In this document: piece after piece, positions 1 through 64,000 of the stretch
Layout of the letters: each line of letters begins with the position of its first letter
How positions within the stretch are numbered: position 1 is the first letter of the stretch
DNA from: Candidatus Omnitrophota bacterium
Lineage (GTDB): Bacteria; Omnitrophota; Omnitrophia; Omnitrophales; Aquincolibacteriaceae
Direction of reading: 5' to 3'
Assembly (NCBI GenBank): GCA_035352955.1
Contig: DAOPYQ010000007.1
Coordinates: 20,164-84,163 of the forward strand
Length of the DNA stretch: 64,000 bases
Translations under genes and position numbers: made by a program
Notes under the pieces: model-generated
Told to the model about the DNA's origin: nothing
What the model saw: the letters and a program-made list of their open reading frames with translations, nothing else
Databases searched by the model: none

Positions 1-144
1 ATAGTCCATCAGTTCTTCCCCGTCTTTCACCCGGTGGACCTCATTGAGCAGCCGCGCTTCGTAAAGCGCCTTCGCGGCCAGCAAATAATCATCTTCGTCA
101 TCCTCAGCCATAAGGATCTTGATCGATTTTTTCAATACGTTCAT
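1..144 (-). CDS. Response regulator, receiver domain; N-terminal part only, the gene runs off the window edge
   Basis: Minus-strand translation from the ATG at 142-144 gives MNVLKKSIKILMAEDDEDDYLLAAKALYEARLLNEVHRVKDGEELMDY, the canonical receiver N-terminus (hydrophobic-ILxxEDDxDD ... DGxEAL). It sits 60 nt downstream of the kinase stop. The plus-strand ORF 119-523 in the track is antisense to it. Confidence 0.6.
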   Translation of the reverse strand, partial: MNVLKKSIKILMAEDDEDDYLLAAKALYEARLLNEVHRVKDGEELMDY

Positions 145-204
145 AAACTTACGCCTTTCAGTTAAAAGAATCCGCCGCCACCACTGCTCCCGCGGAATAC
201 TTTA

Positions 205-3200
205 TTACACTTTGGGAAACGTCACAATAAAAACAGAACCCTTGCCGGCTTCACTACGGGCCGTGATCTCCCCGCCCATCTGCCGGACGATCTTCTGGCA
301 GACCGAAAGTCCGATCCCCGAACCTTCGTACTCTTCCCGGGTATGCAGCCGCTGGAACGGCGCAAAGATCCTGTCCTTATATTTTTCGTCAAATCCGATG
401 CCGTTATCTTCCACGGTGATCTCAAAATGCCCCGGCAACGCAGAACTCCGGACCGCCACACGGACCGGAACGTCCTTCTTCCGGTATTTGAGGGCGTTTC
501 CGATCAAATTCAAAAAAAGCTGATGCATCTGAGTCCGGTCCGCATACACCACGGGAAGCGGGCCCACGTCCACGACCGCATCCGCCTCTTTGACCCTCAT
601 TTCAAGGTCCGAAAGAACTTCTTCGACGACGTCCTTGAGAGGAATATGTTCGAGCACTTTTTCGCGGGTCGCGACCCGCGAATAAGCCAAAAGGGCATCG
701 ATCAGCGAACTCATCCGGGCGGCGGCACCCTGCATCCGTTCCAGATAATCTTTCGACTCTTCATCCAGCACCCGGGTGTCCTTCTCTGACAGCAATCTTG
801 AAAAAGCAGAGATCTTGCGCAACGGCTCCTGGAGGTCGTGGGATGCCACATACGCGAACTGCTCCAGCTCCTTGTTCGAGCGAAGAAGCTCATCCTGGAT
901 CTTTTTCAGCCCGGTAATGTCCACAATGACCCCGACGATGTGCTCTTTACGGTCCTCATCTACATAGAGAACTTTTTTCGTAATGACCGTATGCGTAAAG
1001 CCCTTTGAATCCGTGAACTTCTCCTCGTTCACATTTTCTCCCTTGGAGAGAAAGACCTCTTCGTCCTTCTGCCAGAAAACATCCGCTTCGCTCCTCGGGA
1101 AGAAATCATGGTCCGTTTTGCCGATCAACTCTTCCCGCTTGCGTCCCATGAAATTGCAGTAAGCATCGTTCACCAGCATCCAGCGATGGTCCCGGTCCTT
1201 CACGAAAAGGGGATCCCCCACGGAGTTGATGATCCTGTCGAGAAAATTCCGGGAAGCACCCAGCGCCGCCTCAATTTTCTTCCGCTCGGTAATATCCACG
1301 CAGGTCCCAACCCATTCCCGGATACTCCCGTCCGCATTAGAGATCGGAACACCGCGGGCGAGAAAATCACGATAAACGCCATCGCTTCTCCGGATACGGT
1401 ACTCAGTTTCATAAGGACTCTTCGTTTCCACCGCTTGACCCCAGACCCGGCGCGTGTGTTCCCGATCCTCCGGATGGATCGCTTCGAGCCATCCCCAGCC
1501 TTTGACGTCCTCGACTTTTTGTCCTGTAAATTCCCTCCAGGGCGGCATATCTTCGACTTTCCCGTCCGCTGACGTGACCCATCCTAGCTGCCCCGTCACC
1601 TCGATATAAGACCGATAACGTTCTTCGCTCTCGCGCAGTTCTTCCAAGGCTTTTTTCCGCTCGGTGATATCTTCCTTGATCGCAATAAAATGCGTAATAC
1701 GTCCCTGGGCATCCTTGATCGGCGAAATCGACGCCGCTTCCCAAAAAAGCTCCCCGTTCTTTTTCCTGTTGTGAAACTCCCCGCGCCATTCTTTCCCCGC
1801 CAAAATGGTCGCCCAAAGTTTCTCATAGGCCTCACGAGACTGTTCGCCGGATTTCAGGATCCTGGGATTCTTGCCAAGCGTTTCTTCAAAAGAATAGCCC
1901 GTGACTTCGGAGAATTTCGGGTTCGTATATTCGATATTCCCCTGAAGGTTCGTGATCACAATCGCCGCGGGACTCTGTTCGACAGCTCGGGAAAGCTGGC
2001 GGATCTTCTCCGCGGCTTCCCGGCTTTCGGTAATATCCAGGATCGCGCCATCCAGAAAAAGAAGATTTCCCCGGGGATCAAAAATCGGTTGCCCCTTTTC
2101 ATAGACCCAGCGGGCAACTCCGTCGGCACGAAGGATCCGGTATTCAACAATGTACGGTTTTTTCTCGAAGATCCCTCGCTGGACGGCATCGCTCGTGATC
2201 CTTTGATCTTCCGGGTGGATAATGCTCGCGTAACTCCTCACACGGTTATGAATGAAATCAGAAGCGGGATAGCCGGAGATCCGGAAAATCTCATCGCTCA
2301 GGAACTCCATGGTCCAGGACTCATCGTTCTTGCACCGGTAAACCGCGCTAGGAAGATTCGCGACAAGCGTCCTGAACCTTTCTTCACTCTCGCGAATCTT
2401 TTCTTCGGCTTCCCGGACAGCGGTAATATCCTCGTAAGTCCCGAGAATGCCCGTCACGCGACCCTGCTCATCCCGCAACGGGACCTTGTTCGTGCGGGTC
2501 CAAAACCGGCGTCCGTCGGACTTCACGGCGGATTCTTCATAGTTTAATTTAGCGACCCCTCGCTCCATGACCTGTTTGTCATCTTCCCGGTAGTGATTCG
2601 CCAACGAATTCCAGCTAAGATCAAAATCTGTCTTTCCCACGATTTCTTCCGGTGAATTTAAACCGAGGTCTGCAGCACAAGCCTGGTTGCAACCGAGATA
2701 CGTCGAATACCAATCCTTCCAGAATACACGGATCGGGACCGTATCCAGCACCAATTTCATCATCTGCCGAGACGTCCACAAAGCTTCCTGGGCCTGCTTG
2801 CTTTCCGTAATGTCCCAAACAATCCCGTTGACCCGAAGAGGTTTCCCCGTTTCATCACGGACCAGTTTTCCCCGGGCGGTAATATGCCGAACCATCCCTC
2901 CGGGACGGAGGACCCGATACTCGGGCTCATACAGAACCCCGGTTTCAAAAGTCTCCTGAAAAAGCCGTTTTAGCATCTCCCGGTCGTCGGGGTGAACGAC
3001 ATTGAAAAATTCCTCGGTCGTACCCTGAAAGCCGGACGGATCGATCCCGAGGATATGACAGGCCTGATCGTCAAAATAACGTTTGCCCTCGGCGATCTCA
3101 AAATGCCACACGCCCATACTTGCCGCTTGGAGGGCGAGATCCAACCGCGCCTTGCTCCCACGCAATTCCTCCTGGACTCTCCTGCGCTCAAGAACTTCCG

Positions 3201-5331
3201 CCTCGAGTTCGTGCTTACGATTTTCAAGATCCTTCTTGGACGCCGTAAGATCCTCCAGAATATTGAGAGTTCCCTCCTGAGTACGCACAAGCTCCAGAGT
3301 TCGTTCCCCCACCTTTCTTTCAAGATCCTTGGAAAACTCATCGATCTCACGGTTTGCCGCGATCAGCGCCTCTTGTTTGTCCCGAATCTGGCGAATCATT
3401 TCGCTGAAAGTGTCCGCAAATCGTTCGATCTCATCTCCGGTCCGGATCTCGATCTGTTGTTCATCCCATTGTCCGGCCTTGATCTTCTCGGCCACCAGAA
3501 CCAGCTGCCGGATCGACGAAGAAAAACGCTCCCCCGCGACAACCCCCAAGAGGACCGCCAAAAGCAAAATAATCAAAAGCAGCAGCCCCATCCCCACCGC
3601 GAGTGAATTTAACGGGGAAAAAACCTCGTCAACATCCTGAGAAACGCAAACATACCAGGCGATATTGTTTCTAAGAAGCAAAGGGTCTTCCAACCGTTTT
3701 ATCGAGGTAAAGGTCGGACGGCCAGAAAGTTCTTCTCGCCTTCTCAAAAGACCGCCCTTCCCCGCAACAACGGCCTGCATCTCTTTTTCACTGAACAATT
3801 TTGTTCCCGAAGGAGAGAGCCCCTCATGAAAAATAATATCGCCCTTTTCATTAATCAAAGCCGCATGTCCCGTCCTTCCCGTCTTATAAGATTTAAGGGC
3901 GGAAAAGAAAATGTCGATCCCTATCGCCTCCTTACCGATCCCGAGGATCTCTTGACCCTCCCGGATAGGAATCGCTACAGGAATGGTCAAGATACCGGTG
4001 GAGCGATCGATTTCAACCTCTCCTATAAAAATGCTCCCTTTGCCCCCGGCGTACGCCCTCTTCCACCATTCTTCATCGGCTTGATAATAATCACTTGTCT
4101 TGTTCGAAGCCGCCGCCACGCCGCCGTATCGGTCTGTTAAAAAAATTTCGGCCACATCAAGATCTGTATCTGCAAGGATTTTGAGCCGCAAGCTCATCGG
4201 AGTCGCAAGGCAAGTGCTAACCAGCGGATCATCGATCCCGGCAGCGATCCATGCCGCATCTTTCTTTAAAAGTTCCTGCTGGACAGCCTCGGGGGACATA
4301 GAAACATACCGCAGGTTCGCGGTCTTGACAGCCTCATGCCAAACGGGGCTGTCGATATGGATCTGCATTTCCTGGACTTTCGAATCGATCATCTTGGAAA
4401 TCGAATACCCAAGGGTTCCCGTGACCTCGATCTGTTTGGCTTCGATCGCACCGAGCAAAAGGTTGTAGATCCATCCGAAAGTAACGCCCATGGTCAAAAG
4501 CACCGCAAAACCGCTTGTTAAGCAAACTACGAGCGTGATTTTGCGACGAATTCCGCCCCGTCTTTCGATACGGTCTTCATCGGTCGGCCGAAAGTAGATC
4601 CCTGTCACCGAAAAAAAGCAACCTGCCAAAACAAGGGCACAAACCATCCTAAAAAGTTGAACGGGAAATCCGGTCCAATCAAAAAAAGCGGGATAATTCA
4701 CGAATGAAGCGAGCAGAAATCCGGCTTGGGGAACAACCAACCCGCTCAGGATCCCATAAATGAAAAAAGCTCCGGCAGTAATCCATGTTCCAAAAAGAAC
4801 CGCTGGCGGCAACATTTTCTGATTACTCCGGAACAAAACCAGCAGAAGGGCCAGCGCCGTCATCCAAGTACCCGGCACACAAAGAAAATACCGGGCGACA
4901 ATCCCGGAGATCAAGAAATCACGGGTCAAAAAAAGCGCGGCGATCCAGCCGAGGATTCCGAAAACCCAAATGTGTTTTAAAAATTTGGAATTCGGGAAAA
5001 GGACCCTGCCCCCAAAAAGAACCAAAAAAACAAACGACGCCGGGAGAAGCAACGCTCCCAGGATCTTAAGGGGCATCACGGGAAACGGCTGACTCCGCAG
5101 AATAAGAAGGTCCACCCATTCGTTCAACCCGTGCAAAAGGGCGAACAACCCCACCAGCCACAGGTCACCGGACAAATTCAGCAGGTCATTTTTTTTGGGC
5201 ATCGCAAAGATCGTGACGCCCATGATCAAAAACGCTAATCCGTAAAAGAAAAAGATGGTCTGCATCCAACTCCCTTCAAAGATCCGATACCCAACAAGGA
5301 ATGGCTCTGAATTCAGAAAAATGAAATTCAA
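205..5331 (-). CDS. Multi-sensor histidine kinase, 1708 aa. Contains a polytopic N-terminal membrane domain, an extracytoplasmic Cache-like domain, HAMP/coiled coil, about six PAS/PAC repeats, HisKA and HATPase_c.
   Basis: Multiple N-terminal TM helices; repeated PAS signatures (several ...DITERK... / ...WDITESKQAQEAL... blocks); H-box FAYVASHDLQEPLRKI; ATP-binding G-boxes (DNGIGFD ... GSGIGLSVCQKIV). No receiver domain. Confidence 0.9.
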   Translation of the reverse strand: MNFIFLNSEPFLVGYRIFEGSWMQTIFFFYGLAFLIMGVTIFAMPKKNDLLNLSGDLWLVGLFALLHGLNEWVDLLILRSQPFPVMPLKILGALLLPASFVFLVLFGGRVLFPNSKFLKHIWVFGILGWIAALFLTRDFLISGIVARYFLCVPGTWMTALALLLVLFRSNQKMLPPAVLFGTWITAGAFFIYGILSGLVVPQAGFLLASFVNYPAFFDWTGFPVQLFRMVCALVLAGCFFSVTGIYFRPTDEDRIERRGGIRRKITLVVCLTSGFAVLLTMGVTFGWIYNLLLGAIEAKQIEVTGTLGYSISKMIDSKVQEMQIHIDSPVWHEAVKTANLRYVSMSPEAVQQELLKKDAAWIAAGIDDPLVSTCLATPMSLRLKILADTDLDVAEIFLTDRYGGVAAASNKTSDYYQADEEWWKRAYAGGKGSIFIGEVEIDRSTGILTIPVAIPIREGQEILGIGKEAIGIDIFFSALKSYKTGRTGHAALINEKGDIIFHEGLSPSGTKLFSEKEMQAVVAGKGGLLRRREELSGRPTFTSIKRLEDPLLLRNNIAWYVCVSQDVDEVFSPLNSLAVGMGLLLLIILLLAVLLGVVAGERFSSSIRQLVLVAEKIKAGQWDEQQIEIRTGDEIERFADTFSEMIRQIRDKQEALIAANREIDEFSKDLERKVGERTLELVRTQEGTLNILEDLTASKKDLENRKHELEAEVLERRRVQEELRGSKARLDLALQAASMGVWHFEIAEGKRYFDDQACHILGIDPSGFQGTTEEFFNVVHPDDREMLKRLFQETFETGVLYEPEYRVLRPGGMVRHITARGKLVRDETGKPLRVNGIVWDITESKQAQEALWTSRQMMKLVLDTVPIRVFWKDWYSTYLGCNQACAADLGLNSPEEIVGKTDFDLSWNSLANHYREDDKQVMERGVAKLNYEESAVKSDGRRFWTRTNKVPLRDEQGRVTGILGTYEDITAVREAEEKIRESEERFRTLVANLPSAVYRCKNDESWTMEFLSDEIFRISGYPASDFIHNRVRSYASIIHPEDQRITSDAVQRGIFEKKPYIVEYRILRADGVARWVYEKGQPIFDPRGNLLFLDGAILDITESREAAEKIRQLSRAVEQSPAAIVITNLQGNIEYTNPKFSEVTGYSFEETLGKNPRILKSGEQSREAYEKLWATILAGKEWRGEFHNRKKNGELFWEAASISPIKDAQGRITHFIAIKEDITERKKALEELRESEERYRSYIEVTGQLGWVTSADGKVEDMPPWREFTGQKVEDVKGWGWLEAIHPEDREHTRRVWGQAVETKSPYETEYRIRRSDGVYRDFLARGVPISNADGSIREWVGTCVDITERKKIEAALGASRNFLDRIINSVGDPLFVKDRDHRWMLVNDAYCNFMGRKREELIGKTDHDFFPRSEADVFWQKDEEVFLSKGENVNEEKFTDSKGFTHTVITKKVLYVDEDRKEHIVGVIVDITGLKKIQDELLRSNKELEQFAYVASHDLQEPLRKISAFSRLLSEKDTRVLDEESKDYLERMQGAAARMSSLIDALLAYSRVATREKVLEHIPLKDVVEEVLSDLEMRVKEADAVVDVGPLPVVYADRTQMHQLFLNLIGNALKYRKKDVPVRVAVRSSALPGHFEITVEDNGIGFDEKYKDRIFAPFQRLHTREEYEGSGIGLSVCQKIVRQMGGEITARSEAGKGSVFIVTFPKV

Positions 5332-5375
5332 AAAACGTTCTTGCCTATTGATAACCCCTGCGCGGGTTTCAAGAC

Positions 5376-6851
5376 TCAGGATTTATTATTACGGGCTTCC
5401 AGCTCTGCGATCTTCGCCTTAAGCTCCTTCATTTTGAGCTCTCGATCCACGGCAACCCTTTGAAAACGTTCGAGAAAATCCACTTTCCTCTCAAGCTCCA
5501 TGCGAAGTTTTGTCATTTCACTGATATCCCGAACCGTTGCCTGCAAAATCGTTTTATTCCCCAACACCACCCGGGCGAGTAGCACCGTGGAAAAAAACTC
5601 TTCTCCGCCCACCCGTTTGTGTTTCCACTCGAAAAAATGAGCTCCTCTTTCAAGAGCCAACTTCATCATCTGCCCGGCCTTCACCGAAGAAAGTTGTCCA
5701 TCGGGCTGATATTGCGGGGAAAAATCATCGGGCCTTCGCCCAATAAAATCAGCCTCGCCGCTGCACCCAAAAAGTTTCAGCGTTGAATCGTTCCCGCTCA
5801 AAAAACCTTCCGCGGGCGAAAGGGTCATGATAGCGTCTTTGGAGGATTCGTAAAGCGCCCGAAAACTCGCTTCGCTGTTCCTGAGAAGCTTCAGGGTCCT
5901 CTCGCGAGCCAACGCCCAAAAGGTCAGAACAATGATCATCCCTGCCGCAAATCCCGTCACGACCCATCCGAGAAACCCGAAATAGGTCACCTCTTTCATA
6001 GGGACCAGAAGCACCAGCGACCAACCCGGAAGCCCAAGCGACGTGCGAAGACAAAAATGTTTTTCGCCCCGGAAACGGACCCGATCCCCTTGCCGTAACG
6101 GTCTTCCAAAAACGGGTTGGAACGAATCTCTGCCGAATTGCTTGGAATCCTTGAGTTCACGACCCCGATCCGGAGGCACCGGCCAAAGTGACTGGAAAAC
6201 CATTTCCGGGGATCCCGACATGAAAATAACGCCGTCCGGGTTGACGAAAAAAGAAGTCGGATAAGCTTTCAGGATCTGCTTCATCGCATCCACGTTGGTT
6301 TTGATCGCCACGACTCCGCGGATATAGCCCTCAGAATCCCTGACGGGATGTGCGGCATAAAAACCACGTTCGAGGCTCGTAATCCCGGTCGCTAAATAAA
6401 CCGCCGGTTTGCCGGATATTGCTTCTTGGAAATAAGGACGGAACGAATAATTTTTGCCGACAAAACTGTCCGGCATATTCCTGTTTGAGGAAACGATCAC
6501 GGCACCCTTGGAATCCAACAGGTAGCAGACAGAAAAACCGATACTATCGTTGTAGCGCGCCAAAACCGAATAAGCTTTGTCGAAATTTTCCGGATCGGGG
6601 GAGGAGAGCGCAGGAAGAATCCAAGGGGACCCCGACATGGCTGTGACCGCCGCTGAGGAAGAGTGAAATTCATTTTCCACGCCTTTGACCATCGCGGTCA
6701 ACGCGTTCTGTCCCTGGGTGGTTAAATGCTCCGTACCGATCCCTTCTAAAAAGCGAACCAGCAGAAACCCCGAAACAAGCGTCGCGCAAAAAAGCAAGGC
6801 GGGAAACGTAACGGAGAACCCATCCTTTTTGGAAAATTTTTCCGTTCTCAT
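5376..6851 (-). CDS. Membrane sensor protein with periplasmic Cache-like domain, one PAS domain and a C-terminal coiled coil; no recognisable enzymatic output domain
   Basis: Track ORF 5376-7016 trimmed to Met56 (ATG at 6849-6851) because the upstream extension overlaps the cupin gene. TM-Cache-TM-PAS layout; ends ELKAKIAELEARNNKS. Lies 45 nt upstream of the kinase gene. Confidence 0.7.
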   Translation of the reverse strand: MRTEKFSKKDGFSVTFPALLFCATLVSGFLLVRFLEGIGTEHLTTQGQNALTAMVKGVENEFHSSSAAVTAMSGSPWILPALSSPDPENFDKAYSVLARYNDSIGFSVCYLLDSKGAVIVSSNRNMPDSFVGKNYSFRPYFQEAISGKPAVYLATGITSLERGFYAAHPVRDSEGYIRGVVAIKTNVDAMKQILKAYPTSFFVNPDGVIFMSGSPEMVFQSLWPVPPDRGRELKDSKQFGRDSFQPVFGRPLRQGDRVRFRGEKHFCLRTSLGLPGWSLVLLVPMKEVTYFGFLGWVVTGFAAGMIIVLTFWALARERTLKLLRNSEASFRALYESSKDAIMTLSPAEGFLSGNDSTLKLFGCSGEADFIGRRPDDFSPQYQPDGQLSSVKAGQMMKLALERGAHFFEWKHKRVGGEEFFSTVLLARVVLGNKTILQATVRDISEMTKLRMELERKVDFLERFQRVAVDRELKMKELKAKIAELEARNNKS

Positions 6852-6954
6852 CAGTCCATCCTTACGCTTTGGGAGATTACAAAACCTCGCCCAACTGCAC
6901 GACCGGAAGCCCATTATATATCGTCCTGAAACGCTTCTTCTTCGAAATCTTTCC

Positions 6955-7317
6955 TCACCCGGAAACGACTTCATCCTCCGGGCGCCACGCCGGATCAACG
7001 ATACAGATGAAAACAAGGTCGGAAGTTCCTGTGTTTTCGATGTACTGGACAGCCTCCGGCGGAATATCGATCACATCCCCCGGCCCAACCCCGGCGGACT
7101 CCTGCCCAATATGCATCCGGCCCTTCCCTTCCAGAATGTAATAAACTTCCGAGGTTTTGAGGGCGTGGGGCTTGGTAACCTCCCCCGATTTCACGACGGC
7201 GTGAGCAAGGCTGTAACGATAGGCGCGCCCATCGGTCCGCGCGTTCAGCAGTTCGCGAAGATGGCAAGCATCCCCGGCCACGATCTCCTTACAGTCCTTT
7301 AAACGGCGAATAAACAT
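6955..7317 (-). CDS. Cupin-fold small protein (cupin_2 barrel)
   Basis: 120 aa with a G-x5-HxH...E / G...P..H-like barrel pattern (YYILEGKGRMHIGQE ... GDVIDIPPEAVQYIENTG). Confidence 0.65.
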   Translation of the reverse strand: MFIRRLKDCKEIVAGDACHLRELLNARTDGRAYRYSLAHAVVKSGEVTKPHALKTSEVYYILEGKGRMHIGQESAGVGPGDVIDIPPEAVQYIENTGTSDLVFICIVDPAWRPEDEVVSG

Positions 7318-7362
7318 AAACTCCTTTGTCCGAGAATTCCGTGTTCCAAAATTCCCGATGAA

Positions 7363-9114
7363 TTAAACAAGCGGCCGCTGCGGCTGTTGCGCCTCGTGGG
7401 CACGGACCGGCGCTCCGCCAAAACTGTAAGTCAATCCGAACCAAATGCTCCCTTTCGAATAACGTTTGCCGGGATTGGTGTCGTTGGCGATAAAATATTC
7501 CCCGCGACCGAAAACGCTCAAGGTGGAAGTCAACATATAGTTCAGGTTGGCCGAGGCATGGAACGTCGGACGGCTGGACTTCGGGTCCTGGACCTCGTAC
7601 CCGGTAGAAAGTTCCGTCTCGGCAAAAATGCGCCGCCCAAGATTCGTGCTGCCGTAGATCCCGCCGGTGTTTGAAAAAATGGACACCGGATTGAAATAAC
7701 CGTGATTCATCTGATCCGCAAAGTCCGAATAGTAATAATTATAAAAAAGTTTCAAGTACGGCTTTTGCCATACCCGGTATTCCGCGCGAGCAAAGGCCGT
7801 GTTCTGGTTATTCCCGTCCTTGTAATGGCTCCGTTTGTATTTCGCGGAAAAGAACCAGTACCGGTTGGGTTTCAGGTCGAATGAAATCGACCCGCTGTCC
7901 AGAAAGATCTTGTTCTGAAGGGAGACGATATCCTCGACCGTTTCCCGGTCGTAGGCCGCGTCAAGGCGCAGCATATCGCACGGCTTGAGCGTCAGCCAGG
8001 TATTGGTCGTGAAAGGTGTGAACCCGCTGGTATTATACTTCGCAAGATACATGTACGAATTGGCTTCCAGATATTCGTTGAACCGGTGGCTGATATCCAC
8101 CCCCCCGCGGTTGCCATTGACCGGCGACTGGAAATGCTGCCGGTAAAGGTACCATTCGTAAGTGGCGCCTATTTTCGTGAGATCTCCGACGTAGCTGCCG
8201 ACATGCACCTTTTCGGCCGCGATATAAAGGTTATTACTGTCATCCGAAAAACGGTTAGCCTGAAGAACCTGTGGCCGCTTAACGTTTTTGATGTCATTGT
8301 AGAGCTCCCTCCCGGCGTGGCGGTCCGGATGGAGGGTCATCAGCTTTTCCGCATCGTCAAGAGCCAGCGGATCGTCTCCGTTCCAGCGATGGGCAAAAGC
8401 GATCCCTTCCATCGCGTCCGCGTTTTCCGGATGATCTTTCAGGATCTCCTTATAGCGTTTGATCCCGCGCCGGTGGTATCCCTGCCAGACACAGATACGC
8501 GCGATTCCGTTCTGCGCATCAAGATTCCCGGGGTCTTTCCGGAGCACCTCTTCATAGATTTTCTTTGCCTTCTCCAGCTTGTCATCCCAGCTCAACACCT
8601 CGGCCTTCCCCAAAAGCGCTGTCAGATCGTCGGGATTCTTGGCCAGGGCTTTGTCATACATTTGAATCGCCTCTTTGTGGCGGTGATCCCAGGCAAACGC
8701 CTGTGCGAGCCCCAATTCGATCTGCAGATTCCCGGGATCGAGTTCAAGCCCGCGGCGGTAGGTTGCGATCGCCTTTTCCAGCTGGCCATCCCATTTATAC
8801 TGGTCGGCGAGTTCCCGAAGGACCTGTTTTTCCCGGTCCGGATAGTTCGTCCGGACCTTTTCAAAAAGCTCGATAGCCTCCTTGTGGCGGTCGGCATAGG
8901 TGTAAACACGCGCCCATTCGATCATAAGCCCCGGATCCACCAACAAACGCTCCGCGATTGCGGCGTAATCATTCAGAGCGTCGCTATACTTCTTGTCTTC
9001 GACAAGTTTCCGGGCCTCGTCCAACCGGTCCGACTGCTCTGCCGCAAAAACGACTGGCAGAAGAATAAGGCACGCGAGCGACCCGCAGATAAGGATCTTC
9101 GATGTATTTGTCAT
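7363..9114 (-). CDS. Outer-membrane exopolysaccharide export protein: signal peptide, N-terminal TPR repeats and a C-terminal beta-barrel (PgaA/BcsC/NfrA-like architecture)
   Basis: Start set at the internal Met (MTNTSKILICGSLACLILLPVVFAAEQ, a signal peptide); that ATG overlaps the upstream GT2 stop as ATGA. The N-terminal half has a tandem TPR-like helical repeat pattern. The C-terminal half has alternating aromatic/hydrophobic beta-strand patterning rich in Y/F/W (...YNYYYSDF... GLTYSFGG). Confidence 0.7.
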   Translation of the reverse strand: MTNTSKILICGSLACLILLPVVFAAEQSDRLDEARKLVEDKKYSDALNDYAAIAERLLVDPGLMIEWARVYTYADRHKEAIELFEKVRTNYPDREKQVLRELADQYKWDGQLEKAIATYRRGLELDPGNLQIELGLAQAFAWDHRHKEAIQMYDKALAKNPDDLTALLGKAEVLSWDDKLEKAKKIYEEVLRKDPGNLDAQNGIARICVWQGYHRRGIKRYKEILKDHPENADAMEGIAFAHRWNGDDPLALDDAEKLMTLHPDRHAGRELYNDIKNVKRPQVLQANRFSDDSNNLYIAAEKVHVGSYVGDLTKIGATYEWYLYRQHFQSPVNGNRGGVDISHRFNEYLEANSYMYLAKYNTSGFTPFTTNTWLTLKPCDMLRLDAAYDRETVEDIVSLQNKIFLDSGSISFDLKPNRYWFFSAKYKRSHYKDGNNQNTAFARAEYRVWQKPYLKLFYNYYYSDFADQMNHGYFNPVSIFSNTGGIYGSTNLGRRIFAETELSTGYEVQDPKSSRPTFHASANLNYMLTSTLSVFGRGEYFIANDTNPGKRYSKGSIWFGLTYSFGGAPVRAHEAQQPQRPLV

Positions 9115-10451
9115 AACGCAATGTTCCTTTTCGAAACAGTCCAGTGCCGCTCGCCGGCCAGTTCGTCCCGAATCGCAACCAGATGGACCAGCGTTTTGAA
9201 TATGGTATACGCCCAAACGGTAAGGCCATAAAAAATATATTCCCCAATAGGCGCACGAGGTTTGGCGGCATTCTTGTAAGCGACCGCGGTCTGGAAAGGA
9301 CCACTCAGCATCGTAAAAACCAGTGCGAACGTGATGTAGGCATCCACCGGAAAAAAAACCTTCCCCGCCCGCCACCAGAACGCGAAAACGACCGGGAAAA
9401 GCAGCGAACTCAGAATGTCATACGCGATACGCCACAAAAGCAGCGTAGTCCAGAGGAATTTCTGCGCGAAGTTCAGATATTTCGTCCGCCAGATGGCCCA
9501 CTGGTATTTTACCGAACACTGAAACCACCCCTGTGACCACCGCTTCCGCTGGAACCAGAGGGCGCCCAGCGTCTCCGGAGAAAGTTCGGTCGACACGATC
9601 GAGGGATCGTGAACAAAATGGTAACCAGCTAGGATGCCGCGCAGCGTCGTGTCGATGTCCTCGGTCATCATGTGCTGATCGAACCGGACTTTTTTAAGAA
9701 CCCCTGCGCGCCAGTAACCGTTGGACCCGCCGAACAGGCTCGTATCGAAAATAATGGACCGCGACGGATGGTTGACGCCGTACATGATCTCGAATTCCAC
9801 ACCAACCATCGTCGTGACCAAACTTTCTTCAGTGTTCCGGATCTTGCAAAGTCCCTGCACGACATCGTAACCTTCATCCAGCCATCGCCAGGCCCGCGGC
9901 AGGCAATCCATCGAAACCAGATGATCCGCATCCATCAGCGAGATCACCTCCCCGCTTGCGAAATCGATCGCATAGTTCAGGTTCTCGCTCTTGCTGCGGG
10001 AGCCGTAAGCGTTGGCAAGGATCAGCTCGGGCCACTGGTACGCCATTTCGCGAAGCCTGAGTTCGATCGGTTCCAGGTGAGGTGTGTTATAAGCCAGGAT
10101 CACTTCGATCCCGTTCGCCGGCCGCTGCACATTCCGTAGAAGGTTGAGCAGAGTTGATTCCACGACCGCGATCTCGTTCGGCAGATATGCGCTCACGATG
10201 AATGAAACGCGCGGGACAGGCTTGTGCCCGGCAGTGGGCCGCGGCACGAATTTTCTTTTATTGAAAACGCTCAGCGTGTACCAGTAACTGAGCCCTGACT
10301 GGAAAATGAAAAGCGCAACGATCGCGTGATAGCTGATCGACAGAATGATGGGCCAGCGGTTACCTAAAACGTAAAAAAAAACGGTTGGAGCGATGGTCAG
10401 GAGAAGCAGCGCCTCGAAGATCTTGAACCATTCACGGAGGGTACGGAACAT
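9111..10451 (-). CDS. Family-2 processive glycosyltransferase, membrane-embedded polysaccharide synthase (PgaC/IcaA/NfrB-core-like)
   Basis: 2 N-terminal and 3-4 C-terminal TM helices flank a GT2 domain with DxD (MDADH), TED and QxxRW (FQRKRWSQGW) motifs. The stop is coupled to the downstream TPR/barrel gene through a 4-nt ATGA overlap. Confidence 0.85.
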   Translation of the reverse strand: MFRTLREWFKIFEALLLLTIAPTVFFYVLGNRWPIILSISYHAIVALFIFQSGLSYWYTLSVFNKRKFVPRPTAGHKPVPRVSFIVSAYLPNEIAVVESTLLNLLRNVQRPANGIEVILAYNTPHLEPIELRLREMAYQWPELILANAYGSRSKSENLNYAIDFASGEVISLMDADHLVSMDCLPRAWRWLDEGYDVVQGLCKIRNTEESLVTTMVGVEFEIMYGVNHPSRSIIFDTSLFGGSNGYWRAGVLKKVRFDQHMMTEDIDTTLRGILAGYHFVHDPSIVSTELSPETLGALWFQRKRWSQGWFQCSVKYQWAIWRTKYLNFAQKFLWTTLLLWRIAYDILSSLLFPVVFAFWWRAGKVFFPVDAYITFALVFTMLSGPFQTAVAYKNAAKPRAPIGEYIFYGLTVWAYTIFKTLVHLVAIRDELAGERHWTVSKRNIAL

Positions 10452-10468
10452 GACGGAGGAAGCGCTCC

Positions 10469-10904
10469 TCAGGGTTTCTGTGTTTTTCCGATCAGAGCAA
10501 AAATCTCTTTTTCCAGACGGACATGCCGGGCCTCATCCTGAGCCAAGGCCTTAAAGATCTCCGTCAGTTGTTTGTCCGGGACCTGCCTGGCGAGATCGCT
10601 GTAGATCTCCAGCGCATTCCGGTCGATCACATTCAGCTGGTGGAGCCTGTCCACGAACATTTCAAACTGCATACCCCCCCTCCGTCAGCTCCCGTACCAG
10701 GTTCCCGACCGTTGCTTTATGCCGCAATGTGTCTTTTTGGATGGAGGCGATGATCTCAATGATCCGTTGGCGGACCTCAGGAGGAAGCTCGGACGGAATA
10801 TGCTGCTCCTCTTGAGTCAACGCGATCAACGCCCCAGCCATGACCTCTTCCATTTCGAAACTTCGACGCAACCTGTCGATCAGTTCTTCGCGGGTGATCT
10901 TCAT
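10469..10904 (-). pseudogene. Ferritin-like (diiron E...ExxH) protein split into two overlapping frames at a G7 homopolymer
   Basis: Track ORFs 10662-10904 (80 aa, contains ...E-x17-EEQH) and 10469-10672 (67 aa, contains ...QDEARH) overlap by 11 nt exactly at GAGGGGGGG (plus-strand C7 run 10674-10680). Deleting one G fuses them into one ~146-aa two-motif ferritin-like protein. Confidence 0.5.
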
Positions 10905-10942
10905 AGAGATATACTAACCTTCCGCCTTTTAAAAACCACCAA

Positions 10943-11434
10943 TTATTCGCCGATATCTTCGCCCCAAAGGCAAGGGTTTGCGGCGATAAAATCTCTCATC
11001 ATTTCCTTGCAGGAAGCGTCGTCAAGATTGAGAAGTCTGATGCCACGTTTCCGCGAATAAGCCTCCGGCCCCTTGAACGTCCGGTTCTCACCGATCACAA
11101 CAACGGGGATCTTGTAGAGCAGGATGGCGCCGGTGCACATATCACAAGGTGACAAGGTCGAATAAATAGCGCATTCCTTGTAGTCCCGGGCCTTAAGCCG
11201 CCCGGCGTTTTCGAGGCAGTCCATTTCCGCGTGAAGGATCGCCGACCCCTTCTGGACACGCCGGTTATGCCCGCGACCGATAATCCTGCCATCCTTCACA
11301 AGGACGGAGCCGATCGGGATGCCGCCTTCCCGCATTCCCTTGCGTGCTTCTTTGATCGCTTCCCTCATGAACTTCTCGTGACACTGACGCGCCATAGGTT
11401 CCTCCACTGCTTCGAGTATTACATTAACGGTCAA
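10943..11434 (-). CDS. Cytosine deaminase of the CMP/dCMP-deaminase zinc-binding family (yeast Fcy1-like)
   Basis: HAEMDCLENAGRL ... TLSPCDMCTGAIL ... GENRTF ... CLWGEDIGE aligns closely with the Fcy1-type cytosine deaminase zinc-binding signature (H-A-E ... P-C-x2-C). The true start may be the internal Met (MARQ...). Confidence 0.75.
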   Translation of the reverse strand: MTVNVILEAVEEPMARQCHEKFMREAIKEARKGMREGGIPIGSVLVKDGRIIGRGHNRRVQKGSAILHAEMDCLENAGRLKARDYKECAIYSTLSPCDMCTGAILLYKIPVVVIGENRTFKGPEAYSRKRGIRLLNLDDASCKEMMRDFIAANPCLWGEDIGE

Positions 11435-11485
11435 TCTGTGTAAAAATCAACCCCGTCTCGAAACTGTTATGCTAGAATTTGAAAC

Positions 11486-12112
11486 ATGAGACCGCCCAAG
11501 CTTGGATTTTTCTTCCTGTTCTTTTTTCTCACCATGTCCTCCCTCTTTGCGGGCAGCATCACCAATGAAGGAGACACGCCCGTCAAGGTCTCCGGAAAAT
11601 CCGTCAACGGTATCTCGGGCAGCAGCACGATCCCTCCCGGGAAAACGGCACCCATACGCCAAAAATTCCTTTGGCTGGAACATATCCCGGAAGGCCGTGA
11701 AGGCGAGATCCGAATCAAGATCACCGAAGATAACGGAACCGTCGGCTATATCACGTCCCCCGGCGAAAAGTATTTTTTCAAAGACGTTCCGGAAAAATCC
11801 GGCTCCGAGATGGCCGCGAGCGCGACCGCGGCGCAACCGCTCAAGCCAGGATACGCGACCAATTACAGTAATGTTCAGATCTACCTGACCTTCATCAGTG
11901 ATCGCGGCGCGCAGCGGACCCAGGTCGCCATGCCGGGCCAGATGATCACGGTTCCCGAAAATACCGTCGAGGTGAGAACGGAACCGTTCAATACTTCTTA
12001 CGGAGACGCCATTATTTCTGTCACGGTCATGATGCCCGACGGTGCGATCCACAGCATCCGGTCCGCGCGCGGCTCCGTCCAACTGGGTCAAAAAGGAGAC
12101 CGTCCGTGGTAA
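11486..12112 (+). CDS. Secreted protein of unknown function, paralog 1; signal peptide plus a shared ~85-aa C-terminal module
   Basis: N-terminal signal peptide MRPPKLGFFFLFFFLTMSSLFAGS. The C-terminal module GYATNYSNVQIYLTF...MPGQMITVPENTVEVRTEP...GDAIISVTVMMPDGAIHSIRSARGSVQL is paralogous to the next gene. Confidence 0.5.
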   Translation: MRPPKLGFFFLFFFLTMSSLFAGSITNEGDTPVKVSGKSVNGISGSSTIPPGKTAPIRQKFLWLEHIPEGREGEIRIKITEDNGTVGYITSPGEKYFFKDVPEKSGSEMAASATAAQPLKPGYATNYSNVQIYLTFISDRGAQRTQVAMPGQMITVPENTVEVRTEPFNTSYGDAIISVTVMMPDGAIHSIRSARGSVQLGQKGDRPW

Positions 12113-12492
12113 AACCGCAGACATGGCTCGGCCTGTTCTGCTTCCTGTTCCTCTCCGCGACACCCTTCCTTTTCGCAGAGCCCGTGGTCGTCAATGAACA
12201 GGATTCGATCAAAACCATGGAGATCCCGGACGGCGCGGGATATGCGACCAACGACAGCAATGTTGAGATCTATCTGACCTGCGTAAACCGTGCCGGAGGT
12301 GAAGAAACGCAAGAGATCATGCCCGGCCAAACGTTGACCGTTCCGGCAGAGACCGTAGAAGTAAGGGCGGAGCTCGTGGATAGTTCGATGGGAGACGACG
12401 ACATCTCGGTAGAAATTGCTATGCCTGACGGCCAGACCCGCACCCTTCGCGCCCTTCCCGGTACGGTCCGGATTTTGCACAAAGAACCATAA
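12106..12492 (+). CDS. Secreted protein of unknown function, paralog 2
   Basis: GTG start preceded by AAAGGAGA; signal peptide MVKPQTWLGLFCFLFLSATPFLFAEP; module GYATNDSNVEIYLTC...MPGQTLTVPAETVEVRAEL...DDDISVEIAMPDGQTRTLRALPGTVRI. The corresponding nucleotides are also visibly duplicated. Confidence 0.5.
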   Translation: MVKPQTWLGLFCFLFLSATPFLFAEPVVVNEQDSIKTMEIPDGAGYATNDSNVEIYLTCVNRAGGEETQEIMPGQTLTVPAETVEVRAELVDSSMGDDDISVEIAMPDGQTRTLRALPGTVRILHKEP

Positions 12493-12554
12493 CCCGCAAA
12501 AAACAAAACCCCTTCCGGATTTTCCCGAAGCAATGTCCTTCTCGGGCGTCCCGC

Positions 12555-13304
12555 TCAGAAAACAGGAACGCCTTCGACAGGAACCACTTCCGTCCTCAGA
12601 GAACCGCCAGGATCCAGAAAAAGAGTGACGGAGTGATAAATCCTCTTCGCGGATTCGGGCAATTCGTGGATCATGGCCGCACCGCCTCCGGCAGTGACCG
12701 TGACCGGATAACCATCGGCTTCAAATTCGTAGAACCCGTGAACGTGCCCGCAAAAGATGTGGCGTATCCGCCCACGATGCGGCTCCAGGACAGTCTTCAG
12801 TTCGTTCCAGTCCTCATCTTTTAAAAATTTCCGGTTACCGGAAACCGGCGGCGGGATATGCATCAACACCAGAAAATCCTTGTCCCCGTGCGTTTCCAGG
12901 GACTGTTTCAAAAGACCGAGATCTTCCTTCGAAAAATGACCCGTGGCATTGCAAAGAAAAAAGCAGACGATCTTGTCGAGCAGCAACGCATAAGACAACC
13001 GGCCGAGAAATCGGGTGTAGCCGGCAAGATCATGGTTCCCGCGCACCGCAAAAACCGGCACGCGGACCCGGGCATCAAAAAACCGTATGAGATCCCGGAA
13101 TTCCTCGTCCAATCCCGTGAACGTAAGATCGCCGAGCATAAAAAAAAGATCGGTTTTCTGCGCGAGGATCTGCCCGAGAACTTGCTTGCTCTCATCAGAA
13201 AACCGCGTACAACCCGGATCCCCCGCCATCACGATCTTCCGGATCCCCGAAAGCCGGATCTCGGGAGAATCCACGTATTGAAGACCGCCTTTCTTCTCCG
13301 ACAT
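12555..13304 (-). CDS. Calcineurin-like metallophosphoesterase
   Basis: GDLTFTG...GNHD...GHVH phosphoesterase motifs. Confidence 0.8.
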   Translation of the reverse strand: MSEKKGGLQYVDSPEIRLSGIRKIVMAGDPGCTRFSDESKQVLGQILAQKTDLFFMLGDLTFTGLDEEFRDLIRFFDARVRVPVFAVRGNHDLAGYTRFLGRLSYALLLDKIVCFFLCNATGHFSKEDLGLLKQSLETHGDKDFLVLMHIPPPVSGNRKFLKDEDWNELKTVLEPHRGRIRHIFCGHVHGFYEFEADGYPVTVTAGGGAAMIHELPESAKRIYHSVTLFLDPGGSLRTEVVPVEGVPVF

Positions 13305-13454
13305 GGCAAACTCCTTTTCCTTTAGGGAAATACCCCGCGGTAAGAATCCAATGCTTTAGGTGGGACGATTATACTCGTTCTTAGGGAATCTGTTAATCAG
13401 GCGGGCATTATTTTTCGGGGCCGGACGATTAGCGACTCTTGTGAGTTTTATGGA

Positions 13455-13575
13455 AACTAATGGCTGGGGAACCAGGATTTGGCCCCTTCCGCTTCGCTTC
13501 AGGTAGGCCACCCGCACTTACAAACATGACATTCAGTCATGTTTTGTTCACAAGTGCTCCCCTCAAATCCTGGTG
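13455..13575. repeat. Island-terminal arm repeat (copy A). The first 18-19 nt are identical to the 3' end of tRNA-Gln; an imperfect palindrome follows.
   Basis: ctggggaaccaggatttgg at 13455-13473 equals 21533-21550 (tRNA 3' end) and 21396-21414. Downstream ...ggccacccgcacttacaaacatgacatt.agtcatgttt..acaagtgctccc.tcaaatcc.gg matches 21440-21512 at about 85-90% identity. Confidence 0.7.
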
Positions 13576-13895
13576 TTTTGGGGTGCCGTAGAGAAATTTC
13601 ATTAATTCTCACGGCAAGTTCTTGTGCATTGAGCGCAAGAGCTGCCGGATCAGGTTGAAAAGAATGGGTTATCTCTCCTCCCGGCTGATTAGAGCGGCCA
13701 TTATATTTGCCCGCATTACCCAGTACCAGCCGAATCTAGAGATACCTTCATTTCGGACATTTGACCGGACATATCAGGACAAAATGATGTCAAAAATTGC
13801 AATGCCGTACGCGGCCATCCATAAGCCGCGACGGCATAGTACTTGCGCGCTAGGCGCAAGTGTCCCTTTTGTCCTGTTTTTTGAAGGGCATTTTT

Positions 13896-13985
13896 CTGCC
13901 CTGACTTTTATTTTTTTTGGGTAGATGGTAGTCAGGACTGCCTCAATTTCCGCTTCGCGAAAATTGATAGAGATTGGGACTGCAA
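13896..13985. repeat. ~90-bp hairpin-containing repeat, intergenic copy
   Basis: ctgccctgact-(T-rich loop)-agtcaggactgcctcaatttccgcttcgc.aaattgatagagattgggactgcaa; about 80% identical to 19706-19795, which lies inside the giant CDS. Confidence 0.6.
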
Positions 13986-14090
13986 CTTATCCGCCGAAGG
14001 ACGGATCCGTCCATGTTTGTGGCGGATTCTTGCTGAATTAGATACAAAATGTCCGAGCCCAAGGGGGTGGACATTTTTAAAAATCTGCGC

Positions 14091-14115
14091 ATTCTGGGAC
14101 ATATTGTCCCAGAAT
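14091..14115 (-). terminator. Putative rho-independent terminator of the giant gene
   Basis: Perfect 11-bp stem attctgggaca/tgtcccagaat with a 3-nt loop, 14 nt past the stop at 14129. On the minus strand it is followed by GCGCAGATTTTTAAAAAT. Confidence 0.5.
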
Positions 14116-14128
14116 GGTGTAGCAGAAA

Positions 14129-17100
14129 TTATGCAGCTTTTTGAGTTTCAGATTGAGCGAGGTAAGCTTGTTCGATATCACGGAGAAGGGCATTGCCCAT
14201 AATCGTAATGAGCCGCCCATCCTTTTTGAAAGCTTGTTCGGAAACAGGATAACCGGTTTCTTGCAAGGCCCGGATCAGCTCGGCCTTAAGATCGATGGTT
14301 TCACCGGCCCCTTTCTTCTCTTTGGCAATGATAGCCACCTTAATCAGGATCGCAGCGAACAGCGCCTGGATCGCAAATTGAGTGTCCGCATCCATGTTCA
14401 TCCCCTCAGCGTTAAAGAAAAGCCCCTGGAACATTTCGTTAAGAGCGTTTGCATCCGCCGCGCTCCCAGCATCCAGAGCCATCGGAATGGCGCTTTGCCC
14501 ATCGGAAGCCGTTACGGCAATTCCGCCACGAATTTCTTTCGGGCTTAAAGGTCTTAGATTGAAAACCTCTCGCATGGCACCGCTCACTTTTTGTGCCAGC
14601 ACTTTGCCGGTATCACGATCTGAAAAGATTTCAGCTTGAAGCCCGTTTTCCAGAACAACCTTGAAAAGCTCCTCATAAAAAGACGCTAGACCAGGACCCT
14701 GGTCCTTAGAAAAATTGAGAGCGAGGGTAATCTGGGACGTGACAGGCATAGCCCCCTCGGCCCGCACGCGGCCGAACTTGAGAATCTTGGCCACACAATC
14801 CAATACCGCAGTGAGCCTCGTTCCTCCCGCCAGAGCAACTTCCTGAGTCACCGCTCTCTTAGCCAACTCCATCCCCACAACCTGTATGGCAGATCTAATC
14901 AAAGCATCAAGCTCACCTCGAACAACCACATATTCAATATGTTGCGCTTCTTCCGGGCCGAAACGCTGTGGGCTCACAGGATTCAACGCTTCCGCAACCC
15001 ATCCGCCCATTACCTCAGTAGACGTTTCATCCGTTACACGTTGTTCAGAGCGTGTAATAATAAATTCTGAAGGAAGCCGTGAGACAATAGAGGAAAATTC
15101 CGGCATTTTTTTATTTAAAACTTCGGTCACGATCTTTTTATAATCCGCAGGTTCGGTGAACTCTTCCGGCTTGAGGTCCAGTCCGGCATATTGGTTTACA
15201 AATTGAATAAATCGGCGTGCGATTTCAGGATTGATTCTCTCAAGGCCTTCTTTCGTCAGATCCTTATAAATAGAATCCCCGAGGCTGTCCTCTAACCGAT
15301 TTTGGAAATCAAAAACAAGATCGATTGCTTTTAAATAGGCCCTGATCCGTCCCCACGCCTCTCCGGAAAATCGCTGAGCCACCGCGTTGGGAATCGCATT
15401 CAATGACTCATCCAACTTGCGCCTATCACCCCGCATTACATAAAGGTTCTGACCACCACCGGGACTTCCGTTGAATGACTTAATAAGAAGTTCCATTTCG
15501 TAGATAAGTTTTCCGAGGGGGTAATCGTTTGTTCGGGCCGACCATGGAATATCCATATTTGAGGCAAGCGTTCTTAATTGAGCCTCAGTCCCGGCAAGAT
15601 GTGCCTTGTCCATGAGGTCCAATCCTTTGACTTCATCTAACCAAGTCGTCCCGTTAAAAGGATCCGTTATATTATTAGTGATCGTCATGGGAGTAAAACC
15701 ATGATCCAGAATCGATCGCTCCACAGCTTCCTGAGCGCCAAGATTTTCATCGAAATATGCAATTTGAATCTTTTTCTGGTCCAGCCATTGCCGCATCGCC
15801 TCGGGAATTTCCGCAAGCTTCCCTCGTCTGATGAGTATCCATGAGCCCTCAGGCAATTCAAAAGGTCCAACGTGCGACGTTGCAGTATGCCAAAGGTTGG
15901 CAAAGCCCTGCTTCGACGCCTCAGAAAAGGGGCTCATGAAAATTACATCAGCCGAATTGAGCATGGCGATGACACCGTTCAATGAAAACTCTACGATATT
16001 TCGAGGCAAACTCTCAAGAGGATGTTCCCCCTCAAAATAAGAATTAGGATAAAGTGCAATCCTTTTTCCATCCCAGACAAGACCTTGGGCGGCATGAACC
16101 AAAACCATGCCTTCGGGTCGCAAAGCACCGTCAGGACCGATCAGGGGTTGAGGTTTCCCACGTTCATCCTGCTCCTGCTGATAGAGAAGCTTCTGTTTCA
16201 GCTGGTGGACCTGATCTAGAACCCCAGATATTTTCTGAAGGCTCGAATCTCTTTCACCCGCAAAGGGATCCTCATTCGACAGCTTTGCTAATTTCGAAAA
16301 ACCCTCGGCTTCCAGGTTTACGGAGGGAAACCAGGCGCCTTTTTCAAAATTTCCTCCCCACAAGCCATTTCCGTCGACAAACTTTGCAGCTGCTGAAAAG
16401 AGCCCAGCGAGCTTGATGCAGGTTGAAGCTGAAATTCCAGAATTTTGAGAAAGCTGTGCGATCTTTTCAGCTCCCCAATCATCGGAACTTCGGATATAAC
16501 GGTTTTCTTCCTGGCTCCAAGGCAACTCGATAGGAGCATTCAAATAACTGGAAATAGCCAACGCTGTATCTGTTTCTCGTCGCGTGAATCCTAAATCCGT
16601 CATTACCCGCTCGATCACTTCTTTCATGAGTCGGTCCCGGTAATCGTAAAATCTTTCATTTTCACCCCTTTCAGGAACGGGGACACCCGCCTTTAAGAGC
16701 AAGTCGATCAAAGATCGATCGTCTTTACTGAACCAGGCATTTGCAGTAACAGTTTGCATATCCTGCAAAACTGCAAGGATCCGAATCACGGCTGCGATCC
16801 TGATTCCTGGCACCGCAGGAATTCCGTAAGATCGGAGCAATGGTTCAAGAATTCTAAAATAGCGCCTTTTTGCATCTATTAAATTGATATCGTGCCAGCG
16901 CACAAGCCTTCCGGCAGTGTTCACGTCATCCCGCGCCAAATGCCGGGTAAAGATCTTTTCTAGGTCCGGGTAATGCCGAAGAAAAAATTGGACGGGATCT
17001 CCTTCACCAGCTTCGAGAAAAGCGCTATCGTTTTCGGCGAACGCCACTGTAGGGGAAAGCTCAGGGTCAAGATACTGACGGGCCCTGTTCAAGAAAGCTT

Positions 17101-20100
17101 CAATCTCTCGAACCCGTTGCAGATCCTGAATCCCCGGGATTTCCAGGGCCAACTTATCTATAACCGCGATCAATTCGCCCCTTTCCATGGAGCTAAGCCT
17201 TGGCACCCCCCCAAGATCCACCCGCGCTTCGGAGCGGCCGGCTTGACCTATATTTCCGAGCAATTTTAAAATCTCAGGGCTTTTCACAAGCGCAGGCGGA
17301 TACTGGTTCTCTCCGATTTTTTCCGCTGGCAAGGAAGACAAAATATGGGATTGCCCGGTTCGCCCGATAAACAACTCCACCTCTTTATCCTGCACCCCTC
17401 TTTTAAACCGCCATTGTTCTCCACCCACAGCGATATCAAATTCCTTGTCTCCTGTTACAGCCCTTTTAGAAAAGTCATTGCTCAAGCGCTCAAAGAGCCT
17501 ATCAACAAGGGTAAGCGGTTTCTGTTTCATGCTCGGAATCCTTTCCGCTATTGTTATTGGCAAAATCCAATCGGTAGAAGGATTCGATATATTTTTATCT
17601 CCTTGTACTTTCTCAAAGCTCTGATGCTTTTTTCTGATTAAAATAAAATGATTAAATTCTCCATTGGAAGACCTATGAAAATAGAGCGTTCCCGCATCGG
17701 TCATGTTTCTACCCAACATTCGGCTTAGATCCTGAGTCTGAACCGCGGTTGAACTTTGGGCCGGCTTTAGCCCTTGAGGCTTCTCACCCAGAAGCATCCA
17801 TACATTACTCTTTTGAGGATCAAACATCTTGGTCTCCTGGGTGTGTCCTAACAATCCAATGGCCTTCTCAGAGATCATTTTTGAAACAACCTTTTGATCT
17901 CCCGACCATGACAACTCACTCGGCACGAGAACATGAACATGATAAAACCCGGACATAGTGCCAATTTCTTGATTTTGTTCATAACCGTTATCAACCGCAA
18001 AGGCTATCATTTTTTGAAGTGCATCAAGAAAGTGAGCTGGTATTTCTTCGGAAAAAAAATTGCGTTCATTATCTTTCATATACATGGCACGATAGGCATC
18101 CCAGGTTATCCATGCCGTCGCTGGCTGTTCCAAAGATTCAGCTCCAGATTCTTCGCGGTTTTCGGAACGGGTTTCGGGGCGTTTGTTCGCTGGAGTTCCA
18201 GAATCTGGCGCAGGAGAAACCTCCTCCCGAGTAAGTTGCCAACCATACCGTGCCGATTCCTTGCCATAATTCGACCTATCGATAAAAGCACCCTGCGGAG
18301 TTACCCTCATTCCGTCTATAATTTCGCCTTCCTCATTCAGCCTTCGATGAAACTGCGCGATAACGCCTGGAACTCTGGCCTGCACTCCTCTTTCCTCTTC
18401 CTCCGGACTACGTGAGTAAGAATCATCTCTATAATCAATTATGTACTCGATGTCCGACGCACGAAATCCTTTCCCCAACAACCTATTGTGGATGGCCTGT
18501 ACATGATCAGCAAGCGAACGGCCCTTGTCTTTCCAACGTATATAAATGTGGCCAAGCCCGTAATGAGCGGCGTAATTAGCAGAAGCGCGAATGTTGATGG
18601 CAACACCAGTGCAAGCAGAAAGATTGCGTGTCACCAAGCTAACGTTTGGATAAGTGTCAGAATCAAACACGGCCAGATCGCCCGTATTTATAAAAAAATC
18701 TTCACCTTCTTTTTCTATAGGCATAACACTATCGGTTGCATCGCCGTTCCAAACGAAAACGCCTCCTTCTCCATTTTTAACGTATTTAGCAGAGGATTGC
18801 ACTTTTTTACCCGTAACAGCATTCTTAATCATTTTCAAAGAGTTCATGAGCCAAGGCAGGAGTCTGATTTCTGTCCGCCCATCAGGTGCAAGTTGATTAG
18901 CTAAAGAAACTTCAGGGATAGTAATAGTTCTGATGAGCTGGAGGATGCTGGATTCGCTAAGGTTGCCTTCAGCCTGGAGTTGTTTGAGGCCTTCGCCGAA
19001 GCGGTCGATGTTGGCGAGCCATCGCTCTTTTAGATTTGAAGTTTGGAGCCGGGAGTTCGAAGAAAGCTCATCGATGAAATGGGTGTAGTTGCCGGCTTCA
19101 GTAACTCGTCCCTCAGAAGCAAGATCGCGGATGATTTGGTCACGCCATTCTTTTCCGACGATAGCGGAAGCATTTTTATCTCCAAGAAGCTTATCTCTTG
19201 CGGCTCTTACAAAAGCATCGTAAAGATTAACTTTACCGTTTTTGACTTCGAAATAATTGCTCCAGGAGACCTGCCCCTGCATGTGTTCGCGGTAAAGCGG
19301 CTCTTCGGGAATGGAACCGATTGAAGGCATAACGAGAACATAAGAGATCCCCTTTTCTTTCAACTCCCGTGTAAGCCCTTCGGTGTGGAAACCTCCGGCA
19401 ACGAGCAGAGAGCTCTCTTGTTTTGCTTTTTCCATCATAGACTGAATATTCTCGCGGAACACTTTATCGCGCTTCTCCGCAATACGATAAAAAGCTAGTT
19501 GCGGTTCCATCTTCTTGAGAAGCGCAGTGACTTCCTCCCAGCTGACAATCCGGTCCTGCGTTACGGTCCACTGATCCAGTTGAAGCATCATCTTCTGGAC
19601 CTTTCCCCAATCCTCAAAGCTGAGTTCGAGACGAGCGAGGCGTTTGATCAAATCGAGGCCTTTGCTTTTTTGATCGAGCACGCGCATTGCGTTGACGCGG
19701 TCGTTCTGCCCCGACTCTTGTTTTTCTTTGATGGACGGTAGTCGGGGCTGCCCCAATTTCTGCTCTGCTTCAATTGATGATGATAGGGACTGGAAAAGCG
19801 ATTCCTTGACCGAATCAGCGTAACGCTTAAAGTCCTCGAAAAGTCGCGTGCCTTCAATGTCTTTTAACCGTTTTTGATGCTCCGTTAAGTAAGCCAACTT
19901 GCGGGAGACCTTGACGCGAACCCCGTATTTTTTAGCCAGTCCCTTAAGATAGAGTGCAAAAGCCTGCGGAGTGACCTGCGCGATCCTAAATTCCTGATAT
20001 TTTTGGTTAAAAATGCGCAGGTCATCCCGAGCGGAGTCGAGGGATCTTTCTTTAAGAACGGCTTCGACTTTTTGAGCGATCTTTTTGATCTCGATCTCGA

Positions 20101-20950
20101 CAGGCGTATCCGTCATTTGGCCCTTGTCCCCATTGGACAAGGACGGCTTCGGCGAGAACTTGTTGTTCTCGTCCGAACCGCTCAGTTTTATTTCTTCAAG
20201 CAATACCGCGAGTTCGGAACCTTTGGGTGGCAGCTGATATTCAGCAAGTTTATTCAGAATCTGCACAAGGTCTGTTTTATTCTCGCCAAAATCCGCCAAC
20301 AGCCGATCGATCTCAAACATCTCTTTGGAATAGACGAATCCTTTTTCCTTGTTCAGAGCGGCCGCCATCGGATCAAGCAGTGCCTTGATCTCAGGTTCCA
20401 TCTTCATCGCCTGAAGATAATAGGAAACGCCTTCTTCATAGAGCGACCAATCCTCAATGCCCTGATAGGTGCCGGGGGATGCATTGAACAGTGCTGCCGC
20501 CGTGCCGCCGGTGAGTTCGCCCCTTCCTGCGTAAGCATCGAAGGTTTTGCGAAGCAGTTCCTTATCTGGGAAACTCTTGAATATCTGCGGGTCCAGTTTT
20601 TCGGATGCCCCTTCGAGGCCGACCAATGAAACTCCGTATTGGGTCTGGAAATGATCAATGGCGGACCGAATACTGTGCTGGGCATCGGGAATCGAGTGGG
20701 CATCCTGGATCAGCACCACAACCTCATCACCCGACCCGCGGTAGGTCTCTTGAATCTTCCCGATCTCTTTAGGTATTGCGATTGCCGTAAGATCATTCGT
20801 GAGCGATCGAAAACTTACAGCAGGTGTTGGACTAATTTCAGCACTCGCTTGCGGCAAGTAACCCGAAGTCACAAAAAACGCTGCGCACACGAATAGAGCT
20901 ATTCCTTTTCTCAGCATTGGCCTTGGTGACTTTTTGTAAATCTTTATCAT
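14129..20950 (-). CDS. Giant (2273 aa) secreted protein of unknown function; N-terminal signal peptide, no domain I can assign
   Basis: Uninterrupted 6.8-kb ORF. N-terminus MIKIYKKSPRPMLRKGIALFVCAAFFVTSGYLPQASA/EIS (SPase I type). Non-repetitive sequence with no catalytic motif I recognise. Coding region is visibly AT-richer than its flanks. Confidence 0.8.
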   Translation of the reverse strand: MIKIYKKSPRPMLRKGIALFVCAAFFVTSGYLPQASAEISPTPAVSFRSLTNDLTAIAIPKEIGKIQETYRGSGDEVVVLIQDAHSIPDAQHSIRSAIDHFQTQYGVSLVGLEGASEKLDPQIFKSFPDKELLRKTFDAYAGRGELTGGTAAALFNASPGTYQGIEDWSLYEEGVSYYLQAMKMEPEIKALLDPMAAALNKEKGFVYSKEMFEIDRLLADFGENKTDLVQILNKLAEYQLPPKGSELAVLLEEIKLSGSDENNKFSPKPSLSNGDKGQMTDTPVEIEIKKIAQKVEAVLKERSLDSARDDLRIFNQKYQEFRIAQVTPQAFALYLKGLAKKYGVRVKVSRKLAYLTEHQKRLKDIEGTRLFEDFKRYADSVKESLFQSLSSSIEAEQKLGQPRLPSIKEKQESGQNDRVNAMRVLDQKSKGLDLIKRLARLELSFEDWGKVQKMMLQLDQWTVTQDRIVSWEEVTALLKKMEPQLAFYRIAEKRDKVFRENIQSMMEKAKQESSLLVAGGFHTEGLTRELKEKGISYVLVMPSIGSIPEEPLYREHMQGQVSWSNYFEVKNGKVNLYDAFVRAARDKLLGDKNASAIVGKEWRDQIIRDLASEGRVTEAGNYTHFIDELSSNSRLQTSNLKERWLANIDRFGEGLKQLQAEGNLSESSILQLIRTITIPEVSLANQLAPDGRTEIRLLPWLMNSLKMIKNAVTGKKVQSSAKYVKNGEGGVFVWNGDATDSVMPIEKEGEDFFINTGDLAVFDSDTYPNVSLVTRNLSACTGVAINIRASANYAAHYGLGHIYIRWKDKGRSLADHVQAIHNRLLGKGFRASDIEYIIDYRDDSYSRSPEEEERGVQARVPGVIAQFHRRLNEEGEIIDGMRVTPQGAFIDRSNYGKESARYGWQLTREEVSPAPDSGTPANKRPETRSENREESGAESLEQPATAWITWDAYRAMYMKDNERNFFSEEIPAHFLDALQKMIAFAVDNGYEQNQEIGTMSGFYHVHVLVPSELSWSGDQKVVSKMISEKAIGLLGHTQETKMFDPQKSNVWMLLGEKPQGLKPAQSSTAVQTQDLSRMLGRNMTDAGTLYFHRSSNGEFNHFILIRKKHQSFEKVQGDKNISNPSTDWILPITIAERIPSMKQKPLTLVDRLFERLSNDFSKRAVTGDKEFDIAVGGEQWRFKRGVQDKEVELFIGRTGQSHILSSLPAEKIGENQYPPALVKSPEILKLLGNIGQAGRSEARVDLGGVPRLSSMERGELIAVIDKLALEIPGIQDLQRVREIEAFLNRARQYLDPELSPTVAFAENDSAFLEAGEGDPVQFFLRHYPDLEKIFTRHLARDDVNTAGRLVRWHDINLIDAKRRYFRILEPLLRSYGIPAVPGIRIAAVIRILAVLQDMQTVTANAWFSKDDRSLIDLLLKAGVPVPERGENERFYDYRDRLMKEVIERVMTDLGFTRRETDTALAISSYLNAPIELPWSQEENRYIRSSDDWGAEKIAQLSQNSGISASTCIKLAGLFSAAAKFVDGNGLWGGNFEKGAWFPSVNLEAEGFSKLAKLSNEDPFAGERDSSLQKISGVLDQVHQLKQKLLYQQEQDERGKPQPLIGPDGALRPEGMVLVHAAQGLVWDGKRIALYPNSYFEGEHPLESLPRNIVEFSLNGVIAMLNSADVIFMSPFSEASKQGFANLWHTATSHVGPFELPEGSWILIRRGKLAEIPEAMRQWLDQKKIQIAYFDENLGAQEAVERSILDHGFTPMTITNNITDPFNGTTWLDEVKGLDLMDKAHLAGTEAQLRTLASNMDIPWSARTNDYPLGKLIYEMELLIKSFNGSPGGGQNLYVMRGDRRKLDESLNAIPNAVAQRFSGEAWGRIRAYLKAIDLVFDFQNRLEDSLGDSIYKDLTKEGLERINPEIARRFIQFVNQYAGLDLKPEEFTEPADYKKIVTEVLNKKMPEFSSIVSRLPSEFIITRSEQRVTDETSTEVMGGWVAEALNPVSPQRFGPEEAQHIEYVVVRGELDALIRSAIQVVGMELAKRAVTQEVALAGGTRLTAVLDCVAKILKFGRVRAEGAMPVTSQITLALNFSKDQGPGLASFYEELFKVVLENGLQAEIFSDRDTGKVLAQKVSGAMREVFNLRPLSPKEIRGGIAVTASDGQSAIPMALDAGSAADANALNEMFQGLFFNAEGMNMDADTQFAIQALFAAILIKVAIIAKEKKGAGETIDLKAELIRALQETGYPVSEQAFKKDGRLITIMGNALLRDIEQAYLAQSETQKAA
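19706..19795. repeat. ~90-bp hairpin-containing repeat, in-frame copy inside the giant CDS
   Basis: Perfect 9-bp inverted repeat gccccgact (19708-19716) / agtcggggc (19740-19748), then ctgccccaatttctgctctgc.tcaattgatgatgatagggactggaa. It encodes ...EAEQKLGQPRLPSIKEKQESGQNDRV... of the giant protein. Confidence 0.6.
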
Positions 20951-21395
20951 CTGTAAGTTTCCTTGGTCATAGCACTTCTAATTAGAATATAACCTGTTAT
21001 TTATAAAAAAGGTCTATTTGCTATATAAAGATAGTATTTACTATTAATAGTATTCTGAAAACTCCATTTTCTTTGGGAAACTCAGCTCGACACTATTAAC
21101 TTGCTATATCTCCGTTTCTAAAACATGTATGTTTCAGGAGGCCGGACACGGCAGGAATGAACAATATTGGATAACAAATTGAGACGTTGAAAACGATGGG
21201 GACAGCGGAGTTGCTGTTTCGATAAAGAGAGGCTTTCGAGACCAAGCCGGCACCAGAAACCGAACCTTCCTAATTCGGCAATAGGCCTACAAAATTCAGG
21301 GATTGGTAAATGGAAAAGTGTTTTTACGGACTTTGAAATAGCTCGGAGCTATAGGAGGAGATGCTTTGACAGCCGTGCAGAAGAACTGGGGAACC

Positions 21396-21532
21396 AGGAT
21401 TTGGCGCCTCCGCTCGCCTCGTGCAACGAGGCAAGCTACGGTCGGCCACCCGCACTTACAAACATGACATTAATTCATGTTTGTGAACAAGTGCTCCCTT
21501 CAAATCCCGGGAACCCATCAATGTAAAGAAAC
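21396..21532. repeat. Second direct copy of the tRNA-Gln 3' 18-19 nt (att-like) plus the 119-bp arm element between it and the intact tRNA
   Basis: 21396-21414 ctggggaaccaggatttgg; 21415-21532 holds the imperfect palindrome cacttacaaacatgacattaattcatgtttgtgaacaagtg, similar to copy A. Confidence 0.7.
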
Positions 21533-21603
21533 CTGGGGAACCAGGATTTGAACCTAGACTAGGTGATCCAGAGTCACCTGTGCTACCGTTACACCATTCC
21601 CCA
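21533..21603 (-). tRNA. tRNA-Gln (anticodon CTG)
   Basis: Minus-strand TGGGGAATGGTGTAACGGTAGCACAGGTGACTCTGGATCACCTAGTCTAGGTTCAAATCCTGGTTCCCCAG. It has a 7-bp acceptor stem with U1-A72, G73 discriminator, anticodon loop CUCUGGA, and T-loop GGTTCAAATCC. CCA is not encoded. Confidence 0.8.
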
Positions 21604-21816
21604 ACGTATCAAGCAGAGCAAATTTAATTGCGGCAACGGGATCTTGAAGTCCCGCTTGCGGCGTCGCGCAGTCCCGGCTGACTTGTGACCGGGGCACTAT
21701 TCCCCAATAAATCAACGATTGAATTATAGCCGATAACCTCAAAAAGAGGAGGGATTATAGCGGGACTTTCTGTTTCGCGCAATGTCTGCCGCAGAACAAT
21801 CCCGAGACTCTCGGAA

Positions 21817-23508
21817 CTACTTCCGCTTCTGCTCGATCTTGCCCCAGGTATCACGAAGCGTGACGATCCGGTTGAAAACGGGTTTTCCAGGCTGCGAATC
21901 CTTCGGATCCGCGAAAAAATAACCCATCCTCTCAAACTGGACGCGCTCCCCCGTCTTGACGTTCCCGAGGGCCGGCTCCAGCTTCGCGTTCCTTAATACT
22001 TCCAGAGAATTCGGGTTCAGATTCACGAAGATATCCTTCCCCTCAGGAAAATCGCTCGGATCCTTGGCGAAGAAGAGATGATCATAAAGCCGGACCTCAG
22101 GCGACACGGCATGTTTCGCCGACACCCAATGGATCGTCCCTTTGACCTTGCGGCCATCCGGAGGATTGTTCCCTCCCCGCGTCGCGGGATCGTACGTGCA
22201 ATGAACTTCTTGCACCTCGCCGGTCGCCGGATCCTTGATCACCTTCTCGCATTTGATGAAATACGCGTACCGAAGGCGCACTTCCTGCCCCGGCGCGAGC
22301 CGGAAATATTTTGGCGGCGGTACTTCGCGGAAATCGTCCTGGTCGATATAGAGTTCGCGCGAGAACGGCACCTTCCGCGCTCCGGCCGCGGGATCCTCGG
22401 GATTATTCACAGCCTCGAGTTCTTCGGTCTGCCCCTCGGGATAATTGGTGATGACGACTTTCAGGGGCTTCAGAACCGCCATCATGCGCGGCGCGGTCTT
22501 GTTAAGCTCTTCGCGGATCGAATTTTCCATGACCACCATGTCGATCGTGCTGTTGAACTTCGCGACACCGATCTGATCGCAGAAATTCCGGATCGAGGAT
22601 GCCGTGTAACCCCGGCGGCGGTATCCGGAAATCGTCGGCATTCGCGGGTCGTCCCATCCCGAAACGATCTTCTGCTGGACCAGTTTCAAAAGGATGCGTT
22701 TGCTCAGGACCGTGTGCGTCAGGTTAAGCCGCGCGAATTCGATCTGCTGCGGCTGGTGGACCCCGAGCTCGATCAGGAACCAGTCGTAGAGCGGCCGGTT
22801 GTTCTCGAACTCGAGCGTGCAGAGCGAATGCGTGATTCCTTCGATCGAATCTGAAATACAGTGCGTGAAATCGTACATCGGATAGATGCACCATTTGTCG
22901 CCGGTCCGGTGATGCGACGCCTTCTTGATACGGTACATCGTGGGATCACGCATGTTGATATTGGGTGAGCTCATGTCGATCTTCGCGCGGAGCACGCGGG
23001 AGCCTTCGGCGAACTCGCCTTTACGCATCCGTTCAAAAAGATCCAGGTTCTCCTCAACCGTGCGGTTCCGGTACGGGCTCTCCCTCCCCGGCGCGTTCAG
23101 GACGCCGCGGTATTCGCGAACCTGGTCAGGAGAAAGATCACAGACGTAAGCCTTCCCCTTTTTGATAAGCGTGAGGGCGTGCTGGTAGATCGCGTCAAAA
23201 TAATCGGAGGCGTAATATTCGCGGTCGGCCCAGTCAAATCCGAGCCAATGGACGTCCTCGCGTATCGAATCGACGTATTCGACCTCCTCTTTTTCCGGGT
23301 TGGTATCATCGAGACGAAGATTGCAGAGCCCCTTGTAGTCGCGGGCGATCCCGAAACTGATGCAGATGGCCTTGGCGTGCCCGATATGGAGATAGCCGTT
23401 CGGCTCCGGCGGAAAGCGCGTATGCACGCGGCCGCCGTTCTTACCCTTGGCGATATCCTGATCGATGATATCGCGAATAAAATTAGACGGTGTTTTAGGG
23501 ATTTCCAT
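21817..23508 (-). CDS. glnS: Glutaminyl-tRNA synthetase
   Basis: [20 protein letters not shown] (HIGH) and VLSKR motifs; GlnRS-type C-terminal anticodon-binding region. Confidence 0.9.
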
Positions 23509-23582
23509 GGAACGGGATTATATCAGATTGAAAAAAAGGGGGGACAGTCATTTTTCGGGAAAAAAAGACGCTCCCCGCAATT

Positions 23583-24071
23583 CTAGGACTGGCTCAGAAC
23601 CAGCGTTTTGCAAACCTTGTCATGCAGCGTCTGTTTTTTCGGGTCCTTTACGATCATCACGGCAGAAATGATCGTCAGGAGAGTGCCGATCATGAGGAAC
23701 CCGATACCGTAGAGTATCGAAAAAAGGTACCGCCCCAAAGCGACCGGGTAACCGACCGAACGGCCGTCCTCCCGGACCGTTTTAAGACCCACGGCCCTCT
23801 GCCCGAGCGTCATACCGTACCGACCCATGAGCCAAACGTTATAGATCCCCGGCAAAATGTAAAGGATCGCGGCGGCATACAATGTAAACGCAACCGGCCA
23901 CTGCGCCCGGTCCGAGGCAGGATCGATATTCATCGCACGCATGACCAAATAAATAATCCCCAGGAAAGGGATCCCTACGATCACGCCATCGAGCAAAGAA
24001 GAACAGAAACGCTGCCAAAGGCTCCCGAGCTTTTTGTAGTTATTATCCAAGGGAAGATTCGCTTCGTTCAT
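23583..24071 (-). CDS. RDD-family membrane protein
   Basis: Start at internal Met (MNEANLP) preceded by GGAGA; three TM segments with R...D..D spacing typical of RDD proteins. Confidence 0.55.
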   Translation of the reverse strand: MNEANLPLDNNYKKLGSLWQRFCSSLLDGVIVGIPFLGIIYLVMRAMNIDPASDRAQWPVAFTLYAAAILYILPGIYNVWLMGRYGMTLGQRAVGLKTVREDGRSVGYPVALGRYLFSILYGIGFLMIGTLLTIISAVMIVKDPKKQTLHDKVCKTLVLSQS

Positions 24072-24128
24072 CGGTTGGATCTCCTGTTGTATCTCAAAGG
24101 TTAGCCGTCCCAACAACCGGGACTGTTC

Positions 24129-25415
24129 TTATGAAAGAAAAGCGTTCAGGCGCCTGAGGCAGGCTTCTTTGCCGATAAGGCTCATCAATTCGAAAATTCC
24201 GGGACTCGCGGAACCGCCGGTCAGAACGAACCGGAGGGGGTGAATGATATCCTTCGGTTTCAGACCTGCGGCTTCGGCCACATGCTTGGTCTTTTGTTCG
24301 ACCAGCGCCACATCCTCAAAATCGCCGACCTCGGCCAAAAGATCGCGAAGCTGGCGAAGAAGCCCCATCGCAGCGACATTCCCCTTCACCTCGGCAAGCA
24401 GCGCGGCGTCCGTATATTCCGGATCCTTGAAACAGTAGACCGCCTGATCCATCAGCTGACTGAAGGTCTCAAGGCGCGGACGGTAGAGCGTGATGAGTTT
24501 GCGCCACTTGTCCTCGGGCGGCAGTTCCCCTTTCGCTTTCCAGAACTCCGTGATGCGTTTTTCGTAATCTTCCCCGCTGATCTGGCGAATATGCTGGCCG
24601 TTCAGCCACAGAAGTTTTTCGGGATTAAACTGCGCGTTCGATTTCACGACCCGTTTGAAAGAAAACTGTTTCACAAGCTCCGGCATTTTCAGGATCTCCT
24701 GGTTCGTGCCGGGATTCCAACCCAGGAGCGCGAGGTAGTTCAGAAGACCTTCCGGAAGATAACCGTTGTTACGGTACGCACTCACGGCGACCGCGCCGTG
24801 GCGTTTGGAAAGCGGCGTTCCGTCGGCGCCCATAATAAGCGGCAGGTGCGCATATTTCGGCGGCCTCCATCCGAGCGCCTGATGGATCAGGATGTGGCGC
24901 GGCGTGTTCGGCAAGTGGTCATCCCCGCGCACCACGTGCGTGATCCCCATATCGTGGTCGTCCACGATCACGGCAAGATGGAACGTCGGGAACCCGTCGG
25001 ATTTCATGATCACAAGGTCGTCGAATTCGTTCGAGTCGTACGTCACGTCCCCGTGCACCAGATCGGTAAACGTGACTTTGATCTTCGGCATCCTGAACGT
25101 GAGCGCGACCTTGTCTCCGTCCCGCTGCTCGTAGGCGAGGCCTTTGGCGATCAGTTCGTTCGCAACTTCACGATAGCGCTCAAGACGGCTACTTTGATGG
25201 ACAAGATCTTCATCCCAGTCGAGGCCGAGCCACCGGAGAGAATCGAGGATTTCCTGTTCGAATTCCGGCGTCGAACGCAACCGGTCGGTATCCTCGATGC
25301 GAAGAAGGAATTTGCCCCCCTGCTGGCGGGCATAAAGAAAATTAAAAAGCGCGGTGCGAACGCCTCCGATATGGAGGAATCCCGTCGGAGACGGGGCAAA
25401 ACGGACACGGATCAT
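24129..25415 (-). CDS. gltX: Glutamyl-tRNA synthetase
   Basis: MIRVRFAPSPTGFLHIGGVRTALFNFLYAR (HIGH) and PLSKRHG (KMSK). Confidence 0.9.
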   Translation of the reverse strand: MIRVRFAPSPTGFLHIGGVRTALFNFLYARQQGGKFLLRIEDTDRLRSTPEFEQEILDSLRWLGLDWDEDLVHQSSRLERYREVANELIAKGLAYEQRDGDKVALTFRMPKIKVTFTDLVHGDVTYDSNEFDDLVIMKSDGFPTFHLAVIVDDHDMGITHVVRGDDHLPNTPRHILIHQALGWRPPKYAHLPLIMGADGTPLSKRHGAVAVSAYRNNGYLPEGLLNYLALLGWNPGTNQEILKMPELVKQFSFKRVVKSNAQFNPEKLLWLNGQHIRQISGEDYEKRITEFWKAKGELPPEDKWRKLITLYRPRLETFSQLMDQAVYCFKDPEYTDAALLAEVKGNVAAMGLLRQLRDLLAEVGDFEDVALVEQKTKHVAEAAGLKPKDIIHPLRFVLTGGSASPGIFELMSLIGKEACLRRLNAFLS

Positions 25416-25436
25416 AAAATTACGGTACTCCCTGGA

Positions 25437-25814
25437 TCAAGAGTGATGGGGCTCGAGCCTTCTGACCGCTACAGTATGAATGAGGGTCTTCACGCGGTCA
25501 AGGTCCAGCGGTTTTTTTAAACAGGTCAACGCCCCGAGCGAGAGGATCTCTTTTTCTTTCGACGCGGAAACGAAACCCGTGATCACGGCCACCGGCACCC
25601 GGCTGAAATGGCGGATCCTTTCGAGAACCTTTTTTCCGTCCATGAACGGCATGGCAAAATCCACGAAAACAAGGCTGTAGTGATTATTCTGGACCTTGTG
25701 CAGCCCGTCTTTTCCGTTGAAGGCGCAATCGACCTCATAGCCTTCATGCTCCAGAGTTTCACGGAACTCCTCGCAGATCATTTTTTCGTCATCGACGATC
25801 AGCAATTTGACCAT
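25437..25814 (-). CDS. Stand-alone CheY-like response regulator receiver
   Basis: MVKLLIVDDEKMICEEF...SLVFVDFAMPFMDG...VPVAVITG. Confidence 0.8.
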   Translation of the reverse strand: MVKLLIVDDEKMICEEFRETLEHEGYEVDCAFNGKDGLHKVQNNHYSLVFVDFAMPFMDGKKVLERIRHFSRVPVAVITGFVSASKEKEILSLGALTCLKKPLDLDRVKTLIHTVAVRRLEPHHS

Positions 25815-25946
25815 TCAACGTACCCTTTTATATGTCCCGAGCTTGCGTCATTCTGAGGACGAAACCATTTCGGGCTTACGAAGAATCTTCCCTAGATCCT
25901 TCGCCCGCTTTCAGGCAGGCTCAGGATGACGGTTAAAATCCAACCG

Positions 25947-26783
25947 TCATTTCTCGGAAGCCGGGAGCATGAAATTCTCCCGAAGGGTCTCGAGGTAGCT
26001 CCGTTTCGAACTTTTAACAAGCTGGAACGGGGCATTCGCGCGACCCACTTCGACGGTATAGCTATCGTCTATCTCGATCTTTTCTTGACCGTCGGCCGTC
26101 AGGAGGGCTTTGTCGCCGGGGTTGTCGATACGGACGCGGACCGTGATCTTCTCGCCCGCGGCGATCACGAACGGGCGAAGGGTCAGCGCGTGAGGACAGA
26201 TCGGTGTGATCATCAGAGCTTCGACCTGAGGATGGACCACCGCCCCGCCCGCGGAAAGCGCGTAAGCCGTAGAACCCGTCGGCGTGGAAATGATCACGCC
26301 GTCGCCGCGAAAGCTAACGAATTTTTCTCCGGAGATCGAAATGTCGAGCCTCAAAATACGGGCGAGCCCTTCGCGGCTGATCACGATATCGTTCAGGGCC
26401 AGGAAACGCCGCTCTACCTTATTCGCCTTGCTCCAGGCATCGCACGAAAGCATGACACGATTGTCGATCTGCGGCTGCTGGAAATAAGCGTTGAGCTCTT
26501 CAAAAACTTCGGCCTGCTTGACCTCAGTGAGGAACCCGAGACTTCCCAGATTAACGCCGAGCACCGGGACCGAACGGTTCCGCATCTGGCTGACAATGGA
26601 AAGCAGGGTCCCGTCCCCGCCCAGCGAAATGATCAGGTCCGCCTGCCGCACGATCTCGTCAAGCGCAGTGCCGGACGAATCAAGAACGGTCATGTCGCGC
26701 TTCCCAAGCCATTCGCGAAGTTTCACGCAAAGTTCCGGCGCGCCTTGCTTTTTCTGATTGACGACAACCCCGACTGTTTTCAT
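25947..26783 (-). CDS. nadK: NAD kinase
   Basis: GGDGTLL motif and NAD kinase fold pattern (DLIISLGGDGTLLS). Confidence 0.85.
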   Translation of the reverse strand: MKTVGVVVNQKKQGAPELCVKLREWLGKRDMTVLDSSGTALDEIVRQADLIISLGGDGTLLSIVSQMRNRSVPVLGVNLGSLGFLTEVKQAEVFEELNAYFQQPQIDNRVMLSCDAWSKANKVERRFLALNDIVISREGLARILRLDISISGEKFVSFRGDGVIISTPTGSTAYALSAGGAVVHPQVEALMITPICPHALTLRPFVIAAGEKITVRVRIDNPGDKALLTADGQEKIEIDDSYTVEVGRANAPFQLVKSSKRSYLETLRENFMLPASEK

Positions 26784-26877
26784 AGGGAGCTTCCTCCGAA
26801 GAAATCCATTCTAAACAGAACCACAAGCCGCTTCAAGCCATCCCTAAGCGGCCTGACAACGCCTTGCCGGGTCCGGC

Positions 26878-27141
26878 TCAGAAATGGAATTTTTCCTTTT
26901 TGCGTTCGAGCGTTCGCTGGAACTTGTCTTCGACGTCCGCGATCGCATCCTTCAGCGCTGCGAAGATCTTCGCGACTTGATCGCCGTTATAAGAATATTG
27001 CGAACTCGCGAGATTCCCGATCAGCCGGATCTTGTCCATCGTTGCGGCGACTCGCTGCTCCGCCAAGCGCTTGAACCGCGCTTCCTTCGTCTCCTCCGGA
27101 AGATTCCCGGTTTCTTCTTTCGACCCTTCGTTCTCTTCCAC
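26878..27141 (-). CDS. Small acidic/basic hypothetical protein
   Basis: 87-aa ORF in the operon gap between dxs and nadK; no recognisable motif. Confidence 0.35.
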   Translation of the reverse strand: MEENEGSKEETGNLPEETKEARFKRLAEQRVAATMDKIRLIGNLASSQYSYNGDQVAKIFAALKDAIADVEDKFQRTLERKKEKFHF

Positions 27142-27152
27142 GCTGCTCTCCT

Positions 27153-29045
27153 TTATTTTTTCTGAGGATGGAATTCTTTCAGGACCGCCGCTGTGATCTT
27201 TTCGGGCGAAAGGCCGAACTCTTCGAGCTGCGCCTCGCGGGAACCGTGTTCGATGAATTCGTCCGGAAGCGCAAACCGCTTGAGCGGGACCCTATGAACG
27301 TTCTGGCTTTCTAAAGACTCGAGAACGCGGGACCCGAACCCGCCCGTCCCGACGTGTTCTTCCAACGTAAAAAGCATTTTTGTCTTTTGCAGGGAATCGA
27401 GAATGAGTTTTTCATCCAGGGGCTTGGCGAAACGCATATTCACCACACGGGCGGAAATGCCCTCCTGTTTGAGAAGCGCGTGCGCTTTGCACGCCGTTTC
27501 CACCATGCTCCCGAGCGCGAGCAATGTCACATCCTCGCCTTCGATCAGAACTTCGCCTTCGCCGATCTCAAACGAATGTTTCGGAAAAGCATCAAAGAGT
27601 TTCGGGATAGTGACGCGCGGGTACCGGATCGCAAAAACCGTCGTGTGGCCAAGCCCGAGCTCCATCATCTTGTCCATTTCAAACTCATCCACCGGAGACG
27701 CAAGCACAATATCCGGAACCGACCCCAAGAACGCGATATCAAAGATCCCCTGATGCGTCGCGCCGTCCGCCCCGACAAGCCCCGCGCGGTCGATCCCGAT
27801 CACCATGGACTGCCGCTGCAGGGCCACATCATGCATCACCGAATCATGCGCCCTCTGAAGAAAGGACGAATAGACCGGGCAGACCGGTTTCAAACCGCCC
27901 CGCGCCAACGCCCCGGCAAACGTGATCGCGTGCTGCTCGGCGATCCCGACATCAAAGAAGCGCTCCGGAAATTCTTTCTGGAACTGGAGAAGCCCGGTCC
28001 CTGACGGCATCGCCGCCGTGATCGCGACAACATCCGGGTTCCGGCGCGCCTGCTTGGATAAAGCATCCGCGAAGGCCTGCGTGTAAGAGATCCCGCGCGT
28101 CGCTTCACCGGGCCTCAGCGCAGCCTCGATTTTCTCCCCTGTTTTAACGTTAAAGGGCACGACCCCGTGGCCTTTTTCCGCGTCTTTCTCAGCGTATTCG
28201 CAACCCTTCCCTTTTTTGGTAAGGATATGCAAGAGGCTACAGGTATTGAGCTTGAGCACGTCCCGCAAAGTATTCACCAGCATGACAACATTATGTCCGT
28301 CCACGGGGCCGAAGTAACGGAATCCAAGCTCCTCGAAAAGGATTCCCGGAACGAAAAGATGTTTCATCCCCTCAAGCGAGGTGGAGGATAATTTCTGGAG
28401 CCGCGGAAACTTCTGCAGTTGTTTGTCGACTTCCGCACGGATACGGTTATAGAGAGGATTTGTGATAACTTTATTGAGGTAACGGCTCATGGCGCCGACG
28501 TTCTTTGAGATCGACATCTCGTTATCATTTAAAATAATAAGCATGTTTTTCTTGAGATGCCCGGCATTGTTCATGGCTTCAAAGGAAAGTCCCGCAGTCA
28601 TAGCGCCGTCGCCGACCACGGCCACGACTTTTTCATCCCGTTTCTTGATGTCGCGCGCCGCGGCAAGGCCCAATGCTTCCGAGATCGCAGTCCCGGCATG
28701 CCCCACAATGAACGGATCGTGAGCGCTTTCAAACGGCGAAGGAAAACCACTCAACCCCTTGGGCTGACGAAGCGTACTCATCCGGTCGCGACGTCCGGTG
28801 ATCATTTTGTGAACATACGCCTGGTGGCCAACATCCCAGCAAATCTTGTCCGTGGGCGAACTGAGGACATAGTGGAGCGCGATGCTGAGCTCCAGCGTCC
28901 CGAGACTTGCGCCCAAGTGCCCGCCGGTCTTTGCCACCGACTCAATGAGAAACTGACGATACTCCGCCGCCACCTCAGGAAGTTTTTCGAGAGGTACTTT
29001 TTGCAGATCTTCGGGACCGTTAATGTTTTGGATCCAAATTGTCAT
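27153..29045 (-). CDS. dxs: 1-deoxy-D-xylulose-5-phosphate synthase
   Basis: N-terminal GGHLGASLG TPP-binding motif; full-length transketolase-like layout (630 aa). Confidence 0.92.
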   Translation of the reverse strand: MTIWIQNINGPEDLQKVPLEKLPEVAAEYRQFLIESVAKTGGHLGASLGTLELSIALHYVLSSPTDKICWDVGHQAYVHKMITGRRDRMSTLRQPKGLSGFPSPFESAHDPFIVGHAGTAISEALGLAAARDIKKRDEKVVAVVGDGAMTAGLSFEAMNNAGHLKKNMLIILNDNEMSISKNVGAMSRYLNKVITNPLYNRIRAEVDKQLQKFPRLQKLSSTSLEGMKHLFVPGILFEELGFRYFGPVDGHNVVMLVNTLRDVLKLNTCSLLHILTKKGKGCEYAEKDAEKGHGVVPFNVKTGEKIEAALRPGEATRGISYTQAFADALSKQARRNPDVVAITAAMPSGTGLLQFQKEFPERFFDVGIAEQHAITFAGALARGGLKPVCPVYSSFLQRAHDSVMHDVALQRQSMVIGIDRAGLVGADGATHQGIFDIAFLGSVPDIVLASPVDEFEMDKMMELGLGHTTVFAIRYPRVTIPKLFDAFPKHSFEIGEGEVLIEGEDVTLLALGSMVETACKAHALLKQEGISARVVNMRFAKPLDEKLILDSLQKTKMLFTLEEHVGTGGFGSRVLESLESQNVHRVPLKRFALPDEFIEHGSREAQLEEFGLSPEKITAAVLKEFHPQKK

Positions 29046-29076
29046 AAAAATCCGTTCAGAAGCATTGACCGTTACG

Positions 29077-29898
29077 TTATCCGGGCATTCGGGAAGCTAA
29101 AAAATCCGCCAGAAAAACAAGCCCCTTTGCCTTCGAACCGAAACTTTCCGCGATTTTTTTCGCCTCTTGGATGAGACGCTCCGCCTTTTGGACCGTTTTC
29201 GCCTTACTGAGCACACGGCAATAGCCGTCGCCGTCCAGGATATCATCCACGACCTGGAAAGCGAGCCCCAGACATTCGCCGTAACATGCCATACGCTTCA
29301 GGGCCGCGGCACCGGCACCGGCCGCGATCGCTCCGGCCAAGGCGCTGACACGGATCAACTGTCCGGTCTTCTTTTCACAAATAAAATCATGCTCGGCAAG
29401 GGTCTTAGACCGTGAGAAAACCTCGAGGTCCGCGACCTGGCCTCCGATCATACCATGGACCCCCGCGGCCGTCGATATTTCGCCCAGGAGCCGGACCGCA
29501 CGTTCCGCCGGACGGACCCCCGCCAAAAGCTCGAACGCGAGCGTCAAAAGCCCGTCCCCGGCAAGGATGGCGTTCGCTTCCCCGAACTTTTTGTGGCTCG
29601 TCGGCTTCCCTCGCCTCAAATCATCATTGTCCAGGGCCGGAAGATCATCATGAATAAGCGAATAAGTATGGATCAGTTCAATGGCCATCGCCGGGAGGAT
29701 CGCTTCGGACAATTTTCCGCCACAGGCTTCGCACGATGCGAGCGCGAGCACAGGCCGGAACCTCTTCCCTCCCGTGAACACTGAATACTGCATCGCCTGA
29801 TGGATCACCTTGGGGCGCACCTCGCGGACCAGGAGTTCTTTGCTCAGATTTTTTTCGATAAAGCTCAGATGTTTTTTGAAAAAACTCTCGTATTTCAC
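29077..29898 (-). CDS. ispA: Polyprenyl (farnesyl/geranyl) diphosphate synthase
   Basis: First and second Asp-rich motifs (LIHDDLPALDNDDLRRG; FQVVDDILD). Confidence 0.88.
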   Translation of the reverse strand: MKYESFFKKHLSFIEKNLSKELLVREVRPKVIHQAMQYSVFTGGKRFRPVLALASCEACGGKLSEAILPAMAIELIHTYSLIHDDLPALDNDDLRRGKPTSHKKFGEANAILAGDGLLTLAFELLAGVRPAERAVRLLGEISTAAGVHGMIGGQVADLEVFSRSKTLAEHDFICEKKTGQLIRVSALAGAIAAGAGAAALKRMACYGECLGLAFQVVDDILDGDGYCRVLSKAKTVQKAERLIQEAKKIAESFGSKAKGLVFLADFLASRMPG

Positions 29899-29901
29899 AG
29901 A

Positions 29902-30237
29902 CTAATCCTCGTCAACGAACGCGGCATCATCGTCCGGTCCGGTCTTTTTCTTTTTCCCCTTCGCCGCGCGGGGAGCCCCTTCGGGATCGAACGGTTCTTT
30001 TTTGAGCGAACCATCGAGCGTTTTCGTGAGGACCTCGATCTTCCTCTCGGCATCGGTTAATTTGGACTGACACGCACGAACCAGCTGCACGCCGTCTTCG
30101 TATTTTTTGAGCGCCTGATCGAGCGTCAGCTCCCCGCCTTCCATTACCTCCACGATCTTCTCTAGATCCTCGAGCGCTTTTTCAAACTGGAATTTGTCCG
30201 TCATTTTATCCCTCTCGCACCTTAGATGTTTTGTCAT
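29902..30237 (-). CDS. xseB: Exodeoxyribonuclease VII small subunit
   Basis: FEKALEDLEKIVEVMEGGELTLDQALKKYEDGVQLVRACQ. The true start is probably the Met at 30204. Unusual lysine/acidic C-terminal tail. Confidence 0.8.
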   Translation of the reverse strand: MTKHLRCERDKMTDKFQFEKALEDLEKIVEVMEGGELTLDQALKKYEDGVQLVRACQSKLTDAERKIEVLTKTLDGSLKKEPFDPEGAPRAAKGKKKKTGPDDDAAFVDED

Positions 30238-30319
30238 TCCCGAATGTTTTTACCTGCCTGCCGGCAGGCAGGTCGGGAATCTAAAACTGGATCCCGGCTT
30301 GGAACATGCAAGAATGACA

Positions 30320-31561
30320 TCACTGCGTTACTTTAATAACCTTCGAAAGCAATTGCCCTTTGCAAAGCCGTGTCCGGATCTCCGCGCCCGCCGCCACGCC
30401 TGCGGCATCAGTAACCGCTCTTCCGGAAGCATCCAACGTCACGGAATACCCGCGCTCCAATGTCGCCAACGGACTGAGAGCGTTCAACCTTCCTGCCGCT
30501 GCCCGGAACGTCTGCGATTTAAGAGCCACCAGATCCCCAAGCCGCGCTCCAAACTGGCGCGCGGCCTCATCGATCCGCTCCGTAAATTGTTCCAGCAGAT
30601 ACCGGGGCTGGCGGAACGCGACGCTCGCAACAAACCCCTCGAGCCGCTCCCGCGCGGCTTCCGCAAGGCGAAGCATCGCATACTGGATCCGTTCGCCGTT
30701 TCCCGCAACCTGTTTTTGCAGCTCAAAACGGCTCGCGACCACAAGCTCCGCCGCCGCAGAAGGCGTCGGGGCTCTCAGATCCGCCACAAAATCGCAGATC
30801 GTCCAGTCGGTTTCATGACCGACCGCGGAAATCACCGGAATCCGTGAATTAAAAACCGCACGCGCTACCGGCTCTTCATTAAACGCCCAAAGGTCCTCGA
30901 TACTCCCGCCTCCGCGTCCCACGATCAGGACCTCAGCCTCACCCTGGCGATTCAAAGCCTCGATCGCCTGCGCGATCTCCTGCGCGGCACCTTCCCCCTG
31001 GACTTTGGCCGGATAGAGGAGAAGATGGGTCCCGCAAAAACGGCGGTTCACGACGTTCAGAATATCCTGGATCGCGGCACCCGTCGGGGACGTGACCACG
31101 CCCACCGCCTTGGGAAATTTCGGGATCGGCCGCTTCCGCTCTTCGTCGAACAGCCCCTCTTTCGCGAGCTTCTCCTTCAGCTGCTGGAACGCAAGTTGGA
31201 GCGCGCCAACGCCCTTCGGTTCGATCCGTTCGATATAAAGCTGGTAAGATCCGCGCGCTTCATAGATCGAAACGCGGCAGAACGCGAGAACCTTGAGCCC
31301 GTCCTTCAGCTGGAATTTGAGACCGCGCTGATGCTGGCTGAAGAACGCCGCCTGGATCTGTGACGTCTCATCCTTCAGCGTCAGGTACATGTGTCCCGAC
31401 GTGTGGTGTTTGAAATTCGAAATCTCGCCTTCGACCCAGACTCCCGGAAAGTTCGACTCCAGCAGAAACCGCACCTGCCGGTTCAGCTGGCTGACGGTAT
31501 AGATCCTGCGGCCGTTCTTCAATGCATCAAAAACCGGCTTCTCATCTTGTTCGGTCATCAT
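30320..31561 (-). CDS. xseA: Exodeoxyribonuclease VII large subunit
   Basis: N-terminal OB-fold (YTVSQLNRQVRFLLESNFPGVWVEGEISNFKHHTSGHMYLTLKD) and catalytic core. Confidence 0.88.
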   Translation of the reverse strand: MMTEQDEKPVFDALKNGRRIYTVSQLNRQVRFLLESNFPGVWVEGEISNFKHHTSGHMYLTLKDETSQIQAAFFSQHQRGLKFQLKDGLKVLAFCRVSIYEARGSYQLYIERIEPKGVGALQLAFQQLKEKLAKEGLFDEERKRPIPKFPKAVGVVTSPTGAAIQDILNVVNRRFCGTHLLLYPAKVQGEGAAQEIAQAIEALNRQGEAEVLIVGRGGGSIEDLWAFNEEPVARAVFNSRIPVISAVGHETDWTICDFVADLRAPTPSAAAELVVASRFELQKQVAGNGERIQYAMLRLAEAARERLEGFVASVAFRQPRYLLEQFTERIDEAARQFGARLGDLVALKSQTFRAAAGRLNALSPLATLERGYSVTLDASGRAVTDAAGVAAGAEIRTRLCKGQLLSKVIKVTQ

Positions 31562-31623
31562 TCCTTTTGAAATCTTTTCTGCAGCACAACGTAAAAACTT
31601 TTCCGTTGCACGTTGTGCGAATT

Positions 31624-32235
31624 TCAGTCCGTGATCACCCGATCGACCCGGACATCACGGAGGGTCATCGGGACTTTTTTCACAAGCTGCTCGCGGAAAC
31701 AGACCCCGATCACGGGAACTTTACCCGCCCGCCGGAGGATCCGGTCATAATAGCCGCCGCCGCGGCCGAGTCTTCCGCCGCGCCTGTCAAACGCCACTCC
31801 GGGGACCACGATCAGGTCCATCTTCGACGCACCGCGGCCCGGACAGGACTTGCGCGGCTCCATGATAGCATACGCCCCTTTCCGGAGATCAGAGAGAGAA
31901 CCTACCCGGAAAAATCTCATATCTTTTTTCCGCGGATTCACCCGGGGCAGGTAGATTTTTTTTTCGCAGAAAAGCTTTTTAAGGAACGGCCGCGTATCAA
32001 CCTCGCCGGGGAGACTGTAATAAAGCGCCACATGTTCCGCCTTCCCGAAGCCGGGGAGACGAAACAGTTTTTCAAAAATACGGCGGCTTTTCTTCTTTCG
32101 GCGGAGCGCGGAGATCCCGCTTCTTTTCTCCTGGAGAGACCGTCTGAGGGAAGTCTTTTCCGGCATAGGATGGGACCTCGGGAGGGACCGCGTATCAATG
32201 CGCGGCAACCTGTTTTTCCTTTTCAAACCGGGCAC
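31624..32235 (-). CDS. 5-formyltetrahydrofolate cyclo-ligase
   Basis: GRLGRGGGYYDR signature. Confidence 0.8.
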   Translation of the reverse strand: MPGLKRKNRLPRIDTRSLPRSHPMPEKTSLRRSLQEKRSGISALRRKKKSRRIFEKLFRLPGFGKAEHVALYYSLPGEVDTRPFLKKLFCEKKIYLPRVNPRKKDMRFFRVGSLSDLRKGAYAIMEPRKSCPGRGASKMDLIVVPGVAFDRRGGRLGRGGGYYDRILRRAGKVPVIGVCFREQLVKKVPMTLRDVRVDRVITD

Positions 32236-32680
32236 GTTCCTCTTCCAGCTGTTTGACTTTTTGGTCGAGCGCGGCCTGGTCCTGCCGGAGCTTTTCTTTC
32301 TGACGGTTCATTTCGGTAAAAAATTTCTGCCGTTCTTCGAGGAATGCCGCCTTCTGCTGCCCGAGTTCCTTTTTGTCATTCAACACTGCGCCACCGCTGT
32401 TATCGACGGGAAGAATCGGCTCCTTCGCTGGACTCTCAGCGGCTTTCATCTTTGCAAAAAGTTCTTCTTTCAGTTTTTCGAGTTGTTCTTCCTTTTCGCG
32501 GATCATCCGGATCTGCTGTTCCCGGACCTCTTCCCACTCTTTTTTCAAAGCCTCAAAATCGGCGATGTTCCTCGCCGCGGGCTCTTCCGCAAAAAGGCCC
32601 GCAGGAACTCCGAAAAAACAAAGGCCGCTGAGCACCATCGCGACCATCACCAGAATGCAGCTATTAGGTTTTGTTTTCAT
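32195..32680 (-). CDS. Secreted coiled-coil protein
   Basis: Start at the Met giving MKTKPNSCILVMVAMVLSGLCFFGVPAGLFA (signal peptide), then heptad-rich EK-rich sequence. Confidence 0.45.
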   Translation of the reverse strand: MKTKPNSCILVMVAMVLSGLCFFGVPAGLFAEEPAARNIADFEALKKEWEEVREQQIRMIREKEEQLEKLKEELFAKMKAAESPAKEPILPVDNSGGAVLNDKKELGQQKAAFLEERQKFFTEMNRQKEKLRQDQAALDQKVKQLEEERARFEKEKQVAAH

Positions 32681-32749
32681 GGAAAAGAAACCGTGCCTCG
32701 ATCTCACGGGATGACCGGCCATTCGCTTCTTCCGCTATATAAAAAACTT

Positions 32750-32823
32750 TGCCCCTAGCATGAATCGAACATGCAACCCTCTCCTTAGGAAGGAGATGCT
32801 CTATCCAATTGAGCTATAGGGGC
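32750..32823 (-). tRNA. tRNA-Arg (anticodon CCT)
   Basis: Minus-strand GCCCCTATAGCTCAATTGGATAGAGCATCTCCTTCCTAAGGAGAGGGTTGCATGTTCGATTCATGCTAGGGGCA forms a cloverleaf with anticodon loop UUCCUAA and T-loop TTCGATT. Confidence 0.8.
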
Positions 32824-33065
32824 ATTGAAACCCAATGTTTTAATACGACACCGTCGAGGCTCGATGTTTTAGATCGTCCCTATGGGATCTGGGAGGCCTC
32901 GTACGCTAACCGCCTATTTCCCGATAAATCTATAAAGATACGGAAGAAAACAGGGAGAATGATAGCAGATTCCCCCATGGCTGTCTCTATACAAACCCGC
33001 CAAAATTAGGCATAGTGACGGTCACCTGCATGCCAAGGATGCGCTACCTCACCCGATGCGTCAGG

Positions 33066-33602
33066 TTACCCTTCCCCGCCGGACGGCATCCGGTATCCGG
33101 GTATCTCCGGCATCTGTAGATTGCCAGCGTATCTATAGGATTCTAAGCAAAAGCGGCGCAATGAATCACTGCCTTTTGCATAGAAAAGAACCCAATCGTC
33201 CCCATATTCATTCACATCATAAGTACCACCAGCAGATAAGTCCATTTTTAGGTGGCCGATAGAATTGATGGCAACAGCTTTCTCAGTCTGCGGCAACCTC
33301 AAGGCAAAAGATATATTTGTAGCCTGAAAACCAAAAATAACTCCATTTTTGGGTCTCACTAAAACCGCGCGGCCACGAACAATCCACCTGCAATCTTCCG
33401 GCAAATCTTTTGTTATTTCATTCCAAAAGATTCTTACAACTTCCGCATGCATTCCAAGCTTTAGTTCTACTTGGTCTATCGAGGCAGGGTCACATTCATC
33501 TTTCGTTTGAAAATTATAAGCGGGCTTAATAAATGGACCATGTTTTGATAAATATTTTTGGTTAGCCGGATGTGAAAAATTCACTTTGGACATTTGCACC
33601 AC
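33066..33602 (-). CDS. Hypothetical protein (178 aa) in the AT-rich island
   Basis: ORF with no recognisable motif; AT-rich codon usage unlike the core genes. Confidence 0.4.
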   Translation of the reverse strand: MVQMSKVNFSHPANQKYLSKHGPFIKPAYNFQTKDECDPASIDQVELKLGMHAEVVRIFWNEITKDLPEDCRWIVRGRAVLVRPKNGVIFGFQATNISFALRLPQTEKAVAINSIGHLKMDLSAGGTYDVNEYGDDWVLFYAKGSDSLRRFCLESYRYAGNLQMPEIPGYRMPSGGEG

Positions 33603-33632
33603 TCTACAAAGCTACTTTAATCGGGTCGGGGA

Positions 33633-33995
33633 TCATTTCGTATACTCTTCTTCAAGAATTTTTCCCGTATTAATATCTATTCGATACCTAGATTGCCTGC
33701 CACCAGCCCAAAGGTTACCCTCTTTATCAAATCCAACTCCCCCAAACTGATCAGGAATCCTGACCTTGTGTCCAACTCTCCACATGTCTGGGTCTTCAAC
33801 CTTCCAAATTTGCTTTCCATCTTGATTAAGGCAAATAATCCCTTCGTCGGGCACCTCGTCTCCCATCAATTCAAAGCGAACAATAATTTGCGTTTCGGTG
33901 GTTACAATATTCCCAATGGGATGTTTGAAATCCATAGTCTTCGTTCGGGTACCGTTCTCGATCGTAAGAAGAGACCCTTTGAAGCTGACATTCAT
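33633..33995 (-). CDS. Hypothetical small protein (120 aa)
   Basis: Start moved to the internal ATG (33993-33995), which is preceded by AGGAGG and removes the overlap with the upstream membrane-protein gene. Confidence 0.4.
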   Translation of the reverse strand: MNVSFKGSLLTIENGTRTKTMDFKHPIGNIVTTETQIIVRFELMGDEVPDEGIICLNQDGKQIWKVEDPDMWRVGHKVRIPDQFGGVGFDKEGNLWAGGRQSRYRIDINTGKILEEEYTK

Positions 33996-34015
33996 CCCCA
34001 CAATCCCCTCCTTTT

Positions 34016-34501
34016 TTATAAGTTTCTGCAGCGGAAGTCCCCAATATTCCCCTGCTCTGATTTGAACTTTTCCCTTACCTGCGGAAGAGAAAGATACCAA
34101 ATAAAAATGGCGGGTAACGGGATGTGAAATGACCAAAAGCAAAAAAGCATGCTGGCAGATGCGTCCCAACCTATTTTATAAGCAACGGTGGCAAACCAAA
34201 TTGACCATCCAAGCATGTAGACTGTCACGGCTACGAGCAAAAACACGTAGATCGCCCTCGCTAAATTTCTCATCTTGTAAATTCCGAACAAAAGAACCGC
34301 ACTGATAATTCCTGCCAGCTCACCCATGACAATCTCTATCCAAATAAGCCGTTCGTATTTTAAAAGTTCAAATTTTACAAGCTCGTATACTGGCACCCCA
34401 ATAAACGAGTATGCGGTAGTTAAAACCATTACCACAAACATCCAAATAAATCCTTTGGGTTTTTCGGCTTTTGCTAAGCTATTTTTTTCTTTTATTTCCA
34501 A
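34016..34501 (-). CDS. Small integral membrane protein (about 4 TM helices)
   Basis: Four hydrophobic helices (FIWMFVVMVLTTAYSFIGV..., LAGIISAVLLFGIY..., IYVFLLVAVTVYMLGWSIWFATV..., MLFCFWSFHIPLPAIFIWYL). Confidence 0.5.
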   Translation of the reverse strand: MEIKEKNSLAKAEKPKGFIWMFVVMVLTTAYSFIGVPVYELVKFELLKYERLIWIEIVMGELAGIISAVLLFGIYKMRNLARAIYVFLLVAVTVYMLGWSIWFATVAYKIGWDASASMLFCFWSFHIPLPAIFIWYLSLPQVREKFKSEQGNIGDFRCRNL

Positions 34502-34599
34502 AGCCCCCTCCTGTTCTCCCGCGCTTCCTTCTGCGATACAAGAAACCTCCCGTTGGGCTTGCCCTTAATCGAGCCGGAGATCATTTTCGTAACCAACTC

Positions 34600-35538
34600 T
34601 TATTGGCTTTCGTTTCTTTCTCCCTCAAGCCTTACCTCCTGAACTTCACAATAACCTGGCCGACTTTCAAATCCAGGGCGAGACTTTCCCGTAACAAAAT
34701 CGGTAACAACCGGATATTGCATAGTTTCCGAATAATCGATTTTCTCCGCTTCCCGTGAAATGCATTGGACCTCGATCCTTTTATTTTCGAATTTCTTCAA
34801 CCTTTCCTCTGAAACCACTTTGGACGGACGCAATATCACCCTGTCTTTCGGATCTTCTGTTTTCAGCACAAAATCCAGCCCCAAAAATGATTCCACGGAT
34901 TTTGTTTGCGGATGAAATTCCAACTCTCCGACAAACGTCTTAACATCCGAGTTCTGCACAGCGCGTGTTTTTTGAACTTCCGTCGAAACAGTATCCCACG
35001 ATCCTCTTTTAGCTTCTCTCGCTTCCTTCTGCAATTTAAGTAACAGCTCGGCATACTTCACATTCGGCGCGGCTGGAACGGCCTGCCCCGCCGTGGTTAC
35101 AAGCGGGGTCATGACTTGGGCGTAGCCGGACTTGATGAGGGTGGCGTTGAGAAAGATGCAGGCAGTGATGCTTCCATCAGGATCTTGCATATCAAGATAT
35201 TCGTACTTGGGATTTCTTCGTGTATCGCAGTTATTGCATACCACAACATAAACATATGCCAAGAGCCGTTTGTATTTGTCCCTCTGTTGCACATCATAAT
35301 CGAGCCTGACCTGTTTTCCTTCCGCAAGTTGGCGGGTAAACTCCGCCGCTTTCTTGCCCTGTTCAGGATCTTCGGGTGGCTGGATGCCGATCAGGGAAAC
35401 TGTTTGGCCGTCCGAAAGTTCGAGCGTCGTCGCGTCGATGACTTTGGTGACCGTGAGAGAGGTATCGGCAGCCCGGCAAGGCGCGGCAAGAAATGAAACA
35501 GCGAGAAGCGTCAGCAGGATCAGCTTCCTCATAGGCAA
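34600..35538 (-). CDS. Secreted two-domain protein: signal peptide, thermonuclease (SNase)-like domain, and a ~150-aa C-terminal domain of unknown function
   Basis: Signal peptide MPMRKLILLTLLAVSFLAAPCRA. Residues ~30-190 match the SNase fold (VTKVIDATTLELSDGQTVSLIGIQPPE ... LNATLIKSGYAQV ... EAREAKRGSW). Confidence 0.55.
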   Translation of the reverse strand: MPMRKLILLTLLAVSFLAAPCRAADTSLTVTKVIDATTLELSDGQTVSLIGIQPPEDPEQGKKAAEFTRQLAEGKQVRLDYDVQQRDKYKRLLAYVYVVVCNNCDTRRNPKYEYLDMQDPDGSITACIFLNATLIKSGYAQVMTPLVTTAGQAVPAAPNVKYAELLLKLQKEAREAKRGSWDTVSTEVQKTRAVQNSDVKTFVGELEFHPQTKSVESFLGLDFVLKTEDPKDRVILRPSKVVSEERLKKFENKRIEVQCISREAEKIDYSETMQYPVVTDFVTGKSRPGFESRPGYCEVQEVRLEGERNESQ

Positions 35539-35577
35539 ATATTATAGCGTTGCCGGAAAGAGCTGGCTAGGCGGGTT

Positions 35578-36099
35578 TTAGTACTTCAATAACGAACAAA
35601 CGTCGTAATCCGCGAGTTTTTCACGGCCCTTGAGAGGCTCCAGTTCGATCACGAACGCCAGAAGCCCAACCTTGCCGCCGACCGCTTCCACGAGTTTCGT
35701 GGCCGCTTCGGCCGTTCCGCCGGTCGCAAGAAGATCGTCCACGATCATCACTTTTTGGCCCGGCTTGACCGCGTCCTCATGGATCTCAAGCACCTCTTCC
35801 CCATATTCCAGAACACAGGGGACCCGGTGCGTCCGCCATGGCAGCTTTCCTTTTTTGCGGATCGGCACAAAACCGACCCCCAGCTTTGCCGCAAGAGGCG
35901 CTCCGAAAATAAACCCCCTGGACTCGATCCCGGCCACCATCGCGATCTTGTGCTTTTTCGCCACCTTGGCCAGTTCCTCGATGATCTCACGGAAAGATTT
36001 CGGGTCCTTGAGCAGCGGGGTAATATCGCGGAAAAGGATCCCCTTCTTGGGGAAATCAGGGATGGTGCGGACTTTTGCTTTCAGGGACCTTACGCTCAC
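35578..36099 (-). CDS. apt: Adenine phosphoribosyltransferase
   Basis: PRPP-binding VMIVDDLLATGGTAEA and APRT N-terminal pattern. Confidence 0.88.
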   Translation of the reverse strand: MSVRSLKAKVRTIPDFPKKGILFRDITPLLKDPKSFREIIEELAKVAKKHKIAMVAGIESRGFIFGAPLAAKLGVGFVPIRKKGKLPWRTHRVPCVLEYGEEVLEIHEDAVKPGQKVMIVDDLLATGGTAEAATKLVEAVGGKVGLLAFVIELEPLKGREKLADYDVCSLLKY

Positions 36100-36147
36100 G
36101 GAAAACCTCCTGATATTGAAAAGCTCCGGAAGGATCCGGGGCTGCTG

Positions 36148-37329
36148 CTAGGCTGTCAGATAATTTTCGAAGTGATCGCCTTCCAGCGTCAGCTGGGCGC
36201 GGATCTTTTTCAGGACCACGAATTCGATCTGCCGGATCCGCTCGCGCGTCACACCGAAATGCTGGGCGACCTCTTCCAGCGTGTGCGGGTTGTGATCGTC
36301 CAGACCGAAACGCCGGGACAGGATCTCCTTCTCCCGGTCATCGAGGATCCCCAAAAGTTTCACGACACGCTCGCTCTTGAGGATCTCACCGACCTTGGAG
36401 TCCGGCTTCTGGTTCACATCGTCTTCGATCAGATCGATCAGCTCCGCCGTTCCGTCCAGGCTGATCGGCGTATTGAGCGAACTCGGGCGGTTCACGATAC
36501 TTTCGATCTCCTTGACCTTGGCCGCCGGGATCTCAAGGACCTTGGCGATCTCGCGCCGCGTGGGAGCCCGGCTCAGGCGTTGCGTCAGGGCATCGCGCAC
36601 CCGCCGCCATTTGGAGATAATGTCGTACATGTAGACCGGAATGCGGATCGTCTTGCCCTGGTTGGAAAGCGAACGCATCATGGCCTGTTTGATCCACCAG
36701 GATGCGTACGTCGAAAACCGGTACCCGCGTTTCGGATCGAATTTTTCTACCGCCCGCATCAGGCCGATGTTGCCTTCTTCAACGAGGTCGGAAAAAGCGA
36801 GGCCCATGTGGGTATAACGTTTGGCGATCGCGATCACAAGGCGGAGGTTCGAGCGGATCATCCGGTGACGGGCTTCTTCCCCCGCAGCGCCTCCCTGGGC
36901 GATCTGTTCGGAAATAGAGATCTCGAGCTCCGGGGTCAGCAAAGGGATATGCTCGATCTGGTCGAGATAGATCTTCATCGGGGTCCGGTCAAGGGTCTGG
37001 TCCATCGCGTCTTCCGCGTGGGCATCTTCCTCTTCGGTCTCGCGCTCCCGCTTGCGGCGCTCGGCATTTCCCTCAAGGCCGGACTCTTGTTTCAGAAGCT
37101 CCGCGGCTTCCTTTTGGAAAAGTTTCTCGCGCTTTAAAAGAAGTTCGGTTTCAACCTTCTTGGCGGCATCTTCCTTGGCCCGGGTGCCGGACGGAGAACG
37201 GGGACGCTTGGGGGAAACAGGAAGGGAGCGTTTGACACGCTCCCTTCCCGCTTTCTTCCCGGAATGCCGGGCCGCGCCCTTTCGGGCGGGCCGGACATTT
37301 TTCTGTTTTTTCTTTTTTTTACCTGCCAT
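36148..37329 (-). CDS. rpoD: RNA polymerase sigma-70 family factor (RpoD-like, regions 1.2-4.2) with a lysine-rich N-terminus
   Basis: Region 2 (STYASWWIKQAMMRSL), region 3 and region 4.2 (TLEEVAQHFGVTRERIRQIE); MAGKKKKKQKNVRPARKG... N-terminus. Confidence 0.85.
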   Translation of the reverse strand: MAGKKKKKQKNVRPARKGAARHSGKKAGRERVKRSLPVSPKRPRSPSGTRAKEDAAKKVETELLLKREKLFQKEAAELLKQESGLEGNAERRKRERETEEEDAHAEDAMDQTLDRTPMKIYLDQIEHIPLLTPELEISISEQIAQGGAAGEEARHRMIRSNLRLVIAIAKRYTHMGLAFSDLVEEGNIGLMRAVEKFDPKRGYRFSTYASWWIKQAMMRSLSNQGKTIRIPVYMYDIISKWRRVRDALTQRLSRAPTRREIAKVLEIPAAKVKEIESIVNRPSSLNTPISLDGTAELIDLIEDDVNQKPDSKVGEILKSERVVKLLGILDDREKEILSRRFGLDDHNPHTLEEVAQHFGVTRERIRQIEFVVLKKIRAQLTLEGDHFENYLTA

Positions 37330-37362
37330 AGGAATACTAACGATCCATTCCTTGTGCGGTTT

Positions 37363-40062
<2,700 letters not shown>

Positions 40063-40201
40063 TCCTTGTTAGCGCCCGGCATCCGTCTTTTTCAAGAGAC
40101 GGAACGATAGGCTTGTTGGTTATCTAAAATACAGTTTAAAACCACCCCTCCGATCGAACCTCAAGGGGTTTCGTGTAGGGCAAAGAAGAATGTGAATTGT
40201 A

Positions 40202-42310
40202 TCACTCTTCGTCGATTCTGGATAGCACGGAAAGGTCTGCGAGCCTTCCGGTGTAGAGCCGGTTGATCCGCGCCACAAGCGCCATCCGGTTCTCACGGAC
40301 TTCCGCGTCCTCCGCGTTCACCATCACATGGTCAAAGAAATCGTTCAGAGGCTCTGAAAAGATCTCCGCAAAAAGCCGGGTGGCCTTTTCATAGTCTCCC
40401 GCTTTAATCGGGGTCTCGACATCCCCGATCCTTGCCTGGACCAATTCAAACAATTTCTTCTCCTGGACTTCTGTCAACTTGTCCTGCCGCGGCTCTCCGG
40501 GCGTCTTCCCGTAACCTTTGAGCATATTGGCGGTGCGCTGGATCACTTTCGCCGCCCTCAGAAAATTCCCGGGGTCCTTCTCTGACATCCGGCAAAGCAC
40601 GGCGTAACGGTCATAAACATTGGCGAGATCATCGAAACCGGCACGGAAAACGGCCTGCAATATTTCATGCTGCCGGGTCCCGGGTTTCACGCCAAGCTCA
40701 AACGCCACACGTTCCTGGAGGAATTTCACAAGGCGTGAAGTGAGATCGTCTTTCTTGGTCAAACGCCCTCCGTAGAGCCGCACATCCGCCTCGATCACGC
40801 CGGAAAGAGAGAAAGAAATATCGAACGCCCGGATCATTTTCACAATGCTGCCGCCCGCCCGCCGCAGCGCAAACGGGTCCTGGCTCCCGGTCGGCTCAAT
40901 ACCGGTGCCGAACGCCCCGACAAGGAGGTCCAGCCGGTCCATGATGCCGAAAAGCGCTCCGAGAAAATTCATCGAATTTTTGACTTTCTGGTGATCTTCC
41001 CCAAGGCTCCGCGGCAGGTACTGGGCGCCGATCGCCAGGGCCACCGCCTCTTTTTCTTTCGCCTCGATCGCGTATTCGCGACCAACGATCCCCTGCAGGT
41101 CCGGCATTTCATAGACCAGATGCGTGATCAGATCGATCTTGGAAAGGCTCGCAACGCGCGCAAGATCCTGCGAAAGCGCCTGCTGCCCGCACGCCTCCGA
41201 AAACTCTCCCGCAAGTTTTTCAAGCCGCTCGGTCTTGTCCAACACGGACCCGAGCTTGCCGAGATAAACAAGCTGAGCGAGAACCGGTTTTTTCTTTTCG
41301 AACGGTTCCTTCGTGTCCATCCCGTAAAAATAGCGGGCGTCTTTAAGGCGCGAATCAAGAACATTCTCGTAATCCGCCTGGATCCGAGGAAGACCGTTAC
41401 GCTTGCCGTTCATCACCGCAACGAACCGGTTTTGCATCTGCCCTTTCGCGTCACAGCAGGCGAAGATCTTTTGGTTCTTTTTCATACAGCTCGCCAGCAC
41501 CTCGGCCGGGAGCTCAAGATACTCCTGCGAAAACGCGCCTTTGATGAAATACGGCTCTTCCACGAGCTGCGCGTTCATGTGAAGCAACTCTTCATCCGCC
41601 TGTTTCTGGCCGAACCGGGTCTTGAGCGCGCTCCGGACCAAGGCCTCGCGGGCTGCGATCTCCAGATGCACGTGCTTCTTCTTGAGGAGCGAAAGATAAA
41701 GTTTCCAGTCGGCCTTGGGGATCACAAAACCCTGCGGTGCAAGGAACCGGTGTCCAAAACTCTTGTTGCCCGACCTTACGTCCGCAAGCACCATCGGAAC
41801 TCTCTTTTGATCCAGCAAAACGACCAGCCAGCGGATGGGGCGCGGGAACCGGAACCCGGTGGATTCCCATCGCATGAACTTCGGGAAAGAGAGCGTCATA
41901 AGGATCTGCTTCAGGAATTCGGGAAGCAGCTGGATGACGGGCCGGCCTTTTTCATATTTTTTGAGGAAAATGAACTTCCCCTTCGGGCTTTCGCGGACCT
42001 CAATGTCTTTTTCGGTCGCCTGCTTGCTACGGAGGAACCCCTGGAGGACCTGCGTAGGTTTCCCGGCGCCGTCATAACATTTTTCACAGAAAGGCCCGGA
42101 TATTTCGAGCGTACGGTCCTGTTGCATGGCCGCGATCCCTTGGACAAAAAGTGCGATGCGCCGAGGCGTGGCTTCGACCTTCACTTCCGCAAACGCGATG
42201 CGCTCGTCGACGAGTTTCTGCCGCACTTTCACGGCCAGCTCGTCATAAATGACGTCCAGGCTCCCGACCGGCAGTTCTTCGACTCCGACTTCCACAAGAA
42301 GATTGGGCAT
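40202..42310 (-). CDS. glyS: Glycyl-tRNA synthetase beta subunit
   Basis: MPNLLVEVGVEELP N-terminus characteristic of GlyS; 702 aa. Confidence 0.9.
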   Translation of the reverse strand: MPNLLVEVGVEELPVGSLDVIYDELAVKVRQKLVDERIAFAEVKVEATPRRIALFVQGIAAMQQDRTLEISGPFCEKCYDGAGKPTQVLQGFLRSKQATEKDIEVRESPKGKFIFLKKYEKGRPVIQLLPEFLKQILMTLSFPKFMRWESTGFRFPRPIRWLVVLLDQKRVPMVLADVRSGNKSFGHRFLAPQGFVIPKADWKLYLSLLKKKHVHLEIAAREALVRSALKTRFGQKQADEELLHMNAQLVEEPYFIKGAFSQEYLELPAEVLASCMKKNQKIFACCDAKGQMQNRFVAVMNGKRNGLPRIQADYENVLDSRLKDARYFYGMDTKEPFEKKKPVLAQLVYLGKLGSVLDKTERLEKLAGEFSEACGQQALSQDLARVASLSKIDLITHLVYEMPDLQGIVGREYAIEAKEKEAVALAIGAQYLPRSLGEDHQKVKNSMNFLGALFGIMDRLDLLVGAFGTGIEPTGSQDPFALRRAGGSIVKMIRAFDISFSLSGVIEADVRLYGGRLTKKDDLTSRLVKFLQERVAFELGVKPGTRQHEILQAVFRAGFDDLANVYDRYAVLCRMSEKDPGNFLRAAKVIQRTANMLKGYGKTPGEPRQDKLTEVQEKKLFELVQARIGDVETPIKAGDYEKATRLFAEIFSEPLNDFFDHVMVNAEDAEVRENRMALVARINRLYTGRLADLSVLSRIDEE

Positions 42311-42312
42311 GG

Positions 42313-43200
42313 CTATTTCTTTTTCCTGATCAACGGAAAATCCTGCGCCTTGCGGCTTTCAAGATATCCTTCGGCGCACCGTTTGGCCAACGCGCGGACA
42401 CGGGCAATGAACCGTGGCCGTTCGTTGACGCTCACGGCGCCGCGCGCGTCCAGCAGGTTGAAAATGTGCGACGTTTTGAGACAGCAGTCGTAGGCCGGAA
42501 GAACCATCCCGTTCTCGAGAAGCCGCTCGGTTTGTTTTTCATAATCTTCGAAATGCCGGCGATAGATCTCGGGATCCGAACCTTCAAAATTGAACTTCGA
42601 AAATTCCCTCTCCCCCTGCAAGTGGACATCGCCGTAGGTCACTTTGTCGTTCCACTGAATATCGAAAAGAGATTCCTTTTGCTGAAGGAACATGGCGATG
42701 CGTTCGAGCCCGTAGGTGATCTCGCAAGAAATCACGTCGAGGTCAATGCCGCCGCATTGCTGAAAATAAGTGAACTGCGTAATCTCAAGACTGTCGAGCC
42801 ACACTTCCCATCCGAGGCCCCAGGCACCAAGCGTCGGAGATTCCCAGTCATCCTCCACAAAGCGGACGTCATGAGAAAGCAGGTCGATCCCGACCGCGCG
42901 AAGGCTGTTCAGATAAAGTTCCTGGGAATTGGCCGGGGAAGGTTTTAGGATGACCTGGTACTGATAATATTGCTGGGTGCGGTGGGGATTCTCACCATAA
43001 CGGCCGTCCGTGGGCCTGCGGGAAGGCTCGACATAGGCGGCTTTCCAAGGCTCAGGCCCGAGAGCCCTCAGAAACGTATGGGGAGAAAAAGTCCCGGCCC
43101 CGACTTCAAGGTCGTAAGGCTGCATGACGAGGCATCCCTGCTTCGCCCAATAATCGTTCAGTTTTTGTATTAACTCCTGGAATGTCAAAAACTTAGGCAT
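42313..43200 (-). CDS. glyQ: Glycyl-tRNA synthetase alpha subunit
   Basis: [34 protein letters not shown]. Start trimmed to MPKFLTF (ATG 43198-43200); 2 nt from glyS. Confidence 0.9.
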
Positions 43201-43210
43201 GTTCCGCGCA

Positions 43211-43247
43211 AACCTTTTTATTTTAAAATGACCCCTCCGGGAGGGGC
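43211..43247 (-). terminator. Putative intrinsic terminator for the upstream hypothetical gene
   Basis: Palindrome cccctccgggagggg (43233-43247), followed on the minus strand by GTCATTTTAAAATAAAAAGG. Confidence 0.4.
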
Positions 43248-43280
43248 AAAAGAGGGGGCATTCTAGCAAAAAGGGGCCGC

Positions 43281-43718
43281 TTAATCAAGCAAAGCGGGGT
43301 TACGGGATAAAGGTCCCGCCGAGGACGTTCCTTGAGGATTTCTAATTTGAGATCTCAGATTTGACAACCGCAAACGCGGATAAGTCATAAAATAAATCTG
43401 ATCCTCCAGCTCTTCGAGGGTTCGAAGAGCTGACCGGTATTCCTGAGGCGAAGCATCGCAGCGGATCGCCACAAGCGAAAGCAGGTTTTGCAGCTTGGCT
43501 TGTACCGATTGGGACTTCTCCGTTTCCATTCCCGCCCGTTCAATGGCCGCGTACAGGATCGATTTGACCGAGTGAATCTTCGCGTCATCCGGCGTTCTAC
43601 TATCGCAACAGAAGAGCCTGCGGGTGCTGCGCGTTGCCTTGACCAAACAGCGCAGATAACTGTTCCCCCGTGCTGCGATCTTTATTGGTTCCGTCACTTC
43701 CATAAAAGATCCTTTCAA
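43281..43718 (-). CDS. Hypothetical protein
   Basis: 145-aa ORF with no recognisable motif. Confidence 0.35.
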
Positions 43719-43816
43719 TACGGTTCGCCTGGACCGCCCCGCAAGCTATCCGGCCGTCCCCACTTCTCAACCTCCAGCCGGACAACTGTCGCGGAACGGA
43801 ACCAGGCGGAACCGGG

Positions 43817-44155
43817 CTAGATCGAAACCTGATCCTTGATCTTCTGAAATTTCGCTCCGTTGATCCCGCGCACTTTGCTAAGGTCATCGACGCTTTTGAA
43901 AGCGCCGTTCTGCTCGCGGAATTTGATGATCCGGTCCGCCAATACGGGACCGACTCCCCGGATAGCATCCAGTTCTTCCGCGGTGGCCTTATTAATATTC
44001 ACCACCGCCATGGAAGCCCCTTCCTGCATCTGCAGGGTCGCCTTGGGCTGTGCCGCCAAAACCCTTCCCGACGCAATCATCGAAAGCCCGCCGAAAAGAA
44101 ATGTGGCAATGACCAATGCTCCTAAAACCTGTTTTGCTTCTGTTCTGTACCGCAT
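43817..44155 (-). CDS. ComEA-like helix-hairpin-helix DNA-binding protein
   Basis: Start at internal Met preceded by AGGAGG; N-terminal TM anchor; C-terminal HhH pair (KATAEELDAIRGVGPVLADRIIKFREQNGAFKSVDDLSKVRGIN). Confidence 0.75.
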   Translation of the reverse strand: MRYRTEAKQVLGALVIATFLFGGLSMIASGRVLAAQPKATLQMQEGASMAVVNINKATAEELDAIRGVGPVLADRIIKFREQNGAFKSVDDLSKVRGINGAKFQKIKDQVSI

Positions 44156-44300
44156 ATCAACACCTCCTGTTTGATTTAGGAGAACCTTAACATGAATATG
44201 ATTATTTGTCAATATTATATTTCATTTACGCTATACTTATTTTTATGCCTTTCCGTCATATTTCCCTTGACCCTATAGCCGAGAAAGTTAAAATGACCCC

Positions 44301-44855
44301 ATGCTAAAGAACTTGGGACAACGCATCCGAAGCATCAGGAAAGAGAAGGGCCTCACGCTGGTCGAAATCTCACAGAAAACCGGCATCGCTCAGGCCACCC
44401 TCTCCCGCATCGAAACCGGAACCATGCTCGGAACGGTCGAAAGCCATGAGAAGATAGCCGAAACGCTCGGCATCGGATTGGCGGAACTCTACTCCGGGAT
44501 CGACCGCCGCTATGAACAGATCAGCCACCAGACCAAGGACGCCCGCACGGCGACCCACCATACCAAAGACGTCCATGTGGAGGTGCTGACGCAGGAAAGT
44601 TCCAAGAAGAAGATTACGCCGCTCCTTTTGACACTCCTGGGCGGCGGCAAGACCGAGAAAGAAAGTAATGAGCGCGGGGTGGAGAAATTCGTGTGGGTGA
44701 TCGACGGACACGTGAAAGTAAAACTCGAGAGCCAGGAATACGACCTCAAAGCCCAGGAAACGCTCTACTTCGACGCTTCATTCCCGCATTACTTTGCCAA
44801 TGAAGGCCAGAAGACCGCCAAAATCTTCATCGCAATCTCCCCTTCCAAAATTTAA
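44301..44855 (+). CDS. XRE-family transcriptional regulator with a C-terminal cupin sensor domain
   Basis: HTH_3 (LGQRIRSIRKEKGLTLVEISQKTGIAQATLSRIETG) plus C-terminal cupin barrel. Confidence 0.75.
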   Translation: MLKNLGQRIRSIRKEKGLTLVEISQKTGIAQATLSRIETGTMLGTVESHEKIAETLGIGLAELYSGIDRRYEQISHQTKDARTATHHTKDVHVEVLTQESSKKKITPLLLTLLGGGKTEKESNERGVEKFVWVIDGHVKVKLESQEYDLKAQETLYFDASFPHYFANEGQKTAKIFIAISPSKI

Positions 44856-44978
44856 GCAACAAGTTCCGGACAAATCCCAGTTACCAACCCCCTAAAAGAA
44901 CAAGGCTTGCACTATTTCATTTTTCGAATCTTGGGTTTCGAAATCTTCCTGGTATTCCTATCCCGGTAATTGGATTTT

Positions 44979-45296
44979 TTAAAAGGTCACTTCTTCGTCG
45001 ATCCAATCCAGATAGGCCTTGCTACCTCTCGTGATAGGCAAAGCGACTAATTCCGAGACTTCGTAGGGATGATTTTTAAGGAGGGACATTTCAAGCTTCT
45101 TATAGGCCGAGGCTTTGGTCTTGATGATGAGAAGAACTTCTGGGGAGGTTTCTTTCTTGCCCTTCCAACGGTAATGAGATTCGAGACCGGGAAGAACCTG
45201 AACGCAAGCGGCGAGCCCCCTGGAAACTAAAAGGCCCGCGATTTCGCGGGCCTTTTTAATATTGGGAACCGTACTCAGAACGCAAAGATACTTCAC
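44979..45296 (-). CDS. cutA: Divalent-cation tolerance protein CutA
   Basis: AACVQVLPGLESHYRWKGK...HPYEVSELVALPI CutA1 signature. Confidence 0.75.
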   Translation of the reverse strand: MKYLCVLSTVPNIKKAREIAGLLVSRGLAACVQVLPGLESHYRWKGKKETSPEVLLIIKTKASAYKKLEMSLLKNHPYEVSELVALPITRGSKAYLDWIDEEVTF

Positions 45297-45304
45297 GTTC
45301 GGAC

Positions 45305-45508
45305 TTATTTTCGGTTAAGCGTCGCGGCGTATCCGCTTTCCGGAGTCCCCAGAGTCACGTGACCTTCGCGCGCGAGCCACCCCAAACTCATAAGCACCAG
45401 TTCGCGGGGACGCTTCAGCCCCTTGGTGAGCTCATCCACGGTAGCTTTCTGCTTTTCATCGAGGTAATGCCAAATCTCACCGGCAACAATTCCAATTTCC
45501 ATGATCAT
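45305..45508 (-). CDS. Small winged-helix-like protein
   Basis: 67-aa ORF, ATGA-type coupling context with cutA; call is weak. Confidence 0.35.
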   Translation of the reverse strand: MIMEIGIVAGEIWHYLDEKQKATVDELTKGLKRPRELVLMSLGWLAREGHVTLGTPESGYAATLNRK

Positions 45509-45630
45509 GGGGGACTCCTTTTACTGCTGAATTTTTATTACACGAGCGTTCATAATATAACAAAAAAAAATTCCGTTTAAAAGCAATTTATTTCCAGCCC
45601 CTCTCAAAGAACGACTTTAGGCAGGAGCCA

Positions 45631-48450
45631 TCATTTCCCGCAGAGAACCTTCTTCAGGAACGCTCCGGTATAGGAGCCCGGCACCCGGGAAACCTCCTCC
45701 GGCGTCCCGCAGGCGATCAGCTGCCCCCCCGACTTGCCACCCTCCGGTCCGAGGTCGATGACATAGTCGGCCGTTTTAATGACGTCAAGATTATGTTCGA
45801 TCACCATCACCGTATTCCCCTGATCCCGTAATTTAAAAAGAGCGGCCAGTAAATGCCGGATGTCCGCAAAATGAAGTCCGGTCGTCGGCTCATCCAAAAG
45901 ATATAAAGTTTTCCCCGTTCCTCTCTTAATCAGTTCGGCCGCGATCTTGATGCGCTGGGCCTCGCCGCCTGAAAGGGTCGTCGAAGGCTGCCCTAGTTTC
46001 ACATAGCCAAGCCCCACCGACTCCAAGACTTCCAGACGCTCACGGATCATCGAAAACTTCGCGAAAAAATCCATCGCCTCCCGGACCGGCAAATCAAGGA
46101 CCTCGGAAATATTCTTCCCCTGGTACCGCACGTCAAGGGTCGGCTCGTTGTACCGTTTGCCGCGGCACGTTTCGCAAACCACATAAAGGTCCGGCATAAA
46201 GCTCATCTCAAGCTTCTCGAATCCTGCCCCACGGCAGTTCTCGCACCGCCCACCTTTGAGATTGAAACTGAAACGCGACTGGGAGTAACGGCGAAGCTTG
46301 GAGAGCTCGAGATCGCTGTACAGTTTCCGGATAAACCCAAAAATATCGGTGTACGTCGCGGGATTCGACCGCGGCGTCCGGCCGATCGGCGCCTGATCGA
46401 TCTCGATAATCTTGTCGATCTTTTCGGCGCCGGTCAAAGCGTCGAAAGCGCCGGTTTTGTACTGAGTCTTCCAGACCCGGTTATGCATTTCCTTGTAGAG
46501 GGTATCGTGGACAAGCGTACTTTTCCCGGAGCCCGAAACGCCCGTCACGCAGATCAAAAGTCCGAGCGGGAACGCAACATCCACATTCTTCAGGTTGTGT
46601 TCACGGCACCCTTTTAGGACAAGCTTCGGCGCCTTGACAGAGGACTTGCGTGTAGCGGGGACCTCTATCGAAAGTTCTCCCGAAAGATATTTCAACGTAA
46701 GCGACTCCGGACAATCCCGGAGCTCCGCGAGTTTTCCTTCCGCGACGATCTTCCCGCCAGCACGCCCGGCACCCGGCCCAAGATCGATCACATGGTCCGC
46801 GCGGCGAATGGTTTCTTCGTCGTGCTCCACCACAAGAACGGTGTTCTTCAGATCGCGAAGTTTTTCAAGCGCGTTCAACAATTTTTCATTATCCCGGGGA
46901 TGGAGCCCGATGCTTGGCTCGTCCAGAACGTAAAGCACGCCGGTCAGACCGAGGCCGATCTGGGCGGCGAGCCGGATCCGTTGAAGTTCCCCTCCCGCGA
47001 GCGTTGCCACGGTACGGTCGAGTGTCAGGTACCCGAGCCCGATATTCAGAAGAAACGACAACCTTTCACGGACCTCACGGAGGATCGGATCCGAGATCAG
47101 TTTTTGAGCGTCCGCAAATTCCAGTTTTTGAAAGAATGGAACCGCTTCCTCGATCGAAACCGCCGTCACCTCGGCAATGTTCTTCCCGGCGATCAGAACG
47201 CCGAGACTTTCCTTCCGGAGACGCCTGCCCCGGCATTCGGGACAGGTTTCTTCGCGCAAAAACTTCCGGATCTTCGAGCGAATTTCCTCCGAATCGGTTT
47301 CGTGAAAAAGCCGCTCCCATTCTTCCACCAGCCCCGAAAGCTCCCCGTCCCCGAGAAAGAACGCCTCTTTCGCCTCCTCCGGCCAGTCACGATACGCCGC
47401 ATCCCACTCAAAATTATATTTCTGCGTCAGGTCGTGAAGCAGATCTTCGATAAAATATTTATTGAACGAAAAGAACACCTTCTTGTTCAGCGCCTGCATG
47501 AGCGGTTTTTCCGGCGAAGAGATCACGGTCCTCGAAAAGATCTGCGAAAGCTTGCCGAGCCCTTTGCACTTCGGACACGCCCCGTACGGGCTGTTGAACG
47601 AGAACATGTTCGGCGTCAGGTCCGGGAGGCTGATCTGACAGGCGGGACAGCTTTGGGTCGTGGAAAAGAAATGGATCTTCCCTTTGTCGTTCCCTTCCTT
47701 TTCCAGAATTGCTACATGCCCCTTCGAAAGATCCAGAGCGCAGGCGAGAGAATCCCGGAAACGCTTGCTCTCGCTTTTATTTTCTTCTGATAAATGAGCC
47801 TGGCCACTGCCGGTCTCTTCCAACATCAGTTCATCGATCACGATCTCGATATCGTGACGGATGGACTTGCGAAGTTTCATCTCCGGCTTCAGCAAACGCT
47901 CCGTCCCGTCGATCCGGGCGCGGTCGTAACCCCGCTTCAGGGAATCCTGGAACAATTTTTGGAACTCCCCTTTCCGGCCGCGGATAAGCGGCGCAAGCAC
48001 CTGGACCTCGCGTCCGCCGAATCGCGCGAGCACGTCTTTCAGGATCTCCTCACGTTTCTGACCCCGAAGCGGCAGCCCGCAAAACGCGCAATGGGCGATC
48101 CCGACCTTCGCAAAAAGCAGCCGGAGATAATCGTAAACCTCCGTCACCGTCGCAACGGTTGACCGAGGGTTGTGCGTGATGGAGCGCTGCTCAATAGCAA
48201 TGGCCGGAGAAAGTCCGGAGATATGGTCCACGTCCGGCTTTTTGAGCTTATCAAGGAACTGCTTGGCGTAGGAGGAAAGGCTTTCCAGATAACGGCGTTG
48301 GCCTTCGGCGTAGATGGTGTCGAAGGCCAGGGAGGATTTCCCGGAACCGGAAAGACCGGTGATCACGACGAATTTGTTGCGCGGAATCCGGACCGAAATG
48401 TTCCTGAGATTGTGTTCTCTGGCTCCGCGAACTTCGAGGAATTCCTGCAT
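45631..48450 (-). CDS. uvrA: Excinuclease ABC subunit A
   Basis: Two ABC ATPase modules ([23 protein letters not shown]) with zinc-finger insertions; 939 aa. Confidence 0.95.
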
Positions 48451-48464
48451 ACCTTACGGTGTTT

Positions 48465-49292
48465 TCAGGTGCCGAGCCGCAGGGTCGTAAACGCCTTACG
48501 CAACGTCGCCGCGGCGGAGAGGATGGCCAGATAACTTGTTTTCGGATTATCAGGCGCCGGAAAGTTGTCCGTCGTGGTGCGGATTATTCCGAAATCGCCT
48601 TCGATGCAAACCTCGTGTCGGTTCGTCCCCGCAACCTTGCTCGCCCAGATCTCGACCTCAGTCTTCCTGGGTCCCAGTCCCGCAAGGCTCAGGATCGCGG
48701 CAACATTGATGTTCTGGGGAAACGCGCGGCTCGCGACAAAGGCCGACCCGCGGAAAACCAGTTTCTTTTCCTCTCCCGCACGAAACGATGGAAAAGCATG
48801 TGTCTTGAAATACGGTGCCCCCATAAGCGCCTGCGGCGGTTTCGTGGTCACAAGACGCACTCGCTTCAACCCGCCGACCTGCGCGGCGAGCAGCGCATCA
48901 ATCCCCGCAAGAGCACCGGACGGACAGTAAAGACGCCCCGAAGTGCGCGCGATCAGGTCATGCAATTTCTGGAACGGGAATTTCAAAAGCCCGCCAACGC
49001 TCATGATCAAGACATACTTGTTGTTCTTGAGTGCAAGCTCCGCCACCAAAGAAGAAATGCTCGGATGGGCCGCCTCAATCACAAAATCGGAACGACGGAT
49101 CACTTCGGAAGCAGAAACGACCGGCAATTTTTTGCCGATATACCTGAGGAATTTTTCCGCCTGCGCCGGATTTTTGTCAGCGACCGCAACAAGGGTGGCG
49201 CGGAAATTGAGTTTCCGGTCCTTGATGAGGACTTTGGCAAGGGCCGTCCCGATCGCCCCGCATCCGATGATCCCGACTTTAAACTTTCTCAT
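48465..49292 (-). CDS. L-aspartate dehydrogenase (NadX-type)
   Basis: [11 protein letters not shown]ossmann motif plus the AspDH C-terminal signature blocks [26 protein letters not shown] and NPKTS, matching Thermotoga-type AspDH. Start trimmed to MRKFKVG. Confidence 0.6.
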
Positions 49293-49365
49293 GAATTCAC
49301 CCGAAATAACACCCGGCATTCACCTTCGCGTTCGCTCAACTCAACGCCGGAGATTGATGCTGGTC

Positions 49366-49725
49366 CTAAGATTTCTTCTTAACGATACGGTTCTTGCCGT
49401 CGACGTAGACGACCTTGGGCTTGTGCTTCGCGATCTCTTTTTCGGAAAAGACCCCGAACGTCAGGATGATCACGATATCCCCCGGCTTACCGTGCTTCGC
49501 GGCCCCGCCGTTCAGACATATCACCCCCGACCCGGCCGGACCCGAAATAGCGTAACTCTCGATGCGGGAACCATTATTGAGATTGGCAATGAGAACTTTT
49601 TCATAAGGGAGAACATCGGCAGCCTTCAAAAGCGCGCTGTCGATCGTAATGCTACCCTCGTATTCGATGCAAGCTTCCGTGACCGTCGCGCGGTGGATCT
49701 TGCTTTTAAGTAATTGTCGCTTCAT
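49366..49725 (-). CDS. panD: Aspartate 1-decarboxylase
   Basis: MKRQLLKSKIHRATVTEA...YEGSITID (Gly-Ser self-processing site). Confidence 0.88.
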   Translation of the reverse strand: MKRQLLKSKIHRATVTEACIEYEGSITIDSALLKAADVLPYEKVLIANLNNGSRIESYAISGPAGSGVICLNGGAAKHGKPGDIVIILTFGVFSEKEIAKHKPKVVYVDGKNRIVKKKS

Positions 49726-50609
49726 AGAGATTTTGCTCCTCGGCTGAATGATTGGGCTGGGATTATAACATTATCGATCAGCCTTGTCTTGCCAACAAAA
49801 CAGGCCGTCAGGACAGCCATCGGCCGGCGACTCCCCTTCAGCGGAACGAGCGTTACGGGATCCACCACCGCGAAATACTGCAACAGGTCCACGTTTTCCG
49901 TCAACCCGCGGACCGCCTGCACTTTAAGTTTTTGAAGTGACATTTTCTTCCGGAGCACCCCGGCACAAAACTCAAAAAGGGTCCGCGAGATCGCCACCGC
50001 ACGACGCCGGTCAGCGCGGCTCAGATAGCGGTTACGCGAACTCATCGCCAGCCCGTCACGCTCCCGGACCGTCGGAAGCATCCGTACCTTCACGTCCATC
50101 CCCAGGTCCTTTACCATCTGACAGATCACGGCAACCTGCTGGTAATCCTTGGCCCCAAGATAAAGCCAGCAAGCCCCCGTAATACCCAGCAGCTTTGCCA
50201 CAACTGTCACGACGCCCTGAAAGTGTCCGGGACGGAATTTCCCGCATAGGCCTTTCGCGAGCCGCGGCCACTTTGCGCCCTTGATCTTCCGCGGTTTCGC
50301 GAGCCCCTCGGGGTACATCGCACCGACCGCAGGACAAAAAAGATAATCAGTCCCGGTTCGCCGGAGCATTTCCGAGTCGGCTCCGAGAACGCGTGGGTAC
50401 TTCGTGTAATCCTCCTTGGGGCCAAATTGCGTGGGATTGACAAAAATGCTCACAACCGTGATGTCGTTCTCACGGTTCGACCCTCGGACGAGGGAAAGAT
50501 GCCCTTTATGGAGCGCACCCATCGTCGGAACGAACCCGACGCTTTTGCCACGGGACCGCTCTTGTTCGAGCAAGTCGTGAAGCTTTTTTGGATTTCGAAT
50601 GATTTTCAT
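49722..50609 (-). CDS. panC: Pantoate--beta-alanine ligase
   Basis: PTMGALHKGHLSLV (HxGH). Start trimmed to MKIIRN; 4-nt overlaps with both panD and folK. Confidence 0.88.
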   Translation of the reverse strand: MKIIRNPKKLHDLLEQERSRGKSVGFVPTMGALHKGHLSLVRGSNRENDITVVSIFVNPTQFGPKEDYTKYPRVLGADSEMLRRTGTDYLFCPAVGAMYPEGLAKPRKIKGAKWPRLAKGLCGKFRPGHFQGVVTVVAKLLGITGACWLYLGAKDYQQVAVICQMVKDLGMDVKVRMLPTVRERDGLAMSSRNRYLSRADRRRAVAISRTLFEFCAGVLRKKMSLQKLKVQAVRGLTENVDLLQYFAVVDPVTLVPLKGSRRPMAVLTACFVGKTRLIDNVIIPAQSFSRGAKSL

Positions 50610-51082
50610 GATTTTCCAGGCAAGGGCTCGAGATAATTCAAAAGTTCTTTCACAGTTTTCTTCAACACTGGATGCGTCCATTCCGGCGCAAGATCACAAA
50701 AAGGCTGGAGAACAAAAACGCGCTCATGCATCCGGGGATGCGGAACGGTTAGATCTTTTTCGCGGATCACTTCGTTCCCATACGCCAGCAGATCCAGGTC
50801 CAGAATCCGGGGGCCATTCTTTTCCTTCCGCTCCCGGCCAAGCTGCGTTTCGATCTGCTGAAGATGTTCCAATAATCGTTCGGGATCAAGATCCGTTTCG
50901 ATCCGCCAGACCGCGTTCAAATAGTTTCCCTGCTTGGGACCGCCGACCGGATCGGTCTCCCGGATACTTGAACTTCCTGTGATCCGGACCCCGCGCACAC
51001 TCCCCAGAAAATCCTTTGCACGCTGGATGTTCTTTTCCCGGTCACCCAGATTGGAACCGATCCCGATAAAAACAGTAGGCAT
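50606..51082 (-). CDS. folK: 6-hydroxymethyl-7,8-dihydropterin pyrophosphokinase
   Basis: MPTVFIGIGSNLGDREKNI ... ILDLDLL ... HPRMHERVFVLQP. Confidence 0.85.
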   Translation of the reverse strand: MPTVFIGIGSNLGDREKNIQRAKDFLGSVRGVRITGSSSIRETDPVGGPKQGNYLNAVWRIETDLDPERLLEHLQQIETQLGRERKEKNGPRILDLDLLAYGNEVIREKDLTVPHPRMHERVFVLQPFCDLAPEWTHPVLKKTVKELLNYLEPLPGKS

Positions 51083-51149
51083 GCGGTTCACCCTGCACAA
51101 GACCCGGTCTTCTCTAGATCAAGACCGGATCTTGTCATGGAATGGGACA

Positions 51150-52361
51150 TCAAAGTTTGCAGTAATGCGGATGGCTTTTTTTGATCCGGTCGAGGGCTTC
51201 CATGATCCGCGACTCGGCCATGGTAAGCGATATGCGGAAATAGCCCTCCCCATTCGGCCCGAACCCGTTCCCGGGCGTGACAACAATGTTCAGTTCTTCC
51301 AGGAACTTCAGAGCGAGTTCGGACGAAGTATACCCCGGCGGCACTGGGATCCAACAGTAGAACGTCGCGCGCGGCGCTTCGATCTTCCACCCTAGGCTCC
51401 GGAGCCCATTGACCAAGAGATCACGCCGCGCCTGATAGATCTTCAGATTCTTTTCGAGGGCCGGCTGCCCCTCCTGAAGCGCCTTGATCGCCGCGATCTG
51501 AACGGCTTGAAAAATACCGGAATCCAGGTTCGATTTTACTTTTCCGAGCAGCGCAAGGACCTGCGCGTTTCCGACCGCGAACCCGACGCGCCAGCCGGTC
51601 ATGCTGTAGGTTTTGGAAAGGGAAAAAAGTTCGACGGCGATCTCCTTGGCCCCCGGCACCTGGAGAATACTCGGCGACTGGTAGCCTTCGTATCCCATCT
51701 CCGAATATGCCGCATCATGCGCGATGAGGATCCGGTGCTCCTGCGCGAATTTCACCACATCCTCAAAGAACGATTTATTCACCACCTGCGACGTCGGATT
51801 GTTCGGGTAGTTGAGGAACATCAGCTTTGCATTCTTCAAAATATCCGCCGGGATCAAGCTGAGATCGGGAAGGAATTGGTTCTTCTCGAGAAGAGGCATC
51901 GTGTACGGGATCCCTTCCGCGAAAAGCGTTCCGGACCGGTAGACCGGATAACCCGGATCCGGGATCAAACACACCTCGCCGGGGTTCAGAACGGCAAGCG
52001 GCAGATGACCGATGCCTTCTTTAGAGCCGATGAGCGGCAGGATCTCCTTGTCCGGATCAAGCTTCACTCCGAAGCGGTTCTGGAACCAGTCACGGATCGC
52101 GTGACGCAATTCCGGCATCCCCTGATCAAGCGCGTAGCGATGATTGCGGGGGTTCGTGGCGGCCTGCCGAAGAGCTTCAACGATAAAATCCGGCGTCGGG
52201 ATATCCGGGTCCCCCACGCCAAGATCGATCACGTCTTTGCCTTTAGAGATCAACTCACGTTTCTTGCGGTCGATTTCCGCAAAAAGGTAAGGCGGCAATT
52301 TCTGGAGGCGTCCGGTGGGCTCAAAAGAGATCGGTTTCGTGAACATGGGATGTCCTATCAA
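51150..52361 (-). CDS. Class I/II PLP-dependent aminotransferase, LL-diaminopimelate aminotransferase (DapL)-like
   Basis: LFAEIDRKKRELISKGKDVIDLGVGDPDIPTP N-terminal pattern typical of DapL; ~400 aa fold-type I aminotransferase. Confidence 0.65.
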   Translation of the reverse strand: MIGHPMFTKPISFEPTGRLQKLPPYLFAEIDRKKRELISKGKDVIDLGVGDPDIPTPDFIVEALRQAATNPRNHRYALDQGMPELRHAIRDWFQNRFGVKLDPDKEILPLIGSKEGIGHLPLAVLNPGEVCLIPDPGYPVYRSGTLFAEGIPYTMPLLEKNQFLPDLSLIPADILKNAKLMFLNYPNNPTSQVVNKSFFEDVVKFAQEHRILIAHDAAYSEMGYEGYQSPSILQVPGAKEIAVELFSLSKTYSMTGWRVGFAVGNAQVLALLGKVKSNLDSGIFQAVQIAAIKALQEGQPALEKNLKIYQARRDLLVNGLRSLGWKIEAPRATFYCWIPVPPGYTSSELALKFLEELNIVVTPGNGFGPNGEGYFRISLTMAESRIMEALDRIKKSHPHYCKL

Positions 52362-52607
52362 GGGTTAAAATCCATTCGAGAACGGTGCTTGAGGGCAGGA
52401 TTATAACAAAGTTAAAACCGCTTGGGAACAGTGTTCCCTGAAGAGAGCTATTCGGGAAAAACGAAGGACGGATCAAGAAAATGGAGTTCGTAGGCCTTGA
52501 GCCGGACCTCGTCACGGATCCATGAAATACGGGTCTTGAGATAGAGCGAATAAACATCCAGGAGTTCGTTGAGTTTCAATTCGGCTTCACTCATTCGGGG
52601 AATCTCT

Positions 52608-53402
52608 TCAGTTCAGTTTCGCAGGATCAAAGCGGAATTGGGGGTCGAGCCCCTTAAGTTCCCTGGCCAATTCAAGGATACGGTTCCTCACACAGCCGTC
52701 ATGCGTGGCAAGCCACCGCTGGTAGGACTCGAGGAACTGGTCCAGCTTGATCTCGCGCCGGTGTTCGTCCTCATAATGTTCGAGCTGCTGGAAAAATCTC
52801 TGGAACGCTTGGTCGCGAAAACAGTCGATAAATTTAAAATAGTCTTCCCGAGCGCCAGAAAGGATGTTGAAATAAAGATCGAGATTTTCCGCGATCTTCC
52901 CCAACACTTCCCCCACGCCGGTTTTTTTATCATAAACGACCTCATGGCATTTGCAGGCGTGACGGTAATACATCCTCGCAGCCATCCGCTTTTCATCCGG
53001 TTTGTCTTTCTTTGAAAAAAAACGTTTTCCCTTCGCTAATTCCGGATCAAGGATCGTCGACTGGATCAGCAAATGATCCGCGTTCACTTTAAAGATAAAA
53101 TAGCGGAGCATCGGGTCATCGGTATCCCGGACCCACTCAAAGACCTCTTCCGGCCTTGACGAAATGAACGGATCCGCCATCTCGTGATATTCGGGAAGCG
53201 AGGTGGCGAAGAGGAGGTGCGCAAGATAGATGTTCACGTCTTCATCGAAACGGTTCCCGCAAGCGAACGCCGGGTCCTGATCACGGACTTTCAGGATCGA
53301 TTCCAGAAGAAAATAAATGGCAGACTCACGCTCTTCACTTGAAAGATTGGCGTAAAGAAATGCCTTATGCGATTCCTGTTTTTCCTGTTGGTTTTCGTTC
53401 AT
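52608..53402 (-). CDS. Hypothetical protein (264 aa)
   Basis: ORF preceded by a strongly AT-rich 180-bp intergenic region; no recognisable motifs. Confidence 0.45.
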   Translation of the reverse strand: MNENQQEKQESHKAFLYANLSSEERESAIYFLLESILKVRDQDPAFACGNRFDEDVNIYLAHLLFATSLPEYHEMADPFISSRPEEVFEWVRDTDDPMLRYFIFKVNADHLLIQSTILDPELAKGKRFFSKKDKPDEKRMAARMYYRHACKCHEVVYDKKTGVGEVLGKIAENLDLYFNILSGAREDYFKFIDCFRDQAFQRFFQQLEHYEDEHRREIKLDQFLESYQRWLATHDGCVRNRILELARELKGLDPQFRFDPAKLN

Positions 53403-53579
53403 TTTTTTTAACCTTTATTTATATAGCAATACATAACATTAATATATTACTATATAGTTCCTTACCACTATCAAAAAAATAGCATAGCATTAGCTAAAAG
53501 TCAAACCTAACAAATTAATATTTTTATCTATCTAAGTCATTTAAAACAAACGACTTGGAGAAAATTTTAGGAGGGCTAT

Positions 53580-54341
53580 TTAGGAAATTTTAAGGGCGGG
53601 CTTGATGGACTCAAGAAATTTCCGGGTTTTAAGCACTTTCCCAAGACGGTAGTTCAGGAACTGGATCATGAAGAACCGGATTTGGTTTTCGATAAGAGGA
53701 GTGTGTGTGGCCCGGAGACAATCGTCGATTTCATCCTTACTGTAGGACCGCAGAACCGAAAGAACAGCGGCGTTCATCGGCTGTGCTGAGGTATCTTCGC
53801 TTCGGCATTTCTCGCAAAGCAGGGCGCCTTGACGGACGGAAAAATAACCCTGTTCAAGCGGCCTGGCACCGCACCCGAGACAGCTTTCCAAATAAGGGAG
53901 CCACCCCATTTCCCTAAGCAACTTGATCTCGAACAAGGATGCGAGACGCTGGGGTGCAATGACCGGCAGAAACCGGAACGCTGCCTTCAAAAGATCGAAA
54001 AGCTTCGGGTGGGGGTCATGAACTTCCGTTAGCTCGTCCACGAGTTCGCAAAAATAGCTGGCAAAAGCGATCGACTCGAGACGGTTCCGGAGAGCGTTGT
54101 TGCTGTCGAGGATCGCAGCATCCGAGATCAGGTGAAGGTCTGAACGCTTCTTCTCGTAAAAAATGAATTCCGCGTGGGTGAAAAGTTCGAATCCAGCCTG
54201 GCGGCGCTCCCCTTCCCGGTGCACCCCTTTGACCACCCCGCGAACTTTCCCGAACCCCGGGGTAAAGAACGTGATGATCAGAGAGCTCGACCGGAACGGC
54301 AGGGTCTTAAGAATAATGGCTTCGGTCTTATGGATGCTCAT
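53580..54341 (-). CDS. recO: DNA repair protein RecO
   Basis: N-terminal OB fold (MSIHKTEAIILKTLPFRSSS) and C-terminal Cys4 zinc motif (CLGCG...CEKC). Confidence 0.8.
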   Translation of the reverse strand: MSIHKTEAIILKTLPFRSSSLIITFFTPGFGKVRGVVKGVHREGERRQAGFELFTHAEFIFYEKKRSDLHLISDAAILDSNNALRNRLESIAFASYFCELVDELTEVHDPHPKLFDLLKAAFRFLPVIAPQRLASLFEIKLLREMGWLPYLESCLGCGARPLEQGYFSVRQGALLCEKCRSEDTSAQPMNAAVLSVLRSYSKDEIDDCLRATHTPLIENQIRFFMIQFLNYRLGKVLKTRKFLESIKPALKIS

Positions 54342-54350
54342 GCAGAAGAT

Positions 54351-54809
54351 CTAGTTGTTCCGGTCGACGCGGGAGAGAAGTTGCTTCTGCTTTTGGTGCA
54401 TCTTCTTCGAAGCCGCGCGGGTCTTGTCCTTATAACCGAGAAGATGGAGGATCCCGTGACAGAGACAGTAATGAAGTTCTTCCTCGAACGTGTGATCATA
54501 TTCCGCAGCCTGTGCGCGAATCGTCGAAAGACAAAGGGCGATGTCCCCGAGAAAATCGACACGCTTCGCCTTGAAAGCACGCGCCGCGGGATCAAGCTCG
54601 CTGAAGGCCAGGACATCCGTCGTCCTGGCGTGCCGGAGATACCGCTGATTGAGAACACGCATTCGTTCACTGCCGACAAGAAGGACGCTCAGGACCGCTT
54701 TTTTAAAACCAAGGTCCCGGAGGATCTTCCCGGCGATCTTCTTGAGGGTTATTTCGGAGACCTTGATACGGGGACATTCCTGATGGATTGAAATCTCAAA
54801 AGCCATCAA
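54351..54809 (-). CDS. ybeY: rRNA maturation endoribonuclease YbeY
   Basis: HGILHLLGYKDKT zinc-binding motif. Confidence 0.85.
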   Translation of the reverse strand: MMAFEISIHQECPRIKVSEITLKKIAGKILRDLGFKKAVLSVLLVGSERMRVLNQRYLRHARTTDVLAFSELDPAARAFKAKRVDFLGDIALCLSTIRAQAAEYDHTFEEELHYCLCHGILHLLGYKDKTRAASKKMHQKQKQLLSRVDRNN

Positions 54810-54831
54810 TAGACCTCAGAGCAAGCAGGGG

Positions 54832-55806
54832 TTAGGATACGTTCGATGGTTTTTTCCGTTCGAACTTCTCATACGCCTTGATAATCTCCTGAACGAGAGG
54901 ATGACGCACAACGTCCGTGTCGTTCAGGTAGATGAACTGGATATCCGGGATATCGGCCAGGACCGTGCGGATCTCGACAAGCCCGGATTTTTTTCCGGTC
55001 GGAAGATCGATCTGCGTGATGTCCCCGGTGATCACGACCTTCGAAGTCTGCCCGAAACGAGTGAGGAACATTTTCATCTGGCTCGGCGTGCAGTTCTGAG
55101 CCTCATCCAGAACCACGTAAGAATCGTTCAGAGTCCGGCCGCGCATATAAGCGATCGGGGCGATCTCAATGGCCCCGCGCTCCGTGAAACGCGCCACTTC
55201 GTCGAACTCGAGCATATCGTAAAGCGCGTCATAAAGCGGGCGGAGGTACGGATTCACTTTTGCCGCAAGATCGCCCGGAAGGAACCCAAGGTTTTCGCCC
55301 GCTTCAACCGCCGGACGCGTCAGGATGATCCGCGCTACGTGTTTTTTCTTGAGCGCATCAATTGCCGCGGCCATCGCAAGGTACGTCTTGCCGGTTCCCG
55401 CAGGTCCGATCCCGATCACGATGTCCTTCGACTGCATGGCCTTGAGATACGCCAACTGGTTTTCGCTACGCGCCTGGATCACTTTGCCCCGATGAAAAAA
55501 ATGGATCCCCCCGGGACGCGGCGACAGGGAAATCTCGGGCTTCGCTGTTTTGGCGGGAGCTTCCTCATGTTCATCTTTGGCCCGGGACTGATATCCCCCG
55601 CGACGAACCATTTCAAGAAGACGGACAAAAAAACGGCTCGCGTCCTCAACGTTGCTCTTTTCGCCCATGATCTTCAGCTTGTCGTTCCGGGCGACGATCT
55701 TGACGCGATAATCCTTTTCGGCCTGACGGACGTTCTTGTCAAGGTTCCCGTAGAGCGCGTTCGCCTCTTCGTTCGAGTGGAGCTTAATGATCTTCTGCAA
55801 GGTCAA
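54832..55806 (-). CDS. phoH: PhoH-family ATPase
   Basis: Walker A GPAGTGKTYLA; conserved ybeZ(phoH)-ybeY gene order. Confidence 0.88.
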   Translation of the reverse strand: MTLQKIIKLHSNEEANALYGNLDKNVRQAEKDYRVKIVARNDKLKIMGEKSNVEDASRFFVRLLEMVRRGGYQSRAKDEHEEAPAKTAKPEISLSPRPGGIHFFHRGKVIQARSENQLAYLKAMQSKDIVIGIGPAGTGKTYLAMAAAIDALKKKHVARIILTRPAVEAGENLGFLPGDLAAKVNPYLRPLYDALYDMLEFDEVARFTERGAIEIAPIAYMRGRTLNDSYVVLDEAQNCTPSQMKMFLTRFGQTSKVVITGDITQIDLPTGKKSGLVEIRTVLADIPDIQFIYLNDTDVVRHPLVQEIIKAYEKFERKKPSNVS

Positions 55807-55815
55807 ATCCTTTCG

Positions 55816-57609
55816 TTAAGAAGCTTTGGGACGTTCAATCCACATCCGCTTCGCGTCAATGCCGAGTTCCTTTAACTGCCGATCCGTCGCGGGCGACGGC
55901 GCGTCGGTCATCAGGCACGTGCCCTTCTGCGTCTTCGGGAAAGCGATCACTTCACGTATCGAATCCCGGTTCATCAAAAGCGTCACAAGCCGATCCACCC
56001 CGATCGCCAAGCCTCCGTGCGGCGGCGCGCCGAATGTGAGCGCCTTCAACAAAAACCCGAATTGGGCCTCCGCCTGTTCCGGCGTGAAATTCAAAAGCTG
56101 AAAGATCTTCGACTGAACGATCTGGTCATGGATACGGATACTCCCGCCGCCGGTTTCCGTTCCGTTGATGATCAGATCATACGCCCGCGCCCGGACCTTC
56201 AGCGGTTCCTTATCAAGCAACGGAACATCTTCCGGTTTCGGGGACGTGAACGGATGATGGCACGCATCACAACGTTTTTCTTCCTCGTTCCAGTCAAACA
56301 GCGGAAAATCCACGACCCACAAAAGCTCGAACTTGCCCTCGGGGATCATCTTGTATTTGTCCGCGAGCGAACAACGGAGCGCGCCCAGGGCCGTGACGGC
56401 AAGCTTAAATTTGTCGGCAACGATAAAAAGAATGTCGCCCGCTTTTGCCCCGGAAGTTTCGAGGATCTTCTGGATCCGCGCCGCATCAAAGAACTTCTGG
56501 ATCGGAGACTCGACCTGTCCCGCCCCGGTCACCTTGAACCACGCAAGCCCTTTGGCGCCGTAATCCTGCTGGAGCCATTTGGTCAGATCGTCAAAATCTT
56601 TCCTGGAAAATTCCACCCCGGCCGGCGGCGTGAAGCAAAGCCCACGGATCTGGCCGCCGTTTGTGATCGTTTCATCGAAGACGCGAAAACCGCTTTTCTC
56701 GAAAACCGCGGTCAAGTTCTTGATCTCCATCCCGTATCGGAGGTCCGGCTTGTCACAGCCGTATTTGTCCATCGCCTCCTGGTAAGTCATCCGCCTGAGC
56801 GGCAGCTGAATGTCGATCTTCTTGGCATGCTTAAAGATATGCCCGACCATGCCCTCGACCGCCCCCATAATGTCTTTCTCATCGATGAACGACATCTCAA
56901 GATCGATCTGGGTGTGCTCGGGTTGGCGGTCCTTGCGAAGATCCTCGTCACGAAAACAACGAGCGATCTGATAATAGCGGTCATACCCCGAAACCATCAG
57001 GAGCTGCTTAAAAAGCTGCGGGGACTGCGGCAGGGCGTAAAACGTCCCGGGGGTGAGACGGGAGGGTACGAGGAAATCGCGCGCGCCTTCGGGCGTGCTT
57101 TTTGTCAGGTATGGCGTCTCGACCTCGATAAAACCCAGCTTGTCCAGATATTCGTGAACCAGCTTAAGTGCACGGTGACGGAAAGTCAGATTCTCGACCA
57201 TCTCCCGGCGGCGGAGGTCCAGAAAACGGTACTCGAGACGGAGCTCTTCGCCCACGGTCTTTTCTTCAAGTTCGAAAGGCAGCGGCTGACACGGATTCAG
57301 GATCTCGACTTCTTCGGCCACCAGCTCGATCTCGCCTGTCGGGATCTTCGCGTTGACCGTCCCCGTGGGACGACCTTGAACTTTCCCCTTCACGCGGATC
57401 ACAAATTCCGAGCGGAGCGATTCCGCCGTTTTGTGCATCTCCGCGTTCATCTGCGGATTGAACACCACCTGGGTGAGACCCCAGCGATCGCGAAGGTCCA
57501 CAAAGATCAGGTTCCCGTGGTCGCGACGGGTATCCACCCATCCGGCCAAAGTTTCTTCTTTTCCGACAGAACTTTTATTCAATTCCCCGCACGTCACCGT
57601 CCTCAGCAT
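55816..57609 (-). CDS. aspS: Aspartyl-tRNA synthetase
   Basis: N-terminal OB anticodon-binding domain; class II motifs including GGGSIRIHD. Confidence 0.92.
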   Translation of the reverse strand: MLRTVTCGELNKSSVGKEETLAGWVDTRRDHGNLIFVDLRDRWGLTQVVFNPQMNAEMHKTAESLRSEFVIRVKGKVQGRPTGTVNAKIPTGEIELVAEEVEILNPCQPLPFELEEKTVGEELRLEYRFLDLRRREMVENLTFRHRALKLVHEYLDKLGFIEVETPYLTKSTPEGARDFLVPSRLTPGTFYALPQSPQLFKQLLMVSGYDRYYQIARCFRDEDLRKDRQPEHTQIDLEMSFIDEKDIMGAVEGMVGHIFKHAKKIDIQLPLRRMTYQEAMDKYGCDKPDLRYGMEIKNLTAVFEKSGFRVFDETITNGGQIRGLCFTPPAGVEFSRKDFDDLTKWLQQDYGAKGLAWFKVTGAGQVESPIQKFFDAARIQKILETSGAKAGDILFIVADKFKLAVTALGALRCSLADKYKMIPEGKFELLWVVDFPLFDWNEEEKRCDACHHPFTSPKPEDVPLLDKEPLKVRARAYDLIINGTETGGGSIRIHDQIVQSKIFQLLNFTPEQAEAQFGFLLKALTFGAPPHGGLAIGVDRLVTLLMNRDSIREVIAFPKTQKGTCLMTDAPSPATDRQLKELGIDAKRMWIERPKAS

Positions 57610-58889
57610 AAATGCATCACCTTTTTAAAATGAGAAAGGACCTGTTCGGTCGCGATCTCGGTTTGTTCTTTCATTTCGAGGTCTTTGACCACCACTACTT
57701 TTTTCTGAAGCTCGTCCGGCCCCACAATCATCACGAACCGGACACCGAGCTGGTTCGCCTTTTTGAGATGCTGGCTCAGGGAAAAGGCCCCGGGAACTGT
57801 TTCGATCCGGATCCCCGCTTCGCGAAGCCTCACCGCCTCCTCCCGGCAGAACCGGAGGATCGACGGCGCGTCCTGAAGCGGCGCCAAATAAACTTTTTTC
57901 TTTTTCAAGACCTCGAAAAGCGCCGGATCCTGGCTCTCAAGCGCCGTCAAAAGCCGTTCTAGTCCGATGCTAAACCCCGTGCACGGCGTCGACTTTCCGC
58001 CGAGGTCCTGATACAAACGATCGTACCGTCCCCCGCCCGCCACCGCGTTCTGGGCGCCAAGCCCTCCGGCCGTGATCTCAAACACCACGCCGTTGTAATA
58101 ATCGAGCCCCCGGACCAACCGGCGGCTCACATGGAACGGGATACCGCTATCTTCGAGCTTGTTCGCGAGTTGCTTGAACCTTTCGCTCAGCGGAAAAAAA
58201 TCCTCCCATGGAGCGTTTTCGATCACGGGCTGGCACTCCGCGACTTTGCAGTCAAAAATACGCAACACGTTCTTTTCAAGACGCCATTGGCAGTCCTTGC
58301 AAAGATGCTGCTTGGCCCCGGAGAAATATTCCGTCAGCGATTGAAGCACCCTGACGCGGTCTGCTTCTTCGCCCAGGTCGTTTAGATTGAGCTGGATCTG
58401 TTTGAGACCCGCATACTGGAGAAACCGGTAGAGAAACGAGATGATCTCGAAATCCGCGTGCGCGGCTTCGTTCACGATCTCGGCACCGACTTGATGGAAC
58501 TGGCGTTTGCGGCCCGCCTGCGGACGTTCCGCGCGAAACATAGGGCCGATGTAATAAAACCGCAAGGACTTCGCCTGGCTCAGAAGGCCTTTTTCGATCA
58601 CCGCGCGCGCAACAGACGCGGTCATCTCGGGACGCATCGTCATGGCGCGCTGGCCACGATCTTCGAAAGAAAACATTTCTTTGTGAACGATATCGGAAGA
58701 CTGACCGATGGAGCGGACAAAAAGTTCGGTGGGTTCGAGGATAGGGGTGCGAATCTCCTTGAATCCGGAAGCTTCAAAAAAAACACGGGCCTTTTCTTCG
58801 ACCCACTGCCACTTTTCAGTCTCTCCCGGCAGAAGATCGTCCATGCCCGGGAAACCTTGGAATTTAGCTGTCATAAGATCGGAGTCCAA
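57603..58889 (-). CDS. hisS: Histidyl-tRNA synthetase
   Basis: Class IIa motifs (AVAGGGRYDRL); overlaps aspS by 7 nt. Confidence 0.9.
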   Translation of the reverse strand: MDSDLMTAKFQGFPGMDDLLPGETEKWQWVEEKARVFFEASGFKEIRTPILEPTELFVRSIGQSSDIVHKEMFSFEDRGQRAMTMRPEMTASVARAVIEKGLLSQAKSLRFYYIGPMFRAERPQAGRKRQFHQVGAEIVNEAAHADFEIISFLYRFLQYAGLKQIQLNLNDLGEEADRVRVLQSLTEYFSGAKQHLCKDCQWRLEKNVLRIFDCKVAECQPVIENAPWEDFFPLSERFKQLANKLEDSGIPFHVSRRLVRGLDYYNGVVFEITAGGLGAQNAVAGGGRYDRLYQDLGGKSTPCTGFSIGLERLLTALESQDPALFEVLKKKKVYLAPLQDAPSILRFCREEAVRLREAGIRIETVPGAFSLSQHLKKANQLGVRFVMIVGPDELQKKVVVVKDLEMKEQTEIATEQVLSHFKKVMHLC

Positions 58890-59016
58890 CCACCCTTTCG
58901 GTTTGTCCCATCATACTAAAAGAGAACGCGCTTTTCCACAACGCCAAATTCCGCCGTGTAAGCAGTCTTCTCCTGAATGAGATTTGACGGAAGAAAATCC
59001 AGCGGCCGGAAAACAG

Positions 59017-59196
59017 TTAGAAGCTGAATTTACGGGTCTTGGAGGTGCGGGCTTTGCGGCGCCTCTTCTCAGAAGGCTTCTCGTAGTTCTTACGTGCCTT
59101 GAGAAGCTTCAGGATCCCTTCGCGCTCCATTTTCTTTTTCAAGCGCTTCAGGGCTCTTTCAAGAGGCTCATGCTCTCCAACATCGACTTTTAACAC
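59017..59196 (-). CDS. rpsU: 30S ribosomal protein S21
   Basis: GTG-initiated 59-codon ORF absent from the ATG-only track: VLKVDVGEHEPLERALKRLKKKMEREGILKLLKARKNYEKPSEKRRRKARTSKTRKFSF, with GAGGGTG about 6 nt upstream. Confidence 0.8.
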   Translation of the reverse strand: MLKVDVGEHEPLERALKRLKKKMEREGILKLLKARKNYEKPSEKRRRKARTSKTRKFSF

Positions 59197-59389
59197 TCGG
59201 TATCACCCTCTCTGGTGTGGATTGATTTGAGGCGGTATTATACGGAATCGACCGCCATAAGCAAAGGAAATAAACGCCTACGCGAAAAACACCCGCCTCG
59301 ACAGAAACGCCGCACCGGCACAAAATAAAACTTCACGACCCGCTGCTAATAAAGATGGCGAATTCTCATAAAAATATTAAAATAAAAGC

Positions 59390-60079
59390 ATGACCAACCG
59401 TTACATCGAATCCTTCATCCGGCTTTTCTATCCCGCGGAATGCGAGATCTGCCGGAAAATGCTCCCGCTGGAAGAAAACATCCTTTGCGCCACCTGCGCC
59501 GAAGCACTCCTGGCACTCGCCATCCCCCCGGAGGAAACGTTCGTCGACGAACGTTTTGAGTTCCTGGATAACATCTGGACCGTCTTCAATTATGAATCAC
59601 CGCTCAAAGAGCTCCTCCATGGCGTTAAATATGCACGGAAGGAATATCTTTTGAAGCCTTGCCTCACCCCGTCCGCATCACTGGCCCAAGCCGTTGTTTC
59701 CAGCCAAAGCTACGAGGCCCTTCTTCCCATCCCGATCGACCGGCTGAAATTCGTTCAAAGACACTTTAATCAGTCCGAATCCCTGGCAGACATGATGGCC
59801 TCATACCTGACCCGACCGATCACAAAGTCAATCCTTGTCAAACGGCACCCCGTCCCGAGCCAGACTTTTCTCGGACGGACCGAACGCGAGATCAATGTAT
59901 ACGGCTCCTTCAAGGTCCGGAACGCACAGAAAGTTCGGGGACGGTCTTTTCTTCTCATCGACGATGTTTTTACCACGGGCTCGACCGCCAATGAAGCGGC
60001 CCGCGTCCTGAAGCTCCAAGGAGCCAAACGCGTCGACCTTCTGGCCCTTGCACGGGCGACCCCGATAAAAACAGTTTGA
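59390..60079 (+). CDS. ComF-family protein (Cys4 zinc finger plus phosphoribosyltransferase domain)
   Basis: CEICRKML...CATCAEAL and FLLIDDVFTTGSTANEAARVLK. Confidence 0.75.
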   Translation: MTNRYIESFIRLFYPAECEICRKMLPLEENILCATCAEALLALAIPPEETFVDERFEFLDNIWTVFNYESPLKELLHGVKYARKEYLLKPCLTPSASLAQAVVSSQSYEALLPIPIDRLKFVQRHFNQSESLADMMASYLTRPITKSILVKRHPVPSQTFLGRTEREINVYGSFKVRNAQKVRGRSFLLIDDVFTTGSTANEAARVLKLQGAKRVDLLALARATPIKTV

Positions 60080-60205
60080 GATTCACCCCGCCCAAAGCTA
60101 TGATACTGGCTTCATAGCAATGCTTTCCCCCGTCATCCTCCGGAGAGGATCTTTCGCCCTTTTTGGGCTCCGGAGAACAAGGGTGCATCGAAAAGGAGAT
60201 TCTGC

Positions 60206-61303
60206 TTGAAAGTTCTGGACCGGTATCTTGTAAGGGAATTGATTTTCCCGATCCTTTTTTGCTCATGCACCTTGGTGTTCCTCATCCTCGTTGCGGACCT
60301 TTTCGACAACCTGGACGAACTTCTCAGGAACAAAACCCCAGCCCTGATCATTCTCCGCTACTATTTCTCGCTCATGCCGATCGCCTTCACCCAAACCATT
60401 GCGTGGGCCGTCTGGCTCGGCACGATCTTCCTTTTGGTCAACCTGGGGCTGCACAACGAGCTCATGGCCATGAAAGCCGCGGGGCTGAAGATCCTGACGA
60501 TCGTCCGGCCGATGATCTTCCTGGGACTTTTGCTGGGCATGATCACGTTCCTCATCGCGGACCGCGTGGTCCCGAAGACCTACCGGACCGCCAATGAACT
60601 TCTGGAGATCTATATTGAGAAGAAGAAAAACGCGGCTGACAAGAAGGTCTTCAAGAACGTCACCTACTACTCGGGCGGAAATACGCTGTATTACTTCCGG
60701 AAATTTGCCCCAAAACCCAAAACGGTCGAAGACGCCGTCATCGTCTGGCTGGATCCCGAAACCCATCGCACAACCCAGAAGATCTTCGCCAAAAAAGGCT
60801 CCTGGCAGGAAGATCACTGGCTTTTTGAGGGCATCACGGAATATCAAACCGACGTCGAGGGGGACGTCCTCGGAAGACCTCAGGTAATCGCCCAGAAAAC
60901 TTTTTCCGAGGTGACTGTCACACCGCGTGATCTCGTCAACACTGCCAGCGAAAGTATTTTTCTTTCCTATCATGAGTTGAAATATACGATCGAGAAACTT
61001 AAAGAGAATGGCATTTCTGTATACGCCGAAGAAGTGGACCTTTACAGCCGCCTGGCAACGCCCTGGAAAGGGCTTGTGATGATGCTTCTCGCCATTCCGT
61101 TCCTAGGCTCCATCCGGACGCGCAAAGCCATCGCCCTGAGTGTACTGATCTGCGCAGGACTTGTCTTCACCTACCATGTAACGGACGCCATCATGCTGGC
61201 ATTGGGAAAATCCGGAAAGATCCTGCCCTTCCTGAGCGCCTGGGGTGGAAACATCTTTTTCGCAACGCTAGCTTTTCTAAGACTGGAAAAAGCGAACTTT
61301 TAA
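60206..61303 (+). CDS. LptF/LptG-family lipopolysaccharide export permease
   Basis: MKVLDRYLVRELIFPILF start; 6 TM segments with a large periplasmic domain, the YjgP/YjgQ layout. Confidence 0.8.
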   Translation: MKVLDRYLVRELIFPILFCSCTLVFLILVADLFDNLDELLRNKTPALIILRYYFSLMPIAFTQTIAWAVWLGTIFLLVNLGLHNELMAMKAAGLKILTIVRPMIFLGLLLGMITFLIADRVVPKTYRTANELLEIYIEKKKNAADKKVFKNVTYYSGGNTLYYFRKFAPKPKTVEDAVIVWLDPETHRTTQKIFAKKGSWQEDHWLFEGITEYQTDVEGDVLGRPQVIAQKTFSEVTVTPRDLVNTASESIFLSYHELKYTIEKLKENGISVYAEEVDLYSRLATPWKGLVMMLLAIPFLGSIRTRKAIALSVLICAGLVFTYHVTDAIMLALGKSGKILPFLSAWGGNIFFATLAFLRLEKANF

Positions 61304-61380
61304 TCGCGCAGCATACCGCGATCGATCCTCAACGGAAAATCCTCGTCTGACGCGCTGGGCGTTGCCCATTGCGCTAAAAA

Positions 61381-61677
61381 TCATTCTTTCGGCTTGTGGG
61401 CGACGCTCTCGTCGATCTGTAAATTTCCGGAATCAAAACTCGGAAGAGCGATCGTGCCTTGCGGACGAGGCACGTCCGGCATCTTCGCCTCAGGCCCAAA
61501 AAGGGACGCGAGAACTGCCTGGGCCTGGGAAACATCTCCCTCCTGCCCTGCCCCATCCGCCACCGGCGATTGCTCTGCCAAAACTCCCGGAACCATCACG
61601 GCACACAGAAAGAACAACGCGAAAAGGAAAAGGGTCAGACCCCGTTTCTCTAAAATAGGATCCGACCCTTTTTTCAT
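61381..61677 (-). CDS. Small secreted hypothetical protein
   Basis: Signal-peptide-like LTLFLFALFFLCAVMVPGVLA. Confidence 0.35.
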   Translation of the reverse strand: MKKGSDPILEKRGLTLFLFALFFLCAVMVPGVLAEQSPVADGAGQEGDVSQAQAVLASLFGPEAKMPDVPRPQGTIALPSFDSGNLQIDESVAHKPKE

Positions 61678-61678
61678 A

Positions 61679-62941
61679 TTAAATCTTGGTGCCCGAAGGA
61701 ATATGGGTCCCCTTCGGAATGATCACGATGCCGTCACGGATATAGTAATTCTCGCCGTCCTTCTCATCGATCTTGTTGGGGTTCGTAATGCTCACATTGT
61801 CGCCGAGGCCGACATTCTTATCGAGGATGCAATTCTCGATCACACAATTCTTACCGATCCCGATCTTGCGATCTTTCCCCGGTTCGGGCCATTCATAAAA
61901 ATCGTTGCCCATCAGGATGCTGTCGCGAATGACCGTCCCGCTTCCGGCCATGGACCGAAGACCTATGACCGACCGCTCGATCTTCACGCCGTTCAAAATG
62001 CAGCCTTCCGACATCAAAACATGGTCGAGTGTCGTTCCCTGGATCTTGGACGGCGGAAGAAACCGCGGACGCGTAAAAATGCGTCCTTGCGGAGAAAGAA
62101 AACTGAACGGCGGATTCGGGTTCGTAAGCTCGAGGCTCGCCTCAAAAAAACTACCGATGGTTCCGATATCACGCCAGTAGCCGGTGAAAACATGTCCGAA
62201 CACGTTGTGATTCTCGATCGCCTTGGGGATGATCTCACGGCCGAAATCCTTTTCATTCCCCTGAAGCATGTCCATGAGGACGTCCCGTTTGAACACGTAA
62301 ATTCCCATGGAGGCCAAATACATGGGATTCTTGGACTTAACCTGGTAAAAGTCGCAGAGAGACTTCGGCATGACGAACGATTCCACCGAATCATTCTTCG
62401 ACGGCTTTTCGAGAAACTCCGTGATTTGCCCGTCTTTTTTCAGCTTCATGATCCCAAAACCCTTGATGATACGCTCCGGAACCGGCAAGGTCGCGACCGT
62501 CACATCCGCCTTCTGCATGTGGTGAAATCCGAGGATCTCGCGATAATCCATCCGGTAAAGGTGATCCCCGGAAAGGATAAGAAACGTATCCGTCGCCTCC
62601 GAACGATAATGCGGGAGGCATTTGCGAACCGCGTCCGCCGTTCCCTGAAACCAGTCGGTATTGTCGGTCGTTTGCTCCGCGGCAAGAAGCTCGACGCTCG
62701 TTTTGTGAAACACTTCGTAAGGATACGTCCGGTGGATATGCCGGTGAAGCGATGCCGAATTAAATTGGGTCAGGACGTAGATCCGGTGAAGCCCGGAATT
62801 GATGGCGTTGGAGATCGGAATGTCGACAAGGCGGTATTTCCCGCCGATCGGAACGGCCGGCTTGGAACGATAACTGGTCAACGGAAAAAGCCTTTTGCCC
62901 TGGCCCCCGCCGAGAATGAGCGTTGTCACGCGTCCGGTCAT
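61679..62941 (-). CDS. glgC: Glucose-1-phosphate adenylyltransferase
   Basis: ILGGGQGKRLFPLTSYRSKPAVPIGGKYRLVDIPISNAINSG and C-terminal left-handed beta-helix. Confidence 0.9.
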   Translation of the reverse strand: MTGRVTTLILGGGQGKRLFPLTSYRSKPAVPIGGKYRLVDIPISNAINSGLHRIYVLTQFNSASLHRHIHRTYPYEVFHKTSVELLAAEQTTDNTDWFQGTADAVRKCLPHYRSEATDTFLILSGDHLYRMDYREILGFHHMQKADVTVATLPVPERIIKGFGIMKLKKDGQITEFLEKPSKNDSVESFVMPKSLCDFYQVKSKNPMYLASMGIYVFKRDVLMDMLQGNEKDFGREIIPKAIENHNVFGHVFTGYWRDIGTIGSFFEASLELTNPNPPFSFLSPQGRIFTRPRFLPPSKIQGTTLDHVLMSEGCILNGVKIERSVIGLRSMAGSGTVIRDSILMGNDFYEWPEPGKDRKIGIGKNCVIENCILDKNVGLGDNVSITNPNKIDEKDGENYYIRDGIVIIPKGTHIPSGTKI

Positions 62942-62989
62942 AAGCTCACCGATCCCATCAATGCCTCCTGCCCCGATTCGGGTTAAAGG

Positions 62990-63325
62990 TTAAAGATCCT
63001 TGGAACAGCACTGTTTTCCTTGTTGATCGTTTTCAAACAAAAAACAGTGCTGGAAATTTTTCCAGATAGTCTTGCGGAAAGTATCATTCTCTTCCATTAG
63101 AAGAAAAAGACGCGCGCGGAGTTTCTCGATAAAAGCTTCCTGCTGCGGGTATCGCTCCTGGTTCACGAAAAGATCGATCCGGCGAATATAATCGTTGATC
63201 ATGAGCATGTTCTTCCGGATCTGATCCTTGACGATCCGGATCTCTTCGGAGGTAAACCTCACGGCTTCGCAATCCATTTCCTTTTTTTCGGGCTCCGGGA
63301 TGTCACAACCGAAGTGCAAAATCAT
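62990..63325 (-). CDS. Hypothetical protein (111 aa)
   Basis: ORF only. Confidence 0.3.
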   Translation of the reverse strand: MILHFGCDIPEPEKKEMDCEAVRFTSEEIRIVKDQIRKNMLMINDYIRRIDLFVNQERYPQQEAFIEKLRARLFLLMEENDTFRKTIWKNFQHCFLFENDQQGKQCCSKDL

Positions 63326-63723
63326 AAAGCATACCTCGTCAGAAGGTCCGGCAACTCCCTGCCGAACTCGGTTTTCATATACACCCGGAAACAGCCGGCT
63401 TTTTCGGCTTCGGGTTTTATCATGTTTTTTGCCTGCGTCACGAATCCCACCGCCGGCACATCCTTTAAATCGGCATTTTCCCGCATGTCTTTGAGCGTGA
63501 TAAACGCCTCGGCCTCAAGGTGTTCCAAATCCAGGATCACCAAAAAGGGGCTTTCCTGGTGCGCCTGCTGGAGGAGCATGCCGGCCCTGTCAAAGTTCCG
63601 GACTTGCACATGCAGCGCGCCGGCGCATTTGACGATTCGGGCGGCCTCAACCATATCGCGCACCAGGGCGTACACTTTTTTCCCGGCCTTGACCGCTCCA
63701 AATCCCAACGCATCCCTTCGCAT
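63322..63723 (-). CDS. Receiver-like (possibly pseudo-receiver) domain protein
   Basis: FLVILDLEHLEAEAFITLKDMREN...VPAVGFVT resembles the receiver beta3-alpha3-beta4 region but lacks the N-terminal acidic pair. Confidence 0.35.
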   Translation of the reverse strand: MRRDALGFGAVKAGKKVYALVRDMVEAARIVKCAGALHVQVRNFDRAGMLLQQAHQESPFLVILDLEHLEAEAFITLKDMRENADLKDVPAVGFVTQAKNMIKPEAEKAGCFRVYMKTEFGRELPDLLTRYAL

Positions 63724-63741
63724 CGGTGTGTCCTTCGAAGC

Positions 63742-63975
63742 TTAACTTGTTTTCTGCCCTGAATCAAGAGCGGGCGGGATGATTTTCTTCAGAATAGCGA
63801 TCTTTCGGGCCGCATCCTCGATCAAGGGTTGAGGACCACGGATCGATTCGAGCAAGGGAATCGCTTCCTGCCATTTCTCTTTCCGGATCAACGCTAAGGC
63901 GCTCTGATAAGTCGCCGTCACGGTGCTGACATACCCCTCCGTGAATGTCTCGAGAATCTCCTTTTTCTCGATCAA
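63742..63975 (-). CDS. Hypothetical protein; N-terminus probably beyond the window
   Basis: ORF reaches the 3' window edge. Confidence 0.25.
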   Translation of the reverse strand: MIEKKEILETFTEGYVSTVTATYQSALALIRKEKWQEAIPLLESIRGPQPLIEDAARKIAILKKIIPPALDSGQKTS

Positions 63976-64000
63976 GTCCTGCTGAAGCGGCTGAAGGTCC

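Follow-up and report, generated by a model that had tools for sequence, protein, structure and literature searches.

Folded recombination sites of the attC type have bulges and a variable central part, and they lie in arrays of cargo plus palindrome beside a fixed primary site. Both integron attC sites and the attP of the CTX phage are imperfect palindromes of ~60-140 nt in which the outer stem reproduces the recombination target. Genomic islands in tRNA genes (tDNA islands) can form tandem arrays, as defined in the Islander and TIGER work (PMC4383910, PMC7192596). CIMEs, reviewed together with accretion at the att sites of integrative elements (PMC5704250), arise by deletion within one ICE family, are kilobase-sized and occupy one site. 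For the multi-enzyme giant proteins of Omnitrophota, preprint work names passenger genes of integrative elements as one possible reading (bioRxiv 10.64898/2026.06.07.730766; 10.1101/2023.11.21.568195).

The locus described here lies behind the glutamine tRNA gene of an uncultured Omnitrophota bacterium, within a 64-kb window (the whole stretch of DNA that was analysed). We lean slightly towards reading it as a two-unit array at the tRNA-Gln 3′ end, in which a short module may be the attachment module of a tRNA-targeting family of integrative elements and the cargo a degenerate island of the large serine recombinase (LSR) type.

Direct repeats and two modules at tRNA-Gln

The repeats, the modules and their host flanks are as follows.

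12555-13304, minus: metallophosphoesterase gene (MPE; Pfam), the host flank beyond DR3
13396-13368, minus: promoter-like site on the metallophosphoesterase side (promoter scan)
13464-13573, minus: mini-element 2, which closes the 7.8-kb cassette; IR-L 13563-13573, long hairpin 13514-13557, core block 13502-13530, DR3 13464-13481
21386-21510, minus: mini-element 1, with near-zero cargo (21-nt spacer, 21511-21531); in tRNA sense, IR-L 21500-21510, GGGAGC junction, long hairpin 21452-21494, shared core block 21440-21468, small variable hairpin, DR2 21386-21403
21532-21604, minus: tRNA-Gln(CTG) (ARAGORN; Rfam tRNA, 61 bits; exact pattern match)
21533-21550, plus-strand coordinates: DR1, the last 18 nt of tRNA-Gln and first copy of the repeat
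21817-23508, minus: glnS (Pfam), the host flank upstream of tRNA-Gln; its product has 88% amino-acid identity with Candidatus Omnitrophota MAG ELA295

The first-pass annotation had reported that the 18-nt 3′ terminus of tRNA-Gln occurs here three times, directly repeated and exact, and pattern matching bears this out. We observe exactly three plus-strand copies of CTGGGGAACCAGGATTTG, all in the same orientation (13464-13481, 21386-21403 and 21533-21550), with no further copies at up to 2 mismatches and none expected by chance (100 shuffles). The positions given earlier for the two copies outside the tRNA (13455-13472 and 21396-21413) were 9-10 nt off, and the spacings of 137 bp and 8.1 kb "further" become start-to-start distances from the tRNA copy of 147 nt for DR2 and 8,069 nt for DR3.

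Each of these two copies forms a repeat unit with its arm, of 110 nt at 13464-13573 and 125 nt at 21386-21510. The units are 92.5% identical over ungapped columns (91% for the arms alone), a value that falls to 74-77% when an 18-nt indel in the small hairpin is counted. The similarity of the arms had been recognized before, with a figure of 85-90% that we revise to 91-92% apart from the one indel. The imperfect palindrome noticed in the arms is present in both units as GCACTTACAAACATGA...TCATGTTTGT..AAGTGC (13514-13557 and 21452-21494), and the IR-L of mini-element 1 is the complement of the tRNA T-loop and the 3′ strand of the T-stem. As a whole, the tRNA has been regenerated and its 3′ segment is repeated directly twice behind it, each time with the same arm on the tRNA side, which matches the layout of two insertions made in tandem at the 3′ end of a tRNA.

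The same module behind other tRNAs

A metagenome scan with an exact 22-mer of the module core returned four contigs besides the window, all from other samples, in which the core lies just 3′ of tRNA-Thr, tRNA-Val, tRNA-Ser and tRNA-Gly. The element is found 12-77 nt 3′ of the tRNA in constant orientation relative to it, and every one of these copies has almost no cargo. Because four of the six known members were found by the exact 22-mer, the invariance of that stretch is by construction; the core similarity reaches past it, however, at 82-92% over 61-101 nt.

The ends of the element follow the tRNA. At the 3′ end, where it can be read (the Ser copy being incomplete there), each copies its own tRNA, over 18 nt for Thr and Val and 9 nt for Gly, and the longest exact match of an element end is 18 nt to the cognate tRNA versus at most 8 nt to others. 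The match of the Thr copy is 27 nt when 9 nt of trailer past the tRNA are included. All members start with the reverse complement of the T-loop/T-stem of their own tRNA, which closes a hairpin of ~100 nt, and this IR-L tracks the T-loop variant of the tRNA (CAAAT, CGAAT or CGATT). In each of the five members that are complete, the first 10 nt of the repeat are the pairing partner of IR-L; 4 of the 10 closing pairs change on both sides among members, and 94% of cells are paired. Two short-read contigs (L001 and L085) start inside the element, an assembly break as at a repeat. A related genome (L096) has no module between tRNA-Thr and tRNA-Tyr, and none is present at 80 glnS loci, nearly all of other phyla.

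Since the same module stands behind other tRNAs with its ends matched to each, it has the look of a portable docking unit, not of a decayed arm left over from a single dead virus-like island. The first-pass annotation had treated the arm as part of the tRNA-Gln island and the proximal element as reduced to 119 bp. With the core at several tRNAs with cognate ends, the arm is not specific to tRNA-Gln, and this supposed remnant is instead a complete cargo-less unit, a full mini-element of about 125-129 bp from a miniature-element family.

A foreign cargo related to serine recombinase islands

Between the repeats, we observe the following features.

14129-20950, minus: giant ORF of 2273 aa, the sole ORF longer than about 210 aa between the repeats
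21163-21320, plus: DUF2924 gene, of which a 5′ stub is left, oriented divergently to the giant gene
13586-14128, no strand assigned: distal non-coding cargo region, a composite of segments
14026-14108 and 13641-13751: segments whose homologues lie downstream of the giant gene in a related island (L094)
13894-13985: fragment of a giant-gene N-terminal coding region
13757-13882, plus: segment "X", a conserved hairpin/terminator unit found directly after glnS in a relative (L002)

The 7.9-kb unit is compositionally foreign. The segment between the repeats (about 7.8-7.9 kb) has a GC content of 0.474 versus 0.536 in the rest of the window, the lowest among 281 sliding 7.9-kb windows. GC3 of the giant gene is 0.48 versus 0.62-0.73 in glnS, gltX, MPE and other neighbours, and its 4-mer usage correlates with that of the remaining window at 0.73, versus 0.87-0.97 for control blocks. 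The lower GC of the island relative to its neighbours, remarked on earlier, holds, and the single 6.8-kb ORF described there is indeed the only long one.

The giant protein has a signal peptide or transmembrane segment. Its N-terminal module (~700 aa) and its C-terminal module (~310 aa) are conserved, whereas the middle part between them (aa 720-1950) is an orphan, with R[ST]ExR junction motifs at aa 692, 928, 1239 and 1967. The N-terminal module gave no sequence matches in Pfam, NCBIfam or PDB; its alpha/beta core fold is that of the TIKI/TraB/erythromycin-esterase superfamily. It also contains an invariant pattern, DAH...E...GGFH, which we take to resemble the motifs of these families. In the passages of the giant-protein and LSR literature that were searched, we found no description of this family of 1.5-3.9 kaa, whose members have the N-terminal and C-terminal modules and the R[ST]ExR junctions in common.

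The flanks of the giant gene had been described as merely AT-rich and non-coding, a description that gives way to the DUF2924 stub, the giant-gene fragment and the hairpin/terminator unit listed above. They have a counterpart in the L094 island, where the set is intact: behind what is probably a tRNA-Gln 3′ end lie an LSR gene, DUF2924 and a homologue of the giant gene. A tblastn search of the window with its DUF2924 protein aligns residues 4-47 at 46% identity (E 1e-4), and positions 20951-21298 are 72% identical (E 2e-44) to its giant-upstream/DUF2924 region, so that both flanks of the giant gene and the stub match this island. LSR genes are present in L094 and L095 and follow a further giant homologue (P0008), while an excisionase-type HTH_17 gene lies upstream of another (L091). 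In contrast, neither an integrase nor a serine recombinase was detected in the segment or in the whole window (Pfam; tblastn with LSRs and tyrosine integrases). The earlier statement that the island has no integrase or mobility gene stands in this respect, whereas it has not been stripped of every trace: judging from the homology, the stub is the remnant of a DUF2924 and LSR pair, and the 7.9-kb unit has lost its recombinase.

These homologies also allow for two unrelated layers, in which the giant-gene island was put beside tRNA-Gln by its own LSR and the mini-elements inserted independently, before and after, with no role in delivery. The L094 island argues for this, as it combines the tRNA 3′ end, LSR, DUF2924 and giant homologue and has no module between the tRNA end and the LSR (nhmmer); so do the P0008 homologue, which likewise adjoins an LSR, the stub in the window and the standing of tRNA 3′ ends as insertion hot spots (PMC4383910). 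We nonetheless regard two layers as a doubtful, if serious, possibility: three separate events at one tRNA would be required, an LSR target would be needed in the short spacer between the tRNA and mini-element 2, and LSR island ends are defined at no locus.

The search for an empty tRNA-Gln site suggested by the first-pass annotation found the identical island in 11 of 11 contigs with the identical flanking gene, which represent one population, and neither an empty site nor an excised form was seen among these or elsewhere. Around MPE homologues at 60-65% identity, from more distant relatives, there is no synteny. In the closest relative (L002), the contig ends 414 nt after glnS and the arrangement is different: glnS is followed directly by a part of the cargo's distal non-coding region, inverted and without the tRNA, which a simple insertion history leaves unexplained.

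Fold, strand and the possibility of an RNA

In no member does the tRNA-sense strand of the module fold less well than its complement, and for whole elements its advantage is 3-10 kcal/mol. Two variable stem positions form G-U on the tRNA-sense strand versus C-A on the other, and paired positions are kept among members as loops and bulges vary. Such a pattern would suit a module that acts mainly as a structured RNA and not as a recombination site. This RNA would be transcribed from the tRNA strand as a trailer of the tRNA and end in a tRNA-like 3′ tail, and the spread to several tRNAs would be secondary. Consistent with this, we find no terminator between tRNA-Gln and mini-element 1 except a weak one formed by the tRNA end.

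We consider an RNA function of this kind unlikely to be the main one. The strand signal is weak because the search pattern left the 3′ arm no freedom to vary, while in the 5′ arm, which is rich in A and C, most transitions would yield wobble pairs anyway. In Rfam, only tRNAs pass gathering scores over the window, and the elements have no match up to E 10 except one near threshold, which spans the tRNA and extends to the IR-L edge of mini-element 1 (E 9.9; 17 bits versus a gathering score of 52). Moreover, the 9 nt of duplicated trailer in the Thr copy point to a DNA event, and the 7.8 kb between the two copies would be left unexplained.

Tyrosine integrases and local duplication

The first-pass annotation had seen in the repeats and arms the pattern of tyrosine-integrase elements. 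The corresponding history would be two tRNA-Gln-specific islands in tandem, both decayed (one to 129 bp), with the arms as the P-arm of the island family. It follows classical tDNA island logic (PMC4383910), the repeat geometry fits, and tRNA-adjacent tyrosine integrases occur in related bacteria, as behind the neighbouring tRNA-Tyr in L083. We find it distinctly improbable, however, since the arm occurs at five different tRNAs with both ends tuned to each, the copies outside the window are nearly cargo-free, and five independent decays ending at one boundary would be unlikely. In addition, the sole recombinase remnant in the cargo is linked to the serine type. Tyrosine-integrase islands of the same bacteria that are homologous to that of L083 (L096-L100) have neither the module nor any repeat within 10 kb. 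We found no autonomous element that carries the module, and no tyrosine integrase or other recombinase could be tied to it. Finally, a local segmental duplication or homologous recombination in this genome would yield two direct copies with 91-92% identity, and a chance resemblance would likewise have no wider meaning, but both are hardly credible given four more members at other tRNAs in other samples and a chance expectation of zero for the 18-mer.

A proposed two-unit array and its relation to known systems

In the two-unit array that we favour slightly, each unit would consist of cargo followed by a structured module of 110-125 nt, with 21 nt of cargo in unit 1 and 7.8 kb in unit 2. Read in tRNA sense, the module starts with ~10 nt complementary to the T-loop and T-stem 3′ strand (IR-L), continues with a conserved core containing a long interrupted hairpin (6+10 bp) and then a small variable hairpin, and ends by repeating, in direct orientation, the part of the tRNA that runs from C56 to the discriminator base. 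It would serve as the attachment module of tRNA-targeting integrative elements in Omnitrophota-type bacteria and could exist without cargo. The modules would then be recombination sites, with recombination inside the T-loop-to-3′-end segment common to module and tRNA; this would restore the tRNA and, as classical tDNA islands do, place another copy of the segment at the distal end. Because no recombinase is present in the window, the enzyme would act in trans, and it may use the modules as duplex DNA, as a folded single strand or as RNA. A free circle of ~120 bp is implausible as duplex DNA, so cargo-less units would need deletion from larger elements or a single-strand mechanism. The 7.8-kb cargo may be a degenerate island that formerly had an LSR and DUF2924 and that delivers a modular, hypervariable giant secreted or membrane protein; it could have come with module 2 or have been added later by its own serine recombinase.

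Compared to known systems, the locus resembles tDNA islands in its regenerated tRNA with displaced 3′ fragments as direct repeats, in an identity block from the T-loop to the tRNA end, in having several units at one tRNA and in cargo that deviates from host composition. Unlike tDNA islands, no unit contains an integrase, the att-side arm is common to different tRNA targets and holds an inverted target copy that closes a hairpin, and one unit has only 21 nt of cargo. As in CIMEs, both units are bounded by att repeats and lack recombination and transfer genes, and one stands in tandem with a cargo-bearing unit, whereas the module is only about 110-125 nt long, occurs at five tRNAs and has target-matched ends. 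With MITEs and other miniature palindromic repeats, the module shares being short, ORF-free, hairpin-forming and multi-copy, and it breaks short-read assemblies; it differs in that the direct repeat of 9-27 nt is the tRNA 3′ end rather than a short target-site duplication of fixed length, and in that its terminal inverted repeat corresponds to the target and not to a site for a transposase. The cargo is like that of LSR islands in that homologues of its gene adjoin LSR/DUF2924 or excisionase-like genes, and unlike them in that the window copy has no LSR.

The module also resembles attC and the CTX attP in being an imperfect palindrome with the target, the crossover sequence, in its outer stem, in having bulges and a variable centre, and in forming an array of cargo plus palindrome beside a fixed primary site. 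Unlike integrons, the locus has no IntI-type integrase, attI or Pc promoter and the window no tyrosine recombinase, and unlike attC, the outer stem has no single consensus but changes with the tRNA. By analogy, the modules could conceivably be folded-strand attachment sites of a tRNA-anchored, integron-like cassette system, a speculative idea to which we give little credence. If true, the T-loop-to-3′-end segment of the tRNA would take the role of attI, and the hairpin at the end of every cassette would have an outer stem adapted anew to whichever tRNA is chosen. Cassettes of zero to several kb, giant-protein genes included, would then be stacked behind the tRNA by a recombinase encoded elsewhere.

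Repeats and composition at the tRNA-Gln locus

Four features of the tRNA-Gln locus are listed here with their coordinates in the window:

21532-21604, minus strand: tRNA-Gln(CTG), called by ARAGORN and Rfam
21386-21510: first repeat unit (module 1)
14129-20950, minus strand: giant gene (2273 aa), the sole large ORF between the repeats
13464-13573: second repeat unit (module 2)

The last 18 nt of the tRNA, CTGGGGAACCAGGATTTG in plus-strand reading, occur as three exact direct copies, one inside the tRNA gene (DR1, 21533-21550) and two beyond it (DR2, 21386-21403; DR3, 13464-13481), against none expected from shuffles. The first-pass annotation had claimed these three copies, and they are borne out by the tRNA calls and the exact matches, with the two extra copies lying 9-10 nt from where it had placed them. 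Each extra copy adjoins, towards the tRNA, an arm that is homologous between the copies, and the palindrome claimed for these arms is found in both. The two repeat units are 92.5% identical over ungapped columns, with an 18-nt indel within a small hairpin. Read in tRNA sense, tRNA-Gln is followed by 21 nt, module 1 with DR2 at its end, 7.8 kb of cargo, module 2 with DR3 at its end, and a metallophosphoesterase gene.

The single large ORF had also been predicted correctly, and the windowed GC and codon-usage comparison that had been proposed shows the island to deviate. The enclosed 7.9 kb has a GC content of 0.474 versus 0.536 in the remaining window, the lowest among 281 sliding windows, while the GC3 of the giant gene is 0.48 versus 0.62-0.73 in neighbouring genes, and 4-mer usage correlates at 0.73 with that of the rest of the window, versus 0.87-0.97 in control blocks. 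Because the exact repeats, homologous arms, palindrome, single ORF and foreign composition all hold on recounting, the original observation stands, and its interpretation as two tandem tyrosine-integrase islands is partly supported. The window sequence recurs base for base in 11 contigs from several samples, and its glnS protein is 88% identical to that of the closest relative, a Candidatus Omnitrophota MAG (L002), and 73% identical to that of another MAG.

Two side features are found elsewhere in the window. Part of the tRNA-Gln 5' end is repeated ~100 nt upstream of the tRNA gene (21688-21715; TTGGGGAATAGTG..), with T-arm-like sequence after it; this repeat is called by neither ARAGORN nor Rfam and may be a decayed tRNA copy. 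A second low-GC stretch (33000-35500; 0.435-0.44) lies immediately upstream of tRNA-Arg(CCT) (32749-32824) and contains an SNase-like gene and three small ORFs to which Pfam has no match; neither a tRNA-Arg 3'-end copy nor a mini-element was found in it.

A family of hairpin modules matched to their tRNAs

When a metagenome collection was scanned with an exact 22-mer from the arm, four contigs were retrieved, and in 4/4 the match lies a short way 3' of a tRNA, each time a different one:

L083: tRNA-Thr
L084: tRNA-Val
L085: tRNA-Ser (cut by the contig end)
L086: tRNA-Gly

The orientation relative to the tRNA is identical in all four contigs and the window. Invariance of the 22-mer in the four retrieved members is by construction, and the similarity beyond it (82-92% over 61-101 nt) is therefore the informative part.

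All members follow one plan. In tRNA sense, the tRNA is followed by a 12-77-nt spacer, by IR-L (the complement, ~10 nt long, of the T-loop and the T-stem 3' strand in the module's own tRNA), and by a GGGAGC junction. Next comes a long interrupted hairpin, GCRCTTG..AYAAACATGA-loop-TCATGTTTGTAAGTGC, then GGGTGGCCGACC, and the module ends with a small variable hairpin, GGCGC, and a directly repeated tRNA segment that runs from C56 in the T-loop through the discriminator base. This direct copy is cognate, the longest exact match being 18 nt to the module's own tRNA versus at most 8 nt to any other; the exceptions in length are the Thr copy (27 nt, because 9 nt of trailer are included) and the Gly copy (only 9 nt). 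Likewise, IR-L tracks the T-loop variant of its tRNA, whether CAAAT, CGAAT or CGATT. In the counted structure, 4/10 pairs of the closing helix are changed on both sides with 94% of cells paired, and the two inner helices are 100% paired. The proximal unit at tRNA-Gln, previously read as a worn-down island, is instead a complete, cargo-less member of this family, with the same plan as is found behind other tRNAs. Two short-read contigs, L001 and L085, start inside the element, which is the behaviour expected of a repeat.

The search for the arm and core in other genomes was successful in locating the arm at other tRNAs, but it recovered no empty site. Neither an empty site nor an excision product was seen, and all contigs with an identical copy of the metallophosphoesterase gene carry the island. 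Synteny around this gene, which had been put forward as a further guide, offers none, since its homologues at 60-65% identity lie in unrelated gene contexts. Rfam gives no match on the elements or their flanks at gathering or permissive thresholds, exact core patterns give 0 matches in IMG/VR, and blastn with the element gives 0 matches in phage and plasmid collections. With an nhmmer profile, no module member was detected in 80 glnS loci (nearly all from other phyla). A related Omnitrophota genome has no module between tRNA-Thr and tRNA-Tyr, and literature searches on tRNA-flanking hairpin elements returned nothing relevant.

The same geometry with unrelated cores is observed at a Lentimicrobium tRNA-Gln (L060, 11748-11960), where the tRNA's own acceptor strands are unpaired, and at a gammaproteobacterial tRNA-Ser (L078, 20016-20267). 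In both, the tRNA is followed by an inverted copy of its 3' part, 80-100 nt, and a direct copy of its 3' end, a design that may be widespread.

The cargo and its origin

Searches with the giant protein give no match in Pfam, NCBIfam or PDB sequences, and PADLOC yields a non-significant match only. The protein is one of a family with at least 100 members, which measure 1.3-4.0 kaa and are mostly labelled Omnitrophota. In this family, an N-terminal 700 aa, TraB/TIKI-like, is common to members and a C-terminal 310 aa is common to a subset, while the middles are unrelated and often contain diverse enzyme domains. The closest informative homologue, P0002, is encoded in a homologous island (L094/L095) and is 69% identical in the N-terminal module and 72% in the C-terminal module, with a different middle. 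Family proteins contain on average 3.9 copies of the motif R[ST]ExR, a density of 1.53 per 1000 aa versus 0.04 expected (~38-fold over-represented). The first of these copies directly follows the N-terminal module, and the last coincides with the start of the C-terminal module. The motif is found at aa 692, 928, 1239 and 1967 of the window protein and in family members P0002-P0060. Its placement at module junctions suggests that it serves for processing or sorting within a polyprotein-like architecture and that the giant proteins are processed into separate enzymes; that the protein is a self-processing polyprotein would be a reasonable guess. A bioRxiv preprint (10.64898/2026.06.07.730766) already reports Omnitrophota giant proteins and their mobile-element neighbourhoods.

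The L094 contig starts with a Gln-like tRNA 3' end, GGTTCGAATCCAGGTCCCCCAGCCA, followed by 465 nt, a large serine recombinase and DUF2924 gene on the opposite strand, the giant gene, non-coding DNA, and a second serine recombinase. Between this tRNA and the large serine recombinase, nhmmer detects no module, and the only repeat of the tRNA end is a 9-nt GAATCCAGG copy 135 nt downstream. Window positions 20951-21298 match L094 at 72%, and 14026-14108 and 13641-13751 match at 80-85%, while 21163-21320 still codes for roughly the N-terminal 45-55 residues of DUF2924 (46% identity, E 1e-4). Additionally, a serine recombinase adjoins another giant homologue (P0008), and an excisionase-type HTH_17 gene lies beside a third (in L091). 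The flank homology, the DUF2924 stub and the mobile-element neighbours of homologues argue that the cargo is a degenerate island of the serine-recombinase-associated kind, situated behind tRNA-Gln like its intact relative.

Two further segments lie in the distal flank of the giant gene:

13894-13985: 92-nt fragment, 76-78% identical to the coding region of ~aa 385-415 of giant-gene N-terminal modules (counterparts at window 19704-19795 and L091 2058-2149)
13757-13882, plus strand: 126-nt unit, 82.5% identical to L002 7598-7723

We read the 92-nt fragment as what is left of a further giant gene that lay downstream of the present copy. In the 126-nt unit, a promoter-like site lies at 13761-13788 and a strong hairpin resembling a terminator, T-run included, at 13839-13863; the unit may be a small RNA. 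In L002, its counterpart lies directly after glnS, in glnS sense and without a tRNA, such that position and orientation relative to glnS differ from the window; the L002 arrangement is not explained by a simple insertion history. Separately, six independent assemblies of a giant homologue (P0004; L091-L093 and three further contigs) all end at almost identical positions on either side, ~0.4-1 kb before and ~110 nt after the giant gene, which suggests repeats or alternative contexts at both ends.

Proposed mechanism and recombinase

Each unit consists of cargo followed by a module, the proximal unit being complete without cargo. We propose that recombination takes place within the T-loop-to-3'-end segment common to module and tRNA, and the geometry of the locus is that expected from such an exchange. 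Insertion would regenerate the tRNA and leave a second copy of the segment at the far end of the insert, as has been described for tDNA islands (PMC4383910), and new units would enter beside the tRNA. The giant cargo may have arrived with module 2, or its own recombinase may have placed it between the tRNA and a module that was already there.

No recombinase tied to the module was found. In L083, a tyrosine integrase gene (423-1601, minus strand) lies directly behind tRNA-Tyr, 320 nt past the tRNA-Thr mini-element. The order tRNA-Thr, tRNA-Tyr, integrase is also found without the mini-element in Omnitrophota loci L096-L098, and a link to the module finds no support, given that related loci L096-L100 have neither a module nor a tRNA-end repeat within 10 kb. 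Bridge-RNA (IS110), omega-RNA (TnpB), CAST homing-spacer, casposon and retron readings are set aside on three grounds: the two target copies, sense and antisense, span one tRNA segment and pair mutually, no such protein genes lie nearby, and the repeat once includes tRNA trailer.

As to physical form, a 120-bp duplex circle is an unlikely intermediate, which favours deletion from larger elements or a single-strand mechanism. Integron attC sites recombine by a single-strand mechanism, which the module would share in the latter case. In all members, the tRNA-sense strand folds equally well or better than the other, and two variable stem positions form G-U pairs on that strand only, a weak signal because the search pattern determines the 3' arm and because wobble pairs would result from most transitions in the 5' arm, which is rich in A and C.

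Significance and relation to known systems

A portable attachment unit that can be tuned to its target, if this is what the module is, would explain how Omnitrophota, which are poorly understood and uncultured, move and stack large variable genes behind tRNAs without an integrase in each element. It would also add a compact, re-targetable att design (~100 nt, both ends target-matched) to the repertoire of site-specific integration. Programs for island detection will overlook such units if they demand an integrase between the tRNA and its fragment, and short-read assemblies break at modules.

The island itself is an already known sort of element, and the locus works like tandem tDNA island arrays with cis-mobilizable, integrase-less units (PMC4383910, PMC5704250). 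Unlike in those arrays, the att-side arm is common to different tRNA targets, both arm ends correspond to the target, and a unit can measure as little as ~110 nt. The module resembles integron attC sites in shape and array logic, but the locus has no integron platform, and the nature of its repeats places the module outside the definition of a MITE. As far as our searches show, this family of hairpin modules represents a variant of tRNA-targeted integration not described before, and its mechanism is inferred.

Follow-up and report, generated by a model that had tools for sequence, protein, structure and literature searches.

A modular Omnitrophota protein family with a TIKI-like head, variable cargo modules and pentapeptide linkers

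MARTX toxins carry a protease domain that frees the effector modules of the same polypeptide, and one of these effectors (RRSP) has the TIKI fold. Enzymes of the TIKI/TraB/PrgY type are commonly active outside the cytoplasm. The named members of the TIKI superfamily include the Tiki Wnt proteases, TraB/PrgY, erythromycin esterases, ChaN, HopBA1, and the MARTX effector RRSP. Because esterases (Ere), a haem binder (ChaN), and inactive domains (PMT C1/C2) also belong to this superfamily (PMC6254334), the fold is no proof of peptidase activity.

The Omnitrophota, an abundant phylum with few cultured members, seem to depend on hosts, and their long exported proteins, which are thought to mediate attack on other cells or attachment to them, have so far been portrayed as little conserved and for the most part without annotation. 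Members of the phylum were reported to be host-dependent or predatory and to possess long exported proteins (PMC10066038; bioRxiv 10.1101/2023.11.21.568195; bioRxiv 10.64898/2026.06.07.730766), and the N-terminal regions of the giant proteins were described without identifiable domains (bioRxiv 10.1101/2023.11.21.568195). Here we describe a 2273-aa protein encoded in a 64,000-nt stretch of Omnitrophota DNA (the window, to which all nucleotide positions refer). It belongs to an Omnitrophota-restricted family whose architecture is a signal peptide, a hydrolase-like head (the N-module), variable cargo modules (M1 to M3 in this protein), and a conserved tail (the C-module).

The reading frame, its export signal and its cassette

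The gene lies on the minus strand (14129..20950) as a single reading frame with an ATG start. NCBI calls the 2273-aa product, while an in-frame alternative start at M12 gives the 2262-aa product called by JGI. The two identical NCBI records (HNX69053.1 and HPS37024.1) are labeled "hypothetical protein" of Candidatus Omnitrophota bacterium, the host being a Candidatus Omnitrophota MAG, and the identical ORF was also found on several independent contigs. When the protein was compared with itself by BLAST, only the identity match was returned, without internal repeats. The earlier note on this DNA had described a single uninterrupted 6.8-kb ORF with a non-repetitive product, and both descriptions agree with our results. 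No sign was seen of a fusion of frameshifted genes, which the same note had asked to be considered.

The first 37 residues (MIKIYKKSPRPMLRKGIALFVCAAFFVTSGYLPQASA / EIS; 20840..20950, minus strand) read as a signal peptide, in which a K/R-rich n-region is followed by a 17-residue hydrophobic core and by the type I site A-S-A before E38. A lipobox is absent (V at position -1 of Cys22), as is a twin arginine. The AlphaFold model has a helix at residues 10-30 and then a disordered stretch at residues 32-44. Among 100 M-starting family proteins, 86 show a hydrophobic segment within their N-terminal 70 aa, which is followed by a small-x-small site in 81. The SPase-I signal peptide proposed previously is thus supported by its n-h-c layout with A-S-A, a layout kept in the 86 family members, and the protein is predicted from its sequence to carry a Sec-type export signal that is conserved across the family. 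The two further hydrophobic stretches are short and inside folded modules, and no membrane anchor other than the signal peptide was seen in the 2273-aa protein.

A tRNA-Gln (CTG) gene is located upstream of the giant gene (21532..21604, minus strand), and the 17-18 nt of its 3' end are present in three copies (at 21532, 21386, and 13464), the last two at the borders of a putative island. Directly 3' of the tRNA gene is R1, a structured element of ~125 nt (21386..21510, minus strand), which ends in the tRNA-Gln 3' copy and forms the upstream border. Its second copy, R2, is located 3' of the giant gene (13464..13573, minus strand), also ends in the tRNA-Gln 3' end, and forms the downstream border; no match for the R element was found in Rfam. 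The segment 13464-21531 (~8 kb) has a GC content of about 47.5-47.9% vs. 53.6% elsewhere in the window. In 34 other loci, the family gene has the GC content of its flanks, which rules out low GC as a trait of the family in general. Besides the giant ORF, the segment contains one 100-aa ORF without a Pfam match, and no integrase or recombinase gene was found within it. In the case of the homologue P0008, a large serine recombinase gene follows.

The low GC content and the direct repeats, each ending in the tRNA-Gln 3' end, speak for the horizontally acquired island of the earlier note, whose only cargo is indeed the giant gene, save for the 100-aa ORF. Border repeats and deviating composition are both features of a tRNA-targeting island, which this segment probably is, with no integrase of its own. 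This copy was probably acquired recently on an 8-kb integrase-less cassette that inserted beside tRNA-Gln. Directly after the stop codon, there are two strong terminator-like hairpins (14046..14126, minus strand; -37.9 kcal/mol, z -7.7), the first of which has a 12-bp stem and an outer stem followed by U5. They correspond to the terminator hairpin previously assigned to the gene, and were not called by a strict consensus terminator scan.

The TIKI-like head and its family

Searches with the whole 2273-aa protein gave zero families in Pfam (E ≤ 1), NCBIfam, and PHROGs, the sole PADLOC match (Csm2, E 0.007) was insignificant, and the best match to PDB sequences was no better than E 0.4. The family profiles of the N-module, M1, M2, M3, and the C-module had no real match among PDB sequences either, and no confident case of full-length homology to a characterized family was found when it was looked for. 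The previous statement that the protein has no recognizable domains is therefore correct for these sequence libraries but not at the level of the fold, where the N-module can be placed.

The N-module (aa 38-~690; 18881..20839, minus strand) is predicted to adopt the TIKI/EreA/ChaN/TraB fold (AlphaFold model, pLDDT 81), that is, an alpha/beta fold with a core of parallel beta-sheet flanked by helices, split by a helical insertion of ~340 aa (aa 168-508). The residues D83, H85, Q91, E113, R494, G519, G520, H522, and P542 are invariant in the family; D83-x-H85, E113, R494, and H522 are so in 36-67 aligned homologues, and each of these stands just after a predicted strand of the AlphaFold model. 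The catalytic set of the superfamily is 2His/2Glu (E-x-H, E, H), located at strand ends, and RRSP in addition requires an Arg. The order and spacing of the residues in the N-module are shared with E3900/H3902/E3930/R4001/H4030 of RRSP and H85/E113 of Bcr135 (PMC6254334). The distance from His to Glu is 28 residues in the N-module, RRSP, and Bcr135, and that from Arg to His is 28 in the N-module and 29 in RRSP. Judging the equivalence of the active sites from residue order, spacing, and invariance, we consider that the N-module has a complete TIKI-type acid-x-His / Glu / Arg / His site. It follows that the absence of any placeable catalytic motif, as asserted before, no longer holds. The Pfam profiles of the superfamily (TraB_PrgY_gumN, Erythro_esteras, and Cofac_haem_bdg) had no match to the 2273-aa protein, and the search of PDB sequences with the family profile returned no TIKI-fold protein.

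The protein search yielded 103 homologues, named as hypothetical proteins of Omnitrophota or Elusimicrobiota or after one cargo domain. Among GTDB species genomes, at least 572 loci encode a relative of the N-module, nearly all of them in Omnitrophota and often as several paralogues per genome. The homologues are 1331-3969 aa in length, and some genomic ORFs exceed 4000 aa. Conservation in the BLAST map is confined to aa 12-700 and aa 1965-2273, and for the central 1260 aa, a search of 1.84 billion representative proteins gave only ~35 weak relatives. In the 79 family loci examined, no secretion system, immunity gene, protease, or other conserved neighbor was found within ±10 kb.

The protein is thus not the orphan that it was taken for, since ~700 aa at its N-terminus and ~300 aa at its C-terminus are common to the 103 proteins, and relatives of the N-module are encoded at the GTDB loci. 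That it represents an undescribed family is consistent with our survey of the searchable literature, in which we found no description of the family and nothing on the RSExR linker (see below) or on Omnitrophota polyproteins. Its supposed atypical nature is true only in part, because long multi-enzyme proteins with signal peptides were already described for Omnitrophota (bioRxiv 10.1101/2023.11.21.568195; bioRxiv 10.64898/2026.06.07.730766).

Cargo modules, C-module and linkers

M1 (aa ~725-912; 18215..18778, minus strand) is unannotated and has invariant Cys780 and His801 (ACTG...YGLGH). The core of M2 (aa ~960-1106, the module extending to aa 1238; 17633..18073, minus strand) has the invariant pattern GF.H.H ... 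H.QE ... D, a His-rich cluster that looks like a candidate metal site. M3 (aa 1244-1966; 15053..17221, minus strand) is predicted to be helical, then alpha/beta, then helical again (AlphaFold model, pLDDT 84, pTM 0.82). Its conserved core (aa ~1590-1830; 15461-16183) contains invariant P1635, N1636, P1649, R1650, E1654, F1655, N1658, and G1695. A function of M3 as a class II tRNA nucleotidyltransferase was considered but not adopted: the resemblance is weak, no Foldseek match reached E 0.001, and no G[SG]...DxD motif was seen in the conserved core. Most of the other Foldseek matches of M3 were helical noise. Sequence reading might also bring to mind a CheD/CNF1-like M1 (Cys...His) or an ADP-ribosyltransferase-like core of M3, but these are unsupported guesses, for which we make no claim.

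Other proteins with an N-module contain M1 and M3 as well, in different places along the chain, and all three modules also match short hypothetical proteins (~200-800 aa as recorded). Pfam gave zero families for ten of these short homologues, and the names of their clusters are all "hypothetical." The cargo of the homologues includes Ser/Thr kinase, SNF2 helicase, RelA/SpoT, PPDK, HAD, and MBL domains, with further annotations of PPDK_N, HATPase_c, NUDIX, methyltransferase, GT5, and HEAT. The C-module (aa 1972-2273; 14132..15037, minus strand) is conserved in the family with few invariant residues. This region of ~300 aa is always at the very C-terminus, its exact C-terminal position being observed in at least 26 homologues. 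The protein ends in ...ETQKAA-COOH, and the C-termini of the homologues conform to [KRQ][AS]A.

The borders of the modules are marked by a short motif, RSExR, placed in A/S/P/E-rich spacers between autonomous modules. The protein has three such sites: RSENR (aa 928-932; 18155..18169, minus strand) within the P/S/E-rich spacer that separates M1 from M2, RSEAR (aa 1239-1243; 17222..17236, minus strand), and RSEQR (aa 1967-1971; 15038..15052, minus strand). As at the last of these positions, the C-module begins with the motif in nearly all homologues. Module borders set independently by homology fall at the same places as the sites at aa 928, 1239, and 1967. A canonical copy is absent between the N-module and M1. 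The N-module ends in RTEIR (aa 691-695; 18866..18880, minus strand), a non-canonical variant (S to T) of uncertain status that is not where the homologues carry their first RSExR.

In the family, 275 copies of [RK]SE.R were observed vs. 12.3 ± 3.6 in shuffled sequences, and RSExR ranked top in an unbiased pattern scan (z 116; present in 51/59 proteins). The median spacing of the motif is 353 aa, and its form in the sub-clade of the present protein is R-S-E-[LVAM]-R. None of ~16 Pfam domain regions in nine homologues crosses an RSExR site. The codons differ between the sites, which indicates selection on the protein and rules out RSExR as a recombination joint at the DNA level. Distant family members keep the catalytic residues of the head and have no RSExR, indicating that the head has a role independent of the motif.

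Proposed function and comparison with described systems

From this architecture we infer processing. The Sec-exported modular Omnitrophota family may represent multi-effector polyproteins that are processed at the RSExR linkers, with the TIKI-like head as the likely protease; we would give this reading an even chance. The polyprotein would be exported by Sec and would act against, or at the surface of, a partner or prey cell of the host-dependent Omnitrophota. By analogy with self-processing multi-effector toxins, its own TIKI-like head would be the most likely protease to act at RSExR. The cargo enzymes of the homologues depend on cofactors of the cytoplasm, as would be expected if they worked inside another cell. 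More tentatively, the family might be an unrecognized type of self-processing polyprotein, whose head cuts RSExR to let shuffled enzymes (kinases, helicases, alarmone synthetases, and unannotated modules) work on, or within, the hosts or prey of episymbiotic Omnitrophota, and whose copies move between genomes as cassettes that lack an integrase and are delimited by a structured element of ~110 nt directed at tRNA 3' ends. This full version is possible but rather doubtful.

Several other explanations have to be weighed against the polyprotein. That the gene is an artefact, i.e., a fusion of frameshifted genes or a decaying pseudogene, is hardly conceivable and already refuted: nothing was found in its favor, the same ORF recurs on independent contigs and in two MAG records, its head-cargo-tail order is the norm of the family, and its modeled parts (N-module and M3) fold with pLDDT 81-84. 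A true orphan, the sole representative of an undescribed toxin without relatives or a placeable motif, might be suspected from the empty results in Pfam, NCBIfam, PHROGs, and PDB sequences, the insignificant PADLOC match, and the few weak relatives of the central region. The homologues and genomic loci have already refuted it, and the N-module can be placed by its fold and its invariant catalytic residues, so that it is very improbable. A cytoplasmic multidomain enzyme, which would work inside the Omnitrophota cell with an N-terminal hydrophobic helix that is not an export signal, would suit the cytoplasmic type of the homologues' cargo domains. However, the n-h-c layout and the small-x-small site are kept in 81-86 of the 100 proteins although the residues vary, the positive charges are N-terminal of the hydrophobic core and thus orient the rest of the chain outwards, and enzymes related to the head commonly work outside the cytoplasm. 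We regard this explanation as unlikely.

A stronger competitor, which we nevertheless hold to be somewhat improbable, is an unprocessed scaffold exported to the periplasm or cell surface, a small version of the multi-enzyme giants of the phylum. RSExR would then be a structural or docking linker, and the substrate of the head would be external, with the head serving as an esterase, a peptidase for foreign proteins, or a binder of haem or another ligand. Long multi-enzyme Omnitrophota proteins with signal peptides were described as membrane or surface proteins (bioRxiv 10.64898/2026.06.07.730766; bioRxiv 10.1101/2023.11.21.568195). The distant family members with a head but without RSExR, the non-proteases among TIKI-fold proteins, and the conserved C-module with its KAA tail, which would stay on the chain and could serve as its anchor or docking site, are also in keeping with a scaffold. 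On the other hand, a five-residue motif under strong selection at the protein level and sited precisely where autonomous modules meet is what one expects of a recognition or cleavage site. Moreover, the only candidates for an anchor beyond the signal peptide are the two short hydrophobic helices within folded modules, and it is hard to see what use the periplasm would make of ATP-, PEP-, and NTP-dependent cargo.

Starting from this locus, hundreds of genes can be grouped into one family with a simple grammar, namely a signal peptide, a TIKI-like head whose active site is intact, cargo separated by a constant pentapeptide, and a conserved tail that ends in Ala-Ala. The grammar provides sequence rules to split such proteins into functional units, poses a cheap biochemical question (does the head cut RSExR?), and opens a catalog of candidate effector domains, several of which would be new folds or families.

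Compared with the TIKI superfamily, the N-module has Asp instead of Glu as the first acid and differs in the helical insertion that splits the fold. Members of the superfamily are stand-alone proteins or one effector among others, whereas the N-module heads a modular protein of 1.3 to >4 kaa. The Omnitrophota giants ("Archaeovorins," "multi-enzyme metabolic cluster"; bioRxiv 10.1101/2023.11.21.568195; bioRxiv 10.64898/2026.06.07.730766) resemble the present protein in their phylum, their signal peptide, and their many unrelated enzyme domains arranged in series. However, they have 10-147 kaa, while this protein has 2273 aa and the family mostly 1.3-4 kaa. The HEAT, GT, and dockerin domains and the series of transmembrane helices of the giants are absent here, although some homologues carry HEAT or GT5, and the preprint passages covered by the analysis make no mention of a TIKI-like head, an RSExR linker, or a tail ending in KAA. 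The C-terminal beta-barrel with a terminal aromatic residue of type V autotransporters was not found in this protein, which ends in alanine and has no autotransporter Pfam match.

Polymorphic toxins (Rhs, CdiA, and MafB; PxxxxDPxGL, VENN) resemble the family in their conserved carrier, swappable enzymatic modules, and short junction motif, as well as in having several paralogues per genome and linkage to mobile DNA. Unlike them, the present protein has no RHS/YD or FHA repeats (Pfam, self-BLAST) and many junctions instead of one, with no adjacent immunity gene and no conserved neighbor in the 79 loci, and RSExR is not conserved at the DNA level. The likeness to MARTX toxins lies in the conserved N- and C-terminal regions around variable, shuffled enzymatic effector modules. 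MARTX toxins differ in their glycine-rich A/B/C repeats (absent here; self-BLAST, no RTX-type Pfam match), their cysteine protease activated by inositol hexakisphosphate (absent here; no Peptidase_C80 match), and their secretion by the type I route, which uses no Sec signal, whereas an N-terminal Sec-type signal is predicted here. Their processing site is Leu-X, whereas that proposed here is RSExR with the TIKI-like head as the proposed protease, and the fold of one domain is the full extent of the homology. If the processing is true, the family would be a second independent solution for placing many effectors on one polypeptide, beside the MARTX toxins.

The gene and its family

The gene at 14129-20950 of the window (minus strand) is a single uninterrupted ORF of 2273 aa starting with ATG. 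An identical product is held at NCBI as a 2273-aa "hypothetical protein" from Candidatus Omnitrophota MAGs (HNX69053.1/HPS37024.1) and in a JGI record as 2262 aa, with the start taken at M12; the database names of the neighboring GlnRS, GluRS, and DXS are likewise Omnitrophota. As read from the sequence, the N-terminus opens with K/R-rich residues, continues with a hydrophobic core of 17 residues and has A-S-A ahead of E38, with neither a lipobox nor a twin arginine. No internal repeat was found by self-BLAST, and two strong hairpins (z -7.7) follow the stop codon, the first with U5 behind it. The earlier note had thus correctly described a large intact ORF with a signal-peptide layout, a non-repetitive sequence and a terminator hairpin of its own.

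Its description of the protein as an orphan was wrong. Protein search returned 103 homologues, nearly all of 1.3-4 kaa, from Omnitrophota MAGs and some Elusimicrobiota MAGs; none has a functional name, all being called hypothetical or after a single cargo domain. They share with the query only aa 12-700, the head or N-module, and aa 1965-2273, the tail or C-module (BLAST map), the latter being the exact C-terminus in at least 26 homologues (iterated HMM). One genome for each GTDB species was scanned, giving at least 572 loci related to the first part of the query, many of the family ORFs running past 4000 aa; among the matches listed, almost all are labeled Omnitrophota and several genomes carry at least five copies each. 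The family forms paralogue sets, perhaps arrays, and the window holds one copy. One Omnitrophota MAG has at least five family genes (loci L011, L012, L014, L017, and L029), L011 and L012 lying side by side on contig JBAYGD010000007.1.

Head, cargo modules, linker and tail

The family architecture comprises a head fold with an invariant site, shuffled cargo modules, a linker motif placed at module borders, and a conserved tail. The whole query had no match in Pfam, NCBIfam, or PHROGs, only an insignificant one in PADLOC, and no useful match among PDB sequences; to that extent the earlier statement that no domain or motif is recognizable stands, but it does not hold for the head, which has a predicted TIKI fold with an invariant catalytic set. 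An AlphaFold model built from a 36-sequence alignment (pLDDT 81, pTM 0.72) gave fold-level matches with ~155 residues aligned in each, while Pfam and PDB-sequence profile searches linked the head to no curated family. The invariant columns (67 and 36 homologues) are D83, H85, Q91, E113, F487, R494, G519, G520, H522, and P542, and in the predicted model H85, E113, and H522 each directly follow a beta strand. The catalytic set of the TIKI superfamily in RRSP is E3900, H3902, E3930, and H4030, with R4001 also essential, and the His-Glu pair of Bcr135, in its own numbering, is H85/E113 (PMC6254334). The query matches the RRSP set in order and spacing, having an acid-x-His with a Glu 28 residues later and an Arg that precedes the second His by 28 residues. 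Because of this shared order and spacing, on which, with invariance, the residue equivalence rests, we file the head as a putative TIKI-fold domain, divergent but catalytically complete; a helical insertion of ~340 aa (aa 168-508) splits it.

Only 35 relatives of aa 740-1939 came out of an exhaustive phmmer search of 1.84 billion representative proteins, and they form three separate groups. At the sequence level, the middle of the query is three apparently autonomous modules: M1 (aa ~725-912; invariant Cys780 and His801), M2 (aa ~960-1106; invariant GF.H.H ... H.QE ... D), and M3 (aa ~1249-1950; a strongly conserved core of ~230 aa). None matched Pfam or PDB sequences. The relatives, from Omnitrophota and Elusimicrobiota, are hypothetical proteins. 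Four of the large ones (P0105, P0112, P0120, and P0122) begin with the same head and carry M1 or M3 at other positions, and therefore cargo is shuffled within the family. The M3 model (pLDDT 84, pTM 0.82) bears a weak, non-decisive resemblance to class II tRNA nucleotidyltransferase.

Each aligned tail opens with R-S-E-x-R, and the same pentapeptide recurs elsewhere in the query, whose three sites, at aa 928, 1239, and 1967, coincide exactly with the M1|M2, M2|M3, and M3|C borders that were set independently by homology. The head/M1 junction has no canonical copy, only RTEIR at 691. Across the 103 homologues [RK]SE.R has 275 occurrences, where shuffled sequences give 12.3 +/- 3.6. In an unbiased scan of all 4-of-5 patterns downstream of the first 700 aa, RSE.R ranked top by a wide margin (z 116), with 186 copies where 2.5 were expected, and was present in 51/59 proteins. 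The linker logo is R-S-E-[LVAM]-R, preceded by small residues and otherwise unconserved, with a median spacing of 353 aa between sites. Nine homologues together have about 16 Pfam domain regions; no region spans a site, and several fit closely between two sites (e.g., a protein kinase at 959-1179 between 933 and 1247). Since codons differ between the query's sites, the constraint is at the peptide level. Distant family members are without RSExR.

The tail has few invariant residues and always lies at the end of the protein. Complete members end in [KRQ]-[AS]-A-COOH (homologues P0002-P0042; loci L005-L066), even where the tail HMM no longer detects the domain, and the most distant end in S-L. 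By analogy, this ending recalls C-terminal Ala-Ala recognition by tail-specific proteases or adaptors.

The tRNA-linked segment

The query gene lies between GlnRS with tRNA-Gln and a metallophosphoesterase, in an 8-kb segment (13464-21531) bordered by two minus-strand copies of R, a structured element of ~110 nt (21386-21510 and 13464-13573), both of which end by repeating the 3' end of tRNA-Gln. Four further copies were found in metagenomes (L081 ~1860-2020, L082 ~545-690, L083 ~3355-3515, and L084 ~100-270), three directly after tRNA-Thr, -Val, or -Gly; L084 has the 3'-end sequence twice and no predicted tRNA gene. All six copies of R end in a copy of the 3' 17-19 nt of a tRNA, and in four the tRNA copied is the one encoded immediately 5' of the element (Gln, Thr, Val, Gly). 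R is conserved and strongly folding; the core ...ACAAACATGA-loop-TGTCATGTTTGTAAGTGCGGGTGGCCGACC... is invariant. The element matches no Rfam family and behaves like a miniature insertion targeting tRNA 3' ends.

The GC content of the segment is 47.5%, against 53.6% for the remainder of the window, while family genes match their flanks in 34 other loci; the query copy therefore looks recently acquired. The segment contains no integrase, and a tRNA directly adjoins the family gene in about 6/79 loci. Directly behind the family gene of homologue P0008 (ENA contig, 94.7 kb) is a 636-aa large serine recombinase (Resolvase, Recombinase, Zn_ribbon_recom), a possible mobilizing enzyme for such cassettes.

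Elsewhere in the window, a second low-GC patch (32749-35538; 43.5-44% at 33-35 kb) beside tRNA-Arg (32749-32824, minus) holds two adjacent 178-aa ORFs without Pfam match and a 312-aa staphylococcal-nuclease-domain protein, and may be another tRNA-linked insertion. A third dip (53001-54000, 44.9%) surrounds ORFs 52608-53402 and 53580-54341 (minus). A 1708-aa sensor histidine kinase (205-5331, minus; dCache, four PAS domains, HisKA, HATPase_c) and the 546-aa dCache protein upstream of it (5376-7016, minus) have no relation to the giant protein.

Proposed export and processing, and known Omnitrophota giants

Of 100 family members, 86 have a hydrophobic segment at the N-terminus and 81 have a small-x-small site after it, a layout that is kept although its residues vary. 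The cargo of homologues includes Ser/Thr kinase, SNF2 helicase, RelA/SpoT, PPDK, HAD, MBL, FHA, and histidine phosphatase domains, and its enzymes need cytoplasmic cofactors. Omnitrophota are regarded as host-dependent or predatory (PMC10066038). Given such cofactors, a Sec signal and such a lifestyle, the cargo fits effectors acting in another cell. The protein would be exported by Sec with cleavage of its signal and would act on a partner cell, its chain being cut at RSExR, with the TIKI-like head as the candidate protease. No conserved secretion, immunity or protease gene was found within +/-10 kb of family genes at 79 loci. The earlier reading, in which the protein is exported, effector-like and from a family not yet described, remains reasonable, without the orphan status and the absence of any placeable motif that went with it.

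The main rival to a processed effector is a scaffold that stays uncut at the surface or in the periplasm, related on a smaller scale to the described Omnitrophota multi-enzyme giants (bioRxiv 10.1101/2023.11.21.568195; 10.64898/2026.06.07.730766). The searchable literature yielded nothing on the RSExR motif or on Omnitrophota polyproteins and, in its accessible text, no description of this family's head, linker grammar or tail. That Omnitrophota have long, exported, modular proteins is already known.

Follow-up and report, generated by a model that had tools for sequence, protein, structure and literature searches.

Two similar stretches in the window, the 64-kb stretch of Omnitrophota DNA analysed here, are best explained as copies, independent of one another, of a mobile, non-autonomous repeat restricted to some Omnitrophota lineages, a reading to which we assign a probability of about 80%. 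One copy lies in frame within a giant gene and the other in the spacer downstream of it. The ends of the repeat unit are precise, its structure is conserved, and its sites differ in presence and absence. Because the reading frames are intact, the inserts within genes would be translated as ~28 hydrophilic residues.

The earlier note had placed two related stretches of ~90 bp at these sites, and BLASTN within the window confirms both the positions and the similarity. A gapless alignment of 92 nt joins 13894-13985 to 19704-19795 (E = 2e-14), although at 76.1% the identity is lower than the ~80% that had been claimed; on the ungapped diagonal 13896-13985 versus 19706-19795, 68 of 90 positions are identical. 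Outside both edges of the alignment, similarity falls abruptly to background. The E value and the family of 28 copies described below rule out a chance or low-complexity match. The two copies have the same orientation and are separated by 5.8 kb, and a covariance-model search of the 64-kb window finds these two and no others. The 9-bp inverted repeats reported previously are present in both, as GCCCCGACT/AGTCGGGGC at 19708-19716/19740-19748 in the coding copy and as GCCCTGACT/AGTCAGGAC at 13898-13906/13930-13938 in the intergenic copy. Compared with shuffled controls, both copies give better folds, with z scores of -2.5 to -3.4 for RNA and -2.1 to -3.3 for DNA.

The limits of the coding unit were set by end analysis across the repeat family, and the features of both copies are collected in Table 1. 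The coding copy spans codons 386-416 of the giant ORF, which read FQ SLSSSIEAEQKLGQPRLPSIKEKQESGQ N, and the F-Q codons at its left triplet are retained in homologues without the insert. Its inner hairpin A, which is part of domain 1, is degraded relative to the family. The intergenic unit lies 144 nt downstream of the giant-gene stop codon and is interrupted by stops in sense frames 0 and +1.

Table 1. Positions of the giant gene and of the two repeat copies in the window
Feature	Position	Strand	Support or remark
Host gene, 2273-aa protein	14129..20950	-	ORF
Coding repeat unit, 84 nt, codons 388-415 (SLSSSIEAEQKLGQPRLPSIKEKQESGQ), frame 0	19706..19789	-	CM 94.4 bits, E 4e-24
Left CAG triplet of coding copy, Gln387 codon, presumed target triplet	19790..19792	-	identical to the unit's final 3 bases, 19706-19708
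Hairpin B, coding copy: 9-bp stem (19708-19716 with 19740-19748), 23-nt A-rich loop	19708..19748	-	
Hairpin domain 1, coding copy: GTCCCTAT ... ATCAATTG ... GAAATTGGGGC	19750..19790	-	
19 codons 3' of coding unit (NDRVNAMRVLDQKSKGLDL); first 12 nt complete the net insertion	19649..19705	-	
Intergenic repeat unit, 84 nt, spacer downstream of giant gene	13896..13979	-	CM 99.5 bits, E 1.4e-25
Left CAG triplet, intergenic copy	13980..13982	-	
Hairpin B, intergenic copy (13898-13906 with 13930-13938)	13898..13938	-	
Hairpin A, intergenic copy: 10-bp stem, 3-nt loop, one G.U on minus strand	13944..13966	-	

A genome-wide count of copies, which the earlier note had proposed, reveals a dispersed family. 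A 24-nt core pattern scanned across 185,579 genomes gave 12 matches, compared to ~0.03 estimated by chance; ten of the matched titles name Omnitrophota or Omnitrophica and two read 'uncultured bacterium', and several MAGs have matches on separate contigs. A covariance model then found 28 copies (E < 1e-10) in ~205 kb of fetched DNA, with up to four copies within 5.2 kb at the densest locus. Viral contigs (scanned with two patterns) and plasmids had no match to the repeat, and when a pattern built on the 5' half of the repeat was run against metagenomes, only 3 loci matched. In 123 kb of extra Omnitrophota loci, reached via homologues of the giant protein, we found no family-1 copies, a sister family only, and the element therefore appears lineage-restricted. 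Searches at the protein level are uninformative on abundance because the peptide queries are too short for the sensitivity of the tools. A frame +1 peptide profile, whose length is under that sensitivity, gave no matches in a word-indexed protein search, and the frame 0 peptide, compared against 1.84 billion representatives, found only the window's own protein and spurious PASTA-repeat proteins. Rfam reported no family at its gathering or E-value thresholds in the window or the copy-rich loci, the sole overlap being CRISPR-DR58 (E 0.81). Literature searches on Omnitrophota palindromic or MITE repeats found nothing relevant in the library searched, and term searches in two preprints on giant genes brought up no mention of the repeat.

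The family is built on a unit with the plan X - domain 1 - X' - hairpin B - X, which comprises 84 nt or 28 codons. X stands for a YRG triplet, in most cases CAG, with which the internal triplet X' can pair. Domain 1 reads GTCCCAAT..CAATTTC-loop-GAAATTGGGGC, and the 9-bp stem of hairpin B, whose sequence is free, closes an A-rich loop. The length is exactly 84 nt in 18/28 copies. Left and right triplets are the same in 22/28 copies and both covary with the internal triplet, giving the sets CAG/CAG/CAG, TAG/CAA/TAG, CGG/CCG/CGG and TGG/CCA/TGG. Across the family, 91% of cells are paired, versus at most 52% in slid controls. The folding check suggested in the earlier note holds beyond the two window copies, as compensatory changes preserve the main stem throughout: hairpin B has two-sided changes in 7/9 pairs (94% paired) and hairpin A in 5/10, where the inner pairs covary. 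The outer stem holds an invariant T.G pair, and GAAATTGGGGC can form two mutually exclusive pairings. Domain 1 is strongly conserved in primary sequence across MAGs whose GluRS and GlnRS genes share only ~75% DNA identity. No terminator-like U tract follows the hairpins on the 3' side. Counts of G.T versus C.A mismatches gave no decision on which strand is folded, and the sense strand is the locally G-rich strand in 21/28 copies, or in 14/21 without the coding copies, a weak bias.

The ends of the unit were read by comparing filled and empty sites, in which a YRG triplet equal to the element's own 3' triplet precedes the insertion point. Once the triplets are removed, the ends read TCCCAAT... 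and ...AGTCAGGG, with no terminal inverted repeat. The search for target-site duplications, also proposed earlier, was negative for a classical duplication with inverted terminal repeats; what the ends have is the repeated triplet. In a sister family, in which X is CGTCATGA, the repeated end is 8 nt long and likewise matches an internal motif; a site that holds one unit of this family in L023 holds two in L021. Removal of the unit brings back the heptamer phase in nine copies, which split heptamer arrays in phase. These arrays, with the repeat NNNAGAC (GGGACTC in another MAG), occupy spacers and also occur in frame in genes as 21-nt blocks. We presume that they resemble the STRR heptamers of cyanobacteria, a likeness that concerns the arrays and not the 84-nt unit.

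Members of the giant family, found in Omnitrophota, combine a conserved N module (aa 1-700) and a conserved C module (aa ~1950-2273) with a variable middle cargo; a Pfam scan of the giant protein gave no match. Aligning 23 N-terminal modules, as the earlier note had advised, shows that the coding segment is a 31-aa insertion. The site is filled in 2 of the 22 homologues and empty in 20, including the closest one, and the empty site in L004 reads TTCCAA|AAC. The net insertion is 93 nt (31 residues), within which the unit accounts for ~28 residues, and the predicted junction peptide is ...SLFQSLSSSIEAEQK.... The coding copy would enlarge a variable loop of the giant protein. Two further sites in the N module are filled in L005, L007 and L016.

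The sequence next to the insert has a history of its own. At aa 419-434, the window protein shares 73% identity with P0004 and no more than 50% with any other, whereas outside this patch it is closest to P0003, and P0004 is closest to P0005, P0002 and P0008. The insert and the next 16 codons are common to two non-sister giant genes. Because the patch is common only to the window and P0004, which are otherwise non-sister, it suggests that the block at 19649..19705 moved between giant genes along with the unit.

In total, 7/28 copies are in frame within genes, which encode GluRS, ValRS and the giant-protein family (three N-module sites). All seven are in the sense direction, and the frames in which they are read are the two of highest hydrophilicity (GRAVY -1.0 and -1.7); the antisense frames are stop-filled, Cys-rich or hydrophobic. 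In the stem of hairpin B, a C-G pair in place of the usual T-A removes the TGA that would otherwise stand in frame 0. This variant is found in 4/4 frame-0 coding copies and in 0/13 of the others aligned. In GluRS, L013 has the insert and the window lacks it, the two proteins being ~80% identical. The extra residues, encoded by an insertion of 138 nt, are located between two matched domains of 8jpv, and the predicted junction peptide is ...NGASPNTNQFPTR.... The ValRS of L008 has ~50 extra residues, positioned between residues 25 and 30 of 1GAX. In the solved homologues these positions fall between domains or ahead of the first strand, which would suit a translated insert on the protein surface, as would the stop-free frames and hydrophilic peptides. 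The ends in GluRS and in the giant gene are unclean, since the 138 nt and the net 93 nt include extra flanking sequence.

Overall, copies are found in 5' regions, in 3' regions, between convergent genes and within genes in two frames, and spacer copies take either orientation relative to the neighbouring genes. The intergenic copy, at 13896-13979, has long been resident in its spacer. Together with its flanks it is orthologous to L013:620-935 (copy ~760-935), a locus without the giant gene, and this orthologue has itself received a nested copy, GAAGCGG|AAATTG becoming GAAGCGG|TCCC..GGACGG|AAATTG. The element may now be inactive in the window genome, because the two copies are alone in 64 kb. 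Taken together, the family scan, the homologue alignment and the folds support the earlier suggestion of a mobile MITE/REP-like element that was inserted in frame.

That note had also offered a local alternative, in which the copy within the gene acts as a seed for gene conversion with its intergenic counterpart. More generally, duplication or gene conversion could have carried a piece of the giant gene into the spacer on its 3' side, or a piece of the spacer into the gene, and the shared orientation, the spacing of 5.8 kb and the ungapped alignment would fit such an event. However, the two window copies are 83-90% and 84-86% identical to copies in other genomes and only 76% identical to one another. 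The orthology of the intergenic copy to an L013 locus without a giant gene weakens the conversion idea further, and with 26 more copies elsewhere in the family we consider a local event effectively ruled out. An ungapped pair of one genic and one intergenic copy might also recall the template and variable repeat of a diversity-generating retroelement, or else a post-transcriptionally removed intein or intron, but the likelihood of either is negligible. The mismatches are of all kinds rather than confined to adenines, which rules out the retroelement pair; no reverse transcriptase was found among eight neighbouring genes by Pfam scan, and the sequence is dispersed over many genes and spacers. 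At 28 residues without a catalytic domain, the insert is far too small for an intein, and splicing would not need stop-free frames, lengths that are multiples of three (84, 93 and 138 nt) or removal of the frame-0 TGA, so that size and frame evidence rule out both intein and intron.

Two further explanations deserve more weight, although we consider both unlikely. The repeat could be a functional structured RNA or DNA site that is under selection, for stability, processing or protein binding as for some REPs, with the coding copies incidental. The retention of structure by compensatory changes, even in old orthologous copies and within genes, argues for this, as do the conserved sequence of domain 1, the invariant T.G pair and the alternative pairings of GAAATTGGGGC. 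On the other hand, spacer copies occur in both orientations, positions are varied and include two frames, one copy is nested in another, presence and absence differ between close genomes, and no U tract follows the hairpins. A functional site is also only a partial rival, because a host function could coexist with mobility. Somewhat more improbable is a MITE of the classical cut-and-paste type, mobilized by a DDE transposase, for which the triplet would be a 3-bp target-site duplication at a preferred CAG/YRG. The repeated triplet at both ends does look like such a duplication: the flanking triplet is the same in 22/28 copies, CGG is present once before and twice after the nested insertion, and the element is small, multicopy and devoid of coding capacity of its own. 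Yet CAGTCCC and GGRCAG match at best at 5/7 positions with the triplets and at none without them, so a terminal inverted repeat of the ~10 bp or more typical of MITEs is absent. Target duplication would not predict that the flanking triplets covary with the internal one, and from one type of transposase a uniform duplication length would be expected, whereas the sister family repeats 8 nt. In the flanks inspected, no DDE gene was found near any copy.

Returning to the mobile repeat, each insertion on this reading adds a single unit, placed 3' of an X that the target already contained. As 84 nt equals 28 codons, the reading frame is never shifted, and since frames 0 and +1 encode hydrophilic peptides, copies in tolerant protein loops would be kept and translated. 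Movement might proceed via a folded single strand that is handled in trans by an HUH/Y1 enzyme of the IS200/IS605 or REP type, with the internal triplet acting as the guide for the target and end triplets. A precedent is IS608, whose insertion takes place on the 3' side of a short target and leaves no duplication, and whose cleavage sites are recognized through pairing with a guide that adjoins a subterminal hairpin (PMC3201880). We regard guided single-strand movement as a tentative proposal, with odds a little short of even; the covariation of the triplets falls short of proving the guide role, because it can also be read as a plain extension of the two stems. The coding block may later have spread among giant-gene relatives by homologous recombination. 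No transposase adjoins the copies in the flanks inspected, within pieces of 5-13 kb, where the genes beside or between copies, named from translations, are DnaE, HU, cold-shock protein, prepilin-peptidase-like, AroC-like, AroE-like and an oxidoreductase. A tBLASTn search of 338 kb, a small fraction of the genomes, with an approximate IS200 TnpA query gave no match.

A bolder possibility, which we find rather doubtful, is that the repeats belong to an undescribed class of guide-directed single-strand mini-elements that are adapted to coding sequence and that select their targets through a programmable internal triplet (a longer motif in sister families). Adaptation would be suggested by the exact 28-codon length, the two hydrophilic, stop-free sense frames and the compensatory stem variant that removes the sole frame-0 stop. 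If this is true, the elements and the heptamer arrays would jointly be a main source of variable loops, as well as of recombination patches, both in the essential enzymes of Omnitrophota and in their giant multi-enzyme proteins. If the guide-triplet model is true, DNA insertion directed by base pairing would have in this repeat a very small natural example.

There are also practical consequences for Omnitrophota MAGs. The repeats probably break assemblies, because contigs carrying P0004 stop shortly past the gene. Conserved proteins gain 30-50 residues, ORFs are extended or terminated (L014), and mosaic patches can mislead phylogenies of the giant proteins.

How does the repeat compare to known systems? 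Like the bacterial MITEs Correia, ERIC and Nezha, for which occasional in-frame fusions are known (PMC10969869), it is small, non-coding, multicopy and structured, and has no transposase gene of its own. These MITEs, however, have terminal inverted repeats, target duplications of fixed length (e.g., TA) and known ties to IS families, whereas the present repeat has no terminal inverted repeats and its repeated end is a triplet, or 8 nt in the sister family. A REP is by definition extragenic and consists of one hairpin of 20-40 nt, whose 5' end bears a conserved GTAG-type tetranucleotide; a REPIN joins two copies of a REP as an inverted doublet. In the present repeat, by contrast, two unlike hairpins are arranged in direct tandem over 84 nt without a tetranucleotide at the 5' foot, and 1/4 of the copies are genic. 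The likeness lies in multicopy hairpin repeats in spacers; REP, BIME and REPIN sequences are high-copy spacer hairpins, possibly moved in trans by the domesticated Y1 enzyme RAYT, or TnpA-REP (PMC3333891, PMC8266576).

The resemblance to IS608 with its 'peel and paste' mechanism, and to the palindrome-associated elements (PATEs) derived from IS200/IS605, extends to the ends and to the hairpins. Terminal inverted repeats are absent in both cases; hairpins are recognized by shape rather than sequence in those systems and are conserved in structure here. As for IS608, insertion is 3' of a short target and removal is seamless, as seen in the nested copy, the heptamer phase and the L023/L021 pair. 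In IS608, target and ends are alike in sequence, and both pair with a guide at the base of a hairpin (PMC3201880); the triplet data would fit this arrangement, as they would a plain extension of the stems. The presumed guide and target are nevertheless 3 nt here versus 4-5 nt, and lie at the feet of the stems versus 10-19 nt away. Moreover, a single internal triplet would serve both ends, no TnpA was found in the 338 kb searched, and the strand bias with respect to replication is weak.

In behaviour, the closest analogue is the Rickettsia palindromic element (RPE). RPEs are short and palindromic, have no transposase of their own, and occupy spacers as well as in-frame positions in unrelated, often housekeeping genes, where they encode a conserved peptide compatible with folding (PMC10969869); R. 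felis has 728 RPEs, 85 of them in ORFs (PMC1166351). The repeat described here is likewise found in spacers and in frame in unrelated, intact genes. It differs in length (84 nt versus ~100-150 nt), in its unrelated sequence and phylum, in its use of two frames, in the two-hairpin plan with covarying triplets and in its frequent embedding in heptamer arrays. Membership in the sequence families RPE-1 to RPE-10 is unlikely because the hosts here are Omnitrophota MAGs. In-frame colonization of housekeeping genes by palindromic repeats is unusually frequent in Rickettsia, and it has been suggested that a similar mechanism may operate in other prokaryotes (PMC10969869). A second case, unrelated to the first and from a phylum that is free-living or episymbiotic, would show the phenomenon to be convergent, and it offers cleaner material on movement through its sharp filled and empty sites, nested copy, restored heptamer phase and covarying triplets. 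The likeness between the Omnitrophota repeat and the RPEs is one of behaviour, not of ancestry.

Two stretches of the window, 13894-13985 and 19704-19795, align over 92 nt with 0 gaps and 76% identity (BLASTN within the window, E = 2e-14), and at either edge the similarity drops abruptly to background. The earlier note had recognized this pair and its inverted repeats, both of which are found as quoted; only its identity figure of ~80% needs lowering. It had also proposed a folding check, and each copy folds better than dinucleotide shuffles, as RNA and DNA alike. One copy lies inside a giant gene and the other in the spacer beyond it. The coding copy is 83% identical to a copy in the ValRS gene of comparison locus L008, and copies of L015, L009 and L011 match the spacer copy at 84-86%. 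With closer relatives elsewhere, the window copies are, judging from these identities, independent of one another.

Both belong to a dispersed family, as emerged from the genome-wide copy search that the earlier note had called for. Scanning 185,579 species, one genome each, with a 24-nt core pattern, GAAATTGRGGCAGYCCYGACTACC, gave 12 loci against an estimated chance expectation of ~0.03. For ten of them the record title names Omnitrophota or Omnitrophica; for the other two it says just 'uncultured bacterium'. Several MAGs carry matches on separate contigs. A second pattern added three metagenome loci; viral contigs and plasmid records gave no match. A covariance model trained on 17 copies finds 28 copies at E < 1e-10 in about 205 kb, with four within 5.2 kb in the densest piece, and none in the window beyond the known two. 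Another 123 kb of Omnitrophota sequence, located via other giant-protein homologues, contains no copy and only a sister family; the element is thus lineage-restricted. Rfam has no matching family, and we found no published description in the literature searched.

Positions of the features discussed (L numbers are comparison loci from Omnitrophota MAGs)
Feature	Position	Detail
Giant ORF	window 14129-20950	minus strand
Coding copy	window 19706-19789	minus strand; codons 388-415 of giant ORF (codons 386-416 for the 92-nt stretch)
Spacer copy	window 13896-13979	minus strand; its 92-nt stretch begins 144 nt past giant ORF stop codon
Orthologous spacer span	L013 620-935; window 14086-13880	spacer copy included
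60-nt insertion	window 20120-20179	giant gene codons 258-277
GluRS	window 24129-25415	
tRNA-Gln(CTG)	window 21532-21604	
tRNA-Gln end repeats	window 21386-21403 and 13464-13481	
tRNA-Gln arm + end repeats	window 21386-21510 and 13464-13573	
Sister family	L021:20375-20546; L022:19907-20095; L023:22888-22990	
AroE-like ORF	L014:7485-7952	minus strand
SAM_alpha match	L013:433-508	
Further in-frame repeats	L020:~1250-1330	
Heptamer array	L020:~1600-1800	

With the left triplet left out and the right one counted in, the unit measures 84 nt in 18 of the 28 copies; the borders of the conserved block fall at CA|G (left) and C|AG (right). Domain 1 is near-invariant, and a middle triplet separates it from hairpin B. 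The 3' strand of domain 1, GAAATTGGGGC, has two possible partners, GTCCCAAT (8 bp) and the CAATTTC of hairpin A, whose inner pairs covary. These partners are equally conserved and mutually exclusive (alignment A3, columns 10-17, 24-34 and 39-52), and the two pairings might act as a conformational switch. In hairpin B a 9-bp stem encloses a 23-nt A-rich loop; seven of its nine pairs show both-sided changes, giving arm variants CCTGACT/AGTCAGG, CCCGACT/AGTCGGG, CCAAGTC/GACTTGG and CCTTGTC/GACAAGG. Pairing holds for 91% of the stem cells in the 28 copies, compared to at most 52% with slid partners. Counts of G.T versus C.A mismatches do not discriminate the folding strand, apart from one invariant outer-stem T.G.

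A MAFFT alignment of the N modules of the window protein and 22 homologues (23 in all) shows that the coding copy is an in-frame insertion, as the earlier note had suspected. The segment SLSSSIEAEQKLGQPRLPSIKEKQESGQNDRV is absent in 20 of the 22, including the closest homologue, P0003, which reads FQN-EEQKALD, and P0004 alone has it in common with the window. In the contig DNA, P0003 (L004) reads TTCCAA|AACGAAGAG, and the window and P0004 (L001) read TTCCAG-[84 nt]-AAC, a net difference of 93 nt. The window N module is nearest P0003 (79-84% identity) and P0004 is nearest P0005, P0002 and P0008 (83-97%), all of them empty. The window and P0004 nevertheless share the insert plus the next 16 residues at 73% identity, compared to at most 50% to any other homologue, and their units are 90% identical within flanking DNA of 59-84%, the upstream values being depressed by a nearby indel. 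Two independent gains are an alternative, but the simplest account of these sequences would be a patch of ~150 nt passed between related giant genes via homologous recombination. The loop itself is a hot spot, since five more distant homologues have ~7 extra residues there, in agreement with the suspected variable segment; in the one with readable DNA (L020), the extra is a 21-nt tract of GGGACTC heptamers.

The giant gene has a second in-frame insertion, 60 nt encoding GSDENNKFSPKPSLSNGDKG, which close homologues lack. It consists of two small palindromes, GAGAAC..GTTCTC and CCTTGTCC-AATG-GGACAAGG, the latter similar to a hairpin-B variant of the family. A distant homologue, P0017, has PKPSLPVGDK at this position, and no other DNA copy was found among the comparison loci.

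Other sites also point to movement. L013, which is syntenic with the window (GluRS, GlnRS, tRNA-Gln), has a GluRS with a 46-residue insert containing a unit; the window GluRS, ~80% identical as protein, has no insert. The extra residues map between two matched domains of the solved GluRS 8jpv, and those of the L008 ValRS (~50) fall between positions 25 and 30 of Thermus ValRS 1GAX. Two more loops of the giant family are filled, one of them in both L016 and L007, where the position agrees but the frame differs, and the other in L005; the window is empty at both loops. In L013 a second family member is nested within the hairpin A loop of the spacer-copy orthologue (window GAAGCGG|AAATTG, L013 GAAGCGG|TCCC...GGACGG|AAATTG). 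Nine copies are flanked by tandem heptamers (NNNAGAC), and exact deletion of one unit regains the 7-nt phase in these, with 4-6 of 7 junction-spanning matches versus about 1.75 expected. The sister family has the same type of hairpin B, a different domain 1 and the end motif CGTCATGA at left, middle and right. Its insertion point is the ATGA in which the stop and start codons of two coupled genes overlap; L023 has a single unit there and L021 a tandem pair, with stop, start and both genes preserved.

Heptamer arrays flank the element in L009, L015, L007, L008, L005, L016 and L011, occur also in L020, and are absent from the window. They lie in spacers and, as in-frame 21-nt blocks, in proteins (peptides such as PQTTDH and DSLLGTRDS), with GGGACTC the unit in another MAG.

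The seven coding copies, which represent six independent events, all read in the sense direction, whereas spacer copies occur in both orientations. Among 84-nt copies, mean hydropathy is -1.0 in sense frame 0 and -1.7 in frame +1, frame +2 is neutral, and the antisense frames are stop-filled, Cys-rich or hydrophobic (+1.1); coding copies use frames 0 and +1 only. Frame 0 usually holds a TGA (CCC TGA CT). In each of the four frame-0 coding copies this T is replaced by C, with a compensating G in the other arm, a C-G pair seen in 0 of the 13 other copies in that alignment. A 28-codon unit cannot shift the frame. The sense-only orientation, hydrophilic frames, TGA loss and length together speak for translation of the insert and against its removal.

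In L014, an AroE-like ORF enters a copy that supplies its last ~17 residues and TGA stop. More repeat families lie in frame in the same proteins (giant ORFs of L005 and L007, and L020): the peptide EREGVRGKSLQSPVSSLQS adjoins the element in two loci, and NIGNSDLDIVSDFELRDSNF is encoded by a type that is palindromic and AT-rich. L013 matches the SAM_alpha (SAM-II) riboswitch model (45.4 versus 36 bits gathering score) at a position flanked by the tRNA-Gln arm and the element.

The host ORF has 2273 codons and no Pfam domain was found in its protein. Its 103 homologues, by source name almost all Candidatus Omnitrophota with a few Elusimicrobia or similar, share the N module (query 1-700) and often the C module (query ~1950-2273); their middle regions are unrelated and often rich in enzymes. 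P0015-P0099 fuse the N module to PGI, PFK, enolase, PPDK, kinases, methyltransferases, Fic and helicases, matching the 'multi-enzyme' class of long Omnitrophota proteins in a 2026 preprint. The neighbours are ordinary (GlnRS, GluRS, an RDD protein, a deaminase, a phosphoesterase). Downstream of tRNA-Gln(CTG), its final 18 nt are found two more times, on either side of the giant gene, each behind a homologous ~110-nt structured arm with the palindrome AAACATGAC-N5-GTCATGTTT. Because L013 has the tRNA and two arms with no giant gene between, the gene sits in an att-like bounded indel, in which no integrase was seen. Six independent assemblies of the giant gene for P0004 (contigs L001-L003) all break off ~110 nt past the stop and 390-990 nt ahead of the start, which suggests that repeats at both ends break assemblies.

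The end triplets provide a potential explanation for how the element moves. In 22 of the 28 copies the left triplet is identical to the one that closes the unit, and left, middle and right change together: CAG/CAG/CAG (15 copies), TAG/CAA/TAG, CGG/CCG/CGG (the nested copy too), TGG/CCA/TGG and TAG/CTG/TAG. The outer triplets are therefore able to base-pair with the middle one, and as the nested copy shows, one outer triplet pre-existed in the target. IS608 has no inverted repeats and relies on the shape of its hairpins for recognition. It goes in on the 3' side of a short sequence without duplicating it, and its cleavage sites are read via pairing with a guide at the hairpin foot (PMC3201880). 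The same logic of target-matching ends and an internal pairing partner is found here. We therefore favor a model in which the element would move as a folded single strand, with an HUH/Y1 enzyme acting in trans. We infer this with reserve, because plain stem extension predicts the triplet covariation equally well, the repeated triplet may instead be a 3-bp duplication of the target, and no transposase was found beside the copies or in the 338 kb examined (tBLASTn, approximate IS200 TnpA query). The strand bias is also weak: the sense lies on the locally G-rich strand in 21 of 28 copies, or 14 of 21 without coding copies, and the window minus strand, which bears both copies, is G-rich.

The element is relevant to research on mobile DNA and protein evolution and, in practice, to annotation of Omnitrophota genomes. 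Among known systems, it departs from MITEs in terminal inverted repeats and from REP/REPIN in size, architecture and copies inside genes. The enzyme of IS200/IS605-type elements is missing, but three of their structural and positional features are present. Rickettsia palindromic elements (RPEs) are short palindromic repeats that lie between genes and also, in frame, inside unrelated ones (PMC10969869; PMC1166351). Membership in that sequence family is unlikely because the hosts are of a different phylum, a distinction drawn by host, but in its occupation of both spacers and in-frame positions in unrelated genes the Omnitrophota element behaves as an RPE does.

Follow-up and report, generated by a model that had tools for sequence, protein, structure and literature searches.

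Two kinds of described systems are among those closest to the locus presented here. For nucleases of the staphylococcal type (SNase), the roles of Ca2+, Arg35, Arg87 and Glu43 in catalysis have been worked out (PMC8436206), and SN domains that are not catalytic are known as well (PMC2441809). Polymorphic-toxin or T6SS systems, on the other hand, are accompanied by orphan immunity genes and islets (PMC12247911, PMC10470768, PMC10539506, PMC7400221). The locus belongs to a Candidatus Omnitrophota genome, of which one stretch of 64 kb (the window) was studied. Within it, an islet of four co-directional minus-strand genes, A to D (35538..33066), lies between apt and tRNA-Arg(CCT). We conclude that this is an ordinary variable accessory islet with, in addition, a modest hint of orphan immunity genes.

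Layout, composition and conservation of the islet

The features to which the following sections refer are given in the order of transcription:

35541..35569, minus strand: promoter-like site TAGCCA-17-TATAAT in the 39-nt apt-A spacer, 10/12 consensus matches
35538..34600, minus strand: gene A, predicted SNase-fold, exported protein; 312 aa if started at TTG and 310 aa if started at the ATG (35532)
34993..35463, minus strand: SNase-like domain of A, aa 26-182; GC 0.526; T21/S35/Q40/P41/E43/R87
34603..34992, minus strand: AT-rich in-frame insertion in A (formerly an 'unknown C-terminal domain'); 390 nt, aa 183-312, GC 0.438
34565..34604, minus strand: 40-nt copy of the 3' end of gene C and the following spacer; spans the stop codon of A
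34492..34599, minus strand: relic of the original SNase C-terminus, ending in RFLVSQKEARENRRGLWK and a stop; GC 0.551
34501..34016, minus strand: gene B, 161 aa, four transmembrane (hydrophobic) segments
33995..33633, minus strand: gene C, 120 aa, cytoplasmic, assigned to DUF7957
33617..33652, minus strand: reference copy of the 40-nt repeat, comprising the end of C (EEEYTK and stop) and the start of the C-D spacer
33593/33602..33066, minus strand: gene D, 175 aa (ATG at 33593) or 178 aa, cytoplasmic alpha/beta protein of an unnamed family
32953..32976, minus strand: terminator-like hairpin between gene D and the tRNA gene, a consensus match only
32824..32749, minus strand: tRNA-Arg(CCT), Rfam tRNA, 69.5 bits

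Open reading frames and hydrophobicity bear out the layout first described for this locus, with an exported SNase-fold protein in the lead, a protein with four transmembrane segments and two small proteins. The spacing had been put at 18-60 nt. This is wrong for the A-B gap, which measures 98 nt, while B and C are 20 nt and C and D 30-39 nt apart. The stop codon of D is followed after 241 nt by tRNA-Arg(CCT), so that the islet sits 5' of the tRNA gene and the latter downstream of the islet. The -10 hexamer of the promoter-like site ends 8 nt ahead of the ATG of gene A (35532). It is a consensus match only, and such sites are no commoner in the region than in shuffled sequence. The tight spacing and the presence of a single promoter-like and a single terminator-like site are compatible with an A-D operon and hence with a functional link between the four genes.

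The composition of the islet is not uniform. The ORFs of the window (n=48) have a mean GC of 0.531 +/- 0.036 and a GC3 of 0.616 +/- 0.074. Genes B (0.405), C (0.427) and D (0.426) fall about 3 sd below this GC mean, while the neighbouring apt reaches 0.563; in composition, these three genes deviate from their background. However, the initial annotation had called all four genes AT-rich, and this does not extend to aa 1-182 of A with their native GC of 0.526. Read along the islet, GC drops to 0.438 in the C-terminal part of A, returns to 0.551 in the A-B spacer and falls again from B onward.

The four genes are not co-conserved as a block. In ten loci that carry SNase relatives, none of B, C and D stands in the vicinity, and the distributions of these three in sequence space are unrelated to one another. 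Profile-based searches for loci related to the block found nothing, scans of viral contigs came back empty, and C and D gave no tblastn match to plasmids. PADLOC and PHROGs delivered domain-level SNase matches for A alone and nothing for B, C and D. Within the window, there is no other paralogue of the SNase or of B, C or D. In agreement with the first description, domain searches found no integrase domain in the four products, and neither end of tRNA-Arg(CCT) is repeated within the 64 kb (allowing up to 3 mismatches).

An integron cassette array or CALIN was considered as well. The attC recombination sites of integrons measure at least about 55 nt and lie between promoterless ORFs. The B-C and C-D spacers leave no room for such a site, and none of the spacers of the islet contains an inverted-repeat pair; on account of spacer length, integron cassettes were rejected as an explanation of the small genes.

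Gene A and its interrupted nuclease domain

Gene A matches the Pfam SNase family PF00565 with aa 46-182 over positions 1-106 of the 107 in the model (E 2.9e-11; 44.2 bits at a cut-off of 21), a thermonuclease in the PDB (E 5.7e-6) and a home-built family HMM (E 8e-65). A hydrophobic segment spans aa 6-24 and a signal peptide is predicted. The N-terminal half had been described as a signal peptide followed by an SNase fold, and this description stands, with the fold core intact.

The active site presents a different picture. If aligned to the S. aureus nuclease, A carries the replacements D21->T, R35->S, D40->Q and T41->P, while E43, Y85 and R87 are kept. Of the catalytic residues, Glu43 and Arg87 are present, but Arg35 is a serine and both acidic Ca2+ ligand positions (Asp21, Asp40) are substituted as well, which amounts to three of the five key residues. 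Thr41, whose backbone also contributes to Ca2+ binding, is a proline in A. Such replacements are not the rule in the family: among 119 relatives, Asp21 is found in 100, Arg35 in 103, Asp40 in 94 and Glu43 in 106, so that the three residues lost from A are each kept by about 80-87%. The modal signature at positions 21/35/40/41/43/87 is DRDTER (68/119), whereas A reads TSQPER. We infer that A is exported but has lost catalysis or is badly impaired in it, and that it is at most a nucleic-acid binder and possibly decaying. With Glu43, Arg87 and Tyr85 in place and Thr or Gln as possible weak metal ligands, A may have residual or altered nuclease activity. In either case, the label 'thermonuclease' given by annotation pipelines overstates the sequence, as the metal site and one catalytic arginine are missing.

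Degenerate active sites also occur in many of the close SNase relatives.

The initial annotation had noted about 150 aa of unknown function behind the nuclease domain. This segment, for which no homologue was detected, comprises 130 aa and proved to be an in-frame insertion inside the 3' end of the SNase gene. In the frame of A it contains no stop in 130 open codons, and its G1 of 0.37 is a coding signature. No family match was obtained for the 130 aa in Pfam, PADLOC or PHROGs, and Smith-Waterman comparison with the tails of 28 SNase relatives stayed at shuffle level (best z 2.2). Two candidate origins were rejected, namely an OB fold like that of the P0079 tail (z 0.7 for P0079, Smith-Waterman) and a decayed DUF7957 copy, for which neither HMM nor Smith-Waterman gave a signal beyond the last 40 nt.

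Behind the single TAA that ends A, and still in its frame, follows the relic of the original C-terminus. It matches positions 160-177 of the family HMM (E 1.7e-6, or 1.9e-5 over the whole window), and its end overlaps the start codon of gene B. The last SNase helix is interrupted by the insertion and a stop. The 40-nt copy of the end of gene C, which lies across this junction, scores 33 in local alignment, compared with 14.8 +/- 2.3 in 1000 shuffles (maximum 26). In addition, the DNA segment encoding QKEARE is present twice, 498 nt apart. Over the 20.9 kb that could be compared with an independent contig (L001), the sole difference is a single frameshifting T indel at 34758. It falls inside the insertion, which makes up about 1.9% of the compared length. 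As it lies in a T run, it could be an assembly error.

Genes B, C and D and their homologues

Homologues were collected by an exhaustive HMMER search of 1.84 billion representatives with B, C and D as a joint query. It gave 229 hits in the representative library at E<=1e-3. Most of those listed map to D, at least 14 of 150 listed map to C, and for B only the P0123 cluster appears among the matches listed. Domain searches found no match of B to a transporter family. A B homologue with 43% identity is encoded on one related contig, L009 (rpoD 80% and apt 73% identical to the window). Downstream of apt, this contig carries different AT-rich genes, then an SNase 3' fragment of 80 aa, to which the SNase is cut down, and directly after it the B homologue. 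The site is therefore variable, and the linkage of A to B is seen in this one contig. Ancestrally, a secreted SNase of about 190 aa would have been translationally coupled to the membrane protein B.

The small proteins had been described as without recognisable motifs, which does not apply to C. DUF7957 (PF25857) is precomputed for the identical protein on L001 and for the homologues P0124, P0126 and P0127; C is clearly homologous to these proteins (48-38% identity). The model of C (15-sequence alignment, pLDDT 87) has 12 strands in what would be about three beta-propeller blades, and Foldseek matched it to propellers only (E 0.008-0.05). In this the predicted structure resembles beta-propeller fragments that self-assemble, PDB 2yms among them. 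Gene D, without a Pfam match, gave a model with an alpha/beta fold and a pLDDT of 91 (34-sequence alignment). Its best structural matches are YjbR, PSPTO_3016 and the 'double-wing' fold of the T4 MotA C-terminus, all of them weak and not significant (E 0.045 and 0.24, TM 0.32-0.45) and without sequence relationship to D. Judging by the model, D is best treated as a family without known structural relative. Neither C nor D has a signal peptide or a transmembrane segment.

What encourages a functional proposal is the position of their closest homologues. The D homologues P0121 and P0122 start 41-45 nt after C-terminal domains that are homologous to each other (51% identity over 238 aa) and large. 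In the case of C, the homologues P0124 and P0127 overlap the stop codon of the gene ahead, whose C-terminal domain is conserved (Smith-Waterman 218 vs 29 +/- 5). In two of these loci, small transmembrane proteins that are homologous to each other stand behind the pair (96 vs 26.5 +/- 5). This immunity-like slot is occupied by the two closest homologues each of C and D, while more distant members differ: the D homologue P0128 is found behind a GGDEF-GAF-HD-GYP gene, which is not a toxin context, P0130 closes a row of mixed small genes, and the C homologue P0126 stands alone. C and D match no recognised immunity family, and Pfam, NCBIfam and the PDB gave no match to the putative toxin domains of the partners; the partners are thus labelled 'toxins' from gene order only. 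In tblastn, the four partner proteins found nothing below E 0.1 in the window. Since 64 kb of the genome are visible, the cognate toxins could lie elsewhere. A junction motif ahead of the toxin domain, shared by the partners of C and D type, was also considered and dropped (Smith-Waterman 45 vs 32 +/- 5, not significant).

Explanations and known systems

We regard it as moderately probable that the islet is a lineage-specific accessory patch, built downstream of apt by several recombination events, and neither a coherent system nor a tRNA island. The initial annotation had offered two functional readings instead. According to one, A would be an exported nuclease toxin with B, C or D as immunity or membrane partners in one operon. 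The signal peptide, the SNase fold, the retained Glu43 and Arg87 and the co-directional, tightly spaced genes between one promoter-like and one terminator-like site are what a toxin operon would look like, and so is the start of B that overlaps the old SNase stop, with the SNase-B adjacency again in L009. We nevertheless hold it to be very improbable: Arg35 is gone together with both acidic Ca2+ ligands, the C-terminal 130 aa behind this degenerate site belong to no recognised toxin type, a cytoplasmic immunity protein is unexpected for a Sec-exported enzyme, and C and D never stand beside SNase relatives in the 10 other loci, while their closest homologues are paired with unrelated proteins. 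According to the other, the genes form a module for scavenging extracellular DNA or nutrients, with A as an active secreted nuclease of unusual metal site and B as its partner or transporter. The many secreted SNase paralogues of Omnitrophota, the export of A and a polytopic B that was once translationally coupled to the ancestral SNase fit such a module. It is hardly any more probable, given the three active-site losses, a last helix broken by insertion and stop, and a B with only four transmembrane segments, no transporter match and one homologue cluster. Because the active site is degraded and the genes are not co-conserved, both readings largely fall, the C-terminal part of A being an orphan insertion besides; what survives is the intact fold core with Glu43 and Arg87, and the link of A and B in L009.

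Two further explanations concern the fate and the origin of the islet. It might be functionless recombination debris with A as a pseudogene in the making, and the in-frame relic behind the TAA, the lone frameshifting difference to L001, the 80-aa SNase fragment of L009 and the degenerate sites of many close relatives would all agree with decay. However, the insertion keeps 130 open codons with a coding signature, B, C and D are intact, the models of C and D are confident and the indel is perhaps an assembly error, so that we consider decay of the whole locus unlikely. A classical tRNA-targeted integrative island is suggested by deviant GC next to a tRNA gene; with no integrase domain, no repeated tRNA end, a position at the 5' side rather than the 3' end of the tRNA gene, and an SNase part and B that are common by descent with L009, it is barely credible.

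The accessory patch that we prefer leaves room for a more specific proposal: C and D may be orphan immunity-like genes unrelated to A. From their sequences and neighbours, they would be cytoplasmic binders of the immunity type that arrived without the cognate toxins. Going further, we tentatively suggest, as a possibility well short of the accessory patch itself in likelihood, that Omnitrophota and groundwater bacteria have an undescribed, polymorphic-toxin-like system, with DUF7957 and the D family as its immunity families and C and D as orphans of it here. The parts of such a system would be an immunity gene, a conserved small protein with two transmembrane segments and a protein whose C-terminal domain varies and, in the case of D, is large. 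The genome would retain C and D as orphaned immunity genes at a hot spot of recombination; if of the immunity type, they would neutralise incoming toxins by binding, and the same traffic of cassettes might have produced the crippled SNase with its in-frame insertion as a by-product. If this lead is true, it provides DUF7957 and the D family with a testable function in immunity, and the locus points to an unrecognised toxin system in Omnitrophota. This is a phylum of tiny, possibly host-dependent bacteria, for which we know of no cultured models. Otherwise the value of the analysis is corrective: a supposed 'secreted nuclease toxin' is an SNase-fold protein from which the metal site and one of the catalytic arginines are missing, and the four genes do not form a module.

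Compared with described systems, A shares with the staphylococcal and micrococcal nucleases the signal peptide, the full-length domain match, Glu43, Tyr85 and Arg87, and the C-terminal motif KEARExKRGxW was found for A too. It differs from them by Thr, Ser, Gln and Pro in place of Asp21, Arg35, Asp40 and Thr41, by a 30-aa Cys-containing loop common to the Omnitrophota relatives and by the 130-aa orphan insertion ahead of a displaced C-terminus. The domain SN5 of Tudor-SN likewise retains the SNase/OB fold with replaced active-site residues and might serve as a precedent for a binding instead of a cleaving role (PMC2441809). However, Tudor-SN is eukaryotic, intracellular and composed of multiple domains. 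The orphan immunity islets of polymorphic-toxin and T6SS systems differ from our case in that the partners of the C and D homologues match no recognised toxin and the A-D islet carries no recombinase or mobile-element signature. Yet C and D are likewise small, cytoplasmic and toxin-less in a variable patch of foreign composition, and their closest homologues likewise directly follow the C-terminal domains of other proteins.

Layout, composition and setting of the islet

The four genes between apt and tRNA-Arg(CCT) form a real AT-rich accessory patch, the parts of which are not one system. The islet and its flanks are arranged as follows:

36099..35578: apt, flanking the islet on the side of gene A
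35538..34600, minus strand: gene A, lead gene with SNase fold (PF00565), ORF of 312 aa
34501..34016, minus strand: gene B, four-TM protein, ORF of 161 aa
33995..33633, minus strand: gene C, DUF7957 (PF25857), ORF of 120 aa
33593 or 33602..33066, minus strand: gene D, unnamed family, ORF of 175 or 178 aa
32824..32749: tRNA-Arg(CCT), flanking the islet on the side of gene D

Judged from sequence comparison, A is a chimeric SNase-fold protein that appears crippled and has an orphan C-terminal insertion, B probably is an old neighbour of A, and C and D are small proteins that are distributed independently. In a 1-kb profile, GC drops to 0.44 within the islet versus about 0.55 on either side, while the values of B (0.405), C (0.427) and D (0.426) compare with a mean of 0.531 ± 0.036 for 48 long ORFs of the window. 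ORFs and GC values thus bear out the AT-rich patch of four co-directional genes described in the initial annotation, while some of its details require correction: the spacing, given as 18–60 nt, amounts to 98 nt between A and B; the C-terminal extension of A comprises 130 aa instead of about 150; and C, said to lack recognisable motifs, is assigned to a Pfam DUF. The JGI metagenome contig L001 (sample 3300009692), an independent contig from the same genome, shares 99.995% identity with the window over 20.9 kb.

A TATAAT -10-like hexamer (promoter-like site, 35532-35569) ends 8 nt before the ATG of A, where a Shine-Dalgarno sequence is absent. Clear GGAGG sites precede B and C, unlike A, the mRNA of which could be leaderless or nearly so.

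A tRNA island is ruled out, since the four products contain no integrase domain, neither end of tRNA-Arg(CCT) is repeated in the window, and the islet lies on the 5' side of the tRNA gene. Domain and repeat searches agree with the annotation, which had reported neither integrase nor repeated tRNA end. An Rfam 'Plastid-ycf2' match antisense to the tRNA (32749-32823, plus strand), whose 28.7 bits fall short of the 65.7-bit gathering threshold, is read as a spurious mirror of it.

The other AT-rich stretch of the window beside a tRNA, tRNA-Gln(CTG) at 21532-21604, is a giant ORF of 2273 aa (14129-20950, minus strand; GC 0.479, GC3 0.48) in which no Pfam domain was found. Two further low-GC ORFs likewise gave no Pfam match, one of 264 aa (52608-53402; 0.493, inside a 1-kb stretch at 0.449) and one of 111 aa (62990-63325; 0.446). 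The stretch 205-5331 carries ordinary signalling genes, first one for a sensor histidine kinase of 1708 aa with a dCache and at least four PAS domains, then one for a dCache protein of 546 aa.

Gene A: a degenerate SNase fold with a C-terminal insertion

By segment prediction and inspection, A starts with a hydrophobic segment followed by ..CRA/AD, which is consistent with Sec export. The Pfam SNase model is matched along its entire length (E 2.9e-11), and a thermonuclease was matched in the PDB (E 5.7e-6). In alignment with S. aureus nuclease, Glu43, Tyr85 and Arg87 are kept, while Asp21 is replaced by Thr, Arg35 by Ser, Asp40 by Gln and Thr41 by Pro.

Active-site residues of A aligned with 119 database relatives
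Position 21: D in 100/119 relatives, T in A
Position 35: R in 103/119 relatives, S in A
Position 40: D in 94/119 relatives, Q in A
Position 43: E in 106/119 relatives, E in A
Position 87: R in 117/119 relatives, R in A

The modal signature is DRDTER (68 of the 119 relatives), that of A is TSQPER; degenerate signatures also occur in many of its 40 closest relatives, such as DSQPQR in P0006. Given these substitutions, the established roles of Ca2+, Arg35, Arg87 and Glu43 in SNase catalysis (PMC8436206) and the precedent of SN-like domains without catalysis (PMC2441809), A retains the fold but is a poor nuclease candidate: competent Ca2+-dependent activity appears unlikely. Of the SNase-like nuclease proposed earlier, the fold, Glu43 and Arg87 stand, while Asp21, Arg35 and Asp40 are lost.

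The best-named relatives of A are proteins from Candidatus Omnitrophota MAGs, so that the window probably derives from an Omnitrophota bacterium. On Omnitrophota contigs, two to three SNase-like paralogues lie within a few kb (L004, 6001-12591; a 17.9-kb contig with P0013, P0034 and P0103), and between them are a radical-SAM gene and numerous small ORFs of no known function. This pattern suggests that secreted SNase-fold proteins, many with degenerate active sites, have multiplied and diversified in a lineage-specific manner.

Nearly all relatives cover no more than 45–64% of A, the exceptions being P0001, a protein from the same genome, and P0079; the tail of P0079, compared alone with that of A, showed no similarity (z 0.7). 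GC forms a mosaic, with native values for aa 1-182 (0.526) and the 98-nt A-B spacer (0.551) and 0.438 for aa 183-312. The spacer encodes ..RFLVSQKEARENRRGLWK*, the canonical SNase-family C-terminus (family HMM positions 160-177; E 1.7e-6 for the region, 1.9e-5 for the whole window). This relic lies in the reading frame of A with one TAA in between, and its final codons overlap the TTG start of B. DNA encoding QKEARE occurs in two copies 498 nt apart, and 40 nt that repeat the 3' terminus of gene C and the spacer behind it lie exactly at the stop of A (local score 33 versus 14.8 ± 2.3, maximum 26, in 1000 shuffles). Because the inserted frame has a genuine coding signature, being free of stops (0 in 130 codons) and having G at 37% of first positions, the insertion is foreign coding DNA that was joined to A in frame rather than random read-through. 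The C-terminal segment beyond the SNase part that had been annotated as an unknown domain is an orphan insertion. The sole difference between window and L001 over the 20.9 kb, a T-run indel (TTT at window 34758, TT at L001 10775), falls inside it and shifts the frame, so that 312 aa in the window correspond to 299 aa and an additional ORF of 30 aa in L001. The indel points either to a mistake in assembly or to relaxed constraint.

Gene B and the site behind apt

Around the SNase relatives P0006 and P0003 and at seven genome loci, tblastn, phmmer and family HMMs detected no homologues of B, C or D; the four-gene block is thus not conserved at the loci examined. An exhaustive HMMER search with B, C and D concatenated against 1.84 billion representatives gave 229 hits at E<=1e-3. 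Among the best 150, one cluster (P0123) is homologous to B, 14 hits belong to C (the DUF7957 family), and all remaining ones belong to D.

P0123 lies on L009, a contig of a related organism (rpoD 80%, apt 73% identical), in the order apt, different AT-rich genes, an 80-aa SNase 3'-end fragment and the B homologue. The fragment has the unusual TPxxTxAGQ linker in common with A. Because of this arrangement, SNase and B probably are an old lineage-specific pair, the SNase appears to be eroding in both lineages, and the region after apt is a variable site. At 1282-6622 of L009 lie a GDSL lipase, a response regulator and a zinc-ribbon membrane protein, the last of which stands in place of the SNase 5' part, and the B homologue is accompanied by a second small TM protein with a similar ..VKExFK tail and by secreted proteins of 204 and 77 aa; all these genes after apt are AT-rich (GC 0.37-0.45).

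Two functions had been envisioned for the islet, an exported nuclease toxin with its partners or the scavenging of DNA. Retained fold and predicted export would suit either, but with a crippled active site and genes that are not one system both are unsupported.

Genes C and D and the context of their homologues

Neither signal peptide nor TM segment was found in C or D. The confident model of C (pLDDT 87, 12 strands) matches only beta-propellers in the PDB, self-assembling fragments among them (E 0.008-0.05, TMq <=0.66), which suggests about three propeller blades. The best matches of the D model (pLDDT 91), YjbR, PSPTO_3016 and MotA, are weak and not significant (E 0.045 in PDB, 0.24 in BFVD), and by sequence even a 34-member profile found no match in Pfam or PDB. 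In some proteins, TPR or WD40 repeats are joined to the D-domain.

The D homologues P0121 (50% identity; L005-L008) and P0122 (48%; L022) each begin 41-45 nt behind the gene of a large protein, and these two large proteins are 51% identical over their C-terminal 238 aa. The C homologues P0124 (48% identity; L010) and P0127 (L011, L012) each overlap with the stop codon of the gene before them, and a conserved C-terminal domain is common to these upstream genes (Smith-Waterman 218 versus 29 ± 5). Small TM proteins homologous to each other come next after the pair on L005 and L010 (96 versus 26.5 ± 5). This succession of upstream protein and C or D homologue fits a toxin-immunity gene order. However, searches of Pfam, NCBIfam and PDB gave no match for the domains upstream, the window yielded no homologue of the partner proteins, and the giant 2273-aa ORF shows no similarity to them. 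Farther homologues vary in setting: one of D follows a GGDEF-GAF-HD-GYP gene, another is the last gene of a mixed small-gene array, and one of C is solitary.

On L005 (1-6368), L006 and L022, the gene of a large Gly/Ser/Thr-rich protein is followed by those of the D homologue and of a 2-TM protein of 66 aa. The trio adjoins Replic_Relax (L005) and DDE transposase (L022) genes and resembles a mobile, toxin-like cassette of groundwater metagenomes, without family assignment.

Only one element of this analysis looks forward, the hypothesis, open to testing, that DUF7957 and the unnamed D family have an immunity role. C and D might be orphan immunity genes, a tentative reading that we consider possible and somewhat on the doubtful side; there is ample precedent elsewhere for such genes in variable islets (PMC12247911, PMC10470768, PMC10539506, PMC7400221).
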